Positions 1 to 64,000 are shown, counted from the stretch's first letter. The stretch is DNA of 64,000 bases from Gemmatimonadota bacterium (GCA_016209885.1 JACQVF010000115.1:31472-95471); one strand, 5' to 3'. Numbers and translations are program-made. The notes: generated from the sequence alone by a model not told the origin.

Positions 1-1367
1 CCGAGCGATTCGGGCTCGGCTTCGCGCCGGCCGAGTGGAGTGCTCTGCGGAACGCGGCGGCGAAGCACGGCCTCGATGAAGCGCTCCTCCTGCGGGCCGG
101 CCTGCTCAAGGAGAGCGAGCGTGCGCAGGAGCCGTACGATCGCTTCCGTGACCGGCTGATGTTCCCGATCGAGGACGGGATGGGACGCGTGGTCGCCTTC
201 GGCGGGCGCGTCATCGGCCCCGCGGATGAGGGAGTGCCCAAGTACCTGAATTCCCCCGAGACCCCGATCTACCGCAAGGGCACGGTGCTCTACGGTCTCT
301 CGTGGGCCAAGGTCGCGATCCGGCGCGAAAGCGCAGCGCTCGTGGTGGAAGGCTACATGGACCTGGTCTCGCTCGCGGCTCGCGGCATCGAGCCCGTGGT
401 GGCGACGCTCGGGACTGCGATGACCGACGAGCATGCCCGGCTCGTCGCCCGCTACTGCAGCCGCGCCTTGCTCCTCTACGACAGCGATCTCGCCGGCCTG
501 CGGGCGACGTTTCGTGCGGGCGATGCGCTGCTCGCCGCAGGGGTTCATCCCTCTGTGGTGACGCTGCCGGCCGGCGACGATCCGGACTCGGTCGTGCGTC
601 GCCACGGCGTCGACGCGCTGCGGCGCTATCTCGCGGAGGCGGTCGACGTCCTGGACCGCAAGCTGCAGATTCTGGAGGAGCGTGGCGCGTTCACGACCAT
701 CGAGGGGACTCGGGATGCGCTGGATCGGCTGCTCCCCACGATCCGCTGTACCAAGGACGCGGCGCTGCGGGACATCTATGCGGCGAGAGTGGCAGAGCGC
801 ACCGGCGTACGGCGCGAAACGATCGAGGCGGAGCTCCTGCGGGGCGTGGCAGCGGGATCGCGCGGGGGCGGTCGTCCGGCTGCGGCGCCGCGGGGCAGAA
901 TCGGTCCGCTGCCTAGACTCGGCCCGGAGCGCAAGCTCCTGCTGCTCCTCGTGAAGGCGCGCGACTGGATTGACCGTGCGGTCGAGCGCCTCCACCCGGA
1001 GCAGTTCGGCGATCCAGCGCTGCGCGAGATCTTCGAGGCGCTGGTGGCAGACCCGGAGCTCAAGCACCCGCCGCCAGGGATGAGCCCGGGGGCGGCGACG
1101 CGGTTTGAGGAGCTCACGGGCGACCCCGAGATCCTGGCGCAGGCCGACCGCATCTTCGACGACTCGGTCAGGAAGATCTTGGTCCGGGATATCGACGCAC
1201 GCATCGCCGATGTCGACCGGCGCCTCGCGGAGGCCGCAGAATCTGAGCATTCGCGCCTGGTGCTCGAGAAGCAGGACCTCGCGCGGGCACATCGGGAACT
1301 TGATGAAGATTGGCGGCCCACGGCTCGCCGCTACGCGCAGACTGGGCTGCCCCGGCTCCAGCCGTAG
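1..1367 (+). CDS. dnaG: DNA primase DnaG, C-terminal portion (5' end cut by window edge)
   Basis: Frame continuous from position 1. Translation has TOPRIM-region motifs (LMFPIEDGMGRVVAFGGRVIG, KYLNSPETPIYRKG, EGYMDLVSLAARGI) typical of bacterial primase, plus the C-terminal helicase-interaction region. Confidence 0.85.
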   Translation, partial: ERFGLGFAPAEWSALRNAAAKHGLDEALLLRAGLLKESERAQEPYDRFRDRLMFPIEDGMGRVVAFGGRVIGPADEGVPKYLNSPETPIYRKGTVLYGLSWAKVAIRRESAALVVEGYMDLVSLAARGIEPVVATLGTAMTDEHARLVARYCSRALLLYDSDLAGLRATFRAGDALLAAGVHPSVVTLPAGDDPDSVVRRHGVDALRRYLAEAVDVLDRKLQILEERGAFTTIEGTRDALDRLLPTIRCTKDAALRDIYAARVAERTGVRRETIEAELLRGVAAGSRGGGRPAAAPRGRIGPLPRLGPERKLLLLLVKARDWIDRAVERLHPEQFGDPALREIFEALVADPELKHPPPGMSPGAATRFEELTGDPEILAQADRIFDDSVRKILVRDIDARIADVDRRLAEAAESEHSRLVLEKQDLARAHRELDEDWRPTARRYAQTGLPRLQP

Positions 1368-1379
1368 CCAGGCATACCA

Positions 1380-1403
1380 GGTCGCTGAAGCTCTTCAGCG
1401 ACC
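1380..1403 (+). terminator. Post-stop palindromic hairpin GGTCGCTGAAG-CT-CTTCAGCGACC (no U-tract); member of a repeated motif
   Basis: Perfect 11-bp inverted repeat starting 13 nt after the dnaG TAG. The same 11-mer recurs after the rex and recJ stop codons. Confidence 0.4.
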
Positions 1404-1530
1404 GGCCAGGACGGGACGGGCGGTGCGGGCGCGGGCGAGGCGAAGGCGATGGGTGGAGGGCACGGAGCGAAGAGGATGGAGCCGGATTGAACGGAGCGCG
1501 AGCCTGGCATCGCGACGGGGCGCGGAGGAT

Positions 1531-2256
1531 GTGCGCACGGACATTTCCGAGACTCTGGAATCGCTGAAGGCGCTGCAGAGGCTGGACGCGGAGATCGCCG
1601 ACGCGGAGCGGCGCGTGGAAGACATTGAGCCGCGGCTCGCCGAGCTGGAGGCGCCCGCTCACGCGCTGGAGGTCGAGGCGGAGGCCGCGCGCACGCGCAT
1701 CCGGGAGATGCGGATGGACGAGCGCCGCCTCGAGCGCGTGGCCGACGAGAAGCGCCAGCGGCTCCGCCAGCTCGAGGAGCGCCTCAACCTGGTGCGCAAC
1801 GTGCGGGAGGAAGCGGCGGTGCGTGCAGAGATCGACCTGGTGCGCCGCGCCGCGGAGACGGATGAGCAGGAGGCCCTCGAGCTGCTCGACCAGATTCGCC
1901 GTACCGAGGTGCGCCTGCAGGAGCTGGAAGGGAAACTGGAGTCCGCTCGGGGGGAGATCGGGCCGCAACGCCAGGCGTTCCTGGAAGTGCAGCGGACCGC
2001 CCAGGAGCAGTTGGCGATCCTCCGGGACCGGCGGGCGAACCACGCGGTTCGCATCGGCGCCGCGGCGCGCGAGGCGTACGAGCGTGTGCGCTCGGGACGC
2101 ACGCGGATGGCGGTGGCGGTACTCACGGAGGACGGTGCCTGCGGCCATTGCTTCAGCGTCGTCCCGCTCCAGCGGCAGTGGGAGATCCGGCGCGGTGCTG
2201 CACTGATTCACTGTGAGGCCTGTGGCGTGATCCTCGCGCCCCCCGATTCGCCGTAG
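1531..2256 (+). CDS. Zinc-ribbon domain protein (COG1579-like coiled-coil protein with C-terminal CxxC...CxxC)
   Basis: In-frame GTG at 1531. Long charged coiled-coil region followed by CGHCFSVVP...CEACGVIL C4 zinc ribbon. Length ~241 aa fits this family. Confidence 0.6.
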   Translation: MRTDISETLESLKALQRLDAEIADAERRVEDIEPRLAELEAPAHALEVEAEAARTRIREMRMDERRLERVADEKRQRLRQLEERLNLVRNVREEAAVRAEIDLVRRAAETDEQEALELLDQIRRTEVRLQELEGKLESARGEIGPQRQAFLEVQRTAQEQLAILRDRRANHAVRIGAAAREAYERVRSGRTRMAVAVLTEDGACGHCFSVVPLQRQWEIRRGAALIHCEACGVILAPPDSP

Positions 2257-2261
2257 GATCC

Positions 2262-4010
2262 GTGACCGTGGCCACTCTGGTCTCGGCGCCGAAGCCCCGC
2301 TGGTCCGTTGCAGCGCCCCCGGACCCGGAGGTCGTGCGGCGGCTGGTGGGGGAGCTCCACCTTCCTGAGCCCATGTGCGCGCTCCTCGCTGTCCGGGGCT
2401 ACGGCGATCCCGAGGCCGCGAAGGCGTTCCTGCGGCCGCGGCTCGACCATCTGCATCCACCGGAGCTCCTGACGGACGCGGAACGCGCGGTGACGCGGAT
2501 CGCACGGGCCGTGGAGCAGGGTGAGAAGATCCTGGTCCATGGCGACTACGACGTGGATGGTGCGTGCGGGACGGCGCTGCTCACGCGGTGGCTCCGCGAG
2601 CTAGGCGGCCGGACGGTGCCGTTCGCGCCGCACCGGCTGCGCGACGGCTACGATTTCGGGGAGGCGGGACTGGCCGCGGCGGCGGCAGCGGGCGCCACGC
2701 TGGTGGTGACTGTGGACTGCGGGGTCACGGCGGGGGACGCCATCGCCAGGGCGGCGAGCCTCGGCATCGACGTGATCGTCACGGACCATCATCGCCCCGG
2801 GGAGCAGCTTCCCCCGGCTGCCGCGGTGGTGAACCCGAACCGCGAGGACTGCGGCTACCCGGAGAAGGGCCTCTGCGGCACGGGTGTCGCATTCAAGTTG
2901 TGCCAGGCGCTGGCGCGCCGCTTCGATCGGCCCGACAGCGAGCTGTATGCACACCTGGACCTGGTTGCCCTCGCCACCGTGGCAGACCTGGTCCCGCTCA
3001 CCGGCGAGAACCGTGTGCTGACGCGCTTCGGCCTCCGGGTCCTGGAGCGCACGCGCAAGCCCGGGCTGCGTGCGCTCCTCCGGGTCACGGGACTGCAGAA
3101 CCACCGGCTGGACGCCGGCCACGCGGCCTTCGTGCTCGCCCCGCGGATCAACGCAGTCGGGCGACTCGCGAATGCGCGGACCGCGGTCAAGCTTCTGCTG
3201 ACGGACGACGATGCGGAGGCCGAGGCGCTGGCCGCCACGCTGGACGCCTGGAATCGAAGCCGGCAGGACGAGGACCGCCGGACCCTCGACGACGCGCTCG
3301 AGCTCCTGGCCGGGGACTTCGATGCAGAGTCGCATTTCGGGATCGTGCTGGCCTCCGAGCGGTGGCACCCGGGGGTCATCGGGATCGTCGCGTCGCGCGT
3401 GGTGGAGCGGGTCCACCGGCCGACGGTTCTGGTGGCGCTCTCGGGCGAACGCGGCCGCGGAAGCGCTCGCTCGATTCCGGGCTTCCACCTCTACGAGGCG
3501 CTGGTGGCCTGCCGCCGATACCTGTTGCGGTTCGGCGGTCACCGCTACGCGGCAGGGATGGACGTGCGGCGGCGTGAGCTGCCGGCGTTCCGGGAAGCGT
3601 TCAACCGCGAGGCCGCGGAGCGCCTGCGGGGCTTCGACCTGCGCCCGGAGATCGCGGGCGACTTGGAGATCATCCTGGGCGACCTCACGGAGGATCTGCA
3701 CCACTATCTTCACTACATGGGCCCCTTCGGGCTGGGGAATCCGCGGCCGGTCTTCATCTCGAGGGCCGTGGAGGTGGCGGTGCCGCCGCGGGTCGTCGGC
3801 CGCGGCCACCTCAAGCTCGAGCTCGCGCAGGACGATCGCCGCATGGACGCGATCGGGTTTCGTCTCGCGGATCGGCTCGGCATGACGGCCGCGGCGGCGG
3901 GCAGAGCCGTGGACGTCGTGTTCCATTTGCACGAGAACCGACACCGCGGCGCGCGGACCCTCCAGGCGAAGCTTCTCGACCTCCAGCCTCCAGGCCGCGG
4001 GCCAACCTGA
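2262..4010 (+). CDS. recJ: Single-stranded-DNA-specific exonuclease RecJ
   Basis: DHH motifs (ILVHGDYDVDGACGTALL, DVIVTDHH) and DHHA1-like region; ~580 aa. Confidence 0.9.
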   Translation: MTVATLVSAPKPRWSVAAPPDPEVVRRLVGELHLPEPMCALLAVRGYGDPEAAKAFLRPRLDHLHPPELLTDAERAVTRIARAVEQGEKILVHGDYDVDGACGTALLTRWLRELGGRTVPFAPHRLRDGYDFGEAGLAAAAAAGATLVVTVDCGVTAGDAIARAASLGIDVIVTDHHRPGEQLPPAAAVVNPNREDCGYPEKGLCGTGVAFKLCQALARRFDRPDSELYAHLDLVALATVADLVPLTGENRVLTRFGLRVLERTRKPGLRALLRVTGLQNHRLDAGHAAFVLAPRINAVGRLANARTAVKLLLTDDDAEAEALAATLDAWNRSRQDEDRRTLDDALELLAGDFDAESHFGIVLASERWHPGVIGIVASRVVERVHRPTVLVALSGERGRGSARSIPGFHLYEALVACRRYLLRFGGHRYAAGMDVRRRELPAFREAFNREAAERLRGFDLRPEIAGDLEIILGDLTEDLHHYLHYMGPFGLGNPRPVFISRAVEVAVPPRVVGRGHLKLELAQDDRRMDAIGFRLADRLGMTAAAAGRAVDVVFHLHENRHRGARTLQAKLLDLQPPGRGPT

Positions 4011-4057
4011 CGGGTCGCTGAAGAACTCCGGCGAGCTGCCAAGGGGAATGGGGCGGC

Positions 4058-4585
4058 GTGCGGATCATCGCGGGACGCTGGCGCGGACGGAGGCTGAGGG
4101 TCCCGAAGGGGCGAGGGGTCCGGCCGACGGCCGACCGTGTGCGCGAGGCGTGGATGGCTGCGCTCGGCGCGCGCCTCGAGGGTGCGCGCGTGCTGGACCT
4201 CTTCGCGGGCTCCGGTGCCCTCGGCCTCGAGGCGCTGTCCCGGGGGGCGGCCAACGTGACGTTCGTGGAGAGCGACGGCGCCGCGCTCCGCGTGCTGGCG
4301 GAGAACGTGGCGCTCCTGGGGGCTGGCGGCCTGGTCCGGGTGGTCCGCCGCGATGCGCTGCGGTATGTTTCGCGCCTCGAACCGCTGGCCTTCGACATCG
4401 CCTTGGCGGACCCGCCGTACGAACGGGGACTCGCCGCCCGGCTCATCACGGCGTACCTGGCGCACCCGTTTGCGCACGAGCTGTGGGTCGAGCACCGCGC
4501 GTCGGAGCCGGTGCCGGGGGGCGCGCGTACGAGCCAGCGCCGCTACGGAGACACCATCCTCACCTTCGTCACGGCACGCGAATGA
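4058..4585 (+). CDS. rsmD: 16S rRNA (guanine966-N2)-methyltransferase RsmD
   Basis: GTG start. MRIIAGRWRGRRL N-terminus, LDLFAGSGALGLEALSRGA SAM motif, DPPY motif. Confidence 0.8.
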   Translation: MRIIAGRWRGRRLRVPKGRGVRPTADRVREAWMAALGARLEGARVLDLFAGSGALGLEALSRGAANVTFVESDGAALRVLAENVALLGAGGLVRVVRRDALRYVSRLEPLAFDIALADPPYERGLAARLITAYLAHPFAHELWVEHRASEPVPGGARTSQRRYGDTILTFVTARE

Positions 4586-5082
4586 ACTCTGAGCAAGCTC
4601 TGATCGCGATCTATCCCGGGTCGTTCGATCCCCTCACGGTGGGGCACGAGGATCTTGCGAGGCGCACCCTGATCTTCGCTGACCGCGTCATTGTGGCCGT
4701 GGCGCGGCGGGCCACCCATCAGAAGATGCTGCTCTTCAGCGTGGAGGAGCGGCTGGAGATGCTGCGGGAGGTGTTCGCGGGCGAGGACCGGATCGAGTGC
4801 GACACCTTCGATGGGTTGCTCGTGGATTTCGCTCGAGCACGGGGCGCACGCTTCGTGATCCGCGGACTGCGCGCTGTCTCGGACTTCGAATACGAGTTCC
4901 AGATGGCGCAGATGAACCGGGAGCTGTCGAACCAGATCGAGACGCTGTTCCTGATTCCCGATCTGGCGTACTCGTTCCTGTCCGCCTCACTGGTGCGCGA
5001 GGTGGCGAGTCTCGGCGGCGATGTGTCGCGCTTTGTGTCCGCGCCAGTGCTTCGACGGCTGAACGAACGATTCAGGCGTTGA
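4582..5082 (+). CDS. coaD: Phosphopantetheine adenylyltransferase
   Basis: ATG overlaps the rsmD stop (ATGA). [18 protein letters not shown] HxGH-type nucleotidyltransferase motif; 166 aa. Confidence 0.9.
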
Positions 5083-6107
5083 GCTTCCTGGTCGACTTGC
5101 ACGCCCGGGCGCGGGCACGGAGCGCCCGCATCGCGTTTCCCGAGGCGCTGGATACGCGCACCCTCGACGCGGTACGCCGGCTGGCGCGCGGGAGGCTGGC
5201 GCGACCCGTGCTCGTGGGCCCGCGGGACGCGGTGTCCCGCGCGCTCGCGGAGCGCGGGATCGCCGACGCGGGGATCGAGATCGTCGACCCCGCCAGCGAC
5301 GCGCGCGCTCCGCAGCTTGCCGCCGAGCTGCATGCCGTCCGCCGGGACAGGGCGATGACGCTGGAGGAGGCGCAGCTCCGTGCGCGCGAGCCCCTCTTCT
5401 TCGCGGCGCTGCTGCTCGGGACCGGCGCCGTCGACGGCTGCGTCGCGGGCGCGACGCACACCTCGTCGGATGTGCTGCGGGCTGGACTCTGGTGCGTGCG
5501 CGCTGCCGCCGGGATTCGCACCGTTTCGGCGTCCTTCTACATGGTCGTCCGCGACTTCCGCGGCTCTGCCGAGGAGGTGCTGAGCTTCACCGATGCGGGC
5601 GTGGTCCCGGACCCGGACGCCGAGCAGCTTGCCGAGATCGCGGCGGCTGCGGCCGATGCGCGGCGGCTCGTCGTGGGCGACGCGCCGGCCGTCGCGTTCC
5701 TCTCCTATTCCACGAAAGGGAGTGCGGAAGGGCCCAGTGTCTCGCGCGTGCGCGAGGCGTTGGCCCGCTTCCGCGTGCTGCGGCCCGATGTGCCCGCCGA
5801 CGGCGAGCTCCAGGCGGATGCGGCGCTCGTCCTCGCCGTGGCCGCCCGCAAGGCGCCAGGTTCGCCGGTGAGCGGCCGCGCGAACGTGCTCGTCTTCCCG
5901 AACCTCGACGCTGCGAACATCGCCTACAAGCTGGTGGAGCGGCTGGCCGGGGCCATTGCGCTGGGACCCATCGTCCAGGGGCTCGTGCGCCCGCTGAACG
6001 ACCTGTCCCGGGGCGCGAGCGCGGACGACATCGTCCATGTCGCGTGCATTACGGCGGTGATGGCGGCGGGCCAGCGGCGGGCCAGCGGCGGGCCAGCAGC
6101 GGGCTAG
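5079..6107 (+). CDS. pta: Phosphate acetyltransferase / phosphotransacylase (start codon uncertain, probably TTG 5079)
   Basis: Pta/PtaB-type motifs ([36 protein letters not shown]); ~340 aa. The stop codon lies inside an 11-bp tandem repeat. Confidence 0.75.
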
Positions 6108-6140
6108 CAGCGGGCTAGCAGCGGGCTAGCAGCGGGCCGG
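6068..6140. repeat. Tandem repeat, 11-bp unit GGGC(C/T)AGC(G/A)GC, about 6.5 copies
   Basis: Directly visible: gggccagcggc x2, gggccagcagc x1, gggctagcagc x3, then a partial unit. Overlaps the last codons and the TAG stop of pta. Confidence 0.85.
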
Positions 6141-6242
6141 CTTGCCACCCCGCAGGATCGGCGACATTATTCCACAATTCCCGCCGCGCTTCGGGCGCAG
6201 GGCGGCGGGTCCGTGCGGCGCGGAGACCAGGCTGGAGGAACG

Positions 6243-6575
6243 ATGGGGTTCGAGGTCGACAAGTTCGGCGACGTGACCGTGGTGGACGTCCACGGGCAGC
6301 TTATCGTAGGGAACCGCCAGGAGCTCAAGCAGCGGGTGCTCCAGGAGCTCGAGCGCGGCGCACGCAAGTTCGTAATCGATTTTGGGAACACGGGGTATAT
6401 CGACTCCTCAGGGCTCGGCGTGCTGGTCAGTCTGTCCAAGAAGATCCGCGAGCACGGCGGTGAGCTGCGGCTCTCGGGCCTGAACGAAGACCTGCGCACA
6501 CTCTTCGAGCTCACGAAGCTCGATACGCTCTTCGAGATCTCAGACAGCCGCGAGGGGGCACTGCAAGGCTTCTAG
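6243..6575 (+). CDS. STAS-domain anti-sigma-factor antagonist (SpoIIAA/RsbV-like)
   Basis: GGAGG 5 nt upstream of the ATG. DSSGLGVLV motif carrying the conserved phosphorylatable Ser; 110 aa. Confidence 0.8.
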   Translation: MGFEVDKFGDVTVVDVHGQLIVGNRQELKQRVLQELERGARKFVIDFGNTGYIDSSGLGVLVSLSKKIREHGGELRLSGLNEDLRTLFELTKLDTLFEISDSREGALQGF

Positions 6576-6694
6576 CGCGACGCCGCGGCGCTGCTGGCGG
6601 GAGCCGGGGCGCAGAGCCGCTGGCGCGTCGGAGCGTCACGGCCGTCGCTGGCGGCGCTCCGCCGGTGCGACCGCGACAGGGCCGGGAGAGAATC

Positions 6695-7138
6695 ATGGAG
6701 CCGGAGCTCGTTCTCGAGCTACCCAACGATTTGCGTGCCATCGGGCGCGCCGTGGAGTTCGTGGTGCAGCGGTGTCGGGGGATCCCGACGGATGAGCGCA
6801 AGCTGCGGCTGAACCTGCGGGTGGGCCTCACGGAAGCGCTTTCCAACGCCATGCTCTACGGCAACGGTCGCGACCCCGCGAAGCGAGTGCTGGTCGAGTT
6901 CTCCTGCGTCAGCGGCTGCGTGGTGACCCGGGTGACGGACGAGGGGCCCGGCTTCGACCCCGTGCGCGTGCCCGATCCCACGGCGCCGGCGAACATCACG
7001 AAGGTCGGGGGCCGCGGGCTCTTCCTCATGCGGGCGCTCATGGATGAGGTGCAGTTCAACCCGGCGGGCAACTCCGTGACCCTGGTGCTACGCTTCTCGC
7101 CCCTGGATCCGTCGGCATCGGCGGGAGCCCATGCATGA
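6695..7138 (+). CDS. Anti-sigma regulatory factor Ser/Thr kinase (RsbW/SpoIIAB-like, HATPase_c)
   Basis: EALSNAMLYG N-box, DEGPGFDP G1 box, GGRGLFLMRALMDEV G2 box; ~147 aa. Confidence 0.75.
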   Translation: MEPELVLELPNDLRAIGRAVEFVVQRCRGIPTDERKLRLNLRVGLTEALSNAMLYGNGRDPAKRVLVEFSCVSGCVVTRVTDEGPGFDPVRVPDPTAPANITKVGGRGLFLMRALMDEVQFNPAGNSVTLVLRFSPLDPSASAGAHA

Positions 7139-8769
7139 GGCGGGAGGCGGTCCCGGGCTGGACGCTCCCGGAGGCGGTCCGGGAGGCGCTGGACGATTTT
7201 CGGCGCGAGTTCGGCTGGGACGTCCATATCTGGGCCGCGCCGAACGGCGCTCGGCGCGTTCACCTCTACCCACGCGATGCGGCGGCGGGCGACATGCGCC
7301 CGGACAGCCTGGTGCGGGCCGTCTCGCCGCGGGACGGCCCGCCCCTTGAGATCGAGCTGCGCGCACCGTCCCCCCTCGCCCCCCAAGTCCTCGCTTTCCT
7401 AGCCGCCACCGTAGATCGGATCCTGGCGTTCGACCGCGAGGTTCGTTTTTTCACTCGCGAGCTCGTGGAGCGGTACGAGGAGATCAATCTGCTGTACTCG
7501 ATCAGCGAGACGCTGGGCTCGATCCTGACGTTGAAGGACGCGGCGCGTGCCATCCTGGGCGAGGTGAGCGACGTGATGGGGGCCCGCCGTGCCGCGCTCT
7601 GGGTGTACGAGCCCGAGGACGCACATCTGCATCTCGTGGCCGCGGTGGGAGAGGAAGGTCTGCAGGGACCGCTTGCCGCGGACGATGCGCAGGCGGTCAC
7701 GGCGCGCGTCTTTCGGGAGCGCACGCCGCTCATCCTGGACCGGGAGCCGGTCCCGGAGTACGCGGGCGCCGATGAGGGAGGGGCGCAGCCGAAGGCCGGG
7801 CGCAAGGGCCCGCGGCGCGCGCCGCGGCGGACGCGCACGCGTGAGTCCGATTCGTTCCTCTCGGTGCCCATCCGCTACTCACCGCCGCAGGGCGAGCCAC
7901 GCACCGTGGGGGTCGTGAACCTCATCGGGCGGCGGAACGGCGGTCGCTTCACCCCGGCCGACCAGAAGCTGTTGTCGGCGATTGCCAGCCAGATCGGGGC
8001 GGCCATCGAAAACAGCCGGCTGGTGCGGGAGAGTCTGCGCCGGGAGCGCATCTCCCGCGAGATGGAGCTGGCCCACGACCTCCAGATGAAGCTGCTTCCG
8101 TCTCTGGAGCACATCGGGGGCGCGGAGATCGCGGCCCGCTGCGAGCCCGCGGAGCTGGTAGGCGGCGACTTCTACCAGCTCTTCCGGCTGGCGGGTGGAC
8201 GCATCGGCGTAATGATCGGCGACGTCTCGACTCACGGGTTCGGCGCCGCCCTCATCATGGCGCTGGCCACCAGCGCGGCGGGCATCTACGCCCACAGTGA
8301 CGCCACGCCGGCCGAGGTCCTGAGCCACATGCACGCCGCGCTCATCGACGAGCTGGAAAGCACGGAGATGTACCTCACGCTCTTCTACGGCGTGCTGGAT
8401 CCCGCGGCCGGCGAGCTGGTCTACGCGAACGCGGGGCACCCGCACGCGTTCCGTGTGCGCCGCGGCGGACCGGCGGTGCGGCTCGCGGCCGCGGACCCGC
8501 CCTTTGCGATCACGAGCGAGCGGGAGTACCACCAGGCGCGTACGACCTGGGCCGCGGGAGAGGATATGCTGCTCCTCTTCACGGACGGGCTCTCCGACGC
8601 GCTGGCCACCGAGGGCCGGAATCAGGGCGAGCGCCGCGTGCTCGATGAGGTCCGCCGGACGGACGACGCGCCGCTCCGCGCCATCGTCGACCGGCTCTTC
8701 GCCCTGGCTGCCGAGGTGGGGAGGGAGGTCCGCGGCGACGACCGTACGGCGATCCTGATCCGCACGTGA
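7135..8769 (+). CDS. GAF-domain PP2C-family phosphatase (SpoIIE/RsbU-like)
   Basis: ATG overlaps the upstream stop. N-terminal GAF-like region, C-terminal PP2C region (GGDFY, IGDVSTHGFGAALIMA, FTDGLSDA); 544 aa. Confidence 0.8.
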   Translation: MRREAVPGWTLPEAVREALDDFRREFGWDVHIWAAPNGARRVHLYPRDAAAGDMRPDSLVRAVSPRDGPPLEIELRAPSPLAPQVLAFLAATVDRILAFDREVRFFTRELVERYEEINLLYSISETLGSILTLKDAARAILGEVSDVMGARRAALWVYEPEDAHLHLVAAVGEEGLQGPLAADDAQAVTARVFRERTPLILDREPVPEYAGADEGGAQPKAGRKGPRRAPRRTRTRESDSFLSVPIRYSPPQGEPRTVGVVNLIGRRNGGRFTPADQKLLSAIASQIGAAIENSRLVRESLRRERISREMELAHDLQMKLLPSLEHIGGAEIAARCEPAELVGGDFYQLFRLAGGRIGVMIGDVSTHGFGAALIMALATSAAGIYAHSDATPAEVLSHMHAALIDELESTEMYLTLFYGVLDPAAGELVYANAGHPHAFRVRRGGPAVRLAAADPPFAITSEREYHQARTTWAAGEDMLLLFTDGLSDALATEGRNQGERRVLDEVRRTDDAPLRAIVDRLFALAAEVGREVRGDDRTAILIRT

Positions 8770-8781
8770 CGGGATCGGCCC

Positions 8782-9609
8782 ATGCCCGCGAAGCGCTCGC
8801 TGGGCCAGAACTTCCTGGTCAACAGCAACCTGCAGCGGAAGATCGTGGACGCCTTGGGCACGGGGCCTGAGGACGAGGTGCTCGAGATCGGCCCCGGCCA
8901 CGGCGAGCTCACGCAGCACCTCGCCGGCAGCGTTCGGCGGCTCACGCTCGTCGAGCTCGACGATCAGCTCGCCGGCGCACTCGCGGAACGCTACCACGGA
9001 CGCGAGGACGTGGTGGTCCTTCATGGCGACATCCTGGACATCCCGCTCGCGGCGGTCAGCGCGAAGCCGCAGCGGCTGAAGGTTCTGGGTAACATCCCCT
9101 ACAACCGTACCACGCCGATCCTCTTCAAGCTGCTGGAGCGCTCGCGCCCGGCCGAGATCGTCGTGATGGTGCAGAGGGAGGTCGCCGATCGCATCCTTTC
9201 CCCGCCCGGGTGCCGCACGTACGGCGCGCTGAGCGTCGGACTGCGCAGCGTTGCGCGGGTGGAGCGCCTGCTCAACATTCCCCGCGGCGCGTTCCGACCG
9301 GCGCCGACCGTGGACTCCACCGTGATCCGCATCCGGCCCTATGAGCCCGCCCCCCTCACGCCCGCGGAGGAACACGACCTGCGGCGGCTGACCCGTGCCG
9401 CCTTCCGCTTGAGACGAAAGCAGTTGCAGAAGATCCTCCGCAGCTCCGGCGAGTACGAGCTGGACGCCGATGACGTCGAGGCGCTGGCCCGCGAGACCGG
9501 CTTCAACCTGAGCCAGCGCCCGGAACAGCTCTCCCCCGAGGAACTCATCCAGCTTGCGCGCGCCATCACACGGCACGAGGCGCGGAAGCGGGAACTGCGA
9601 AAGGCGTAA
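8782..9609 (+). CDS. rsmA: 16S rRNA (adenine1518/1519-N6)-dimethyltransferase
   Basis: LGQNFLVN, VLEIGPGHGELT and NIPYN motifs of KsgA. Confidence 0.9.
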   Translation: MPAKRSLGQNFLVNSNLQRKIVDALGTGPEDEVLEIGPGHGELTQHLAGSVRRLTLVELDDQLAGALAERYHGREDVVVLHGDILDIPLAAVSAKPQRLKVLGNIPYNRTTPILFKLLERSRPAEIVVMVQREVADRILSPPGCRTYGALSVGLRSVARVERLLNIPRGAFRPAPTVDSTVIRIRPYEPAPLTPAEEHDLRRLTRAAFRLRRKQLQKILRSSGEYELDADDVEALARETGFNLSQRPEQLSPEELIQLARAITRHEARKRELRKA

Positions 9610-9637
9610 TGGAAGGCGTGGGCGCCGGCGTGAGACC

Positions 9638-11023
9638 ATGAGCGAGGTGGGAATCCGGACCGACGGCGCGGCGGGCGAACACCCGCGGCTGCGGGCGCTC
9701 GGGCTGCATCGTCGCGAGCTCCGCGCCTGGGCGATGTACGACTGGGCGAACTCCGCCTTCGCGACCACGGTCATGGCCGCGGTGCTGCCCATCTACTACG
9801 TCCGAGTGGCCGCCGCAGACCGACCCCCCAACGTCGCGCTGGCGTACTGGAGCTACACCGCATCCGTCAGCCTGCTGCTCATCGCCATCGCGTCCCCCGT
9901 GCTGGGGGCAATGGCCGATTACCTGGGGGCCAAGAAGCGGTTCCTGGCCGGGTTCGTGGGGCTCGGCGTCGTCGGTACCGCCTGCCTCTACTTCGTGAGC
10001 CGCGGGGACTGGCTCCTCGCCTCCATCTGCTTCCTCGTGGGGAACGCCGGGTTCGCCGGATCCATCATCTTCTCGGACGGCCTATTGCCCCACATCGCCC
10101 GCGCCGACGAGATCGACCGCGTATCGGCCGGCGGCTGGGCCCTGGGCTACGTGGGGGGCGGACTCCTCCTGCTCATCAACCTGATCATGATCCAGCGGCC
10201 GGGGCTCTTCGGCTTCGCCGATGCCGCCGCGGCTACCCGTGCGGCCTTCGTCACCGTCGCGGTCTGGTGGGCGGCCTTCTCCGTTCCCATCCTGCGCTCC
10301 GTCCCCGAGCCGCCGCGGCGGTTGCAGGCCGCCGAAGCCCTCCACGCGAACGCGATCCGCGTGGCGTTCCGCCGCCTCCATGAGACCGTCGGCGAGATTC
10401 GCGAGTACCGCGAGGTCGTCACGATGCTGGTCGCATTCTGGTTCTACTCGGACGGCATCGGCACCATCATCAAGGTCGCAGCCGCCTATGCCACCTCCAT
10501 CGGCATCATCGGCGAGGCGTCGCTCCTGGGCGCGCTCCTCTTCGTCCAGCTCGTGGGCATACCGTTCACCTTCCTCTTCGGCACGCTCGGCGACCGCATC
10601 GGCGCAAAGAGCGGGATCTACCTGGCCCTGGGCATCTACGTGCTCATCGCGATGCTGGGATACTTCATGACCCGGGCCTGGCACGTCTGGGCGCTCGCCT
10701 TCGGGATCGGCATGGTCCAGGGTGGCGCACAGGCCCTCAGCCGCTCCCTCTACGCCACCATGATTCCGCGCACGAGATCGGCAGAGTTCTTCGGGTTCTT
10801 CAGCGTCTTCGAAAAGTTCGCCGGAATCGCCGGACCCGCATTGTTCGGACTCGTCAGCCAACTGACCGGCACCGGACGCCTCGGCATCCTCTCGCTGCTC
10901 GTCTTCTTCCTCGGCGGAATCCTCCTCCTCACTCGCGTGGATGTGAAGGAGGGAAGGCGAGTCGCCCGTCTCGAGAACGCCAAGCTCGCACCCGCCTCAA
11001 CCCCGAGCCCGCCGATCCTCTAA
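9638..11023 (+). CDS. MFS transporter (UMF1/MFS_1-like)
   Basis: ATG at 9638 inside the longer ORF. About 12 predicted hydrophobic segments; 461 aa. Confidence 0.7.
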   Translation: MSEVGIRTDGAAGEHPRLRALGLHRRELRAWAMYDWANSAFATTVMAAVLPIYYVRVAAADRPPNVALAYWSYTASVSLLLIAIASPVLGAMADYLGAKKRFLAGFVGLGVVGTACLYFVSRGDWLLASICFLVGNAGFAGSIIFSDGLLPHIARADEIDRVSAGGWALGYVGGGLLLLINLIMIQRPGLFGFADAAAATRAAFVTVAVWWAAFSVPILRSVPEPPRRLQAAEALHANAIRVAFRRLHETVGEIREYREVVTMLVAFWFYSDGIGTIIKVAAAYATSIGIIGEASLLGALLFVQLVGIPFTFLFGTLGDRIGAKSGIYLALGIYVLIAMLGYFMTRAWHVWALAFGIGMVQGGAQALSRSLYATMIPRTRSAEFFGFFSVFEKFAGIAGPALFGLVSQLTGTGRLGILSLLVFFLGGILLLTRVDVKEGRRVARLENAKLAPASTPSPPIL

Positions 11024-11096
11024 CCGCGGCAAGAGCGCCGGATCCCGCGGGCCCGGCCGTGTTCCGGGGCACCGCCGGAGCCGCGCCGGCCTCGCG

Positions 11097-11125
11097 TTGA
11101 CGCTTCCCCGCCCGCTCCCTAGCTT
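11097..11125 (+). promoter_or_regulatory. Candidate sigma70-type promoter of rex (TTGACG-17 nt-TAGCTT)
   Basis: Hexamers with 17-nt spacing located just upstream of the Rex box. Confidence 0.3.
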
Positions 11126-11129
11126 GTGT

Positions 11130-11147
11130 TTGTGAACTCTTTCACAA
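11130..11147. promoter_or_regulatory. Rex operator TTGTGAA-CTCT-TTCACAA (autoregulatory site)
   Basis: Perfect match to the canonical Rex box TTGTGAA-N4-TTCACAA, 13 bp upstream of the rex start; a rare AT-rich palindrome in GC-rich sequence. Confidence 0.65.
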
Positions 11148-11159
11148 GCACCCCGGGGC

Positions 11160-11804
11160 GTGGTGAGGGCTGCGGTCGTGCGGAAGATCTCGGATTCTGC
11201 GGTACGTCGGCTGACCCTGTATCTCCGGTGCCTGGAGGAGCTCGAGGGTCAGGGTGCGGAGACGGTATCGAGCGCGGATCTGGCGCGTCGCGGGGGTGTA
11301 ATGCCGGCGCAGATTCGCAAGGATCTTTCGTTGTTCGGGAGCTTTGGCACGCGGGGGCGTGGCTACTCCGTGTCGGGGCTGGCGTGCCGGCTGCGGGAGA
11401 TTCTGGGGCTTTCGCGGGCGTGGCGTCTGGCGCTGGTGGGTGCGGGCCGTCTGGGCTCGGCGCTGTTTGCGTACGACGGGTTTCGGCGTCGGGGCTTCGA
11501 GATCGTTGCGGTCCTGGACGGTGATCCGGCGAAGGTAGGCCGGACATGGAACGGCGTAGTGATCCAGGCGGTGACGGAGCTCGAGCGTGTGGTGAGGGAG
11601 CGGGCGATCGATATCGTAGTGCTGGCGGTGCCTGCGGAGCCGGTGGAGTGGCTGGTGGACCAGGCGGTGCGTGCGGGGGTCCGCGGGGTCCTGAACTTCG
11701 CGCCGACGCGGGTGGATGTGCCGGAGCACGTTACGCTGAGAGACGTGGATCTGGTACTCGAGCTGGAGGCGTTGTCCTTTGGGCTCATGCGGGAGCGGGC
11801 GTAG
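11160..11804 (+). CDS. rex: Redox-sensing transcriptional repressor Rex
   Basis: N-terminal winged-helix region (RRLTLYLRCLEEL), Rossmann NADH-binding GxGxxG (LVGAGRLGSALFAY). Confidence 0.85.
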   Translation: MVRAAVVRKISDSAVRRLTLYLRCLEELEGQGAETVSSADLARRGGVMPAQIRKDLSLFGSFGTRGRGYSVSGLACRLREILGLSRAWRLALVGAGRLGSALFAYDGFRRRGFEIVAVLDGDPAKVGRTWNGVVIQAVTELERVVRERAIDIVVLAVPAEPVEWLVDQAVRAGVRGVLNFAPTRVDVPEHVTLRDVDLVLELEALSFGLMRERA

Positions 11805-11806
11805 CA

Positions 11807-11830
11807 GGTCGCTGTAGCTCTTCAGCGACC
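11807..11830 (+). terminator. Post-stop hairpin GGTCGCTGtAG-CT-CTTCAGCGACC (second copy of the motif)
   Basis: Begins 3 nt after the rex TAG; one mismatch relative to the copy at 1380. Confidence 0.4.
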
Positions 11831-11834
11831 TGCT

Positions 11835-12035
11835 CGTGTCCCGTCCCGGAAGTTCTTTCTGCACCGAGAGCGCCGATGCATCCCGCAGCGCAAGGCGCGA
11901 CCGGGGTCCCCACGCAACGAAGGTTGCGTGGGGTGAGGGCGACGAAGGAATCGCAGCGCTATTTCGAGGAGGAGCAACCGAGCGATGCGGGATGCAGCGC
12001 CGATCGAATGCCAAGGCATGTCTGGGACGGGACAC
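11835..12035. repeat. ~200-bp intergenic element made of nested inverted repeats (possible MITE or structured RNA)
   Basis: Outer 12-bp inverted repeat GTGTCCCGTCCC / GGGACGGGACAC, an inner 11-bp pair TGCATCCCGCA / TGCGGGATGCA, and a central 11-bp hairpin CCCCACGCAAC-gaagg-GTTGCGTGGGG. Confidence 0.45.
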
Positions 12036-12038
12036 TAG

Positions 12039-12839
12039 GTGTTGTTGCTGGAGCGTGCGGTTGAGGTGCTCCACGCGGGGCCCGCATCGACGGCGGAGCT
12101 GGCGTCCAGGGTACTGGGTCTCACGGGGCATCCGGGTGCTGCGGCCAGCGCGGTCTTCGCGTTGCTGGGTGCGGACCCCCGTTTTCAGGTGGACGGGAAC
12201 GGGGTGTGGAGCCTTCGGGTGGGTCCCGGGTCGGCCGCCCGTCTCGAGCAGCTGGAGTACGCGGTGGTGGACGTGGAGACCACCGGCGGCTCTGCGGCGC
12301 GCGGGCATCGCATCACCGAGGTCGCGGTGATCGAGCTCTCGGGCGGCGAGGTCTTGGGGGCGTACCGGACGCTGGTGAATCCCGGTCGGCCGATTCCCCG
12401 ATGGGTCACGCGGCTTACCGGGATCACGGATGACATGGTGCGGAACGCGCCCCCGTTCGAGGCGATCGCGCGCGACGTGTACGGCCGGATGGCGGGGCGT
12501 GTCTTCGTGGCACACAACGCGGCGTTCGACTGGCGCTTTGTCACGGCACAGCTCTCTGTGGGGCTGGGTGCAGTTCCGAACGCTCCGGTACTCTGCACGG
12601 TGCGCATGGCCCGGCGCCTGCTCCCTGAGCTGCGGCGCAGGAACCTGGATGCCCTTGCGGCGCACTTCGGGGTGGAGATCCACGAGCGCCATCGCGCCTA
12701 CGGGGACGCGTTGGCGACGGCCCGTGTGTTCGTGAAGATGCTGGCCCGGGCGCGGGCCGTGGGCATCGGGAGCTGGGGCGACCTCGAGCGCCTGCTTTCC
12801 GGCCGGCTGAGCGCCCCGTCGACCGCCGGGGCGCGATGA
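12039..12839 (+). CDS. DEDDh 3'-5' exonuclease (DNA polymerase III epsilon-like)
   Basis: Exo I-III motifs (AVVDVETTG, VAHNAAFDW, HRAYGDALATARVF) after an N-terminal extension. Confidence 0.7.
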   Translation: MLLLERAVEVLHAGPASTAELASRVLGLTGHPGAAASAVFALLGADPRFQVDGNGVWSLRVGPGSAARLEQLEYAVVDVETTGGSAARGHRITEVAVIELSGGEVLGAYRTLVNPGRPIPRWVTRLTGITDDMVRNAPPFEAIARDVYGRMAGRVFVAHNAAFDWRFVTAQLSVGLGAVPNAPVLCTVRMARRLLPELRRRNLDALAAHFGVEIHERHRAYGDALATARVFVKMLARARAVGIGSWGDLERLLSGRLSAPSTAGAR

Positions 12840-13723
12840 TCGCCCAGCGAGCCGCGGATCTGCCCCTGGTGCGCTCCCGGCGCGTGGGGTCGCTGCCCGT
12901 ACACGTACTGGAAGCGGGGCTCCAGCGCCTGGACGGCGGTGCCATGTTCGGGGTCGTACCGAAGCCGTTGTGGGAGCGGCGGATCCCCCCGGATGAGCGG
13001 AACCGCATCCCCCTCGCGCTGCGCTGCCTGCTCGTGGAGGCGCCGGGCGCGCTGGTGCTCGTGGATACGGGGATCGGGAACAAAGAGGACGAAAAGTTCC
13101 GGGACATCTACGGCGTGGACAACGCGGGGTTGCCCACGCGACTGGAGGACGGTCTCCGGGCGGTCGGGTTCGCGCCCGAAAGCGTGGACATCGTGGTGAA
13201 CACGCACCTCCATTTCGATCACGCCGGCGGCAATACGTGGCGGGCGGAGCATAGTGAGTTGCTCCCCTCGTTCTCAAGGGCGCGCCACTACGTGCAGCGG
13301 GGCGAGTGGGATTTCGCGCATCGGCTCAACGAGCGGACGCAGGCCAGTTATCTCCCGGACAACTTCGATCCCTTGGAGGCGGAGCGTTGGGCCCTGGTGG
13401 AAGGTGAGGTGCTGGTGACGGAGGGGGTCAGGGCGTTTCCGACACCCGGGCACACGCCGCACCATCAGTCTGTGCTGGTGGCGAGCGACGGGGAGGCGGC
13501 GTGCTACCTGGCGGATATCTGCCCCACGAGCGCCCATCTCCCGCTGCCGTGGATCATGGGGTATGACGTGGAGCCGCTGGTCACGCTGGAGACGAAGCGG
13601 CGCGTGCTGGGGCGGGCGCGGCGGGAAGATTGGCTTCTCATCTTCGAGCATGATCCAGAGGTGCCCTGGGGCCGGCTGGATCCCGAATCGGATCGTTACC
13701 AGTTGAGGGCGGAGGAGGCGTAG
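12836..13723 (+). CDS. MBL-fold metallo-hydrolase
   Basis: HxHxDH motif (THLHFDHAGGN) and a downstream His (PGHTPHH). Confidence 0.75.
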   Translation: MIAQRAADLPLVRSRRVGSLPVHVLEAGLQRLDGGAMFGVVPKPLWERRIPPDERNRIPLALRCLLVEAPGALVLVDTGIGNKEDEKFRDIYGVDNAGLPTRLEDGLRAVGFAPESVDIVVNTHLHFDHAGGNTWRAEHSELLPSFSRARHYVQRGEWDFAHRLNERTQASYLPDNFDPLEAERWALVEGEVLVTEGVRAFPTPGHTPHHQSVLVASDGEAACYLADICPTSAHLPLPWIMGYDVEPLVTLETKRRVLGRARREDWLLIFEHDPEVPWGRLDPESDRYQLRAEEA

Positions 13724-13806
13724 GTCTATCTTACGGTGCTCGGCCGTCGGGCGAGCGCGTGGGCCGTGGCGGAGGGGTGGCGACTTCGGGGGCACGAGGA
13801 GGAACC

Positions 13807-15018
13807 ATGAACGAATCATCGCGGACACCGGTGCTGGTGAGCGGGGCCCGCACGCCGATCGGGCGGTATCTGGGCGGGCTCGCCCCGCTCAGCGCCACGG
13901 AGCTTGGGGCTGTTGCGGTGCGAGCGGCCGTCGCGCGCGCCGGGATCGATGTGGCGGACATCGATGAGGTGATCCTGGGGAACGTCGTCTCCGCCGGGCT
14001 GGGCCAGGCGCCGGCGCGGCAGGCGGCGATCCGGGGCGGCGTGCCCGAGACGGTGCCTTCGGTCACGGTGAACAAGGTATGCGGCTCGGGGCTCAAGGCC
14101 GTGATGCTGGCGGCCCAGGCGGTCCGGGCGGGCGACGCACGCGTCATGGTGGCAGGCGGTTTCGAGTCCATGTCCAACGTGCCGTACTACGTCCGCGGGT
14201 TCCGCCAGGGCGTAAAGTTCGGGGATCAGCCGCTGCAGGACGGGCTCGTCTACGACGGGCTGTGGTGCTCGTTCGGCCAGTGCCACATGGGCGGCCATGC
14301 CGAGTACACGGCGGCGAAGGCGGGGATCAGTCGCCGCGAGGCGGATGAATACGCGCTGCGCTCCCACGAGAAGGCGCTTGCCGCCATCGCTGGGTGCAAG
14401 TTCAAGGCGGAGATCGTCCCGGTGGAGGTGCCGGGCCGCAGGGCGGTGACCGTGGTGGACACGGACGAAGGTCCGCGACGCGACACGTCGCTCGAGGCCC
14501 TGGCGAAGTTGGGGCCTGCGTTCGCGAAGGACGCTCCGGAGGGGATCAAGGAGCTGGTCGTGACCGCGGGGAACGCGCCGGGGCTCAACGATGGCGCGGC
14601 GGCGCTGGTGGTCGCGTCCCTCGAGTATGCCAGGGCACACGGGCTGCCCGTGCTGGCCCGAATCAGCGCGTACACGGCAGGCGCGACGGCGCCCCGGGAC
14701 CTCTTCTTCGCGCCGGGCGCGGCCGTGCGGAAGCTAATGGCGCTGGAGCGGAAGTCCATTGGCGACTACGAGCTCATCGAGGTGAACGAGGCGTTCGCGG
14801 TGCAGGTGCTGGCGAACGGTGGCGAGCTCGCCTGGGACTGGGCGCGCGTGAACGTACACGGGGGTGCGGTAGCGCTGGGTCACCCCATCGGCGCCTCGGG
14901 CGCACGGGTGCTCGTGACGCTCCTGCATGCCATGCGCGACCGGGATGTGCACTCCGGGCTGGCCACCCTGTGCCTCGGCGGCGGCAACGCCGTGGCCATG
15001 TCGGTGGAGCGGATCTGA
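13807..15018 (+). CDS. Acetyl-CoA C-acetyltransferase (thiolase II)
   Basis: GGAGG RBS before the ATG at 13807. [11 protein letters not shown] active-site Cys region, C-terminal [11 protein letters not shown] and CLGGGNAVA motifs. Confidence 0.9.
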
Positions 15019-15141
15019 GACGCGCCTTCGCGGGTCAAGCACCGGCGCCGGTGGTACGCGGGGAGCCCAGTTGACAGGCCAGTGGGGCGAGGGCGCCGGG
15101 AATCCCTCACCATTCCCATCGGGGGCATCGGGAGAGGAAGC

Positions 15142-15735
15142 ATGGCACTGCACGATCGTTTGAGAACGCACGCCCCCTCCTGGGCGGCACGGGAGATGGT
15201 CACCGGGCGGGGGGCGCGGATCGCCATCGCTGTGGCAGCCTTCGTTCTGGCCACGACGTTCGGTGCCTACGTGGCGATCCCGCTTCCGTGGACTCCGGTG
15301 CCTATGACGCTTCAGCCGCTCTTCGTGGTGCTGGCGGGTGCGCTGCTGGGTCCGCGGCTGGGCGCTGCCGCGATGATGTCGTACCTGGCGCTCGGGCTCG
15401 CGGGCGTCCCGGTCTTCTCGGCGGGCCGGGCGGGGCTCGCCCACGTTCTGGGCCCCACAGGCGGGTATCTGCTGGCGTATCCGCCGGCGGCGTTCGCGGT
15501 GGGCTGGCTGGCCGGCGGACGGAAGAGCGGGACTCTCAGGCTGGCAGCGGCGCTCCTGGTGGGGCTCGGCGTCATCTACGCGGGAGGCGTCGCGCAGTTG
15601 GGTGCGCTCGCGGGCGGGCCGCTCGAGCGGATCGTGGCCCTCGGGGTCGCGCCCTTCGTGGCGGGCGATCTCATCGAGATGCTCGTCGCGCTCGTTGTAG
15701 CGAAGCAGGTGCGGTCCAGAACCCTCGGGTTGTAA
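15142..15735 (+). CDS. bioY: Biotin transporter BioY
   Basis: ATG at 15142. Six hydrophobic segments and a BioY-like pattern ([20 protein letters not shown]); 197 aa. Confidence 0.8.
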
Positions 15736-15894
15736 AGAGCCCGGGGGTTCTTCACTTGGGGGTGACGCGGTCGGGACGTTGGGGGCTGCCGTTCGGGAAG
15801 CACAGCGGCCTGTCAGGCGCGCTGCTCGTCCTGGCGTTCCCGGCGCCGGGAACGTCGCCGGTGTTCTCAGCGCTCCAGCTGGCGAATCCTCACG

Positions 15895-16272
15895 ATGAGC
15901 GGACGCACGCACTTCTGGGTCACCGCCCTCGCCGCCGCGGCCGTGGTGGCCGGCGGGACGGCGGCGGGAGTGCCGTTGCTCGTGAGCCTCGAGCTGCGGG
16001 ATCCCGCGCTCGTGTGGCTGCTCCCCGCGCACGAGATCTGGCTCCTGGCCGTGTTCACGGAGGGCGCACTCGCGGTGCTTCTGGGCGGTGCGGCCCTGGG
16101 CGGATGGCTGGTCCGTGCGCCCGGCGTGCGGGATGCGCTGGAGGCGCGGGCGGGTGGGCTGCGGGCCGGTCCGGAAGAGTCGGGTGCGCGGCCTGCCCTT
16201 TGGGTGGCGGCCGTGGGGGGATGCCTCCTCGGCATCTACTTGGTGGGGTGGCTTCTGCTGCGAGAGCTATGA
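15895..16272 (+). CDS. Hypothetical small membrane protein (weak call)
   Basis: Fills a 530-bp gap. Ala/Leu-rich with 3 hydrophobic segments; no recognisable family, could be a GC artefact. Confidence 0.3.
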   Translation: MSGRTHFWVTALAAAAVVAGGTAAGVPLLVSLELRDPALVWLLPAHEIWLLAVFTEGALAVLLGGAALGGWLVRAPGVRDALEARAGGLRAGPEESGARPALWVAAVGGCLLGIYLVGWLLLREL

Positions 16273-17144
16273 GCACGGAACGGACGGCTTCGATCGAGCC
16301 GACACGGGTCGCCGTGGTAGGCGGCGGCACCATGGGGAACGGGATCGCGCACGTCTGCGCGCAGCATGGGCTCTCCGTGACGCTGATCGACGTGTCTGAG
16401 GAGCGGGTGCGGGCCGCGCTTGCCACCGTCGCGCGGAACCTGGAGCGTCAGGTGCGGAAGGGGGCTCTCGACGAGGCGGGGAAGGAAGCGGCCCTCGCCC
16501 GAATCACGGCGGCGACGTCGCTCGAGGCGGCCGCGCAAGCCGATTTCGTGATCGAGGCGGCGCCGGAGGACCAGGCCCTCAAGTTCGACGTCTTCCGGCG
16601 GCTCGACGGCATTGCGCCGCCTGCCGCGCTCCTGGCGAGCAACACGTCGTCCATCTCCATCACGGCGATGGCCGCCCAGACAACGCGACCGGAGAAGGTG
16701 ATCGGGATGCACTTCATGAACCCGGTTCCGGTCATGGAGCTGGTCGAGGTCGTGCGGGGGCTCGCCACCGCTGACGCCACCCGAGACGCGGTCATAACCC
16801 TGGCGCGCCGCCTCGGGAAGACGCCGGTGGAGGTGAAGGATTCGCCCGGCTTCGTTTCGAATCGGATCCTCGCGCCCATGATCAACGAGGCGGTGTACTG
16901 CCTCATGGAGGGGATCGCCGAGCCCGAAGCCATCGACACGGTCATGCGCCTCGGGATGAACCACCCCATGGGTCCACTGGCGCTCGCGGACCTGGTGGGG
17001 CTGGACACCTGCCTCGCGATCCTCCAGGTGCTGCACCGGGATCTGGGCGACGACAAGTACCGCCCGTGCCCGCTCCTCAGACAGTACGTGGCCGCCGGGT
17101 GGCTCGGCCGGAAGAGCGGGCGCGGGTTCCACCGCTATGAGTGA
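16269..17144 (+). CDS. hbd: 3-hydroxybutyryl-CoA dehydrogenase
   Basis: VAVVGGGTMGNGIA Rossmann motif, HFMNPVPVMELVEV and GFVSNRIL motifs of the 3HCDH family. Confidence 0.9.
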   Translation: MSTERTASIEPTRVAVVGGGTMGNGIAHVCAQHGLSVTLIDVSEERVRAALATVARNLERQVRKGALDEAGKEAALARITAATSLEAAAQADFVIEAAPEDQALKFDVFRRLDGIAPPAALLASNTSSISITAMAAQTTRPEKVIGMHFMNPVPVMELVEVVRGLATADATRDAVITLARRLGKTPVEVKDSPGFVSNRILAPMINEAVYCLMEGIAEPEAIDTVMRLGMNHPMGPLALADLVGLDTCLAILQVLHRDLGDDKYRPCPLLRQYVAAGWLGRKSGRGFHRYE

Positions 17145-17147
17145 CGG

Positions 17148-18350
17148 GTGGGCGTGATTCCGAGCGCGGAGCAGCAGGAGATCCGTGCGCTGGCGCGGGA
17201 GTTCGCCGCCAACGAGATCCGGCCATTCGCCGCCGAGTGGGACGCGCGGCGCGAGCTGGATTCCGGCATCTTCCGCAAGCTCGCCGACCTGGGGTTTCTC
17301 GGGATGCTGATCCCGGAAGAGTACGGCGGACTCGGCCTCGACCCGGGCACCTATCTCCTGGCGCTCGAGGAGCTGGCGTGGGGGGATGCCAGCGTGGCCC
17401 TGGGGGTCGCGATCCACAACGGGCCGGTGGCACACCTCCTCGTCTCCGTCGGGACGGAGGAGCAGAAACGGGAGTGGCTCCCTCGCCTTGCGAGCGGCGA
17501 GTTGCTCACGGCCTTCGCCCTCTCGGAGGCGCAGGCCGGGAGCGACCTGGCCGCGATCGCGACGCGGGCCGAACGCACCGGCGATGGCTGGCGGATCACC
17601 GGCCGGAAAAAGTGGGTGACGAACGGCGCGCGGGCGGCTGCGAGCATCGTCTTCGCGCGGCCGGGAGAGGCCGCAGGCCATCGGGGGATTGCCGCCTTCC
17701 TCGTGGAAACCGACGCGGAAGGATACCGCCCTGTGCGCCGGGAGCGCACCCTCGGGCTCCGTGCGTCCGAGACCGTCGAGGTGGAGCTCGAGGGCGTACT
17801 CGTCCCGGACCGTGCGCTCCTCGGCCGCCCGGACGAGGGGTTCTACCACGCCTTGCGTGCCCTGGACGTGGCCCGGCTCGGAATCGCGGCCTTGGCCGTC
17901 GGGATCGCACAGGCGGCCCTCGAACACGCCGTCGATTACGCGGGTCAGCGGGAGCAGTTCGGGCGACGGATCGCCGAGTTCCAGGCGATTCAGTTCAAAG
18001 TTGCGGACATGGCTTCCCGCATCGCGGCCGCGCGGGCCCTCGCCCGCGAGGCCGCGCGCGCGGTACCGAGGCCCGCGGGGGCGGTGGAAGCGGTGGAGGC
18101 CCCCGGCTCGGTGCGCGGCCCCTCGGAACTGACCCTCACCGCCGCGCTCGCGAAGCTGGCGGCCAGCGAGGCCGCCATGTGGGTCACGATCCAGGCGGTG
18201 CAGATCTTTGGCGGCTACGGCTACATGCGGGACTATCCCGTGGAGAAGCTCATGCGGGACGCGAAGGGCACCGAGATCTGCGAGGGGACCAGCGAGATCC
18301 TGCGCACCGTCATCGCCCGCGAGGTGCTGCGGGCGCGCGCGAACCCGTAG
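17148..18350 (+). CDS. Acyl-CoA dehydrogenase
   Basis: GTG start 3 nt after the hbd stop. ACAD N-terminal, middle and C-terminal motifs (LSEAQAGSD, QIFGGYGY, catalytic E in TSEILR). Confidence 0.9.
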   Translation: MGVIPSAEQQEIRALAREFAANEIRPFAAEWDARRELDSGIFRKLADLGFLGMLIPEEYGGLGLDPGTYLLALEELAWGDASVALGVAIHNGPVAHLLVSVGTEEQKREWLPRLASGELLTAFALSEAQAGSDLAAIATRAERTGDGWRITGRKKWVTNGARAAASIVFARPGEAAGHRGIAAFLVETDAEGYRPVRRERTLGLRASETVEVELEGVLVPDRALLGRPDEGFYHALRALDVARLGIAALAVGIAQAALEHAVDYAGQREQFGRRIAEFQAIQFKVADMASRIAAARALAREAARAVPRPAGAVEAVEAPGSVRGPSELTLTAALAKLAASEAAMWVTIQAVQIFGGYGYMRDYPVEKLMRDAKGTEICEGTSEILRTVIAREVLRARANP

Positions 18351-18388
18351 CGCGAGAGAACCTCTTTCCCGAGAACGGAGCGACCGGC

Positions 18389-19444
18389 ATGCAGATCTTC
18401 GAGATGATGGCGCAGGGCGAGCACGAGCAGGTGGTCTTCTGCTACGAGCCGACGTGCAGCTACCGGGGCATCATCGCGATCCACAATACGACCCTGGGTC
18501 CAGCGCTGGGCGGCACGCGCTTCTGGAGCTACCACAGCGGCGAGGAGGCGCTCATCGACGCGCTCCGCCTGTCGAAAGCCATGACGTACAAAGCGGCGGT
18601 GGCGGGCCTCAACCTCGGAGGCGGCAAGGCAGTGATCATCGGGGATCCGAAGACGACGCGTCGCGAGATGATTTTTCGTGCTCACGGGCGCTTCATCGAG
18701 TCACTGAAGGGACGCTACATCACGGCGGAGGACGTGGGCACCTCCGTGGACGACATGGATTACGTGCACATGGAGACGAAGTACGTCTCGGGCATCCACG
18801 GCAAGTCCGGCGACCCCTCGCCCGTGACCGCGTTCGGCGTATACCGCGGGATGAAGGCGTGCGTGAAGGAGCGCTGCGGCAGCGATTCGCTGGAGCGCAT
18901 GCATGTGGCGGTGCAGGGGGTGGGCCACGTGGGCTACCACCTGTGCGAGTACCTACACGCCGAGGGCGCGTGCCTCAGCGTCAGCGACATCGACGACGAG
19001 AGGGTGAAACGCGTGGTCCGGGACTTCGGTGCGACGGCGGTGGTGCCGGACGCGATCTACGCGGTCGACGCGCAGATCTTCGCGCCCTGCGCCCTCGGCT
19101 CCGTGGTGAACGACGAAACCATCGGGCAGTTCAAGTTCGAGATCGTTGCCGGCGGTGCGAACAACCAGCTCGCCGAGCCGCGCCACGGCGACGCGCTCCA
19201 CGAGCGCGGCATCCTCTACGCTCCCGACTACGTCATCAACGCCGGCGGTCTGATCAACGTCTATGGCGAGCTGAGCGACTGGACGGCCGAGCGCGCGCAG
19301 CGGAAGGCGGGCGAGATCTACGACACGCTTCTCCATCTCTTCGAGATCTCTCGAGAGGAGCGCGTGCCCACGTACGTGGCCGCGGACCGACTGGCGGAGC
19401 GGCGGATCGCGCAGGTGGCGCGGATCAAGCGGACCTGGGTGTGA
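18389..19444 (+). CDS. Leucine (Glu/Leu/Phe/Val family) dehydrogenase
   Basis: GLNLGGGKAVI catalytic-Lys region and VQGVGHVGYHL NAD-binding motif; 351 aa. Confidence 0.85.
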   Translation: MQIFEMMAQGEHEQVVFCYEPTCSYRGIIAIHNTTLGPALGGTRFWSYHSGEEALIDALRLSKAMTYKAAVAGLNLGGGKAVIIGDPKTTRREMIFRAHGRFIESLKGRYITAEDVGTSVDDMDYVHMETKYVSGIHGKSGDPSPVTAFGVYRGMKACVKERCGSDSLERMHVAVQGVGHVGYHLCEYLHAEGACLSVSDIDDERVKRVVRDFGATAVVPDAIYAVDAQIFAPCALGSVVNDETIGQFKFEIVAGGANNQLAEPRHGDALHERGILYAPDYVINAGGLINVYGELSDWTAERAQRKAGEIYDTLLHLFEISREERVPTYVAADRLAERRIAQVARIKRTWV

Positions 19445-19447
19445 CCC

Positions 19448-22135
19448 CTACGACCCGATCCAGTAGTTGAGCTTCACGAGCAGCACGTTTGCGCTGGCGC
19501 TGCCGAAGAGGCGGTCCACATCGCGGTCGAAGTCGAAGGAGCCGTCACGGTCGAAGGCGGTGCGCCCCTGGCTCCACACGACGAAGAGCGTCGAGCCGGG
19601 CCGGTACTCCCAGCGCAGCACCAGGTTCGAGCGGAACTGCTTGAAGTTGAAGTCCGGATCCTTGAAGGTGAACGCCGTGCTGCCGTCCGGCCGCCGTACC
19701 TGATACCGCTCGCCAGAGGGATCGTACCCGAGCTCGCCTGCGCCGTATTCGCGGAAGCGGTCGGCGAAGCGGGTGGCGCGTGGGTTGCGAATCTCGCGGA
19801 AACGGGTGTAGTCGCCGGCGCTGATGAACGGCTGGGCGTAGAGCTGGAGCGACAGGTTCGGCGTCAGCGTGTAGTTCAGCCGGGTCGTGAGCGAGACGGT
19901 GGTTTGCTCGAGCCGCCCGAACACGTAGCGCGGCTGGATGCCGTCCTCTCGATCTGCTACGTACTGCCACGGGTTGCGGTTCCAGGAGACGGATGGATGC
20001 ACGGATAGCTGGGCCCGGGTCGAAGGCCGGAGGGTGAGCTCAGGCCGTAGCGCGAGCTGCCCGCCGCCCGTCTCGTCTTCGAACGAGACGTTGCCGTTCA
20101 GCTCGGCGCTGACGGGCCGGCGGCGGTCCGTATAGAGGCCGAACCAGCCCTGCGTGCGCGGCGGCTGGACGATGGCCGGGCCGCCCCGCAGCGCCCACGG
20201 GGACAGCGCCTCGAGCTGGCGGCCGACGCCGGCGTAGCCGCCCCAGAAGTTCACCAGCTCGAACCCGCCATTCACGTTCCCGCCGCCCTCGACGCGCTCG
20301 CCGCCGAAGCTCCAGACGTTCCACTGGTTCAGGTTCACGTTCCAGCGCCGAAAGAGGGTGCCGGCGCGGAACTCGTCGTATCCGACGAAGGCGAACTGTG
20401 CACCGAAGTCCGCAGCCTGCTGGAAGCCCAGGTCGTTCACTTCGAACCCCGGCGAGCGGGCGAGGCCTCCGGCGGCCCAGCGCCAGTGGCCGCCGCCCAT
20501 CTTGGAGAGCATCAGGTTCGCCGCGTAGCCGCTCAGGGAGGTGCGCGTGGGATCAAAGGTCAGGTGGTCGGCATCGGGCCGCTGGAAGTAGTGCCCCGCG
20601 GCGCGCTGCACGCGCTCGATCGCATCCGCGTTCCCCCGGAGGTGGCTGCCCAGGAGCCAACCCTGAAGCTCGTAGTTCCCGCCTCCGAAGCGGTGGCGGA
20701 CGTCGATGCCGCCCGCGTAGGCCGCGCTGCGCAGGGAGCGGAGGTCCTCGCCCAGGTCACGATGAACCACCGTGACGATGGCCCCCAGGCCGCTGTGTCC
20801 CTGGCGGAAATCTTTCATGATCCGCGCCACGGCGTAGTTCGTGAGCGGCTCGACCTGCACGCGGTGCTCAGTCCCGCGCTGGTCCACGTAGCGCGCGTGC
20901 TCCGGCGCCGTGAGCGCATTCAGGGCCCCGATGGACCAGCCGTTCGCCGTCTTCCCGGACAGCTTCGCCGCGCCCAGGATCGTGCTCGCCTCCGGGACCT
21001 CGGCGTGCTCCGCCTCGTCGGGCAGCTCGCCCTGCGGGGAGCGCCCGATCCGGCGCGAGTAGAAGAGTAGCTCCTCCTGATCGCCCGGCTCCACGGAGAA
21101 GCGGAAGATCTCGCTCCCCTCGACGAAAAACGGGCGCCGCTCCCCGAAGAACGTCTCGAACGCCGTGAGGTTCACCACGGAGGGATCCGCCTCGACCTGT
21201 CCAAAGTCGGGATTGAACGTGGAGGTGACCGTAAGGCTCGAGCCGAGCCCGTATTTCACGTCCGCGCCCAGGGTGCCCGCCAGATCGGTGGGCTTGTAGA
21301 ACGGATCGCCGTCCGCTGCGGGCGCCCGTGTCGCGCTCGCAACGGAGTACGGCAGGATCTCCAGGCGGCGCGGCGGCGTGAGCCCCTGGAGTCCGCGCAG
21401 GTCGCCGAAGAGCGATACGAGGCCCGGCGAGTTCGGGAAGACCGGCGCCCACAACGACTCTTCGCCCCTGCGCGCGATGTCGCGCTTGAAGTTGATCCCC
21501 CAGATCCGGCCGCCCCGGGGCTCGTCGCTGCCGTGGCTGAAGCGGAGCTGGGAGAGCGGGATGCGGAGCTCGGCGGTCCAGCCCAGGGAGTCGATGGCGG
21601 CGGCGGCGTCCCAGACGGCGTCCCAGCTCAAGTCGTCCTGGCTGTCGTTGAAGAGGATGAGGTCCTGGCGCGCGCCCCGTGGATTCACTCCAAAAACGAA
21701 CGCGGTCCGGCGATCGTAATAACTGTCAATGCCCACGTGGAACCAATCCGAGTAGACGTCGTCGTCGCGGCGTGCGAGGCGCGCGACAATGGAGTCTGGC
21801 GCCGAGTCGTACAGACGGGCGCCCACGTAGAGCGCCTCGTCGTCGTAAAGGACGCGGACCTCCGTGCGCTCCGTGGCCGGGCTGCCGGCCTGCGGCTGGA
21901 TCTGGATGAAGTCGCTGGCCACGGGCGCCTGGGCCCACAACGCCTCGTCCAGGCGGCCGTCGATGGTGAGTCTTGCTCCCGCCGCGCGCGTAGCCTCGAG
22001 GACCCGCGGCCCGCTGGCCTGGGGCTCTGGGCCGCGGGTGGCGGTGGCGACGGTGTCCACGCGAACCATCTGCTGGGTCTGGGTGCCGACGCTGAGCAGC
22101 ACGCCGGCCAGCGGGATCAGGAGCCCCGCCGTCAT
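19448..22135 (-). CDS. DUF5916/CBM9-like large secreted outer-membrane hydrolase-like protein
   Basis: Signal peptide (MTAGLLIPLAGVLLSVG), N-terminal CBM9-like region, long beta-rich body ending ...LVKLNYWIGS (barrel-like terminus); ~895 aa. The ATG at 22135 was chosen over the longer ORF start. Confidence 0.7.
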   Translation of the reverse strand: MTAGLLIPLAGVLLSVGTQTQQMVRVDTVATATRGPEPQASGPRVLEATRAAGARLTIDGRLDEALWAQAPVASDFIQIQPQAGSPATERTEVRVLYDDEALYVGARLYDSAPDSIVARLARRDDDVYSDWFHVGIDSYYDRRTAFVFGVNPRGARQDLILFNDSQDDLSWDAVWDAAAAIDSLGWTAELRIPLSQLRFSHGSDEPRGGRIWGINFKRDIARRGEESLWAPVFPNSPGLVSLFGDLRGLQGLTPPRRLEILPYSVASATRAPAADGDPFYKPTDLAGTLGADVKYGLGSSLTVTSTFNPDFGQVEADPSVVNLTAFETFFGERRPFFVEGSEIFRFSVEPGDQEELLFYSRRIGRSPQGELPDEAEHAEVPEASTILGAAKLSGKTANGWSIGALNALTAPEHARYVDQRGTEHRVQVEPLTNYAVARIMKDFRQGHSGLGAIVTVVHRDLGEDLRSLRSAAYAGGIDVRHRFGGGNYELQGWLLGSHLRGNADAIERVQRAAGHYFQRPDADHLTFDPTRTSLSGYAANLMLSKMGGGHWRWAAGGLARSPGFEVNDLGFQQAADFGAQFAFVGYDEFRAGTLFRRWNVNLNQWNVWSFGGERVEGGGNVNGGFELVNFWGGYAGVGRQLEALSPWALRGGPAIVQPPRTQGWFGLYTDRRRPVSAELNGNVSFEDETGGGQLALRPELTLRPSTRAQLSVHPSVSWNRNPWQYVADREDGIQPRYVFGRLEQTTVSLTTRLNYTLTPNLSLQLYAQPFISAGDYTRFREIRNPRATRFADRFREYGAGELGYDPSGERYQVRRPDGSTAFTFKDPDFNFKQFRSNLVLRWEYRPGSTLFVVWSQGRTAFDRDGSFDFDRDVDRLFGSASANVLLVKLNYWIGS

Positions 22136-22491
22136 GGCTGGCACTTCGTTCTCCCTCAAAGGGTTGCGCTTGCCGCCCCGGGGCGCCGGCCTGCCCGCCG
22201 AAGCGGCCGCTCCACCGCCCTACGAAGGCGGTGGCCCCCGGGTTTCGCGGGCCGTCGAGGGTCTCGCGTGCGGCCGGGCGTACTTCGGAACGATGGGCCG
22301 CAGCGCCATCGGGGCGGGTGTGACATTTTGACGACCGGCCCGCAGGTTTCGGGGCGTCTCGCCCGCCCCAGGCGCGGGCTCGCGAGGGGCTCCCGAGGCA
22401 CCACCCTCGACGCTGCCGGGTCGGACGGTTAAGATTTTGTGAACGGGCCTGCCATCGGGGGCTGTGCCCGGTGAGGAGGAACGGACGTCGC

Positions 22492-23745
22492 ATGAGCGCG
22501 CTGTTCGAGACGGACCGCGACATCTACGAGGCGATCCAGGCCGAGATCCGCAGGCAGGCGACACAGCTCGAGCTGATCGCCAGCGAGAACTTCGTGTCCC
22601 GAGCCGTATTGGAGGCCATGGGCTCGGTGATGACGAACAAGTACGCCGAGGGGCTGCCGGCGAAGCGCTACTACGGGGGGTGCGAGTTCGTGGACGTCGC
22701 CGAGAGCCTGGCCCGCGAGCGGGCCTGCCAGCTCTTTGGCGCGCAGCACGCCAACGTCCAGCCCCACTCGGGCGCTCAGGCCAACATGGCTGCGTACTTC
22801 GCGTTCCTGAACCCGGGCGACAAGATCCTGGGCATGAACCTGAGCCACGGCGGCCACCTGACCCACGGCTCACCCGTAAACTTCAGCGGCCGGTTCTTCA
22901 ACGTGGTGCCGTATGGCGTGCGCGAGGAGGACGGTCACATCGCCTACGAGGCGCTGAGAGAGCTGGCGCAGCGCGAGCGGCCGCGGATGATCATCGCTGG
23001 CGCCAGCGCCTACCCCCGTATCATCGACTTCGAGGTCATGGCCGAGATCGCGCGGGAGGTCGAGGCGATCTTCCTGGTGGACATGGCGCATATCGCCGGG
23101 CTTGTGGCCACGGACGTGCACCCGAGCCCGATCCCGCATGCGGATGTGGTGACGACCACGACCCACAAGACGCTGCGCGGTCCGCGCGGCGGGATGATCC
23201 TGTGCCCGGAGATCCATGGGAAGGCCATCGACAAGACGGTGTTCCCGGGGATGCAGGGCGGGCCGCTCATGCATGTGATCGCCGCGAAAGCCGTGGCGCT
23301 GAAGGAGGCCATGACGCCGGAGTTCAGGACGTACGCGCGCCAGATCGTAGCGAACGCGCAGGCGCTGGCGGAGCGTCTGGTCGAGCACGGGTTCGAGCTG
23401 GTAAGCGGTGGCACGGACAACCACCTCCTTTTGGTGGACTTGCGGCGGCGCGACATCACCGGCAAGGATGCGGAGGCCGCGCTGGAACGGGCGGGTATCA
23501 CGGTGAACAAGAACACCGTGCCGGGCGAGACCCGCTCGCCCTTCGTGACCTCCGGGCTGCGGATCGGCACGCCCGCGGTGACCACTCGCGGGCTGGCGGA
23601 GCCCGAGATGCGGCAGATCGGCGATTGGATCGCCGAGGTGCTGGCCGCCCCCAGCGACGAGTCGGTGACCCGTCGCGTGCGGACGGAAGTTGCGGAGCTG
23701 TGTGCTGCGTTCCCGCTCTACGAGGAGCTGGTGGCCATGGCGTAG
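22492..23745 (+). CDS. glyA: Serine hydroxymethyltransferase
   Basis: Strong RBS GGAGG. Canonical SHMT motifs ([22 protein letters not shown]). Confidence 0.95.
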
Positions 23746-23806
23746 ACGCGGGCGAGCGAGCGCCGCGCGGTGCGGCGCCGTGGATCCGCGTGAAACTGAT
23801 TGCTCG

Positions 23807-24187
23807 ATGACCGAATTGCAGTTGGCGGAGGAAGTGCTCGCGGGGCTTCGGGAGCGATACCCGCGCTACCACGAGAAGGCGTATGTTTTCGTGCTGGCCG
23901 CGCTCCAGTACGTGATGGAGCGGCTCGAGGAGCCGCGCCATATCTCGGGCGCCGAATTGGCTTATGGCGCGCGGGCGCTGGCGATCGACCACTTCGGGCC
24001 GCTGGCGCGCACCGTTCTGGAGCACTGGGGTATTCATCGAACGGAGGACCTGGGCGAGATCGTCTTCGCCCTGGTCGAGTGTGGGATCCTGATCAAAGAG
24101 GAAACCGACCGCTTGGACGACTTTCGCGAGGTCTACGACTTCGAGGAAGCGTTCGAGCATGAATACCCTTGGGGGGCGGGGTTGTAG
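23807..24187 (+). CDS. Conserved hypothetical protein (acidic, ~126 aa)
   Basis: Clean ORF in the glyA-nnr gap; no domain recognised. Confidence 0.55.
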   Translation: MTELQLAEEVLAGLRERYPRYHEKAYVFVLAALQYVMERLEEPRHISGAELAYGARALAIDHFGPLARTVLEHWGIHRTEDLGEIVFALVECGILIKEETDRLDDFREVYDFEEAFEHEYPWGAGL

Positions 24188-24378
24188 CCGCGGTCCGGTC
24201 TCACCGGGTTATTCGGTTCTCTCCGTCGCACTGGCGCGCCGCGGCGCGGGCCTCGATTCGACGAGGTACTTCGTGTCCTCACCCCTGTTGCCGGTTCGGG
24301 GCCGGCGGTCTGCAGCTTTGCCCGAGCGGCGGAGGTTGGCGCGGTTTGAAGCTTCCACGATGACGGGAGGGGTTGATT

Positions 24379-24576
24379 ATGGCGGACGAAGCTGAATTCC
24401 CCAAGTGCCTGAAGTGCGAACGCGGCCAGCTGCTGCCGTTCTCCGACTACGGTCGTGAAGGGGCGCCCATTCGCTACAAAGCCTGGGTCTGCTCGAATCC
24501 CGATTGCGGATTCAACATCCGGATCGACAATGGGGAGATCACCTTCGGGCGGACGATCGGTCAGAGCTACAAGTAG
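24379..24576 (+). CDS. Small C4 zinc-ribbon protein (66 aa)
   Basis: GGGAGGGG RBS 6 nt upstream. CLKC ... CSNPDC zinc-ribbon spacing. Confidence 0.5.
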   Translation: MADEAEFPKCLKCERGQLLPFSDYGREGAPIRYKAWVCSNPDCGFNIRIDNGEITFGRTIGQSYK

Positions 24577-24732
24577 CCGGGCGCGCACGACGCCCGAGGT
24601 AACCACCGTTTCCATTCCACCGGTACTGAGTGAGATGCCCGGGACCCGCCCCGAGGGCAAGGGTTCCGCCATCGTGATGCGCCGGTCGTATATGTCGCGC
24701 GGCCCGCGGGATCGGCCGCGCGGCTCCCGCTC

Positions 24733-26337
24733 ATGAGAGGCAGAAGCGTCTTCGGTCGCGAGGATGTGGGTGCGCCGACCTCCGCGGAGGCTGCGGCGTT
24801 CGATCGTCACGCGGCGCAATCGCTGGGCGTTCCCGAGCCCACGCTGATGGAGAACGCGGGGCGCGGTGCCGCCCAGGTCCTCGAGCGGCTGTACCCTCGT
24901 GGCCGGGTGCTCGGCGTCGTCGGGCCCGGCAACAACGGCGGTGACGCGCTGGTGCTCCTGCGCACGCTGGCGGCCTGGGGCCGGCCGGTCGCCGCGCTGC
25001 CGGCGGCGAAGCGAGGACCCGACACGCTGCTCCACGGCTGGCCGCTCGAGGGGTGGTGTGCCGAGGGCGTCGAACCGGCGGCGGAAGACCGAGCGGCGCG
25101 GGCGCTGGCGGACGCAGATGTCATCGTGGACGGCATCCTGGGCACGGGGGCGCACGGTGCGCCACGGGAGCCGCAGGCGCGGTTCATTCGCGCGATAACG
25201 GGGACAGGTCGGACGGGTCGGCCCGTCGTCGCCCTGGACATTCCGTCCGGCGTGGATGCGACCACGGGCGAAGCGCGGGGAGAGGCGGTGACGGCGGAGG
25301 TCACCATCGCCTTCGGCTGGCCGAAGCGGGGGACGCTCCTCCAACCCGGGCGCTCGCACGCCGGACGCATCGTGGCCGTGGAGATCGGATTTCCAGCGCC
25401 GGGCGAGCGGGCCTTCGCCGCGCGCCTGCTCACCCCCGGATGGGCGTCCGCACGGCGGCCCCGGCGGCCGCCGGACGCCCACAAGGGCTCTGTGGGGCAG
25501 GTGCTCATCGTGGCGGGCCGCGTGGGGATGGCGGGAGCCGCCGCCATGGCGGGGGCCGCGGCCGTGGCCGCGCGGAGCGCGCTGCGGGCAGGCCTCGGGT
25601 TGCTCCGTATCGCGTCGATGCCGGAGAACCGCGAGATCCTTCAGACGCTGGTCCCGGAGGCGATCTTCATCGATCGGCGGCAGGGCGAGGAACTCGAGGC
25701 GGCCATCTCTGTGTCCGACGCTATAGCCATCGGGCCCGGAATGGGCGTGGACGACGATGCGGCGCGCCTCCTGGAGCTCGTGGTGGCCCGGAGCGAACCG
25801 CGTCCGCTCCTCCTCGATGCCGACGCGCTGACCCTCGTGGGTCAAGGGGTCCTGCACCCGTTCCGAGAGGTGGGGGCGCGGCGGCCCGTGCTTCTGACGC
25901 CACACCCTGGCGAGCTGGAACGAATCTGCGGGCGGGCTCGCCACGAGATTCTGGGGGCCCGCGTGGAAGCGGCGGCCGAGGCCGCCAGCACCCTGCGGGC
26001 CACCGTGCTGCTCAAAGGGTTGCCGTCCATCGTGGTGAGCCCGGACGGCGCCGCCTGGATCAACACGGTGGGCAGCTCGGACCTCGCCACCGGCGGGATG
26101 GGCGATGTGCTCACCGGGGCGGCCGCCACGTTTGTCGCCCAGGGCGCCTCTGCCGCGGAGGCGGCCGGCCTGGCGCTGTACTACACGGGCCGGGCCGCCG
26201 ACCTGGCCGACCGGGGCGTATCGCTCCTCCCCTTCGACCTGACGGAGCGGCTCCCCGATGCCCTCGCGGAAGAGGGCCCCGGCGAGAACCCGCTCGGCCT
26301 CCCGTTCGTGGTCTTCGACCAGGAGCCGCCGCACTAG
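24733..26337 (+). CDS. nnr: Bifunctional NAD(P)H-hydrate epimerase/dehydratase
   Basis: YjeF-N region (VVGPGNNGGDALVL) followed by a carbohydrate-kinase-like region (TPHPGEL, GGMGDVLTG). Confidence 0.85.
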   Translation: MRGRSVFGREDVGAPTSAEAAAFDRHAAQSLGVPEPTLMENAGRGAAQVLERLYPRGRVLGVVGPGNNGGDALVLLRTLAAWGRPVAALPAAKRGPDTLLHGWPLEGWCAEGVEPAAEDRAARALADADVIVDGILGTGAHGAPREPQARFIRAITGTGRTGRPVVALDIPSGVDATTGEARGEAVTAEVTIAFGWPKRGTLLQPGRSHAGRIVAVEIGFPAPGERAFAARLLTPGWASARRPRRPPDAHKGSVGQVLIVAGRVGMAGAAAMAGAAAVAARSALRAGLGLLRIASMPENREILQTLVPEAIFIDRRQGEELEAAISVSDAIAIGPGMGVDDDAARLLELVVARSEPRPLLLDADALTLVGQGVLHPFREVGARRPVLLTPHPGELERICGRARHEILGARVEAAAEAASTLRATVLLKGLPSIVVSPDGAAWINTVGSSDLATGGMGDVLTGAAATFVAQGASAAEAAGLALYYTGRAADLADRGVSLLPFDLTERLPDALAEEGPGENPLGLPFVVFDQEPPH

Positions 26338-27965
26338 TGAACGCGTGTGTGCGCGCCCCGAGGTTCTGGACCGCCGCGCTCGCGTGGCTGCTGGCGGGCG
26401 CGGCTTCCCTGCCAGCTCAGGAGCGGGCGTTCTGGCGTCCCGAGGACCGCGCCGTGCTTACGGCGTTCCACGAGATCGAGGCGCTAGCCCGTGACGAGCG
26501 AAGGATCTACGCCGCGACGCCGCGCGGGCTCGCCATCTACGACTTCGTGGCGGCGCGCTGGGAGTTGCCATCCACGGAGGAGGATGGCTACCCGGTAGGC
26601 CAGATCCCCACAGCTACGGCGTTCGACCCGGCCAGCCGCGCCGTATGGCTGGCCACGGCGGACGGCGCCCTCTTCTCCTTTCAGGCCGACCTGCAGCGCT
26701 GGGATGCGTGGGGTCCGGCCGCCACGGGCCCGATCCTGCGGATCGTGCCCGCGTCAGGTCTCCCCGCGGCGTGGGGCGAAAGTGGGCTGTATGTCCTGAC
26801 GCGGGCGGGGTGGTATCGCGTAGCACGGTTCGGCGGCCCCGCCGAGCCGGTGCCCGCCGGGCGGCTGCCGCCGGAGCTCGTTCGCGCGGCCGAGTCCGTC
26901 GAGGCGCGAATCTCGGGCGCCGACCCGTTCTTCGCCGCGGTGCGTGGTACGCTCGCCCTGGACGCCATGCTCCGCAGGTGGCCGATCACGGACTACGTGG
27001 CGGACGATCGGCCCAACCGGTACTGGATCGCAACGCGTGGCGGGCATCTCCTGCACTACGATAGTCGGTTCATGCGCGCCGAGCCGCGCCCGTTCGGGTT
27101 GCTCACCGTCGGTGTGCAGTCTCTGGCTGCTGACGGCGCTGGGGGCATCTGGTTCGGAGGCGATGGCCGCGGGACGAGGCGCGGCGTGACCTGGGGCTCC
27201 GATCGCATGCAGGCGTGGCGATACTACGAGGCGGGGATCACGGGCGCGCCAGCAGGTCCAGTGTTCGACATGGTGGGCTCGGGCGCGGCGACCTGGTTCG
27301 CCGCGCCAGACGGACTCCACCGCCTCGACCTCGAGACGCAGCGCTGGCGGCGCTGGACCGAAGCCGACGGGCTGCCGTCGGCGACGGCGTACGCGCTGGA
27401 ACCGGCGCCCGACGGTGGCGTGTGGGTCGGCACGGCGGCAGGGCCGGCACGGGTGACCGCGGACGGGACGGTAGCCGCTGTATCGCTGGGTGCCCGCCAG
27501 CCGGCACGCGCGCTGCTGCTCCTCCGGGATACCCTCTGGGTCGGCGGCGATCTGGGAGTCTTCTGGCTGCTCGCCGACGGAGTCGCCTACCCGGCCACGG
27601 ACGGGGCCGGAGCAGCGCCGCCCGCACCGGTGCTGGATCTGGCGGTGACAGCGGGCGCAGTGTGGGCGCTGGCGTCAGATGCGCTTTGGCGGTGGGACGG
27701 CCAGCACTGGGACGGCCCGCAGCGTGAGGTCGCGCTCGAGGGCCTGGGTCGGCTCGCACGCCTGCGCGTCGATGGACCGGTTGTGTGGGTGGCCGGAAGC
27801 GGTGGGATCGCGCACCGCGACGCCGGGACCGGAACCTGGCGAATCTACCGCGTGGGCGCCACCATTCCCCGGGGTCCCGTGACCGACGTGCTGCCGGAGC
27901 GAGAGGTCGTGTATGCTGCGACGCCGGCCGGAGCCGTGAGGATCGCATGGACGCGCCTTCCCTGA
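26337..27965 (+). CDS. Secreted beta-propeller protein (Reg_prop-like two-component-regulator propeller repeats)
   Basis: GTG overlaps the nnr stop. Signal peptide, then repeated W..GT..GL blades (VWLATADGAL, IWFGGDGRG, VWVGTAAGPA, LWVGGDLGVF, VWVAGSGGIA). Confidence 0.65.
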   Translation: MNACVRAPRFWTAALAWLLAGAASLPAQERAFWRPEDRAVLTAFHEIEALARDERRIYAATPRGLAIYDFVAARWELPSTEEDGYPVGQIPTATAFDPASRAVWLATADGALFSFQADLQRWDAWGPAATGPILRIVPASGLPAAWGESGLYVLTRAGWYRVARFGGPAEPVPAGRLPPELVRAAESVEARISGADPFFAAVRGTLALDAMLRRWPITDYVADDRPNRYWIATRGGHLLHYDSRFMRAEPRPFGLLTVGVQSLAADGAGGIWFGGDGRGTRRGVTWGSDRMQAWRYYEAGITGAPAGPVFDMVGSGAATWFAAPDGLHRLDLETQRWRRWTEADGLPSATAYALEPAPDGGVWVGTAAGPARVTADGTVAAVSLGARQPARALLLLRDTLWVGGDLGVFWLLADGVAYPATDGAGAAPPAPVLDLAVTAGAVWALASDALWRWDGQHWDGPQREVALEGLGRLARLRVDGPVVWVAGSGGIAHRDAGTGTWRIYRVGATIPRGPVTDVLPEREVVYAATPAGAVRIAWTRLP

Positions 27966-28029
27966 GCACGAGCGGCGCTTCTCAGCGCGGCGGGCACTCT
28001 CGGCGCCGGTCGCGAAGCGGAGGCGGCCG

Positions 28030-29054
28030 GTGAGCGGGCCCGGGTCCGGCGGCGCGCGGACGGTGCGCCTGGGACCGGGGGCAGAGTTCGACCTGATCCG
28101 CCGTATCCTCGGCCGCTCCGAGCCGCCAGCCCTCGGTGCCGTGCGCGTGGGGCCCGGCGACGACTGTGCGGTCGTCCAGGGAGATGGGATCGCGATCTCG
28201 TGCGACCTCAGCGTCGAGGATGTCCATTTCCGGCGCGCCTGGCTGGAGCCCGAGGAGATCGGCTACCGCGCCGCTGCGGCGGCGCTGAGCGACCTGGCGG
28301 CGGTGGCGGCGGCGCCCATCGGGATCCTGGCGGCGATGGCGATCCCCGCGCGCGACGGCGAAGCCGTCGGGTTGCAGGTTGCCGAGGGGATCACTGCCGC
28401 GGCCCGGGACGTGGGCGCCGCGCTCCTGGGCGGGGACGTTTCCCGGTCGCCGGGACCCCTGGTCATCGACGTCATCGCGGTGGGAGAGGCACCGAATCCG
28501 ATCCTGCGCAGCGGCGCGAGGCCGCAGGATGAGCTCTGGGTCACCGGCGAGCTGGGGTGTAGTGCCGCGGTGGTGCGCCAGCTTCAGGTGCAGGGAACGC
28601 CGGGCGCGGAGGCCCGCCAGCGTTTCGCCCGGCCCCGCCCCCGCACCACCGAGGCACGCTGGCTGGCCGCGCACGTGGAGCTCCATGCCATGATCGATCT
28701 CTCCGACGGGCTCGCCGGCGACGCGGGGCACATCGCGGCCGCCAGCGGGGTCGCGGTCGTCCTGGACCTGGAGGGCATTCCGATTCACGCGGCGGCGCGT
28801 GAGGTGGCGGCCACCCACGAGGACGCGCTGCGGCTCGCTCTTGCGGGTGGCGAGGACTACGAGCTCTGCTTCGCGGCGCCCGCGGGTGCCGTGGAGCCGG
28901 TGCGCGAGGCGTTCAGGGAGCGATTCGGGATCGCGCTCACCCGGGCGGGCCGCGTCACGGAGGGGGAGGGGGTGTGGGTCGAGGATCCCGTTGGCGGCCG
29001 ACCCCGGCCGACTCCCTTCCGCGGCTTCGACCATTTCCGCGGCGGAGTGTCCGC

Positions 29055-29058
<4 letters not shown>
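28030..29058 (+). CDS. thiL: Thiamine-monophosphate kinase
   Basis: AIR-synthase-related fold motifs (GPGDDCAVV, EDVHF, LGGDVSRSP). Confidence 0.8.
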
Positions 29059-31491
<2,433 letters not shown>

Positions 31492-31523
31492 AAAGCGGTA
31501 AGAAGCGGTAAGAAGCGGGGATC

Positions 31524-32477
31524 CTAGCGCCGGCCGCCTGCGTCGTCGCCGGAAGCTTCCGCCTCACGGACCGCCGCCGTGTCCCGCGCCCGGCTCGCGA
31601 TGGCCAGGACCTGGCGCGCGGCCTCGACCAGTTCGGCGTCGGCGCCCTCCACCCGCCGCGGGGCGTCGTCGCCCGCCGGCAGGGATGCCCGGGCGCGCTC
31701 GGGAGCCGCAGCCGTAGCGCCGCCGGACGGCGCCTGGAGAAAGGGACGGAGCAGGTCGATGGGGAGGGGGAAGAGCGTGGTCGAGTTCTTCTCGGCCGCC
31801 ACCTCCACGGCGGTCTGCAGGAAGCGGAGTTGCAGCGCGATAGGTTCCTGGGCGATGATCCGGGCTGCCTGCGCCAGCTTCTGGGACGCCTGGTACTCGC
31901 CTTCCGCCCCGATCACCTTGGCGCGCCGCTCCCGCTCCGCCTCCGCCTGCTTCGCCATGGCGCGCTTCATCTCCTGAGGAAGATCGATGTCCTTGATCTC
32001 CACCGCCGTGACCTCGAGCCCCCAGGGATCGGTGCCCTCGTCGATGATGTCGCGGATCACCTCGTTGATCTGCTCCCGCTTGGCCAGCACCTCATCCAGT
32101 TCCGACTGGCCGATCACGCTGCGCAGGGTGGTCTGGGCGAGCTGGCTGACGGCGAAGTGGTAGTCCTCAATCTCCACCACCGCCTTCACCGGGTCCATCA
32201 CCCGGTAATACACGACCGCATTGATCTTCACGCTCACGTTGTCCCGGGTGATCGTGTCCTGCGGCGCGATGTCCAGGGTACGAATCCGCAGGTCGACCCG
32301 CCGCATCCGCTCCACGAAGAACGGAACCAGGAAGAGGAGCCCTGGACCCTTCGACCCCGTCAGCTTGCCTAGCCGGAACACCACTGCACGCTCGTATTGC
32401 CAGAGGATCCGAAGGCTCGTAAGGATCGCGGCTCCGGAGAAGATTGCAGTGGGAACCCAGATCGAGCTCAGGTCCAT
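31524..32477 (-). CDS. SPFH/Band-7 (stomatin-like) membrane protein
   Basis: N-terminal TM, SPFH core ([11 protein letters not shown] ... [14 protein letters not shown]), Ala/Glu-rich coiled tail. The ATG at 32477 was chosen inside the longer ORF. Confidence 0.8.
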
Positions 32478-32820
32478 GATAACCCCACGCGGCGAGGGAA
32501 CGAGGGGCGACCTGCGCCGCCCCCTGCTCGAAGGGTCGCTCGCCCCGCCCAGGGATGCAAGGGCGATGAACAGCGCTGAACGCCATGAACTCCGGCGAAC
32601 TCCGATGAACTCCGACCCGAATGGCGGCCGTCCGCCCGGCGAACCGCCCCTCTGCCGGTCCCGCCGTTCCTCGCCGCCGGAACCCCGAGCCGCGTCCGCC
32701 GCCCGCCACCGAACCGCAACGCTCCTTGGGCGGCGGAGAACGGCTTGTGCGGCCTGATGTGCGGCCGCGACCGGGGTTGACACCGTAGGAGAGCCGGGAC
32801 AGGTTTTCCTTGCACATCGG

Positions 32821-32893
32821 GGCGGCGTAGCTCAGCTGGTAGAGCAGCGGAATCATAATCCGTGGGTCGGGGGTTCGAATCCCTCCGCCGCTA
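32821..32893 (+). tRNA. tRNA with CAT anticodon (elongator Met or lysidine-modified Ile2; not initiator-like)
   Basis: Manual cloverleaf: acceptor GGCGGCG/CGCCGCT, D-arm GCTC-AGCTGGTA-GAGC, anticodon stem GCGGA/TCCGT, loop ATCATAA (CAT), T-arm GGGGG-TTCGAAT-CCCTC, discriminator A. No encoded CCA. The anticodon stem lacks the three G-C pairs of initiator tRNA. Confidence 0.8.
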
Positions 32894-33002
32894 CTTGTCC
32901 TACTTTGGACAGGCCAGCGACTTCGGTTGTTGGCCTGTTCGCGTTCTCCGGCCTTGACCCTGTACCTGAGTATAGAGTGCAGATTCCGCCGAGGTGAAGA
33001 AC

Positions 33003-33440
33003 ATGACGAGCCACGAACGCCTGCGCATCGGCACGGTTGCCGCCCGAGCCGGGGTGAACGTGCAGACGCTCCGGTACTACGAGCGGCGCGGGCTCCTCGC
33101 GAGACCGGAGCGCTCGCCGTCCGGCTATCGCGAATACGGACCGGAGACGGTGCGGATCATTCGCTTCATCAAGCGCGCCCAGGAGCTCGGCTTCACGCTG
33201 CGCGAGATCCAGGATCTGTTGCGCCTGCGCGAGGCGGGCGGCCGGAACCGCCGCCGGGCGCGACAACTCGCCGGTGCGAAGATCCAGGACGTCGATCAGA
33301 AGATCTGGCGGCTTCAGTCCATCAAGCGGGCGCTGGTGACGCTCGTCGAGTCGTGCGCGTGCGCCGGTTCCGAGCCCGAGTGCCCGATCCTCGAGGCGCT
33401 GGATGACGACGCTGTGGAACGGAACGGAGGGGCGCGATGA
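33003..33440 (+). CDS. MerR-family metal-responsive transcriptional regulator
   Basis: N-terminal HTH (RIGTVAARAGVNVQTLRYYERRGLL), coiled-coil dimerisation region, C-terminal Cys cluster CACAGSEPEC typical of metal-sensing MerR/ZntR/CueR-type proteins. Confidence 0.8.
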   Translation: MTSHERLRIGTVAARAGVNVQTLRYYERRGLLARPERSPSGYREYGPETVRIIRFIKRAQELGFTLREIQDLLRLREAGGRNRRRARQLAGAKIQDVDQKIWRLQSIKRALVTLVESCACAGSEPECPILEALDDDAVERNGGAR

Positions 33441-33721
33441 CGCTCGGAACCCGGCCGTGGCGGCTTCCGGCGTATGCATCGCTCTTCGCCTCCTTCGCCA
33501 CCCTGGCGTGCTGCGCGCTGCCCTCGCTCCTCGTTCTGCTGGGCTTTGGGGCAAGCGTCGCGTCCTTTCTCTCCGCAGCTCCCTGGTTGGTTGTCCTGTC
33601 CCGCCACAAGGACTGGGTGTTTGCCGTTGCCGGGCTCCTGATCGCATTCAACGCCTATTGCGTGTACGGGCTGGTGCCTCGCACGGCGGGGCGAGGCCTG
33701 CGGTGTACGGCGGACGAGTAG
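33437..33721 (+). CDS. MerT-like mercuric/heavy-metal transport protein, interrupted by an in-frame TAG (same frame continues to 33844)
   Basis: ATG overlaps the merR stop. First TM carries the MerT Cys-Cys pair (TLACCALPSLLVLLGFG). After the TAG at 33719-33721 the same frame encodes QAC...GLYALGFFVAYLLGPIL, resembling MerT loop Cys plus TM3. Could be a pseudogene, a MerF-like 2-TM variant, or a sequencing error. Confidence 0.5.
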   Translation: MTLGTRPWRLPAYASLFASFATLACCALPSLLVLLGFGASVASFLSAAPWLVVLSRHKDWVFAVAGLLIAFNAYCVYGLVPRTAGRGLRCTADE

Positions 33722-33840
33722 CAGGCGTGCGAGGCCGCGGGCCGCTTCAGCCGACTGCTGCTCTGGGGGTCCGTGGGTCTGTACGCCCTCGGCTTCTTCG
33801 TTGCATACCTTCTGGGTCCGATCCTCTGGAGGCTCGACGC

Positions 33841-34695
33841 ATGAAGCTCCGGGTGCTCGGACTGCTGCTCTTCGCCTTCTCGCCACTCCTCGCGTCGAGC
33901 GCGGCGGCTCAGGGCCACGGGCCAGCGTACGGGCTCTCCACGCCCACGCTGGGCAAGGGCGGCTGGAGTGTGGACGTGGCCGTGATGAGCAGGCTGGTCG
34001 GCAGCACCGAGATGGCGATGATGCGCCCGATGATCACCTACGGGATCACGGAAGACGTTCAGGTGTCGGTCTCGCTGCCGATGTCGCTCTACGTGCCACA
34101 AGGCTTGCCGGCGGCGCACTCGATGGCCAGAATGCCGACGAGTCCCGATATCGAGGCGCTGCTGGGCTGGCGGTTCCATCGCGAAGGGACAGCCGTCGGC
34201 TCCCGCCTGGAGTCGACCGCGTACGTGGGCTTCGACTATCCGACGGACCCGGTGCGTGGGGGTGCGCGCACCGCGCCCGGCCTCTACGGAGCGGTGGTCA
34301 CGGGCTACGCGTCCCGGACCATCTATGGATGGGTGGGAGGGCTCTACCGGCGCTACATGACCCCGATCGGTGATACGGCCGATCATCCCGCCGATGTCGC
34401 GATGTACAGTGTCGTGCTCGGATACCGTCCACCGCCCTTCCGGAAGGACTACCCGCACCCCGACTGGCGCGTGTTTGTCGAAGCGGTCGGGGAGCACCTC
34501 GCGAGAGATGTCGTCGTCGGCGTACCCCGCGCCGACACGGGCGGCCACCAGATCTTCGTGGGACCGACGCTCCTCGGGCTCTACGGCTCGTGGGGCGTGT
34601 CGGGTGGCCCGGTGTTCCCCGTCTACCGCCGGGTGAACGGCTCGCAGCTCCGGGAACGGATGCGGTTCGTCGTGAACACCACTTTCTGGTTCTGA
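33841..34695 (+). CDS. Outer-membrane beta-barrel protein (signal peptide, C-terminal ...TTFWF)
   Basis: Cleavable signal peptide MKLRVLGLLLFAFSPLLASSAAAQ, alternating beta-strand pattern, C-terminal aromatic residue typical of OMPs; 284 aa. Confidence 0.5.
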   Translation: MKLRVLGLLLFAFSPLLASSAAAQGHGPAYGLSTPTLGKGGWSVDVAVMSRLVGSTEMAMMRPMITYGITEDVQVSVSLPMSLYVPQGLPAAHSMARMPTSPDIEALLGWRFHREGTAVGSRLESTAYVGFDYPTDPVRGGARTAPGLYGAVVTGYASRTIYGWVGGLYRRYMTPIGDTADHPADVAMYSVVLGYRPPPFRKDYPHPDWRVFVEAVGEHLARDVVVGVPRADTGGHQIFVGPTLLGLYGSWGVSGGPVFPVYRRVNGSQLRERMRFVVNTTFWF

Positions 34696-34707
34696 CGAGG
34701 AGCAGGT

Positions 34708-35229
34708 ATGAAGCGCGCGGCGTTGTGGGTCGCCTTCCTGGTTGCGCTCGCTCCCGGCAGCGCCCCGGCTCAGCTCGAGGAGATGCATCAGACCATCTTC
34801 GGGATGGACTGAGCGGTCTGTGCCCACGCCGTGCGCGTGGCCGTGCAGAAGCTCGAGGGCGTGGAAGCCATCGAGGTCAGCCTGAACCGGGGACTTGCCG
34901 TGATCAGGTTCAGGCCCGACAACGCCCTGACCGTGGATCAGGTGCGCCAGGTGATCCAGCAGAGCGGGTTCACGCCCAAGGAGGCCGAGGTTCGCATCGC
35001 CGGCAGGCTGACCGAGCAGCAGGGCCGGCTCATCTTGCCCGTGGGCGACCGGGACCGCGGCTATGTGCTGCGGGAACGGCCCGGATTCGATGGAGTGCTC
35101 GCGAAGCTCAGGGCGGCGGCACTCGACCGCGAGGTGGTCGTTGAAGGGCTGGTGCCCGAACCCGGCGACCGCGGGGAGGGCTCCTGGACGCTGGAAGTGC
35201 GCCGGTTCTCCGCGACCTCCGGAACCTGA
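34708..35229 (+). CDS. Periplasmic heavy-metal-associated (MerP-like) protein, candidate selenoprotein: in-frame TGA (34810-34812) at the first Cys of the GMxCxxC motif
   Basis: AGGAG RBS 7 nt upstream. Signal peptide, then TIFGMD-[TGA]-AVCAHAV aligning residue-for-residue with the HMA/MerP GMTCAAC metal-binding loop. The frame stays open and the downstream sequence fits the HMA ferredoxin-like fold (VQKLEGVEAIEVSL...), with a ~100-aa C-terminal extension. Confidence 0.6.
34824..34840 (+). promoter_or_regulatory. Candidate bacterial SECIS hairpin for the HMA TGA (stem CCACGC/GCGTGG, loop CGUGC)
   Basis: Hairpin begins 11 nt after the TGA, the spacing seen for the E. coli fdhF SECIS. Only 6 bp, so it could arise by chance in GC-rich DNA. 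Confidence 0.3.
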
Positions 35230-35411
35230 CAGGAGGGCCGGGAAGGTACCTGGGGTGCTCGGGTTTCCTCGAACGCCCCGGTTCGGTCTGTCCCTGGTTC
35301 GATCCTTTCCCGCCGATCCGTCCCCCTTGCCCGTCCCCGCGCTGCGCGGAAGATTCCCCGGCATCCGGCGACCCGCGCCGGTTCTTCGCGCCCCAGGTGC
35401 TGGAGGCACCG

Positions 35412-36887
35412 ATGAAGCCCATTCGTTTCTCGGCGCGCCGCCTTCTCGTCGCACTCGCTCTCGTCTTCGGCGCTGGGCCGTACGCGGTGGGAGCCGCGGG
35501 GCAGGAAGCCGCCCGGCCCCTCGCCTTCACGAACGTGAACGTGGTGCCCATGGACCGGGAGCGGATCCTGGAGAACCAGACGGTCGTGGTGCAGGGCGAC
35601 AGGATCGGCGCGGTAGGTGGCGCAGCCTCGATTCCCGTGCCCGCGGACGCGCGCCGGATCGACGGCCGCGGGAAGTATCTGATGCCGGGCCTGGCGGAGA
35701 TGCATGCCCACATCCCGCCGCCGCAGGCAGAGGAGGCGTACGGGGCGGGGTATGTGGAGAACGTGCTCTTCCTCTACGTGGCCAGCGGCATCACCACCGT
35801 ACGCGGCATGCTCGGGCACCCGGCGCACCTCGAGCTCCGGCGGCGGGTCGTGGCCGGGGAGATCATCGGCCCGACGATCTACACGGCGGGACCGTCGTTC
35901 AGCGGGAGCAGCGTCCCCACCGTGGAGGTCGCCCGCCGCATGGTCACGGAGCAGAAGGCGGCCGGGTACGACTTCCTGAAGATCCATCCCGGGCTCAGCC
36001 GCGAGGTCTTCGACACGATGGTGGCGGTGGCGAGCCGGGTTGGGATCCATTTCGCAGGCCATGTGCCCGCAGCCGTGGGGCTCCGCCGCGCGCTCGAAGC
36101 GCGCTACGCCTCCATCGACCACCTGGATGGCTACCTGGAGATGCTGGTCGCGGACGGCGCAAGCCCGAACCTGTCCCGTGCGGGGTTCTTCGGGTCGAAC
36201 CTCGTCCGCTACGTCGATGAGGAGAAGATCGCCGGCCTCGCGTCGGCGACGCGCGACGCCGGGGTCTGGCTGATACCGACTCAGGTGCTCATCGAGAACT
36301 TCGCCACCCCGGAGGATCCCGAGTCCTTGGCCCGCAGGCCGGAGATGCGGTACGTGCCGGCGGCCATGCTCCGGGATTGGGTGCGGCGGAAAGCAGAGTT
36401 TATGGGTGATCCGGGCTATTCGCCCGAGACAGGCCGGCGGTTCATCGAGATCCGGGCGAAGCTGATCAAGGCGCTGCACGACGCGCGCGTTCCGCTCGCC
36501 CTGGGGTCCGACGCGCCCCAGGTGTTCAACGTGCCCGGCTTCTCCGCGCTACGGGAGTTGCGTGCCATGGTGGCGGCGGGGCTCACGCCGTACCAGGCGC
36601 TCGCTATGGGGACCCGGAACGTGGCGGTCTACTTCAACGCCCTCGACCGCGCGGGTACCGTGGAGGCAGGGAAGGTGGCGGATCTTCTTCTCGTGGATGG
36701 AAACCCGATCGCGGACGTTGGGAACGTCGAGCGGCGCGCGGGGGTTATGCTGCGCGGGCGCTGGCTGCCGGACGCGGAGATCCGCAGCCGCCTCGAGGCC
36801 ATGGCCGCGGGGTACCGCACGGGCGCGGCGCGCGAAGAGCCGCGGCCGGCGCACGCGATGGGCCGCTCAGCCCGCGCGGCGCGGTGA
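35412..36887 (+). CDS. Periplasmic amidohydrolase-family metal-dependent hydrolase
   Basis: GGAGG RBS. Signal peptide, HxH motif (AEMHAHIPP), amidohydrolase_1-like distal motifs (LALGSDAP, HLDG). Confidence 0.8.
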   Translation: MKPIRFSARRLLVALALVFGAGPYAVGAAGQEAARPLAFTNVNVVPMDRERILENQTVVVQGDRIGAVGGAASIPVPADARRIDGRGKYLMPGLAEMHAHIPPPQAEEAYGAGYVENVLFLYVASGITTVRGMLGHPAHLELRRRVVAGEIIGPTIYTAGPSFSGSSVPTVEVARRMVTEQKAAGYDFLKIHPGLSREVFDTMVAVASRVGIHFAGHVPAAVGLRRALEARYASIDHLDGYLEMLVADGASPNLSRAGFFGSNLVRYVDEEKIAGLASATRDAGVWLIPTQVLIENFATPEDPESLARRPEMRYVPAAMLRDWVRRKAEFMGDPGYSPETGRRFIEIRAKLIKALHDARVPLALGSDAPQVFNVPGFSALRELRAMVAAGLTPYQALAMGTRNVAVYFNALDRAGTVEAGKVADLLLVDGNPIADVGNVERRAGVMLRGRWLPDAEIRSRLEAMAAGYRTGAAREEPRPAHAMGRSARAAR

Positions 36888-36958
36888 GCGCAGCTTCGCC
36901 GGCCGGCCGTCTCTGCAGGCTCGCTTGAGAACCAGCTCTCGAACTCGTGGAGGCCGGG

Positions 36959-37429
36959 ATGGCAGACGTCGTCTACACCTCGGAGGTACGCATCGAGCGG
37001 GTGGGAGGGCCGCTGCGCCGGGCCTACCTGCCCGCCGAGGAGCAGCCGGTGCACTTCGGGATGCACGGCGCCCTCGCCCAGCACTACAAGGTCGATCCGG
37101 CGGCCCTCAAGCCACATGCGGCCACGTTGGATTACGTGGTCGCCGCGGCCGCCGGGTGACTGACCGGCACCCTGGGGGGCGCGCTGGAGGCGCGCGGGAT
37201 TGCGGCGGGGGACGGCCGACTCTGGGCCGAGGGGCGCGGCGAGATCGAGACCGATGAGGGCGTGCTCGTCATCCGTCGCATCTTCGTGTGCTACCACTTG
37301 CGGGCGAGCGCGTCACAGCGCGAGGCGGCGGAGCGGGCTCATTCCGTCCACCACGGGAAGTGCCCCGTCTACCGCACGATCCACCGCTGCGTGGACATCA
37401 CGACGGAGCTCGTGCTCGAGGAGGATTGA
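36959..37429 (+). CDS. OsmC/Ohr-family peroxiredoxin-like protein, candidate selenoprotein: in-frame TGA (37157-37159) at the peroxidatic Cys
   Basis: GGAGG 5 nt before the ATG at 36959. ...ATLDYVVAAAAG-[TGA]-LTGTL matches the OsmC first-Cys motif (P.ELLLAALAGC). The frame stays open to 37429 and contains the second OsmC motif HHGKCPVYRTI (CPVS-like resolving Cys). 156 codons, normal for the family. Confidence 0.65.
37179..37195 (+). promoter_or_regulatory. Candidate SECIS hairpin for the OsmC TGA (stem GCGCGC/GCGCGC, loop UGGAG)
   Basis: Stem starts 19 nt after the TGA; the apical loop with GG lies ~28 nt from the UGA, within the typical bacterial SECIS range. Confidence 0.3.
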
Positions 37430-37465
37430 GAAGGGCGCCGGGGCGGGAGGCGCCGCCGCCACCCC

Positions 37466-38655
37466 TCACGTGGAGTAGTACGCGGCGTTCTCGTCGATAT
37501 AGCCGTGGGTCAGGTCACAGCCGAAGGCTGTGGCCTCGCCCGCGCCGACCCCCAGGCTCACCTGGATCGTGACCGGGTCGCCGCCGAGCAACGCGCGCAC
37601 CTTCCCTTCGTCGGCCATCGCTCGCTCGCCGCCCCGCGCCACCAGCTCCCCACACAGGCGCACCTCGCTTTGCTCCGGCACGATCTCGCAGTCCACGCAC
37701 TTTCCCACCGCCATGAGAATGCGCCCGATATTGGGGTCGGCGCCGAAGATCATCGTTTTCACGAGCGGCGAGTTCGCGATAGACCTCGCGATCGTCCGCG
37801 CCTCGTCTTTACTCCGGGCTCCCGTCACCGTAGCCCGGAGGAGCTTGGTGGCCCCTTCGCCGTCGCGGGCGAGGATCTCCGCCATGCGGATGCAGGCGGC
37901 CAGGAGCGCCGGGAAGAACTCCACCTCCGGAACGGGACCGGCGAGCCCGTTCGCGAGGATCGCACAGGTGTCCGAGGTGCTCGTGTCCGAATCCACGGAG
38001 AGCATGTTGAACGAATCGGCCACGGCGGACCGGAGCATGCGGTCCAGCGGCTCGGCGTCGATCTCCGCGTCCGTGAAGACATAGGTGAGCATCGTGGCCA
38101 GGTTGGGAGCGATCATCCCGGAGCCCTTCGCCACGATGGTGAGCACAGCCGGGCCCACCGAGAGGGAAAGTGCCTTCGGGTGGGTGTCCGTGGTCATGAT
38201 GGCCCGAGCGCCCACGAGAGGGTCGTCCTGCAGCTCGGCGGCGATCCCCGCCAGCGCCTCCTCGATTCGCTCGATGGGGAGATGCCGGCCGATGACCCCG
38301 GTGGAGCTCATGAGAACCTCGTCCGCGGGGACGCCCAGAGCCCGTGCCGCCGCCTCGCCCATCCGCCGGGAGTTCCGGATTCCCTCTTCCCCCGTGGCCA
38401 CGTTCGCGTTCTTGCTGTTCGCCACGATGGCCCGCAACTGCCGCCGCCGGATGATCTCACGGCCCACGATGATGGGCGCGCCCGGGAACTTGTTGCGCGT
38501 GAAGACGGCGGCTGCCCGGGCGCGTACCTCCGAGTAAAAGACCGCCAGGTCTGTCTTTCCCAGCTCCTTGAGCCCGCAGTTACGGCCGGCACAGCGGAAG
38601 CCCCGCGGGAAGCGGGTCTTGGCGTGGAATTCGAACTCCGGCGTCAACGAGCTCA
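37466..38655 (-). CDS. argJ: Bifunctional glutamate N-acetyltransferase / amino-acid acetyltransferase
   Basis: ArgJ motifs (MLTYVFTDA, autoproteolytic ATML site, NIGRI); the internal ATG at 38655 gives ~396 aa. Confidence 0.9.
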
Positions 38656-38899
38656 TTCCGTGCCGCCTCCACCTCCGTTCGCGGCCGCCGCGCGAAGCAC
38701 GTTTACGTTCTCGACTGGTAGATACGGGATCTTTGTACCGAACGGGCGCGACAGCACGAGCACGCTCAAGAATCGCCTGACGCCGCCGCGGCCGCAAGGC
38801 GCCAGTGGCGTGCCTGGCGCGCCGACGGCGTTTGCCGGGCTTGGGCTACGCAGGTATCTTTGCCACGGACCCGGCCCGGGACGCGAAGGGACGCAAGAG

Positions 38900-39433
38900 A
38901 TGACTCGAGGTTCGAAAGACGCGCCGGCTTCCGTACTGGCTGAGCGGCGAGTCCATCTCCAGCGGGTGCTGGGGCGCGCGCTCGCGCCCCGTGACGCTGC
39001 GTCGACGGAGCGGCTCCCCGAGCACATCCGCCGCCACCTCGTGGAGGAGGCGGAGGACCTCTACTGGAACGAGCTCGAGTGGGAGAACGTCACGGCGGAG
39101 GAGGCGCTGGACGAAGGGAGCCTCACCGAGCTGGCGTTTCCGGCGTTTCTGGCCTTCGTCGACGCGCTCCTCGTAACCGATCCTATCAGCGATCTGCCCG
39201 TCGAGCCGGTCCCGCGTGTGGACGTCGTTGGTGACATCCTGCGCTTCCTGGCCGACCGCGTACTGGAGCTGCGCCCTCAGCGCGAGCCGGGGCCGGACGG
39301 CGACCGCGAGGCGCGTGCAGAGCTGGCCATGGCCACGCGGCTCATCGATCTGGTCCTCTACCGGCTCTACGGGCTTACATCCGAGGAGATCGAGCAGGTG
39401 GAGGCGTCCGGGGCGTCCGATGACGGGCGCTGA
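38900..39433 (+). CDS. Hypothetical protein (177 aa)
   Basis: ATG at 38900 in a long open frame, divergent from argJ. No recognised domain; acidic. Confidence 0.45.
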   Translation: MTRGSKDAPASVLAERRVHLQRVLGRALAPRDAASTERLPEHIRRHLVEEAEDLYWNELEWENVTAEEALDEGSLTELAFPAFLAFVDALLVTDPISDLPVEPVPRVDVVGDILRFLADRVLELRPQREPGPDGDREARAELAMATRLIDLVLYRLYGLTSEEIEQVEASGASDDGR

Positions 39434-40823
39434 GGTCCCGGCCAAGCACCCGTTGCGCCCCTCGCTCCCCGAGCGTTTCGTCGCCCACGTGCGGCGGCGC
39501 CGCCTCTGGAGCACGGGCGATCGCGTCGTCGTGGCGGTGTCCGGCGGGCTCGACTCGCTGGTGCTCCTTCACCTGCTGCGTTTCACGGCGGAGGACCTGG
39601 CCCCGTACCTACACGTGGCCCACTTCGACCACCGCATGCGGCCCGGGAGCCGCATCGACGCCCGCTGGGTCCAGGGCGTCGCCGCCGCCTGGGAGTTGCC
39701 CGTCACCGTGGGAGCCGCCGACGAGCCGCTCGCCTCGGAGGCGGAGGCGCGCGAGCGCCGCTACGTGTTCCTGGAGGAGGTACGCTGCCAGGTGGACGCC
39801 CGCGTGGTGGCCACCGCGCACCACGCGGACGACCAGGCCGAGACGGTGCTCTTCCGCGTTCTTCGCGGCAGCGGGATCGGCGGGCTCGTCGGCATCGCCG
39901 AACGGCGCCCTCCCGGCATCGTGCGGCCGCTGCTCCCCTTCTTCCGCGCTGAGCTGGAGGCCTACGCCCGCGGGGCTCGTATCGGGCACCTGAAAGACCC
40001 CACCAACCAGCTTGTGACCTACGCCCGCAACTGGATCCGCCACGAGCTCCTGCCGAGCGTCGAAGGCGCGATCGCGCCCGGCGCCCGCCGCGCTCTGGTG
40101 CGCCTCGCACGCCTGGCTGGCGAGGCCGAGGCCGCCTGGCAAAGCCTGCTGCCGGCGCTCCTCGCGGACGTCGAGGCTCACGCCCAGGAGGACCGAATCG
40201 TCCTTGCCCGAAGCCGCTTTCTGAAACATCATGGCGATGTGCAGGCACGCATCCTGCGTGAAGCGCTGCGCCGCTTCGGGACCACGCTCGATCAATCGGG
40301 AACCCGGGCGGCGTTGGAGTTTATTATGTCCGGGGAAAGCGGCCGCACGATGACGATGGCTCGCGGCATCCGGATCCGGCGCGACTTCGATCGCATCGCC
40401 GTGATGCGGGAGTCGGATGAGCGGATCAGCGACCGGCCGCTCCGAATCGAGAGCCTCGGTCCGGGATCCGGAGAGCTCGTTGTGGCAGGGCGGCGCATGC
40501 GGGCGACCTGGTCGCCTGACGCGCCACCCGCGGGCCAGTGGTGCGAGGCATTCGCCCCGGAGGCCGTTGAACCACCGCTCACTCTCCGTGCCTGGCGTCC
40601 GGGCGACCGGCTCCGGCTGCCGTACGGATCGAAGAAGCTGAAGAAACTGCTGGCCGAACGGCGTATTCCTGCGGAGGACCGGTCCCGACTCCCGGTACTG
40701 GTGGACCGCCGCGGGACGGTGCTGTGGGTGCCGGGCATCGCGCGAAGCGTCGATGCCCTCGTGGACGCATCCGCGGCCCGGTTCTTCATCGCCCTGTCCG
40801 ATGCCCGCAACGATGCACGCTGA
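39420..40823 (+). CDS. tilS: tRNA(Ile)-lysidine synthetase
   Basis: PP-loop SGGLDS (VVVAVSGGLDSLVLLHLL), TilS substrate-binding and C-terminal domains; 467 aa. Confidence 0.8.
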   Translation: MTGAEVPAKHPLRPSLPERFVAHVRRRRLWSTGDRVVVAVSGGLDSLVLLHLLRFTAEDLAPYLHVAHFDHRMRPGSRIDARWVQGVAAAWELPVTVGAADEPLASEAEARERRYVFLEEVRCQVDARVVATAHHADDQAETVLFRVLRGSGIGGLVGIAERRPPGIVRPLLPFFRAELEAYARGARIGHLKDPTNQLVTYARNWIRHELLPSVEGAIAPGARRALVRLARLAGEAEAAWQSLLPALLADVEAHAQEDRIVLARSRFLKHHGDVQARILREALRRFGTTLDQSGTRAALEFIMSGESGRTMTMARGIRIRRDFDRIAVMRESDERISDRPLRIESLGPGSGELVVAGRRMRATWSPDAPPAGQWCEAFAPEAVEPPLTLRAWRPGDRLRLPYGSKKLKKLLAERRIPAEDRSRLPVLVDRRGTVLWVPGIARSVDALVDASAARFFIALSDARNDAR

Positions 40824-41361
40824 GACCGTAGCTCGTACGGGTGGACGCGAGCTCAAGCGAATCGTGTTCACCGAGCAGCGGATCCGGGAGCGCGTCCGGC
40901 AGATGGGCGAAGAGATCGCCGCCGCCTACCCGCCCGACGAAGAGCTTCTGGTGCTCGGACTGCTCAAGGGCTCGTTCATCTTTCTCGCGGATCTGGTCCG
41001 GCAGATCCGGCGGCCGCTCCAGGTGGATTTCCTGTCGGCGGCCAGCTATGGAGGTGCAACCGTCTCGAGCGGCGATGTGCGGCTGCTCTACGATCCGGAG
41101 GCGTCGCTGCAAGGGAGGCACGTAGTTCTGGCGGAAGACATCGTCGATAGCGGCAACACCATCAATCGGCTGGTGCCACTCCTCCAGGCGCGGAGTCCGT
41201 GCAGCCTGGAGATCTGCGCGCTGCTCCACAAGCGATTGACGACGCACCTGGCAAGGGAGCCGCGCTGGGTCGGGTTCGAGGCGCCCCGGGAGTTCCTGGT
41301 CGGCTACGGGCTCGACTTCAGCGAGAACTTCCGGCACCTCCCGTTCATCGCGAGCCTGTAG
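40813..41361 (+). CDS. hpt: Hypoxanthine phosphoribosyltransferase
   Basis: PRPP-binding motif [13 protein letters not shown] and type-I PRTase fold features; overlaps the tilS end. Confidence 0.85.
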
Positions 41362-41387
41362 GGGCGGCCGCATCACGTTGGGGAAAG

Positions 41388-43447
<2,060 letters not shown>

Positions 43448-43448
<1 letters not shown>

Positions 43449-44356
43449 TGACTGTGGGTTCGGGCGCGCCCGCCGGCGCGTCGGGGATCGGTCCGTGGCT
43501 CGGGGCCGATCCCCGTTTTGCTGGCTATTGGCAGGCGGGTGGCCGGCACATCCCTCTCGGCCGCCCCGTGATCCTGGGGGTCCTCAACCTGACGCCCGAC
43601 TCGTTTTCCGACGGGGGCGAGTTCACGACGGTTGACGCGGCGCTGCGGCGCGCCGAGACGCTACTCACGCAAGGGGCGGATATCCTGGATGTGGGCGGTG
43701 AGTCCACGCGCCCGGGTGCGGCGTCCGTCCCAGAGGGCGAAGAGCGGCGGCGAGTCGTCCCGTTCCTGGAGGCGGTGGCCCGCCGGTTCGACGTGCCTCT
43801 CTCCGTGGACACGCGGAAGGCCAGTGTGGCCAGGGCGGCCCTGGATGCGGGTGCCATCATCGTGAACGACGTCTCGGGCTTGGCCGCCGACCCGGCGATG
43901 GCGCCTCTCCTCGCGGAGCGCGGCGCCGGGGTTGTCCTCATGCACATGCGGGGCGAGCCCGCGACCATGCAGCAGCTTGCCACCTACAGGGACGTGGCGG
44001 GTGAAGTGGCGGCGGAGCTGGGGACGGCGGTGGATCGCGCCATCGCAGTGGGGATCCCCCGGGATGCCATCGTCGTGGACCCGGGGATCGGGTTCGCGAA
44101 GACCGCAGAGCAGAACTTCGTGCTGCTGCGCGAGCTCGGACGGATCGTCACGCTCGGGTACCCGGTGCTCGTGGGCCCCAGTCGCAAGAGCTTCATCGGG
44201 CGCATCCTGGGACTGCCGCCCAGGGAGCGGGTGGAGGGGACGATCGCCGCCTGCGTCCTGGCGCACGCCGCAGGCGCCCGGCTGTTCCGCGTCCACGACG
44301 TAGGAGCCGCACGCCGTGCGCTGACCGTGAGCCATTGGGTCCTGACGCACCCGTGA
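43448..44356 (+). CDS. folP: Dihydropteroate synthase
   Basis: Pterin-binding motifs (LGVLNLTPDSFSDGG, ADILDVGGESTRPGA). Confidence 0.9.
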
Positions 44357-45156
44357 ACGCGTTCGCCGACCAGATCGCCTTCCTGAGACCCGGCTGGACG
44401 GATCTCATCGAGATCCTGATCGTCGCCTTCCTCTTCTATCGCCTGCTGCTCCTGCTCCAGCGCACGCGAGCCATGCAGATGTTGCTGGGGCTGCTCCTGC
44501 TGGCGGGCACCTACTTCGGCGCGCGCATCCTCGGCTTCGAGCTCATCCGCTACCTGCTCGAGAACCTGTTCCAGTACGGTGCCATCGCGGCGCTCGTGGT
44601 CTTCCAGCCGGAGTTGCGGGCCGCGCTGGCCAGGCTGGGGCAGAGCCGCATGATGCGCCTGTTCACCCGGCGGCAGGAGAGCGAGGTTGTCGACGAGGTC
44701 GTGGAGGCCGTCGACCAGCTGTCGCGCTCGAACATCGGGGCGATCATCGCCATCGAGCGGGAGATCGCGCTGGACGAATACGCGCAGACCGGGAGTCCGT
44801 TGAACGCCCGGGTCAGCTCCGAGATGCTGCTCACCATCTTCACCCCCTACTCGCCGCTTCACGATGGCGCGGTGATCATCTCGGGGAACGTCGTCAAGGC
44901 GGCAGGCGTGATCCTGCCGCTCACCCAGTTCCCGGTTCACGACAAGACGTTGGGCACCCGACATCGCGCCGCCCTCGGGCTCAGTGAGGAGACCGATGCG
45001 CTGGTCGTGGTGGTGAGCGAGGAGACCTCCCGCGTCTCCGTGGCACAGCGGGGGCGGCTGGATGCGGGGGTCGAGCCCCAGCGGCTGCGCGAGATCCTCG
45101 CAGGCACCTTCGAGGGCCGCAGCGGCGTGGTCCGGCGCCCTGCGCCCGTGGGCTGA
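44353..45156 (+). CDS. cdaA: Diadenylate cyclase CdaA (DisA_N domain)
   Basis: GTG overlaps the folP stop. N-terminal TM helices, DAC motifs (GAIIAIERE, LHDGAVIISG, RHRAALG); folP-cdaA adjacency is common. Confidence 0.8.
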   Translation: MNAFADQIAFLRPGWTDLIEILIVAFLFYRLLLLLQRTRAMQMLLGLLLLAGTYFGARILGFELIRYLLENLFQYGAIAALVVFQPELRAALARLGQSRMMRLFTRRQESEVVDEVVEAVDQLSRSNIGAIIAIEREIALDEYAQTGSPLNARVSSEMLLTIFTPYSPLHDGAVIISGNVVKAAGVILPLTQFPVHDKTLGTRHRAALGLSEETDALVVVVSEETSRVSVAQRGRLDAGVEPQRLREILAGTFEGRSGVVRRPAPVG

Positions 45157-45221
45157 GGGCGGTGCGGCATCGCGGGAGGAAGGGTCTCGGGAGGCGCCTA
45201 AACGCCCCTCCGCCCGTCACA

Positions 45222-45250
45222 TTGACAGCGCGGAGGCTGCCCCGTACATT
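45222..45250 (+). promoter_or_regulatory. Sigma70-like promoter TTGACA-17 nt-TACATT upstream of exbB
   Basis: Near-consensus hexamers with 17-nt spacer in the cdaA-exbB gap, followed by an AT-rich imperfect dyad around TTTACAGTTCTACCCGGTATACAT. Confidence 0.4.
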
Positions 45251-45376
45251 CTCGCGCATCTCGCCGGACGTGGATACCTTTTTACAGTTCTACCCGGTAT
45301 ACATGGGGGCCGGGTCAGCGCCGCATGCGGTACACCTGGGCTGGGCGGCGCGGTCGACGGTCGAAAGGAGACAGGC

Positions 45377-46054
45377 TTGCAAGACGAGGGCGTACGCTAC
45401 CAGCTACTGACGCTCTTTGCGGACGGCGGGTTCATGATGTACCCGCTCGTCCTATGCTCGCTGCTGGCGCTGGGCGTGATCATCGCGAAGGCCTGGGCCC
45501 TCTGGACTGCGCATCGGCACACCGGCAGGGTGCTCGGCGAGGTGGGCGAGCTGGCGGGCAGCGGTAAGCTGGCTGAGGCGATTCGGGTGGCGGGCGACAC
45601 GCCAGGTCCGGTGGCGGCGATCCTTCTGGCGGGCCTTCGGCGTATTCAGGAGCGGCGGATCGGGCGCGAGATGGAGCAGGCGATCACGACCACGGGCACC
45701 ATCGAGCTCGGCTTCCTCGAGCGCGGGCTCGTGGTGCTGGCGACCGTGTCGAACGTGGCGCCGCTCATGGGCTTCCTCGGTACGGTCATCGGGATGATCA
45801 TCGCGTTCGGCGCCATCGAGGTGGCGGGCCAGGTGGAGCCGGCGCTCGTGGCGGGGGGCATCAAGATTGCGTTGCTGACCACGGCGGCCGGCCTGATCAT
45901 TGCGATTCCCGTGAACATCGCCTACAACTACTTCGTCACCCGGGTGGACAAGCTGATCCTGGAGATGGAGGAGGGCACCCAGCAGGTGCTCGACCTGGCC
46001 TGGGACCTGGAGAAGTCGGGAGTGCTGGACAGGGTGACTGCGGCCGCCTCGTAG
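45377..46054 (+). CDS. exbB: MotA/TolQ/ExbB proton-channel protein
   Basis: TTG start with AGGAG 8 nt upstream. Three TM helices, conserved GFLGTVIGMI region. Confidence 0.75.
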   Translation: MQDEGVRYQLLTLFADGGFMMYPLVLCSLLALGVIIAKAWALWTAHRHTGRVLGEVGELAGSGKLAEAIRVAGDTPGPVAAILLAGLRRIQERRIGREMEQAITTTGTIELGFLERGLVVLATVSNVAPLMGFLGTVIGMIIAFGAIEVAGQVEPALVAGGIKIALLTTAAGLIIAIPVNIAYNYFVTRVDKLILEMEEGTQQVLDLAWDLEKSGVLDRVTAAAS

Positions 46055-46139
46055 GCGGGACCGGGGTGGGCGAACCGGCCCGGAACCAGGGCGGAACGTC
46101 CTGAGTAGTATGTTAGGGATGAGTCAGGAGGATTTGGTC

Positions 46140-46565
46140 ATGGCCATGCTGCAACCCAGGTCGAAGGTGAGCTCGGATATCCCCTCCGCCTCCATGGCGG
46201 ACATCGCCTTCCTGCTGCTGATCTTCTTCCTGTCCTCCACGGTGTTCAACGAGGAGCAAGGGCTGCCGATTGTGCTGCCCGAGGCCGCGGAGGAGGTGGC
46301 GGTCGCGCAGAAGAACATCCTGCACCTCATCGTGCAGCCGAACGGGCTCGTGGAAGTCAAGCGCGGCGAGAGCGTGCAGACGCAGCAGGTCAGTCCCGAT
46401 GATCTGGAAGCGATCTGGCGCCAGGAGGTTGCGGCGAATCCCAATCTGATCGCGGCCGTCAAGACGCACCCGGACGCTTCCTATCGGTTCATGGTGGATG
46501 TGCTCGACGCGCTGCAGTCCGCGAGTGCGGAGCGGATCTCTCTTCAGTTGCTTGAGGGCAGGTAG
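46140..46565 (+). CDS. exbD: ExbD/TolR biopolymer transport protein (copy 1)
   Basis: AGGAGG RBS. ADIAFLLLIFFL TM helix. Confidence 0.75.
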   Translation: MAMLQPRSKVSSDIPSASMADIAFLLLIFFLSSTVFNEEQGLPIVLPEAAEEVAVAQKNILHLIVQPNGLVEVKRGESVQTQQVSPDDLEAIWRQEVAANPNLIAAVKTHPDASYRFMVDVLDALQSASAERISLQLLEGR

Positions 46566-46567
46566 CC

Positions 46568-47017
46568 ATGGCGATCAGGGGCGCAGGATTCAAGCGGAAA
46601 TCGAAGGCGGCGAGCGCGATCCCGACGTGTTCGATGGCTGATATCGCGTTCTTGCTCTTGATCTTCTTCATGGCCTCGACGACGTTCCGGGCGGAGCAGG
46701 TGCGGCAGATCGCCTGGCCGACGGCCGAGGCGACGCAGAAGATCGACGAGAAGAGGAAGAACGTGCTGCACGTCTGGGTGGAGCAGGACGGGGGTATCTG
46801 GATTAACGACCAGCGTCTGCCCACGGAGCAGGTCTCCACCGTGGTGGCGCCCCTCTACGTGGAGACGGAGCGCCGGCTGGTCGTGGCGATCCGCGGGGAC
46901 CAGGAGGTCCCGTACCGGATCATGGACTCGCTTCAGAAGGAGCTCCAGGAGGCGGGCGCGGTGCGGGTCACGTTCGCCACGCGCCTGGAGAAGCGCAGAA
47001 CGAGGGAAGAGCGATGA
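46568..47017 (+). CDS. exbD: ExbD/TolR biopolymer transport protein (copy 2)
   Basis: Paralogous ADIAFLLLIFFM helix; ~149 aa. Confidence 0.75.
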   Translation: MAIRGAGFKRKSKAASAIPTCSMADIAFLLLIFFMASTTFRAEQVRQIAWPTAEATQKIDEKRKNVLHVWVEQDGGIWINDQRLPTEQVSTVVAPLYVETERRLVVAIRGDQEVPYRIMDSLQKELQEAGAVRVTFATRLEKRRTREER

Positions 47018-47727
47018 GCGCAGCGGCGGATAGCACGGTTACCACGCCTTCTCAGGGGCTGGAGGCGCGATTCGAGACGGCGAACGACCGGTTCAAGAAG
47101 TCGTTCGGTGCGTGGTTTGCGGGTTCGATCATCTTGGCGAGCTTGTTCCACTTCGCGCTGTTCAACTACTGGCCAGCGATGACCGCCCAAGACATCTCGT
47201 TCACGGCGGAGGAGTTGGAGGCCGTCGAGCTCCCGCCCGAGATCGAGATCCCGCCCCCACCTCAAGCGATCGCGCGTCCGGGGACGCCGGTGGTGGCCGA
47301 GACCGCGGTGGAGGAGGACATCACCATCGCGCCGACCACGTTCTCGGAGAACCCGGTGGAGAACCTGCCCCCTCCGCCCTCGCAGCGTGGAGGGGGCGAG
47401 GACGAGGAGCTGGCGGCGGCCCCGCGCTTCACGCCCATGACCGTGCGGCCGGACATCCTGAACCGGGATGAGGTCGGGCGGGCGCTCGAGCGCGAGTATC
47501 CGCCGTTGCTCCGCGATGCCGGGATCGGCGGCACGGTGGTCGTATGGTTCTTCATCGACGAGGAAGGCAGGGTGCAGAGGACCCAGGTCGCGAAGTCGTC
47601 CGGGCACAAGGCGCTCGACGAGGCGGCGATCCGCGTGGCCGATCTCTACCGCTTCTCGCCGGCCATGAACCGCGACAAGAAGGTGAAGGTTTGGGTCCAG
47701 ATCCCCGTCACGTTCAAGACGCGCTGA
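47014..47727 (+). CDS. tonB: Energy transducer TonB
   Basis: N-terminal TM, Pro-rich spacer (PPEIEIPPPP), C-terminal TonB domain (GIGGTVVVWFFIDEEGRV ... VPVTFK). Confidence 0.7.
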   Translation: MSAAADSTVTTPSQGLEARFETANDRFKKSFGAWFAGSIILASLFHFALFNYWPAMTAQDISFTAEELEAVELPPEIEIPPPPQAIARPGTPVVAETAVEEDITIAPTTFSENPVENLPPPPSQRGGGEDEELAAAPRFTPMTVRPDILNRDEVGRALEREYPPLLRDAGIGGTVVVWFFIDEEGRVQRTQVAKSSGHKALDEAAIRVADLYRFSPAMNRDKKVKVWVQIPVTFKTR

Positions 47728-47753
47728 CGACGGCACGGCCGCTTCGCGGAAGG

Positions 47754-47785
47754 AACCCCGCCGGTCGAGCCGGCGGGGTTTTTTC
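47754..47785 (+). terminator. Rho-independent terminator AACCCCGCCGG-tcgag-CCGGCGGGGTT followed by TTTTTT
   Basis: 11-bp GC stem, 5-nt loop and a 7-T run, 27 nt after the tonB stop. Confidence 0.8.
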
Positions 47786-47864
47786 GTGACCGTCCCTTGG
47801 GGCCCGCGGAGCCGACGCGCCGCGGCGTTGTAGGCCTCCGGAGCGTCGGCTAACATATAGGCTC

Positions 47865-48560
47865 ATGTATCTCTCGAGGATCCGGGAAGCGCTGCCGAGG
47901 GTTCGCGACAACATCGCCCGTGCAGCCGTGCGCGCTGGTGGCCGTGAGGAGGACGTTACGATCGTCGCGGTCACGAAGGGACACCCCCGGGATGCGGTGG
48001 ACGCCGCGCTCGCTGTGGGACTCCGCGACATCGGCGAGAACCGGGTGCACGAGCTGGAGGCACGCGTGACGGCGGTGAGCCGTGAAGCGGCAATCTGGCA
48101 TATGATCGGGCACCTCCAGCGCAACAAGGTGCCGCGGGCCGTGGGCCTGTTCGACCTGCTCCACTCGCTCGATTCGCTTCGGCTGGCCGAGCGACTTTCC
48201 CGGGAGGCGGTGGAGCGGGACCTCACGCTCCGCGTGCTCGTACAGGTGAAGACGTCGGGCGAGGAGGCGAAGAGCGGCTTTTCGGCGCTGGAAGCGCCGG
48301 ACGCGTTGGGCCGGATGCTCGCGCTCCCGGGACTTCGGGTCTGCGGAGTCATGGCCATGGCACCCCTGACGCAGGACGAGCACGTACTTCGAAGCTCGTT
48401 TCGCCGTGCGCGGGAGATCTTCGAGCAGGCCCGCCACCAGGCGGGGTTCGAGCCCTGTCACCTGTCCATGGGGATGACGAACGATTATGAGATCGCCGTG
48501 GAGGAGGGTAGCACCATGGTGCGCCTCGGCACGGCGTTGCTCGGGGAGCGCGCGGGATGA
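47865..48560 (+). CDS. yggS: YggS-family pyridoxal-phosphate homeostasis protein
   Basis: VTKGHP PLP-Lys motif; ~231 aa. Confidence 0.85.
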   Translation: MYLSRIREALPRVRDNIARAAVRAGGREEDVTIVAVTKGHPRDAVDAALAVGLRDIGENRVHELEARVTAVSREAAIWHMIGHLQRNKVPRAVGLFDLLHSLDSLRLAERLSREAVERDLTLRVLVQVKTSGEEAKSGFSALEAPDALGRMLALPGLRVCGVMAMAPLTQDEHVLRSSFRRAREIFEQARHQAGFEPCHLSMGMTNDYEIAVEEGSTMVRLGTALLGERAG

Positions 48561-49369
48561 TCGATCTCACACCGCTGGATGTGCGCAAGAAGCGTGGCGA
48601 TTTCGGCCGCGCGTTTCGAGGATACACTCGGGAGGAAGTCGACGGCTACCTCGAACTTGTGGCCGAGCGGCTCGAGGAGCTCGTGCGCGATAACCTGACG
48701 CTGCGCGAGCGCGGGGAGCGGCTGGCGGAGCAGGTCGCGGCGTTCCAGGAGCGCGAACGCGCAGTGCAGGACGCCATCGTCACCGCCGAGAAGCTGAGAG
48801 ACGAGATCCGGACGCATGCGCTGCGGGAGGCCGAGCTCTTGCGCCGGGAGGCGGAGGCCGAGCTCGAGAGCGCACGCGCGGCAACCGAGCGGCTGGTGGC
48901 AGAGCGCCGTGCCGTGCTCGCGGATCTGGGACACAGGCGCATGCGCTTCCTTCACCAGTGGCGCGCGTTCCTTGAGCGGGAGATGGATGAGCTGGAGCTC
49001 GAGGAGGCGCGCATGCGCCTGGCCGGGGAGACGGCGCTCGAAGACATGGGGCGGCGGCCGGCGACGGCGCGTGGAGGTGAAGTCTCTGTGCCCCCGGACG
49101 GCGCCGCGCCGCCCGAGGTGGCGCCCGCGGGCACCCTCCCGGCGAGCGACTCCCCGGAGATGGCGGCGGCCCGTATGGCCTCGGGCACGGCGGAGGAGGA
49201 GGCCCGCCGTGAGGAGGCGGCTGAGACGGCTGCCGCGGCGCAGATCGTCCCGCGGTCGGGGCCGGAGGAGCGCGCCTCGGACGCGGCGGCGCAGGGGGAG
49301 GATGCGACGGAAGCGGGTGAACCGCTGTGGCTCTCCTCGATCTTGGACGAGGAGGAACAGCAGCGGTGA
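48557..49369 (+). CDS. DivIVA-domain cell-division protein
   Basis: N-terminal DivIVA motif (LTPLDVRKKRGDFGRAFRGY), long coiled coil, acidic tail. Confidence 0.7.
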   Translation: MIDLTPLDVRKKRGDFGRAFRGYTREEVDGYLELVAERLEELVRDNLTLRERGERLAEQVAAFQERERAVQDAIVTAEKLRDEIRTHALREAELLRREAEAELESARAATERLVAERRAVLADLGHRRMRFLHQWRAFLEREMDELELEEARMRLAGETALEDMGRRPATARGGEVSVPPDGAAPPEVAPAGTLPASDSPEMAAARMASGTAEEEARREEAAETAAAAQIVPRSGPEERASDAAAQGEDATEAGEPLWLSSILDEEEQQR

Positions 49370-50199
49370 GCGGGACGGCGGCCGCGTCGATGGCACGGCT
49401 GCGTGAAGCGGCGGACGCCGTACGGTCCCGGACCCCCCTCGTGCCGGAGCTCGCCATCATCCTGGGCACGGGCCTCGGGCGCCTGGCCGAGGACATCGAG
49501 GACGCGGTTTCCGTGCCGTACGAGGCCATCCCCCACTTCGCCCTCTCTACCGTGGAAACACACACGGGGCGTCTCATCCTGGGAGTCCTCGAAGGGAAGC
49601 GAGTCGCCGCCATGCAGGGCCGCTTCCACCGGTACGAGGGCTATGCGCTCGAGCAGGTGACGTTCCCGGTGCGGGTGATGAAGCTCCTGGGCGCGCGCGT
49701 GCTCATCGTGTCGAGCGCGTGCGGGGGAATGAATCCGTTGTGGTACCCGGGGGACCTGGTCCTCCTGGACGACCATATCAACCTTCTGGGCGACAATCCG
49801 CTCATCGGGCCGAACCTGGACGAGCTGGGGCCGCGCTTCCCCGACCTGTCAGAGCCGTACGACCGGGAGCTGCAGCGCCTCGCCCAGGAGGTGGCGCTCG
49901 AGCTGAAGATCCCGCTCCGCCGCGGTGTGTACGTGGCCGTCACGGGGCCGAACCTGGAGACGCGCGCCGAGTACCGGATGCTCCGGGCGCTGGGGGCGGA
50001 TGTCGTCGGAATGTCCACGGTTCCGGAAGTCATCGTGGCGCGACACATGGGAATGCGGACTGTCGGGATCAGCATCATCACGGACGCGTGCTTCCCCGAC
50101 GCCCTCGAGCCCGCGGACGTGGAGGAGATTATCCGCACGGCGATGAGCGCGGAGCCGAAGCTCACGGTGCTGATTCGGGGCGTAGTGCGCCGGATCTGA
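49366..50199 (+). CDS. punA: Purine nucleoside phosphorylase (PunA/PNP-I type)
   Basis: GTG overlaps the divIVA stop. PNP motifs (GTGLG, GRFHRYEGY, VGMSTVPEVIVARH). Confidence 0.85.
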   Translation: MSGTAAASMARLREAADAVRSRTPLVPELAIILGTGLGRLAEDIEDAVSVPYEAIPHFALSTVETHTGRLILGVLEGKRVAAMQGRFHRYEGYALEQVTFPVRVMKLLGARVLIVSSACGGMNPLWYPGDLVLLDDHINLLGDNPLIGPNLDELGPRFPDLSEPYDRELQRLAQEVALELKIPLRRGVYVAVTGPNLETRAEYRMLRALGADVVGMSTVPEVIVARHMGMRTVGISIITDACFPDALEPADVEEIIRTAMSAEPKLTVLIRGVVRRI

Positions 50200-50292
50200 T
50201 TGGTTTGGCGATTCGCGGTTCGCGCTCCGTGGTCTCGTGATCAAGCACCTCATGTGCGGTTGCGGGTCCGTCGCAGGGCAAGGAATGAACCC

Positions 50293-50326
50293 ATCGCGAA
50301 TCGCTGATCGCGAATCGCTGATCGCA
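50293..50326. repeat. 14-bp direct repeat ATCGCGAATCGCTG x2 plus a partial copy in the ileS leader
   Basis: Directly visible, 9-42 nt upstream of the ileS ATG. Confidence 0.6.
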
Positions 50327-50334
50327 CGAAACCC

Positions 50335-53300
50335 ATGGCCGAGCGTGTGAAACGATACCCGGAGCTGCCCGTCTCAAGGATCGCGCTGGAGGAGGGAATC
50401 CTTGAGCGCTGGCGCGCGGAGGACCTGTTCCGGCGATCCCTCGAGGCGACCGCCGGGGGCGAGCCGTTCGTCTTCTACGAGGGTCCGCCCACGGCGAACG
50501 GACGGCCCGGCCTCCATCACATCATCAGCCGGACGATCAAAGATCTGGTGTGCCGACAGCGCACGATGCTGGGCCGGAGCGTCACGCGCATCGCCGGGTG
50601 GGACACCCACGGGCTGCCGGTCGAGATCGAGGCCGAGAAAGAGCTGGGCATCTCTGGGAAGTTGGAGATCGAGAGCTACGGCGTCGCGCGGTTCAATCAG
50701 CTCTGCCGCGAGTCCGTCTTCCGGTACAAGGAGGATTGGGAGCGGCTCTCGGAGCGGATCGGCTACTGGCTAGATTACTCGCGTCCGTACGTCACGTTCT
50801 CGCGCGACTACATCGAGACCGTCTGGTGGGTGGTCGCCACGATCGCGAGGAAGGGGCTCCTCTATCGCGGGCACAAGATCGTGCCCTCCTGCCCGCGCTG
50901 CGGCACCGGGCTCTCCTCCCATGAGGTCGCCCAGGGCTACCAGGACGTGGCGGACCCTTCCCTCTACATCGAGCTTGAGCTGCTGGACGGGAGCGCCCGC
51001 AAGCTGCTGGTGTGGACGACCACACCGTGGACGCTGGTCTCGAACGTGGCGCTGGCGGTCAATCCCGCGCTCCCGTACGTGGAGCTCGAGCACCGGGGCC
51101 GGCGTCTCCTCGTGGCGGCCCGCCGTGTGGAGCCGCTGTTCGGCGAGGAAGCTGCGGTCGTGGAGCCCGTGGATTCCCGCACGCTCGTGGGGCGCCGCTA
51201 CCGCCGCCCTTTCGATCTGCTCCCGGACTCCGACGTCGGGGGCGACGCCGGGCGGATCGTCCCGGGGGCCTTCGTCTCCGATGAGGAGGGCTCCGGGATC
51301 GTCCACCTAGCACCAGCCTTCGGGGCCGACGACTACGCGGCCGGGCAGGAGTTCGGGCTGCCGGTGCTCATGCCGGTGGGCGATGACGGCCGCTTCCGGG
51401 AGGATCTCCCGCTCGTGGGCGGGCGGTTTGTGAAGGACGCCGACGAAGCGCTCATCGCGGATCTCAAGAGGCGCGGACTCGTGTTCCGCGCGGGCCGGGA
51501 GGTCCACAGCTACCCGCACTGCTGGCGCTGCGAGTCGCCGCTGCTCTACATGGCGCGGGACTCGTGGTTCGCGGCCACGTCGCGGATCAAGGAGATGATG
51601 CTGGCGAACAACGCGCAGGTGCGCTGGGTACCGCCCGAGGTCGGGGAGGGACGCTTCGGTGAATGGCTGGCGGGCAACGTGGACTGGGCGCTCAGCCGTG
51701 ACCGCTACTGGGGTACGCCGCTCCCGGTCTGGGTCTGCGAGGCGAATCCCGACCACGCGGAGTGGGTCGGGAGCTACGCGGAGCTGGAGCGCCACGTCGG
51801 CCCCCTTCCCACCGAGTTCGATCCCCACAAGCCGTGGATCGACGCGTTGACCTGGCCCTGCCCGGAATGCGGCGCCACTCTGCGGCGGGCGCCGGAAGTC
51901 ATCGACGTGTGGTTCGACTCCGGCTGCATGCCCTACGGCCAGTGGCACTACCCGTTCGCCAACCGCAGCGAGTGGCAGCGCCACTTCCCTGCGGACTTCA
52001 TCTGTGAGGGCGTAGACCAGACGCGCGGCTGGTTCTACTCGCTCATGGCGATCAGCTCGATGCTCGACCTGGGCCCTGCCTACCGCGCCGTAGTCGTGAA
52101 CGACCTCATTCTGGACGCGGAAGGCCAGAAGATGTCGAAGTCCCGCGGAAACGTGGTGGACCCCTGGGATGCCATCGCCGAGCACGGCGCGGATGCGATC
52201 CGCTGGTACCTGGTGACCGTGAGCCAGCCGTGGGTGCCGAAGCGCTACGATCCCCGCGGGATCCGCGAGTCCGCGCGCAAGCATTTCGACACGCTCCGGA
52301 ACACCTATCACTTCTTCGCCCTCTACGCGAACGTGGAGGGATGGGCGCCGTCGGTGGCCGATCCGGCGCCGGCCGAGCGCTCGCTCCTCGATCGCTGGCT
52401 CCTTTCGCGGCTCCACGGGCTTGTGGCCCAGGTGCGAGAGGACATGGAGAGCTACCAGATCACGCGGGCCGGCCGCGCGAGCGGAGACTTCGTGCTCGAA
52501 GATCTGTCGAACTGGTATGTGCGCCGCAGCCGCTCGCGTTTCTGGGGGAATACGGACGTGGCGGACAGCCGAGCGGCGTTCCGTACGCTGCACGAGGCGC
52601 TGGCGGCCGTGGCGCTGCTCACGGCGCCCATCACGCCGTTTGTGTCGGACTGGCTCTACCGTGCGCTTACGGCTGAGAGCGCGCACCTGGCCCGGTTCCC
52701 GGAGGCGGACCCGGCGCTGCGGGCGCCGGCGCTCGAGGCGCAGATGGATGCCGTCCGCCGCCTCGTCTCCCTGGGGCGCGCGGCGCGGGAGGCGGTGCAG
52801 ATCCGCGTGCGGCAGCCGCTGCGGCGCATGTATGCGGTCGTCCCGCACGGCCTCACGCTGGAGGGCGAGCTCCTGGGCCTGCTCCGCGACGAGCTGAACG
52901 TGAAGGAGATCGAGTTCCTGGGTACGGGGAAGGGGCTTGTTCGCATATACGCGCGGCCGAGCTACGCGGCGCTGGGACCCCGGTTCCAGGCCCGCACGGA
53001 AGCCGTGGCTCGAGCGATCCGCGGGCTCCCGGCAGAGCGCCTGGAGGCCATCCGGCGGGGCGAAGCCGCGGCCGTAGAGGTGAACGGCGCGGAAGTGGCC
53101 CTGGAAGCCGGCGACTTCGAGATCGTGGAGGAGGCGGAGGCCGGCCGCGTGGTGAAGAGCGAGGGCGGCTTCATCGTAGCGCTCGACCCCAGCGTGGACC
53201 GCGACCTGCGGGAGGAAGGGCTGGCCCGCGAGCTGGTGAACCGGATCCAGCGGTTGCGCCGCGACGCAGGCCTCGAGGTGACGGATCGGATCCGGCTCGC

Positions 53301-53517
53301 CATCGTCGGGCCGGATGAGCTCGTCACCGCGGCGAGCCGTTTCCGGGAGTTCATCGCCGGCGAGACGCTGGCCACCGAGGTCCGGGCCGTGACGGAGCGC
53401 GCCGCCGCCGCCGGCGGGCCCGATGGCCCCGATGGCTATGAGATCGTGCGTGCCGTGGACATGGACGGGCTCGAGGCGAAGATCGGCGTGAGCGTCCAGC
53501 CCCGGGTGACGCCGTGA
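50335..53517 (+). CDS. ileS: Isoleucine--tRNA ligase (type 2, ~1060 aa)
   Basis: HIGH (PTANGRPGLHH), KMSKS (KMSKSRGN), CP1 editing domain, Zn-binding C-terminal region. Confidence 0.95.
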   Translation: MAERVKRYPELPVSRIALEEGILERWRAEDLFRRSLEATAGGEPFVFYEGPPTANGRPGLHHIISRTIKDLVCRQRTMLGRSVTRIAGWDTHGLPVEIEAEKELGISGKLEIESYGVARFNQLCRESVFRYKEDWERLSERIGYWLDYSRPYVTFSRDYIETVWWVVATIARKGLLYRGHKIVPSCPRCGTGLSSHEVAQGYQDVADPSLYIELELLDGSARKLLVWTTTPWTLVSNVALAVNPALPYVELEHRGRRLLVAARRVEPLFGEEAAVVEPVDSRTLVGRRYRRPFDLLPDSDVGGDAGRIVPGAFVSDEEGSGIVHLAPAFGADDYAAGQEFGLPVLMPVGDDGRFREDLPLVGGRFVKDADEALIADLKRRGLVFRAGREVHSYPHCWRCESPLLYMARDSWFAATSRIKEMMLANNAQVRWVPPEVGEGRFGEWLAGNVDWALSRDRYWGTPLPVWVCEANPDHAEWVGSYAELERHVGPLPTEFDPHKPWIDALTWPCPECGATLRRAPEVIDVWFDSGCMPYGQWHYPFANRSEWQRHFPADFICEGVDQTRGWFYSLMAISSMLDLGPAYRAVVVNDLILDAEGQKMSKSRGNVVDPWDAIAEHGADAIRWYLVTVSQPWVPKRYDPRGIRESARKHFDTLRNTYHFFALYANVEGWAPSVADPAPAERSLLDRWLLSRLHGLVAQVREDMESYQITRAGRASGDFVLEDLSNWYVRRSRSRFWGNTDVADSRAAFRTLHEALAAVALLTAPITPFVSDWLYRALTAESAHLARFPEADPALRAPALEAQMDAVRRLVSLGRAAREAVQIRVRQPLRRMYAVVPHGLTLEGELLGLLRDELNVKEIEFLGTGKGLVRIYARPSYAALGPRFQARTEAVARAIRGLPAERLEAIRRGEAAAVEVNGAEVALEAGDFEIVEEAEAGRVVKSEGGFIVALDPSVDRDLREEGLARELVNRIQRLRRDAGLEVTDRIRLAIVGPDELVTAASRFREFIAGETLATEVRAVTERAAAAGGPDGPDGYEIVRAVDMDGLEAKIGVSVQPRVTP

Positions 53518-54089
53518 GGCGGCGGGCCCCAGGTCACCAGCGGCACAGCATGAGAGCGGAGGGGAGGGGGCTGGTGCTCGGCAGGACCGGGGCCAAGGGC
53601 ATTTCTCTGGCACGCCTCCGCATGCTCGCGGCGGTTGTGACCGGCGTCGTCGTCGTGGACCTGATCACGAAGTTCGTCGTCCAGCGTACCTTTTACCCTG
53701 GGCACTCCATCCGCGTGATCGGCGACTTCTTCCGGCTCACGTACATCATGAACCCCGGCGCCGCGTTCGGCATCCATTTCGGCGAGTACTCGCGCCCTGT
53801 GTTCCTCGTGCTGGCGATTCTGGCCCTCTTAGTCCTGGGAGCCATGTACCTGGCAACGCCGGCGACCGACCGCTTGCGCCTCTACGCCATCGCCTCCATC
53901 TGCGGCGGCGCGCTCGGCAACCTCATTGACCGCATCCGCTCTCCGCGCGGCGTGGTGGATTTCCTCGACTTCGGCCTCGGCGATCTGCGCTGGCCGATCT
54001 TCAACGCCGCCGACATCGCGGTGACCATAGGCGCCGTGCTCCTGGCCGTCTCGCTTTGGTTCGAGGAGCGCGAGCATGCCGGAGGGTGA
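53514..54089 (+). CDS. lspA: Lipoprotein signal peptidase II
   Basis: Classical ileS-lspA linkage. Four TM helices, motifs FNAADIAV and GNLIDR. Confidence 0.85.
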   Translation: MRRRAPGHQRHSMRAEGRGLVLGRTGAKGISLARLRMLAAVVTGVVVVDLITKFVVQRTFYPGHSIRVIGDFFRLTYIMNPGAAFGIHFGEYSRPVFLVLAILALLVLGAMYLATPATDRLRLYAIASICGGALGNLIDRIRSPRGVVDFLDFGLGDLRWPIFNAADIAVTIGAVLLAVSLWFEEREHAGG

Positions 54090-55047
54090 GGGCCGCACGG
54101 AGAATCTGGAGGTCCGGGAGACCGCGCCCGAGCGGCTCGACGTCTACCTGGCCCGCCACCTCTCCCTCTCCCGCAGCCGCGCCGCCGCGCTGATCGAGGA
54201 GGGATGCGTCACCGTGGACGGGCGCACGCCACGTAAGTCGGACGTCGTGCAGCCGGGGCAACGCATCACCGTGGCGATCCCGTCGCCCCAACCTGCCACG
54301 GCCACCGCGGAGCCGATCCCGCTGGACATCCGCTACGAGGACGAGGCGCTCCTGGTCGTGAACAAGCCCACCGGTATGGTCGTCCACCCGGCACCGGGCC
54401 ACCTGACGGGCACCCTCGTCAACGCCCTCCTCCACGCCGTCAGCGACCTGTCGGGGATCGGCGGCGTGCTCCGGCCCGGCATCGTGCATCGCCTCGACCG
54501 CGATACCTCGGGGCTCATTCTCGTCGCGAAGACGGAACACGCGCAGCGGAAGCTGAGCGATGCCTTCAAGCACCGGCAGATCCGACGGCGCTACGTCACC
54601 ATGACCTGGGGGCACCTGCCCCAGCAGTCACTCACAGTCGATGCGCCCATCGGCCGCCACCCCAAGGACCGCAAGCGGATGGCAGTCGTGCCCCTCGGGC
54701 GCCGAGCGGTGACCCGGCTGCGCGTCCGCGAAAGCTGGCTGGCCGCCGAGCTCCTGGAGGTCAGGCTCGAGACCGGACGCACCCACCAGATTCGCGTGCA
54801 CCTCGCCCACATCGGCCACCCTGTAGTCGGCGACCGCGTCTACGGCGCCGGCTGGGAGCGAGGAATGAGCGGGCCCGGCCATCGCTGGGCACTCGAGCTC
54901 GCCAGCCGCATCCCGCGGCAGTTCTTGCACGCGTGGGAACTCGTGTTTCCACACCCCACCACCGGACTCGAGGTCCGCTGCCGCGCGCCGCTTGCCCATG
55001 ACCTGATCCCCGCGCTCGAATGGGCGCGAAGCCACGCGGCGTCGTGA
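54076..55047 (+). CDS. rluD: 23S rRNA pseudouridine synthase, RluA/RluD family
   Basis: S4 domain, catalytic HRLDRDTSGL motif. Confidence 0.85.
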   Translation: MPEGEGRTENLEVRETAPERLDVYLARHLSLSRSRAAALIEEGCVTVDGRTPRKSDVVQPGQRITVAIPSPQPATATAEPIPLDIRYEDEALLVVNKPTGMVVHPAPGHLTGTLVNALLHAVSDLSGIGGVLRPGIVHRLDRDTSGLILVAKTEHAQRKLSDAFKHRQIRRRYVTMTWGHLPQQSLTVDAPIGRHPKDRKRMAVVPLGRRAVTRLRVRESWLAAELLEVRLETGRTHQIRVHLAHIGHPVVGDRVYGAGWERGMSGPGHRWALELASRIPRQFLHAWELVFPHPTTGLEVRCRAPLAHDLIPALEWARSHAAS

Positions 55048-55056
55048 GCGGCGCTG

Positions 55057-55070
55057 AAAACACATGTTTT
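55057..55070. promoter_or_regulatory. AT-rich palindrome AAAACA-CA-TGTTTT in the rluD-cheW gap, followed by hairpin GCCGTAG-acgtg-CTACGGC (55088-55106)
   Basis: Perfect 6-bp arms with a 2-nt centre, embedded in strongly GC-rich flanks; candidate regulator-binding site. Confidence 0.3.
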
Positions 55071-55164
55071 TGCCGCCGGCGCCGCGCGCCGTAGACGTGC
55101 TACGGCGGCGGATTCGGAAAACTTTCTCGACCGCCCGGAGTTGCGTAGCTTACACTTAACAAGA

Positions 55165-55647
55165 ATGCCCGAGTCCGTGGGTTACGCCGACATCGGCCTG
55201 GCCGCGCCCTCCGGCGCTTCGAAGCATCTCCTCCTGCGGGCAGGGGATCGCTTCTTCGCCGTCCCGATTCTTGAGGTCAGGGAGGTTCTGCCGCGCCAGG
55301 ACTACGTGCGCCTGCCCGGGGCGGGACCGGCGGTTTGCGGGCTTATAAGCGTGCGGAGCCGCGTGCTCACGGTGCTCGACTTCGCGGCCGCGGTGGGTTT
55401 AGGGCGGAGCAGCGCCGGGGCCGATCACCGAGTGGTCGTGCTGGAGCACGGGGAGCGGAGTGTCGGGCTGGCGGTCGACGCCGTGGTCGAGATTGCCGAA
55501 CTCGTGCCGGAAGCGTTAAGCGCGTCCGGGGAGAAGCCAGTCGAGGGGGATCCGGAGGCGCCCTATCTGGTGGCGGTCGGCGAAGCGGCGGGGTTCCGCT
55601 TCGCGGTGATCGGCGTGTCGGAGCTTGTGGCCGCCTGGCTCGCGTGA
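55165..55647 (+). CDS. cheW: Chemotaxis coupling protein CheW
   Basis: CheW fold pattern (FAVPILEVREVL, VVVLEHGERSVGLAVDAVVEI). Confidence 0.8.
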   Translation: MPESVGYADIGLAAPSGASKHLLLRAGDRFFAVPILEVREVLPRQDYVRLPGAGPAVCGLISVRSRVLTVLDFAAAVGLGRSSAGADHRVVVLEHGERSVGLAVDAVVEIAELVPEALSASGEKPVEGDPEAPYLVAVGEAAGFRFAVIGVSELVAAWLA

Positions 55648-55719
55648 CGCGCGGCGTCCGCAACGGAAGCAACCAAAGCAACGGAAGCAGCGAAGCAAAG
55701 TGAACGTGGTGGAGGGACG

Positions 55720-56082
55720 ATGGCGCACACTGTGTTGATCTGCGACGATGCGCTCTTCATGCGCACCATGATCGCCAACATTTTGAAGGAAGCGGGGTTC
55801 GAGGTGGTGGGCGAGGCAGCGACGGGCTCGGAGGCGATCGACAGGTACCGGCAGCTCATGCCCGACCTCGTGACCATGGACATCGTGATGCCGGACATGG
55901 GCGGGATCGACGCGGTGCGGGCGATCATGAAGGAGTTCCCGCATGCCCGCATCCTCATGTGCAGCGCCATGGGACAGCAGGCCCTGGTGATGGAAGCCAT
56001 CCAGGCGGGTGCCCGCGACTTCGTCGTGAAGCCGTTCCAGCCTTCTCGCGTGCTGGAGGCGGTACAGCGCGTGTTGAAGTAG
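55720..56082 (+). CDS. cheY: CheY-like single-domain response regulator
   Basis: Acidic pocket DD (LICDDALFMR), phospho-accepting Asp (TMDIVMPDMGG), conserved T and K (CSAMG...KPF). Confidence 0.85.
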   Translation: MAHTVLICDDALFMRTMIANILKEAGFEVVGEAATGSEAIDRYRQLMPDLVTMDIVMPDMGGIDAVRAIMKEFPHARILMCSAMGQQALVMEAIQAGARDFVVKPFQPSRVLEAVQRVLK

Positions 56083-56268
56083 CCAGCGGGTGAGTGGGTG
56101 ACCAGTTGTTCGCGATTAGTGAATCAGTGAATCAGCCGTTGACGATCAGCAATCGGTAGTCGGTGCCTGGCGATGGTCGGGTGAACCCTCGCCCCGAGGT
56201 GTCGCGAGCAATCGCTGAGGACTGACGGCCGATCGCCAGGCGCGGGGGCGCCGTAAGGCTGGAGAGCC

Positions 56269-58170
56269 ATGGAGCTCGAGCGGTACGCCGAGTTGTTCTT
56301 CGCCGAGAGCCGGGAGCACCTATCGGCCATGAGCCAGCTCATTCTCGAGCTGGAGGCGCGGCCGGGCGATCTCGAGGCCGTGCACGGCCTGTTTCGCGCT
56401 GTCCATACGATCAAGGGGATGGCGGCGTCGATGGGCTACGGTGCGGTGAGCGCGCTGGCGCACGAAGTCGAGAACCTGCTCGACGCGCTGCGCTCCGGTC
56501 GGCGGCGCGCAGAGCCCGCGTTGGTGGACGTGCTGCTCGAGGGTGCCGACGCCCTGGAGCTCGCCGTGGCGCATGTGGCCGGAGAGCGCCCGGAGCCGTA
56601 CGACCCTGGGCCGTACCTGGCGCGGCTGCGGGCGTTCGTGGGCGGCGGTGCGGCGGCGGGTGCCGCGGCTCGGCGCCGGGATACGGGGCCGCCGGCAGTG
56701 CCGGGGCTGTGGGCGCGGGTCCAGCTCGCGGAAGACGCGCCGCTCAAGGGCGCGCGGGCGTTTCTGGTGGTGCGCGCCGCGGAAGAGACGGGGCGGCTCG
56801 CCGAATGCCATCCGCCCGTCGCGTCGTTCCAGGAGCCGGAGTTCGACGGGTGGTTCTTCCTACGTTTCGATCCTGCCATAGACCGGCAGGCGACCCGCGC
56901 ATTGCTGACGCGGATGGGAGACGGAGCGGCGGTGGACTTCGTGGAGGTGGCGGAGGAGACGGTGGCCATGGAGGGCGAGGCGGCGTCTCAGGCCCGTACG
57001 CACCGGCCGCGCCCGAACTCTCTGCGCGTGGACATCTCTCGGCTCGATGCGCTTCAGGACCAGATCGGCGAGCTTGTGGTGCTGCGCAGTTCGCTGCGCC
57101 GCGCGGCGCGGGAACACCCCACGGGCGAGTTGCTCCAGCTGAGCGCCAGGGCCTACCGCCTCATCAGCGCACTGCAGGACGAGATCATGAAGGCGCGCAT
57201 GGTCCCGGTGTGGCAGGTGTTCGATCGCTTCCCGCGGCTGGTCCGGGACGCGGGGCGCACCCTGGGCAAGGAGGTCGAGTTCATCGTGGAGGGCCAGGAG
57301 ATCGGGCTCGACCGTTCCGTGCTGGACGAGATTGTGGACCCCCTCGTCCATCTGCTGCGAAACGCCGTGGACCACGGGATCGAGAGCCCGGAGGAGCGCG
57401 AGGGGCTGGGGAAGCCGAGGATCGGGCGCATCGTTCTGTCGGCGGCGAGGGAGGGCGCCAGTGTCGTGATCACGGTCCAGGATGACGGCAGGGGGATCGC
57501 TCGCGCGCGCGTCATCGCGAAAGCGCTTGGGGCCGGGCTCATCAGCGAGGCGGAGTCAGGGACCCTGGAGGATGAGGACATCATCCGCCTTGTTCTCCGC
57601 ACCGGCTTCTCCACAGCCGAGCGCATCACCGGGATCTCGGGGCGCGGCGTCGGCATGGACGTGGTGGCGAACAAGGTGCGGGCGCTCGGCGGCAACTTCG
57701 AGATTCGGAGCGTCGAGGGGAAAGGAACGCGCATTGCGATCCGGCTGCCGCTGACCCTGGCCATCTCGAGGGTCCTGCTCGTGCGGGTGGCCGGCGAGGT
57801 CTATGCGATCCCCCGGATGCTGGTGCGCGAAACGTTGGAGGTCGGGCGGGACGCCTGGTCCCGGGCCGACGGCTCGGAGCTGCTGATCGGGGTGGGCGAG
57901 AAGCCGGTTGCGGTCCTGCGTCTGCGCCGGATCCTGGAATGCCCGGCGCGGCCGGAGCCCGCGCGCGCCGTGGCCGCCGTCACGGACCTGGGAGACAGCC
58001 GCGTGGCGTTCTTGGTGGATGAGGTCGTGGAGGAACAGGAGATCGTCGTGAAGTCGTTCGAGCCGACGAAAGAGACGCCGCCGTTCTTCTCCGGTGCCAC
58101 GATCCTGGCCGATGGCCGGCCGACGTTGATCCTGGATCCGGCGGGCCTCGTGGCGGCCGCCTCGCCCTGA
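56269..58170 (+). CDS. cheA: Chemotaxis histidine kinase CheA
   Basis: P1 HPt (HTIKGMAASMG), dimerisation region, HATPase boxes (HLLRNAVDHGIE, DDGRGI, GISGRGVGMDVV), C-terminal CheW-like domain. Confidence 0.9.
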   Translation: MELERYAELFFAESREHLSAMSQLILELEARPGDLEAVHGLFRAVHTIKGMAASMGYGAVSALAHEVENLLDALRSGRRRAEPALVDVLLEGADALELAVAHVAGERPEPYDPGPYLARLRAFVGGGAAAGAAARRRDTGPPAVPGLWARVQLAEDAPLKGARAFLVVRAAEETGRLAECHPPVASFQEPEFDGWFFLRFDPAIDRQATRALLTRMGDGAAVDFVEVAEETVAMEGEAASQARTHRPRPNSLRVDISRLDALQDQIGELVVLRSSLRRAAREHPTGELLQLSARAYRLISALQDEIMKARMVPVWQVFDRFPRLVRDAGRTLGKEVEFIVEGQEIGLDRSVLDEIVDPLVHLLRNAVDHGIESPEEREGLGKPRIGRIVLSAAREGASVVITVQDDGRGIARARVIAKALGAGLISEAESGTLEDEDIIRLVLRTGFSTAERITGISGRGVGMDVVANKVRALGGNFEIRSVEGKGTRIAIRLPLTLAISRVLLVRVAGEVYAIPRMLVRETLEVGRDAWSRADGSELLIGVGEKPVAVLRLRRILECPARPEPARAVAAVTDLGDSRVAFLVDEVVEEQEIVVKSFEPTKETPPFFSGATILADGRPTLILDPAGLVAAASP

Positions 58171-58202
58171 AGGGTGCGAGAACCGAAAGAGAGTGGAGCG
58201 GT

Positions 58203-58820
58203 ATGGGACAGAGCCGGGAGTTGAAGGCGCTGGAGCTGGACGCGCTGCGCGAGGTGGCGAACATCGGGGCGGGACACGCGGCGACAGCGTTGTCGCAACT
58301 GACGCGGCGCCGTGTGATGATCAACGTGCCCGAGATCCGCCTCGGTCCGTTCCAGGACATCCCGGGGCTCGTCGATGCCGGCGAGGTGACGGTGGCGGTG
58401 GTGATGAAGGTGTTCGGCGACCTCACCGGCCGGGTGCTCCTGGCGTTCGGCCGCGGCACGGTCATGAGGCTCGTGGACTGCTTCATGGGACTGGAGCCCG
58501 GCAGGACGCAGACCCTCGCGGAGATGGAGCAGTCGGCGATCAAGGAGGCGGGCAACATCCTCGGGGGCGCCTATCTGAATGCGCTCTCCGAGTTCCTTGG
58601 AATGATCCTCCTGCCGTCTGTGCCGGCGCTCACCCTGGATCTGGCCAGCGCGGTCACCGCGCCCGGAGAGTTCGATGTGCCGGACGGCAACCGGCTCGTG
58701 TTCTGCATCGAGAACCTGTTCCAGGTCAACGCGAGCCAGGGGAACCTCAGGGGCCAGTTTCTCTTTCTCCCGGATGAGCCGGCAGTGCAGGCGATCCTTC
58801 AGGCGATTCGCGTCGGGTGA
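58203..58820 (+). CDS. cheC: CheC-family CheY-P phosphatase
   Basis: Two CheC repeats carrying the E-x3-N-x22-P signature (LDALREVANIGAG, EQSAIKEAGNILGG). Confidence 0.75.
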   Translation: MGQSRELKALELDALREVANIGAGHAATALSQLTRRRVMINVPEIRLGPFQDIPGLVDAGEVTVAVVMKVFGDLTGRVLLAFGRGTVMRLVDCFMGLEPGRTQTLAEMEQSAIKEAGNILGGAYLNALSEFLGMILLPSVPALTLDLASAVTAPGEFDVPDGNRLVFCIENLFQVNASQGNLRGQFLFLPDEPAVQAILQAIRVG

Positions 58821-61567
58821 GTGAGCAGCTGACTGAGCGGCCCAGGGGCGGGGGCGCCCCGCACTCCGAGCGCGACCTCGAGATCTTGCGCGGGCTCGCG
58901 CGGCGCATCGATCCGGGCGATTCCGGCGCCCACAACAACCTCGGGGTCCTCTACTTCAACAAGAGCCTCTACGCCGAGGCGATTGCCGAGTTCGAGAGCG
59001 CTCTCGAGATCGACCCGCGCATGCAGGTGGCGCGCAGGAACCTCGAGATCGCCTACTTCCACACGGGCTACTACCGGCAGATCATCGCGCGGCTGGAGGC
59101 ACGGCTCGCCCAGGACCCCGACGACGTCCAGGCCCGCCGCCGCCTCGCCCAGGTCCACCTGCGCACAGGAGACGCGAACCGTGCCGCTACGGAGTTCGCT
59201 CGTATCCTCGAGCGGAAGCCGGACGACCTCGAGACGCTGCTCCTTCTGGGAGAGGCGGAGCGCGAGCGCGGGGACTTGGACGCGGCGCTACGCTGCTTCG
59301 AGCGCGCACGCGAGTTCGATCGCGACAGTGCGGTCATCCACTTCTACATCGGCGAGCTGCTCTACAACCGCGGGCTCAGCCGCGATGCCCTTGCCGCGCT
59401 CGAGCGCGCGCTCGAGCTGAATCCCGAGCTCGCGGACGCCCACTACCTCATCGGCTTCGTCCACGGCGACCTCGGCGAGCACGAGAAGGGCATGGAGGCG
59501 ACTCGCCGGGCCGCTGAGCTGAACCCGAACCTGGCTCGCGCCGAGGCGGCCCTTTCGCTGGACCGCTACAGTGCGGCCCGTTACCGCGAGCTCGTGGGCG
59601 AGCAGAAGAAGGCACCGGAGGTCGACCGTTCGCGGCCGTTCGCCCACTACAACCTGGGGCTCGCCTTCCGCCAGCGCGGCCTCTACGACGAGGCCCTACG
59701 CGAGTTCGAGTTCGCGGCTGGGCACGGCGAGGACCCGGAGCTCGTACGGCAGGCGGTGGCAGAGACGTACCTGTTGCAAGGGAAGAGCCGCGAGGCGAGC
59801 GAGCTGTACCGCGGCCTCGTGGCGGAGCTAGGCGACAGCCCGAAGCTGTGGAACGAGTTGGGGATCGCCCTGCAACAGCTTGGCCAGACGGGCGAGGCGG
59901 AGCGGTGCTATCAGCAGGCGCTGAACCTCGATTCTGGTTACGCGCTGGCGCTCAACAATCTGGGCGTTGCCCGGGTCCACGCCGGCGATCTGGCGGGCGC
60001 GCAACAGGCCTTCCGGCGGTCCGTCGAGCAGAGCCCAGGGGTCCCCGAGCCGCACCTCAACCTGGCGCTGCTCCACCTGCGGGCGCGTCGCTACATCGAG
60101 GCGCTGGAGAGCTACCGCCACGCGCTGGACGCCGCACGCGCTGCGGACGCCGCGTGGAACGGGGTGGGCATGGTGCTCATGGACTTGGGGCGGTTCGAGG
60201 AGGCGAGGAACGCGTTCGCGCGCGCCGTCGAGGCGAACCCGGAGCTCGCCGCCGCGCGGTACAATCTGTCGTTCGCGCTCTCCCATCTGGGCGATCACGA
60301 GGGGGCGCTGCGGGAGACGAAGACCGCCCTGGGGCTTTCCCCGCGCTACGAGACGCCTCGTTTCCGGCTCACTATCGATGTGCAGTTCGAGCACGGCGAT
60401 GTCCTGGCGCCGGAGCTCGACCGCGGGGTCGACGTGCACGAGGAGGGCGTGGACGCCTTCGACTTCGACAGTACGCAACTCGATTCCGTGTTCGCGCAGT
60501 TCCGCACGGTCGAGCAAGTGCGGCGCGCGAAGCCGGTGGGCGAGCGCGGCGATCCCCTGGCCCTCGCGCGCGACTACTTCACGAAGGGCCTCCTGGAGCG
60601 CGCGACCGCCGAGGTGCGTCGGGTCGTCGCGGCGGGCGCGGACCCCGTGGAATCCGCGCTCCTCTTGGGCGAGATCTTTCTGGCCCAGGGGCTCGCGGGC
60701 GAGGCGCTCGAGCGGTTCGAGGCGGCGCTCGCGCGTCTGGACGGGAGAGACGACGATACGCGGGCGCGCGGGGCGTACCACGGCCGGGCGCGGGCGCTCC
60801 TGGCCCTCGGCCGCCTGGGGGAGGCGCACGCCGCCGTCCACGACATCCTCCGGGGGGAGCCTCGCACCGAGGAGCTCATGACGGCGAGCGAGATTCTGTC
60901 TCGTGCCGGAGCGGTGGCCGAGGCACTGGCGGCGCTGGCTCGCGCCCAGCGGTTGGAGCCGAAGAACCCCGCGGTGCTGCGGCAGCTTGGCCGCGTGGCC
61001 AACGGTGCGGGCGAGTTTCAGGCGGCCGAACGCGCGTTGCGCAAGGCGCTCGCGGAGGATCCCGGACACCCGGGGGCGCACCTGGACCTGGGCCGCGCGC
61101 TGGGTGGGCTGGGTCGGTTCGAGGAAGCCGTGCGCGAGTGTACCGCCGCTGTGGAGCTGCTTCCCACGTTCTCGGAGGCGGTGCTCGAGCTGGCGGATCT
61201 ACACCTTCGTTGCGCACGGCCGATCCAGGCTATTGGCGTGCTGGCGGACCTCCTGGAGTTGGATCCCTACGATCTGCCTGCGCTTGTGCGGCTCGGCGAG
61301 ATCCTGCTGGACGCCGGTCGCGCAGCGGACGGGGAGCGGGCGTTCCGCCGGGTCCTGCGCTTCGACGCCCGGCGGGTCACCGCGCTCTTCGGGCTCGGCA
61401 ACACCCTTGCCGCCCAGAAGCGGTTTCGCGAGGGACTGGATCTGTGGAAGTCGGTGGTGGAGCTGGAGCCGGACGGCGAGCTCGCGCTCCACGCCCGCGA
61501 GCGCATGGAGGCCGCGCTCGAGCTGAGCCGCGTCTTCGGGTTGGGTGGCGTCGCGGGGGCGACCTAG
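58817..61567 (+). CDS. Large tetratricopeptide-repeat (TPR) protein
   Basis: GTG start overlapping the cheC stop. More than 15 TPR units (AHNNLGVLYF, AEAIAEFESALEIDP ...); 916 aa. Confidence 0.7.
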   Translation: MSEQLTERPRGGGAPHSERDLEILRGLARRIDPGDSGAHNNLGVLYFNKSLYAEAIAEFESALEIDPRMQVARRNLEIAYFHTGYYRQIIARLEARLAQDPDDVQARRRLAQVHLRTGDANRAATEFARILERKPDDLETLLLLGEAERERGDLDAALRCFERAREFDRDSAVIHFYIGELLYNRGLSRDALAALERALELNPELADAHYLIGFVHGDLGEHEKGMEATRRAAELNPNLARAEAALSLDRYSAARYRELVGEQKKAPEVDRSRPFAHYNLGLAFRQRGLYDEALREFEFAAGHGEDPELVRQAVAETYLLQGKSREASELYRGLVAELGDSPKLWNELGIALQQLGQTGEAERCYQQALNLDSGYALALNNLGVARVHAGDLAGAQQAFRRSVEQSPGVPEPHLNLALLHLRARRYIEALESYRHALDAARAADAAWNGVGMVLMDLGRFEEARNAFARAVEANPELAAARYNLSFALSHLGDHEGALRETKTALGLSPRYETPRFRLTIDVQFEHGDVLAPELDRGVDVHEEGVDAFDFDSTQLDSVFAQFRTVEQVRRAKPVGERGDPLALARDYFTKGLLERATAEVRRVVAAGADPVESALLLGEIFLAQGLAGEALERFEAALARLDGRDDDTRARGAYHGRARALLALGRLGEAHAAVHDILRGEPRTEELMTASEILSRAGAVAEALAALARAQRLEPKNPAVLRQLGRVANGAGEFQAAERALRKALAEDPGHPGAHLDLGRALGGLGRFEEAVRECTAAVELLPTFSEAVLELADLHLRCARPIQAIGVLADLLELDPYDLPALVRLGEILLDAGRAADGERAFRRVLRFDARRVTALFGLGNTLAAQKRFREGLDLWKSVVELEPDGELALHARERMEAALELSRVFGLGGVAGAT

Positions 61568-61589
61568 GAGTCGTAGGGGATGAGCGGAT

Positions 61590-62765
61590 GTGCGCGCCTC
61601 GGGAGACAAGACGGTGGCGATCGAAGGGCCGCTCTCAGAGCTGAGCGTCCACGACGTCTTCCAGCTCCTTGACCTGTCCCGCAAGACCGGGATCTTGACG
61701 CTCACCTCGAACCGGGCGGGCGAGTCGGGGGTCGTCCACTTCGATCGCGGGCAGGTCATCGGCGCATCGAAGAAGGGCGAGGATGCCACCCCGCGCGTCG
61801 GCAATATCCTGCTGAGGGCGGGGAAAGTCACGGAAGGCGAGCTCCGGCGCGCCCGGGAAATCCAGCTCGAGCAGCCGGACCGTAGGTTCGGCGAGATCCT
61901 TGTCGAGATGGGAAGCATTCGGCCGGAGGACCTCAGGGAGGCCCTGCGCTTCCAGATCGAGGAGACCGTGCACGCCCTCCTCAAGTGGGAGGAAGGCTAC
62001 TTCTCCTTCGTCGAGCTGGAGGACAGCCCGGACCCGGGCCGTCTCGTCCGCATCCGCGCCGAGTCGCTCCTCATGGAGTCGGCGCGCCGGGTCGACGAGT
62101 GGACGACGATCGCCCAGAAGGTGCCCGACGCCCGGGTGATCCCGGCGCTGGCGCCGCTGGATGAGAGTCGTGGTGCACCGGTCGTCGATTTGCGGCCCGA
62201 GGAATGGGAGGTGCTGGCCGAGATCGACGGCCGGCGCAACCTGACGGAGATCGCTACGACCCTGGGCGTCAGCGAGTTCGACGTAGCGAAAACGGTGTTC
62301 GGGCTGGTGACCACCGGCATCGTCGAGGTCGTGGACGCACCCAGCCGGGGGGAGGTCTCTCGGGCCGGGCACGAGCTCACGCTGACGGAGGCGCATCGCC
62401 TGCTGGAAGATGGACAAGCGGCGCGCGCTCGGGTCCTCTTGGACGAGCTCGAGCGCGACGCCCCCCAGGTGCCGCAGGTCTTCCTTCTTTCCGGGCGCGT
62501 CTACATGGCGCAGCGTCGCTATCGTGCGGCCCTGGAGGCGTTCAGCCGTGCCGTGGAGCTCGACCCGCTCTCGGCCCAGGCGCAGCGTTGCCTCGGCTTC
62601 GCGGCAGTTCACGCGGGGGACCTCGATCGCGCTATCGAGGCGTGGATGAACTGCCTGCGTCTATCGGGCAGTGCGGCCACGGCGGATGCGCGAGTCGCGC
62701 GCGTGTTGGCGGCCGCCCGCGTCCTTCAGGTGGAGCTGGCACGGGAGGAGCAGGTCCTCACATGA
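61590..62765 (+). CDS. DUF4388 (PATAN-like) domain protein with C-terminal TPRs
   Basis: N-terminal LSELSVHDVFQLLDLSRKTGILTL block typical of DUF4388/PATAN, central GEILVEMG-type region, C-terminal TPR-like helices. Confidence 0.55.
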   Translation: MRASGDKTVAIEGPLSELSVHDVFQLLDLSRKTGILTLTSNRAGESGVVHFDRGQVIGASKKGEDATPRVGNILLRAGKVTEGELRRAREIQLEQPDRRFGEILVEMGSIRPEDLREALRFQIEETVHALLKWEEGYFSFVELEDSPDPGRLVRIRAESLLMESARRVDEWTTIAQKVPDARVIPALAPLDESRGAPVVDLRPEEWEVLAEIDGRRNLTEIATTLGVSEFDVAKTVFGLVTTGIVEVVDAPSRGEVSRAGHELTLTEAHRLLEDGQAARARVLLDELERDAPQVPQVFLLSGRVYMAQRRYRAALEAFSRAVELDPLSAQAQRCLGFAAVHAGDLDRAIEAWMNCLRLSGSAATADARVARVLAAARVLQVELAREEQVLT

Positions 62766-63724
62766 AGCAGCCATCGGCCGACGATCTTCGGCGCTGGAGC
62801 GAGGAGTTCGCGCGCAACCCCGATACCCTCGCCTTCATTCCGCTCGCCGAGGCGTATCGGCGCCAGGGGCGGCAGGATGATGCGCTGCGGATCTGCCTCC
62901 GCGGCCTGGAGCGCCACCCTTCGAATGTCGAGGCGCACGCGGTGCTCGCGCGCATCTATCTGGCGCGGAGCGACAAGGACAAGGCGTTCGACGAGTGGCT
63001 GCTCATCAGCAAGCTCGATCCCGAGCATTTCGAGACGCGGCGCGGACTGGGGTTCGGCTACCTGGAGCGCGGGAACATGGAGCAGGCGGTGTGGCACCTG
63101 ACGAAGGCCGCCGAGCTCCGCCCCGACGATGAGACGGTGCGGGAAGCGCTTGCCTTCGCCCGACAGCAGCTCGAGTCCGCAGGGGCCTCTGAGGCCCAGG
63201 CCACCGAAGCAGCGGCCCACCGCGCTGCAGGTGCGGCGGGGACGCGCACCGAGGCCGAGCGGACGCCGGTCGGGGGGGCGCGGCCCGCGACGTCGAGCGG
63301 GCCGGCCGGCGGGAGCGCCGAACCCATCGCCCCTACGGGCTCCAGCGCGGCGGCGCTGTCACCCGACCGGCTGTTCGCCGGACTCCTGGCATCGCCGGTC
63401 CTCCTGGGGATCGTGCTCCTGGACGCAGACGGACTTCTCCTGGCCGGCGGCATGCGGGACGTGGGTCCGGATGGCGCAGAAGCGGTGGCATCCGTTCTGA
63501 GCGGCACCATCGACGAGGCCACGCGCACGGTCGAGCACTTGGGCCTCGGCGCGTGGGAGGGGATCCTCCTGGAGACCGAGGAAGCGAAGGCGTATCTCCA
63601 ACCGGTGGGCGACGCGCTGCTCCTGGTGGCTGGCCAGGCGCGGGCACCCGCCGGCTGGCTCAAGCGCGTGGCCGGCGAGGCGCGGGAGGTGGCTGCAGCG
63701 TTTCTCGGAGGAGGGAACGGCTGA
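62762..63724 (+). CDS. TPR plus Roadblock/LC7 (MglB-like) domain protein
   Basis: ATG overlaps the upstream stop. N-terminal TPRs, low-complexity linker, C-terminal Roadblock pattern (GIVLLDADGLLLAGG ... GILLETEEAKAYLQPVGDALLLV). Confidence 0.6.
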   Translation: MKQPSADDLRRWSEEFARNPDTLAFIPLAEAYRRQGRQDDALRICLRGLERHPSNVEAHAVLARIYLARSDKDKAFDEWLLISKLDPEHFETRRGLGFGYLERGNMEQAVWHLTKAAELRPDDETVREALAFARQQLESAGASEAQATEAAAHRAAGAAGTRTEAERTPVGGARPATSSGPAGGSAEPIAPTGSSAAALSPDRLFAGLLASPVLLGIVLLDADGLLLAGGMRDVGPDGAEAVASVLSGTIDEATRTVEHLGLGAWEGILLETEEAKAYLQPVGDALLLVAGQARAPAGWLKRVAGEAREVAAAFLGGGNG

Positions 63725-63726
63725 AC

Positions 63727-64000
63727 GTGGATCTCCGGGAAGCGATGGGCCGCTTGAATGGCATTCCGGGGGTGCAGGGTGCCATCATTGTGGACGGGGA
63801 GGACGGGATCCCCGTGGAAGCGGACGTCATGGAGCACATCCGGGCGCCCGTGGTGGCGGCCCTCGCGGCCCAGCTCTTCCGGCGCGCCGCGCGCTCGGCC
63901 CAGGCCGCACAGTTCCACGAGCTGCGGTCGCTCCAGCTCGAGGCCGAGCTCGGAAACGTGTTCGTCGCAGCCGCGGGCCCGCTGCTGGTGGTTGTGGTCT
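63727..64000 (+). CDS. Roadblock/LC7 (MglB-like) domain protein, 3' end cut by window edge
   Basis: GTG start. LNGIPGVQGAIIVDGEDGIPV ... Roadblock signature; frame open to the end of the window. Confidence 0.5.
   Translation, partial: MDLREAMGRLNGIPGVQGAIIVDGEDGIPVEADVMEHIRAPVVAALAAQLFRRAARSAQAAQFHELRSLQLEAELGNVFVAAAGPLLVVVV

Follow-up and report, generated by a model that had tools for sequence, protein, structure and literature searches.

The question raised by this locus is whether a CheA-CheY phosphorelay has been wired to an MglA/MglB-type polarity switch within one operon, and what such a switch would control. The genes lie at the end of a 64,000-nucleotide stretch of DNA from a Gemmatimonadota bacterium (the window), and all are on the plus strand (Table 1). 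Gene calls and Pfam searches confirmed the place and strand of the eight genes reported in the initial annotation, with Pfam scores far over the curated cut-offs, and likewise its Roadblock (PF03259), DUF4388 (PF14332) and TPR assignments. The PATAN-TPR protein has 391 residues when read from an alternative GTG start at 61590. The short Roadblock protein has a full length of 113 aa, and its stop codon lies ~68 nt past the window on contig L001 (5546-5887). Both proteins have exact NCBI matches, a 97,740-bp contig being recorded for MBI4541389.1. Upstream, rluD precedes cheW, with a 117-nt spacer that carries a GC-rich hairpin between them.

Table 1. Genes and motif of the chemotaxis-polarity cluster within the window.
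Feature	Position	Strand	Description
cheW	55165..55647	+	160 aa; PF01584, 4.8e-25; ATG at 55165; first gene of the cluster
cheY	55720..56082	+	120 aa, single-domain response regulator; PF00072, 9.2e-30
cheA	56269..58170	+	633 aa; Pfam Hpt, P2, H-kinase_dim, HATPase_c, CheW
cheC, predicted CheY-P phosphatase	58203..58820	+	205 aa; PF04509, 6.3e-23, in two stretches; also CheX
All-TPR protein	58817..61567	+	916 aa; many TPR families, e.g. TPR_2, 1.9e-74
PATAN (DUF4388/PatA_N) + TPR	61614..62765	+	383 aa; PF14332, 1.5e-31; MBI4541389.1
MshEN-like tandem 24-residue motif, inside PATAN domain	61794..61955	+	Candidate c-di-GMP binding site; NF053729
TPR + Roadblock/LC7 fusion	62762..63724	+	320 aa; PF03259, 1.6e-10, and TPR families; MBI4541390.1
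Short Roadblock/LC7 protein	63727..64000 (cut by window end)	+	PF03259, 6.8e-10; MBI4541391.1

As described earlier, the gene starts overlap or nearly overlap. Four-nucleotide overlaps join cheC to the TPR gene and the PATAN gene to the TPR-Roadblock gene, a gap of 2 nt separates the latter from the short Roadblock gene, and this in turn overlaps the next gene, an MglB orthologue, by 4 nt (5546-5887 and 5884-6234 on L001). A terminator scan found no terminator-like sites above chance.

The MglB orthologue was read from a Logan metagenome contig of the same organism, which is 99.95% identical to the window. The fragment matched PF03259 (7e-11) and was 88% identical to MglB of L085, the nearest relative whose DNA extends downstream; there, an MglA 59% identical to that of Myxococcus xanthus follows. 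The suggestion that an mglA-like gene lies just past the window end was thus borne out in relatives: in 66 of the 67 related species-level loci that extend far enough, the short Roadblock gene is followed first by an MglB orthologue and then by mglA. Across relatives, MglA is 59-65% identical to Myxococcus MglA, and the L002 GTPase matched solved MglA structures over its full length (6h17, 4e-80). Motifs conserved across 72 orthologues comprise the P-loop (GxxxxGKT), switch I with its arginine (TDRTLFFDFLP), TVPGQ including the catalytic Gln, and NKxD. For the window organism, the 97,740-bp NCBI contig extends beyond the window end, and no MglA was linked to it. Group 1 membership was analyzed on the orthologous loci, not on the window organism's own gene, and their sequences identify the downstream GTPase as a true Group 1 MglA. 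The 164-aa MglB of L002 found MglB as its best full-length PDB matches (6h5b, 5e-8; 3t1r, 2e-7) and scored 39.5 bits with the NCBIfam MglB model, under the cut-off of 200. It has a Roadblock fold of ~160 aa with a C-terminal extension, is encoded directly upstream of mglA, and is a predicted GAP. The two Roadblock genes of the window had been taken as MglB-like. Their Roadblock/LC7 assignment stood (41.0 and 39.0 bits; PF03259 cut-off, 23), but neither is MglB itself, as profile comparisons assigned that role to the third Roadblock gene. The three families are homologous yet distinct (hhalign 2e-13, 5e-11, and 5e-7). The short Roadblock profile best matched short Roadblock proteins in the PDB (7yh1_D, 1e-14) and MglB at only 1e-4; it is closer to such short proteins and to dynein LC7 than to MglB. 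The TPR-Roadblock family comprises more than 1,600 clusters and includes named members from Gemmatimonadota.

In relatives, the genes after mglB and mglA encode a tandem DnaA-like AAA+ ATPase and a second PATAN-TPR protein, with cheR-cheD-cheB next. All 76 genomic loci belonged to Gemmatimonadota, many of them soil MAGs, and gene order was the same everywhere in the tblastn synteny table (80 loci). The full 17-gene order was present in orthologous loci; cheW held the orthologous position in 42 loci, and the 916-aa TPR protein was conserved in 78. Since the order is kept in 76 species-level genomes, the arrangement is not due to chance. The window holds the 5' half of one predicted operon of ~17 genes and ~17 kb, kept throughout Gemmatimonadota. 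Its layout, as predicted from gene order, is cheW-cheY-cheA-cheC, an eight-gene polarity block, cheR-cheD-cheB, and often then a double-CheW gene. The block encodes, in order, a ~900-aa TPR protein, PATAN-TPR, TPR-Roadblock, short Roadblock, MglB, MglA, the tandem DnaA-like AAA+ protein, and the second PATAN-TPR protein. A standard chemotaxis kinase pathway and a Ras-like MglA/MglB cell-polarity switch share this predicted transcription unit. The genomic context therefore agrees with the proposal that the relay is encoded with the switch; their functional coupling is something we infer, and we consider it quite probable.

That two functionally independent units, one a che operon and the other an mglBA/PATAN operon, simply adjoin here is highly improbable. 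Some natural variants have only part of the set: one locus keeps the polarity block and lacks all che genes (L021), another lacks mglA (L023), and a third is missing both the AAA+ gene and the second PATAN gene (L052), so the modules can come apart. Such separate losses would fit independent units, as would the fact that mglA is unlinked to its partners in M. xanthus and Bdellovibrio. However, the block interrupts the che operon, with cheC before it and cheR after it, and does not lie beside it. Furthermore, most loci have overlapping start and stop codons at each of the two junctions (median distances of −1 nt for cheC to TPR and −14 nt for the second PATAN gene to cheR), and the order spans Longimicrobiales and Gemmatimonadales despite protein identities of only 35-45%.

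Next, we considered the class of the Che core. The reported absence of MCP, CheR, CheB, and flagellar genes was true of the window; nevertheless, cheR, cheD, and cheB sit downstream in orthologous loci, and CheR and CheB were missing because the window end cuts the operon. No MCP genes were found within 10 kb on either side of the orthologous loci. The core had been likened to Frz/Dif-like alternative Che systems, a comparison that was not upheld; judged by its CheC, CheD, and CheA P2 domain, it is Thermotoga/Bacillus/archaeal-like (F1-like). CheA showed the canonical P1-P2-P3-P4-P5 architecture without a fused receiver domain and matched CheA structures (6s1k, 9e-94; 1b3q, 5.5e-90); its best NCBIfam model was the haloarchaeal CheA_Halo (434 bits, under its cut-off). 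CheY, the cluster's most conserved protein (median identity, 80%), had T. maritima CheY (1tmy, 1.6e-47) as its best solved relative, and its phospho-acceptor pocket is complete, the DD, D54, S82, and K104 columns being at least 95% conserved. CheC contains two CheC repeats, in which both D/SxxxExxN motifs are readable (DALREVAN and SAIKEAGN). Catalytic residues are intact in CheY, CheC, and MglA. The F1-type set of P2-containing CheA, single-domain CheY, and CheC plus CheD with CheR and CheB was found, with CheR, CheD, and CheB coming from orthologous loci. A Frz-like or alternative-cellular-function class was rejected on the basis of CheA without a receiver, the single-domain CheY, and the lack of an in-cluster receptor.

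The cluster could, on this evidence, be the phylum's ordinary flagellar chemotaxis operon, in which CheY-P would bind the flagellar switch and the MglA/MglB block would serve flagellar pole selection or assembly, or a parallel second output. CheY, CheA, CheC, and CheD do resemble the flagellar-type core of Thermotoga, Bacillus, and archaea, cultured Gemmatimonas species bear a single polar flagellum, and the full cluster is present in a locus of that genus (L027). We nevertheless regard this explanation as unlikely. Dozens of species represented by soil MAGs carry the cluster, whereas flagellar genes were reported in only 1-2 soil Gemmatimonadota MAGs (PMC10581226). In G. phototrophica, the CheA whose induction has been reported together with that of fli genes is a separate one (RS15835, ~3.74 Mb), whereas the MglA-linked che cluster (1.87-1.89 Mb) showed small expression changes in the data available for three genes (RS07755, RS07760, and RS07805). 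The polarity block of L021, which has no che genes, also argues against it. Type IV pilus genes were reported for Gemmatimonadota in all environments except marine (PMC10581226). Since soil members mostly lack flagella and possess type IV pili, and since the fli-co-induced CheA is a separate gene, we favor pilus polarity under MglA control as the likeliest output, with possible c-di-GMP gating by way of a motif in the PATAN domain.

The PATAN domain scored 109.4 bits (cut-off, 25) and covered profile positions 1-121 of 122. The protein was rejected as a PatA-type response regulator, as its C-terminal part is TPR and Pfam found no receiver domain. MshEN is defined by two tandem 24-residue motifs, RLGxx(L/V/I)(L/V/I)xxG(L/V/I)(L/V/I)xxxxLxxxLxxQ (PMC5013675), and the PATAN domain contains an MshEN-like sequence, RVGNILLRAGKVTEGELRRAREIQ-LEQPDR-RFGEILVEMGSIRPEDLREALRFQ. 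It satisfied 19 of the 22 motif constraints, whereas no control protein satisfied more than 17. Both halves retain R, G, G, L, and Q, two hydrophobic positions are replaced, and the linker has 6 residues. The MshEN model of NCBIfam (NF053729) matched the protein at 42.2 bits (cut-off, 38; E, 5e-11). In the second PATAN protein of relatives, 21-22 of the 22 constraints were satisfied in 53 of 61 loci. The motif may thus be a c-di-GMP binding site, a candidate predicted from the motif. As for the 916-aa TPR protein, we propose it as a scaffold or an MglA effector. It was rejected as an SgmX orthologue (NF052243, 38 bits against a cut-off of 1800), the similarity being of a generic TPR kind; this counts against the pilus model.

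The AAA+ ATPase, a tandem of DnaA domain III conserved directly after mglA in relatives, points to another explanation, namely that polarity serves growth, budding, or division and not motility. MglA/MglB and the DnaA-derived protein would then mark a pole, with Che as an alternative-cellular-function input. G. aurantiaca has been reported to divide by budding, and divIVA is found 6 kb upstream with the same orientation. However, the order divIVA-...-ileS-lspA-rluD is a generic housekeeping one, also present in Bacillus, and the proximity of divIVA therefore gives no functional link. The AAA+ gene is also absent in L052, the characterized precedents for MglA, MglB, and PATAN all concern motility or pilus polarity, and the full receptor adaptation set (CheR, CheB, and CheD) suggests gradient sensing. 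We thus find a role in growth or division rather doubtful. The role of the DnaA-like ATPase is not explained by the pilus-polarity model.

The occurrence of MglA/MglB within a chemotaxis operon suggests chemosensory steering of pilus-based surface movement. We assign a probability of roughly 55% to this reading as a whole, that is, a Che core joined to a polarity block and acting by a pilus-polarity mechanism; type IV pili as the output, taken alone, we hold to be an even call. Chemoreceptors encoded elsewhere would control CheA, which would phosphorylate CheY, whereas CheC would reset CheY and CheR/CheB/CheD would adapt the receptors. CheY-P would act on co-encoded adaptors, and the PATAN-TPR proteins are its likeliest targets because cyanobacterial regulators of the PatA type carry PATAN and a receiver in one polypeptide. 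The Roadblock platform (TPR-Roadblock, short Roadblock, and MglB) would relocate MglB GAP activity, upon which MglA-GTP would switch pole and, together with the TPR and PATAN proteins, position or activate the type IV pilus motor (PilB/PilC). In addition, c-di-GMP may gate the PATAN proteins through the MshEN-like motif. In this way, soil bacteria that mostly lack flagella would set their direction of twitching by chemosensory signals. In Synechocystis, PilB1/PilC are bound by the PATAN domain, which determines the direction of pilus-based movement; in M. xanthus, the TPR protein SgmX is recruited by MglA-GTP and activates pili. PATAN genes are also frequent neighbors of MglA/MglB genes (PMC4316618). 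Several further observations count against the pilus model. The Che core looks flagellar (F1-type), its CheY being closest to T. maritima CheY, a flagellar-switch binder. No pilus genes were found in the cluster or the 64-kb window. Moreover, the modules are separable, and the three Roadblock genes are absent from the cluster of cultured Gemmatimonas, whereas they are present in the window lineage and 76 other species.

Among known systems, F1 flagellar chemotaxis of Thermotoga and Bacillus shares CheA with P2, CheW, CheY, CheC, CheD, CheR, and CheB with the cluster. In contrast, no flagellar genes lie near the Gemmatimonadota cluster, the eight-gene polarity block is inserted, and the cluster is retained in lineages for which an absence of flagella has been reported. 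The cyanobacterial Tax/Pix regulators of PatA type (PATAN-receiver) likewise encode PATAN within a che-like operon, and PATAN is the output domain in Synechocystis; here, however, PATAN is fused to TPR, the CheY receiver has a gene of its own, and the cluster also includes MglA/MglB and Roadblock genes. The Bdellovibrio hub of MglA, a TPR protein (Bd2492), and RomR reportedly places MglA and the TPR protein at the pilus-bearing pole, with a link to the c-di-GMP receptor CdgA. It is similar in pairing MglA with a TPR protein at a pilus pole and in its c-di-GMP link, but the hub has no Che pathway or MglB, its genes are not in one operon, and c-di-GMP binding in Gemmatimonadota is only predicted, from the MshEN-like motif. 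The actinobacterial conservon (CvnA-D) also combines a histidine kinase, a Roadblock/MglB homologue, and an MglA-family GTPase in one operon. However, its kinase is a membrane sensor kinase and not CheA, its GTPase is Group 2, and it lacks Che adaptation proteins, TPR, and PATAN; conservon membership was rejected, as both the CvnA membrane kinase and DUF742 (CvnC) are absent from the cluster.

Within the phylum, Wuichet and Sogaard-Andersen recorded two Group 1 MglA loci in G. aurantiaca, GAU_1409 'PATAN>MglA>-PATAN>' and GAU_1115 'MglB>MglA>'. The MglA group is the same, and the PATAN-MglA-x-PATAN order corresponds to the core of the block; their record gives only PATAN/MglB neighbors, with no mention of che genes. 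In G. phototrophica, cheW, a response regulator, DUF4388, a GTPase, and cheB occur in this order, with other genes between, at 1.873-1.887 Mb. Finally, M. xanthus similarly pairs a CheA-CheY type pathway (Frz) with a Group 1 MglA and the Roadblock GAP MglB, has SgmX as a TPR effector of MglA for type IV pili, and includes an extra Roadblock paralogue (MglC) in its polarity module. Its Che components differ: the Gemmatimonadota core has a canonical P2 CheA, single-domain CheY, CheC, and CheD, and has no FrzE, in which CheA is fused to a receiver, no dual-receiver FrzZ, and no cytoplasmic FrzCD receptor encoded in the cluster. RomR, RomX, and RomY were not seen in the Gemmatimonadota cluster, which has PATAN-TPR proteins, a TPR-Roadblock fusion, and the DnaA-like AAA+ ATPase as extras. 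Whereas the Myxococcus genes are unlinked, those of Gemmatimonadota lie together in one predicted operon.

Pfam searches bore out all of the domain calls that the initial annotation had made for the che, TPR, PATAN (DUF4388/PatA_N) and Roadblock genes, with scores far over the curated cut-offs. As shown in the table, these genes close the window, where they belong to a run of + strand genes that continues uninterrupted from 48.5 kb onwards in a region of ~70% G+C. Overlaps of 4 nt were observed between cheC and the TPR gene, and between the PATAN and TPR-Roadblock genes.

Coordinates of the che, TPR, PATAN and Roadblock genes and of the tRNA gene in the window
Feature	Coordinates	Strand	Support
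CheW	55165-55647	+	PF01584, 4.8e-25
CheY	55720-56082	+	PF00072, 9.2e-30
CheA	56269-58170	+	Pfam Hpt, P2, dimerisation, ATPase and CheW-like domains
CheC	58203-58820	+	Pfam, two CheC repeats
TPR protein (916 aa)	58817-61567	+	Many TPR families (Pfam)
PATAN/DUF4388 + TPR	61614-62765	+	PF14332, 1.5e-31
TPR + Roadblock	62762-63724	+	PF03259, 1.6e-10
Roadblock	63727 to window end	+	PF03259, 6.8e-10
tRNA gene	32821-32893		Sole Rfam match in the window

The PATAN, TPR-Roadblock and short Roadblock proteins have exact matches in NCBI, namely, MBI4541389.1, MBI4541390.1 and MBI4541391.1, respectively, which are encoded on a 97,740-bp Gemmatimonadetes MAG contig; thus, the contig runs on past the window. 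A Logan contig of the same organism (L001) showed 99.95% identity to window 58200-64000 and gave the full length of the short Roadblock protein (113 aa), followed, with a 4-nt overlap at the stop codon, by a third Roadblock gene. At 88% identity, the third Roadblock protein corresponds to the product of the gene immediately before mglA in the closest relative with more downstream DNA (L085), whose GTPase shares 59% identity with M. xanthus MglA over the whole length. In two more distant loci (L002 and L004), the GTPase matched solved MglA structures (4e-80), and the Roadblock protein upstream of it matched MglB structures best. The P-loop, the switch I arginine, TVPGQ and NKxD were kept in the MglA orthologues. 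The mglA-like GTPase that the initial annotation had predicted past the window end was thus found in related loci, namely, in 66 of the 67 that extend at least 2 kb beyond the TPR-Roadblock gene; the same-organism reading stops at the end of L001, 415 nt beyond the window.

One genome per species was scanned with an alignment of the TPR-Roadblock protein as the query, and all 76 loci returned were from Gemmatimonadota (Longimicrobiales, Gemmatimonadales and Gemmatimonadaceae, including a Gemmatimonas sp.), many of them from soil MAG collections. Synteny analysis by tblastn with 19 proteins of L002 showed the same gene order everywhere: lspA-rluD, then cheW-cheY-cheA-cheC, then a block of eight genes (TPR900, PATAN-TPR, TPR-Roadblock, Roadblock, mglB, mglA, a tandem DnaA-like AAA+ gene and a second PATAN-TPR gene), then cheR-cheD-cheB-(double cheW) and finally a Peptidase_MA_2 gene. 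The absence of CheR and CheB stated in the initial annotation therefore holds for the window itself, but not for the operon, because the window ends before these genes. Packing was tight, including both junctions between the che genes and the block, where the median gap was −1 nt from cheC to the TPR gene and −14 nt from the second PATAN gene to cheR. That two independent operons merely happen to be adjacent is the weakest of the alternatives, since the block lies within the che operon, and at each end its codons overlap those of the neighbouring che gene. No receptor gene was observed within 10 kb on either side of the orthologous loci.

Variants of the arrangement were also observed. In VEPF01000051 (L021), rluD and the peptidase gene flank the eight-gene block, and che genes are missing; CAWFKH010000003 (L023) is without mglA and cheD, and DATHVO010000076 (L052) has neither the AAA+ gene nor the second PATAN gene. 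One homologue (P0014, on Logan contigs L081 and L082) carries the NCBI label 'Candidatus Cloacimonetes'. This label was rejected and is probably a binning error, because the contigs show complete Gemmatimonadota synteny, including ileS-lspA-rluD.

Upstream of the che cluster in the window, divIVA, a purine nucleoside phosphorylase gene, ileS, lspA and rluD occupy 48557-55047, and ileS-lspA-rluD is kept in this position phylum-wide. A GC-rich hairpin without a T run (CGCCGTAG-ACGTG-CTACGGCG, 55086-55108) lies in the spacer that separates rluD from cheW and may be a transcript boundary or processing site. The cheY-cheA spacer (56083-56268) is 186 nt long, compared with a median of 19 nt in the relatives, contains two copies of the direct repeat AGTGAATC and gave no Rfam match. 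Terminator and promoter scans gave nothing over chance level, and Rfam gave no match in the che/polarity region. The remainder of the window consists of housekeeping genes (those for DnaG, RecJ, a GAF-SpoIIE phosphatase, KsgA, thiolase, SHMT, enolase, ArgJ, TilS, FtsH and FolP, as well as YggS, DivIVA, purine nucleoside phosphorylase, IleRS, LspA and RluD) and an ExbB-ExbD-ExbD-TonB set. At 44335-47727, a putative CdaA-like diadenylate cyclase gene, recognized by eye only, is followed by genes for ExbB, two ExbD and a TonB C-terminal protein. An AglRQS-like gliding motor was ruled out for ExbB-ExbD-ExbD (45-47 kb), as the TonB C-terminal protein comes next; these genes are an ordinary TonB energizing set. 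Receptor, flagellar and pilus genes were all absent from the 64-kb window.

The Che gene set is of the Thermotoga/Bacillus/archaeal (F1-like) type, as called by architecture and nearest relatives. CheA shows the canonical five-domain layout without a fused receiver domain, and both CheC and CheD occur in the cluster. Among solved structures, T. maritima CheY comes nearest to the CheY of the cluster (1.6e-47), with archaeal CheY next, and the top NCBIfam model for CheA is the haloarchaeal one. A Frz-like or Pil-Chp-like class was ruled out by the architecture. CheY, the most conserved protein in the cluster, keeps all phospho-acceptor residues, and CheC contains both active-site motifs. We considered that this Che core serves flagella. 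In flagellated G. phototrophica, RS15835, a CheA reported to be induced with the fli genes, falls outside the MglA-linked cluster in the partial gene table of that study (PMC9862903). Furthermore, among soil Gemmatimonadota, flagellar genes have been found in only one or two genomes, and pilus genes of the phylum occur in every environment except marine (PMC10581226).

The gene order in G. phototrophica (NZ_CP011454) was read from the same transcriptome gene table (PMC9862903 supplement), the rows of which cover part of the genes. At 1873383-1886675, the table gives cheW, a response regulator, 5.4 kb without rows, a DUF4388 gene immediately followed by a GTPase gene, with no Roadblock row between the two, 4 kb without rows and cheB; a separate mglB-mglA pair is listed at 1536477-1537655. 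These two loci agree with both G. aurantiaca entries, 'PATAN>MglA>-PATAN>' and 'MglB>MglA>', in Table S2 of Wuichet and Sogaard-Andersen (PMC4316618), where the MglA-PATAN neighbourhood was already catalogued and che genes are unmentioned. The version in cultured Gemmatimonas is, therefore, without the three Roadblock genes, and this reduced version in cultured bacteria makes experiments conceivable.

The three Roadblock families of the operon are homologous yet distinct, and the short Roadblock protein is closer to other short Roadblock proteins and dynein LC7 than to MglB. MglB is encoded by the third Roadblock gene, and this role was ruled out for the two Roadblock proteins of the window. 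Similarly, the 916-aa TPR protein was rejected as an SgmX orthologue (38 bits against a cut-off of 1800). The gene after mglA (L002 12310-14103; in the same place in ~70 loci) encodes a protein of ~600 aa with two DnaA domain III AAA+ modules and, by Pfam, no further part of DnaA. Its N-terminal module matched DnaA structures (7e-58); only this first module has well-conserved Walker motifs, the second being poorly conserved. A DnaA-like AAA+ protein was not to be expected beside a motility GTPase, and it suggests that the polarity in question might be that of the cell cycle or budding, which was also considered. Our preferred reading, which goes beyond gene content, is that an MglA/MglB polarity switch under chemosensory control would direct type IV pili; it draws on published precedents, the soil origin of many of the loci and the position of RS15835. 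Among such precedents, the Frz pathway of M. xanthus switches MglA/MglB polarity (PMC4316618), and the TPR protein SgmX of this bacterium is recruited by MglA-GTP, whereby pili are activated. In Synechocystis, the PATAN domain contacts PilB1/PilC and determines which way pilus-driven movement goes.

Both PATAN proteins contain a tandem c-di-GMP-binding motif of the MshEN type that scores over the NCBIfam cut-off. It lies within the PATAN domain at window 61794-61955 and, in the second PATAN-TPR protein, at L002 14314-14475 (residues 57-110). The window protein agrees with 19 of the 22 constraints of the published MshEN motif. In the second PATAN protein of the relatives, the motif is near-perfect, with 21-22 of 22 in 53/61 loci; that of the first is partly degenerate, with at least 19/22 in 40/77 loci, the window among them. 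As control proteins reached 17/22 at most, c-di-GMP may be a second input through this predicted motif, and the PATAN proteins are candidate c-di-GMP receptors. In cyanobacterial PatA-type proteins, PATAN is fused to a receiver domain, which argues for an interaction between the separate CheY and PATAN-TPR proteins here.

We tentatively propose, at a probability of roughly 0.3, that the operon is a self-contained module in which CheY-P and c-di-GMP would meet at the PATAN-TPR adaptors and a platform of three Roadblock proteins. These would flip MglA from pole to pole and thereby steer type IV pili, giving non-flagellated soil Gemmatimonadota true chemotactic twitching, and the DnaA-derived tandem AAA+ ATPase would be an MglA partner of a previously unknown kind.

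In the literature searched, we found che genes joined to mglBA described neither for Gemmatimonadota nor elsewhere. The components, and Che-to-MglA signaling as an idea, were already known; the single conserved operon, its F1-type core, the TPR-Roadblock fusion and the DnaA-like partner are new. If the proposal is true, this would be the first single operon to encode all steps from a receptor kinase down to a Ras-like polarity GTPase, and its genes would name candidate connectors between CheY and MglB/MglA. Gemmatimonadota is an abundant, little-studied soil phylum, and the operon suggests a possible route to directional movement for non-flagellated soil bacteria. To our knowledge, an MglA/MglB polarity switch under chemosensory control is known from Myxococcus alone, where the genes involved are scattered and genetic work established the connection. 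The operon would be a second, independent example, in which one tight operon encodes a canonical Che core, MglB-MglA and, in addition, PATAN, TPR, extra Roadblock and AAA+ proteins.
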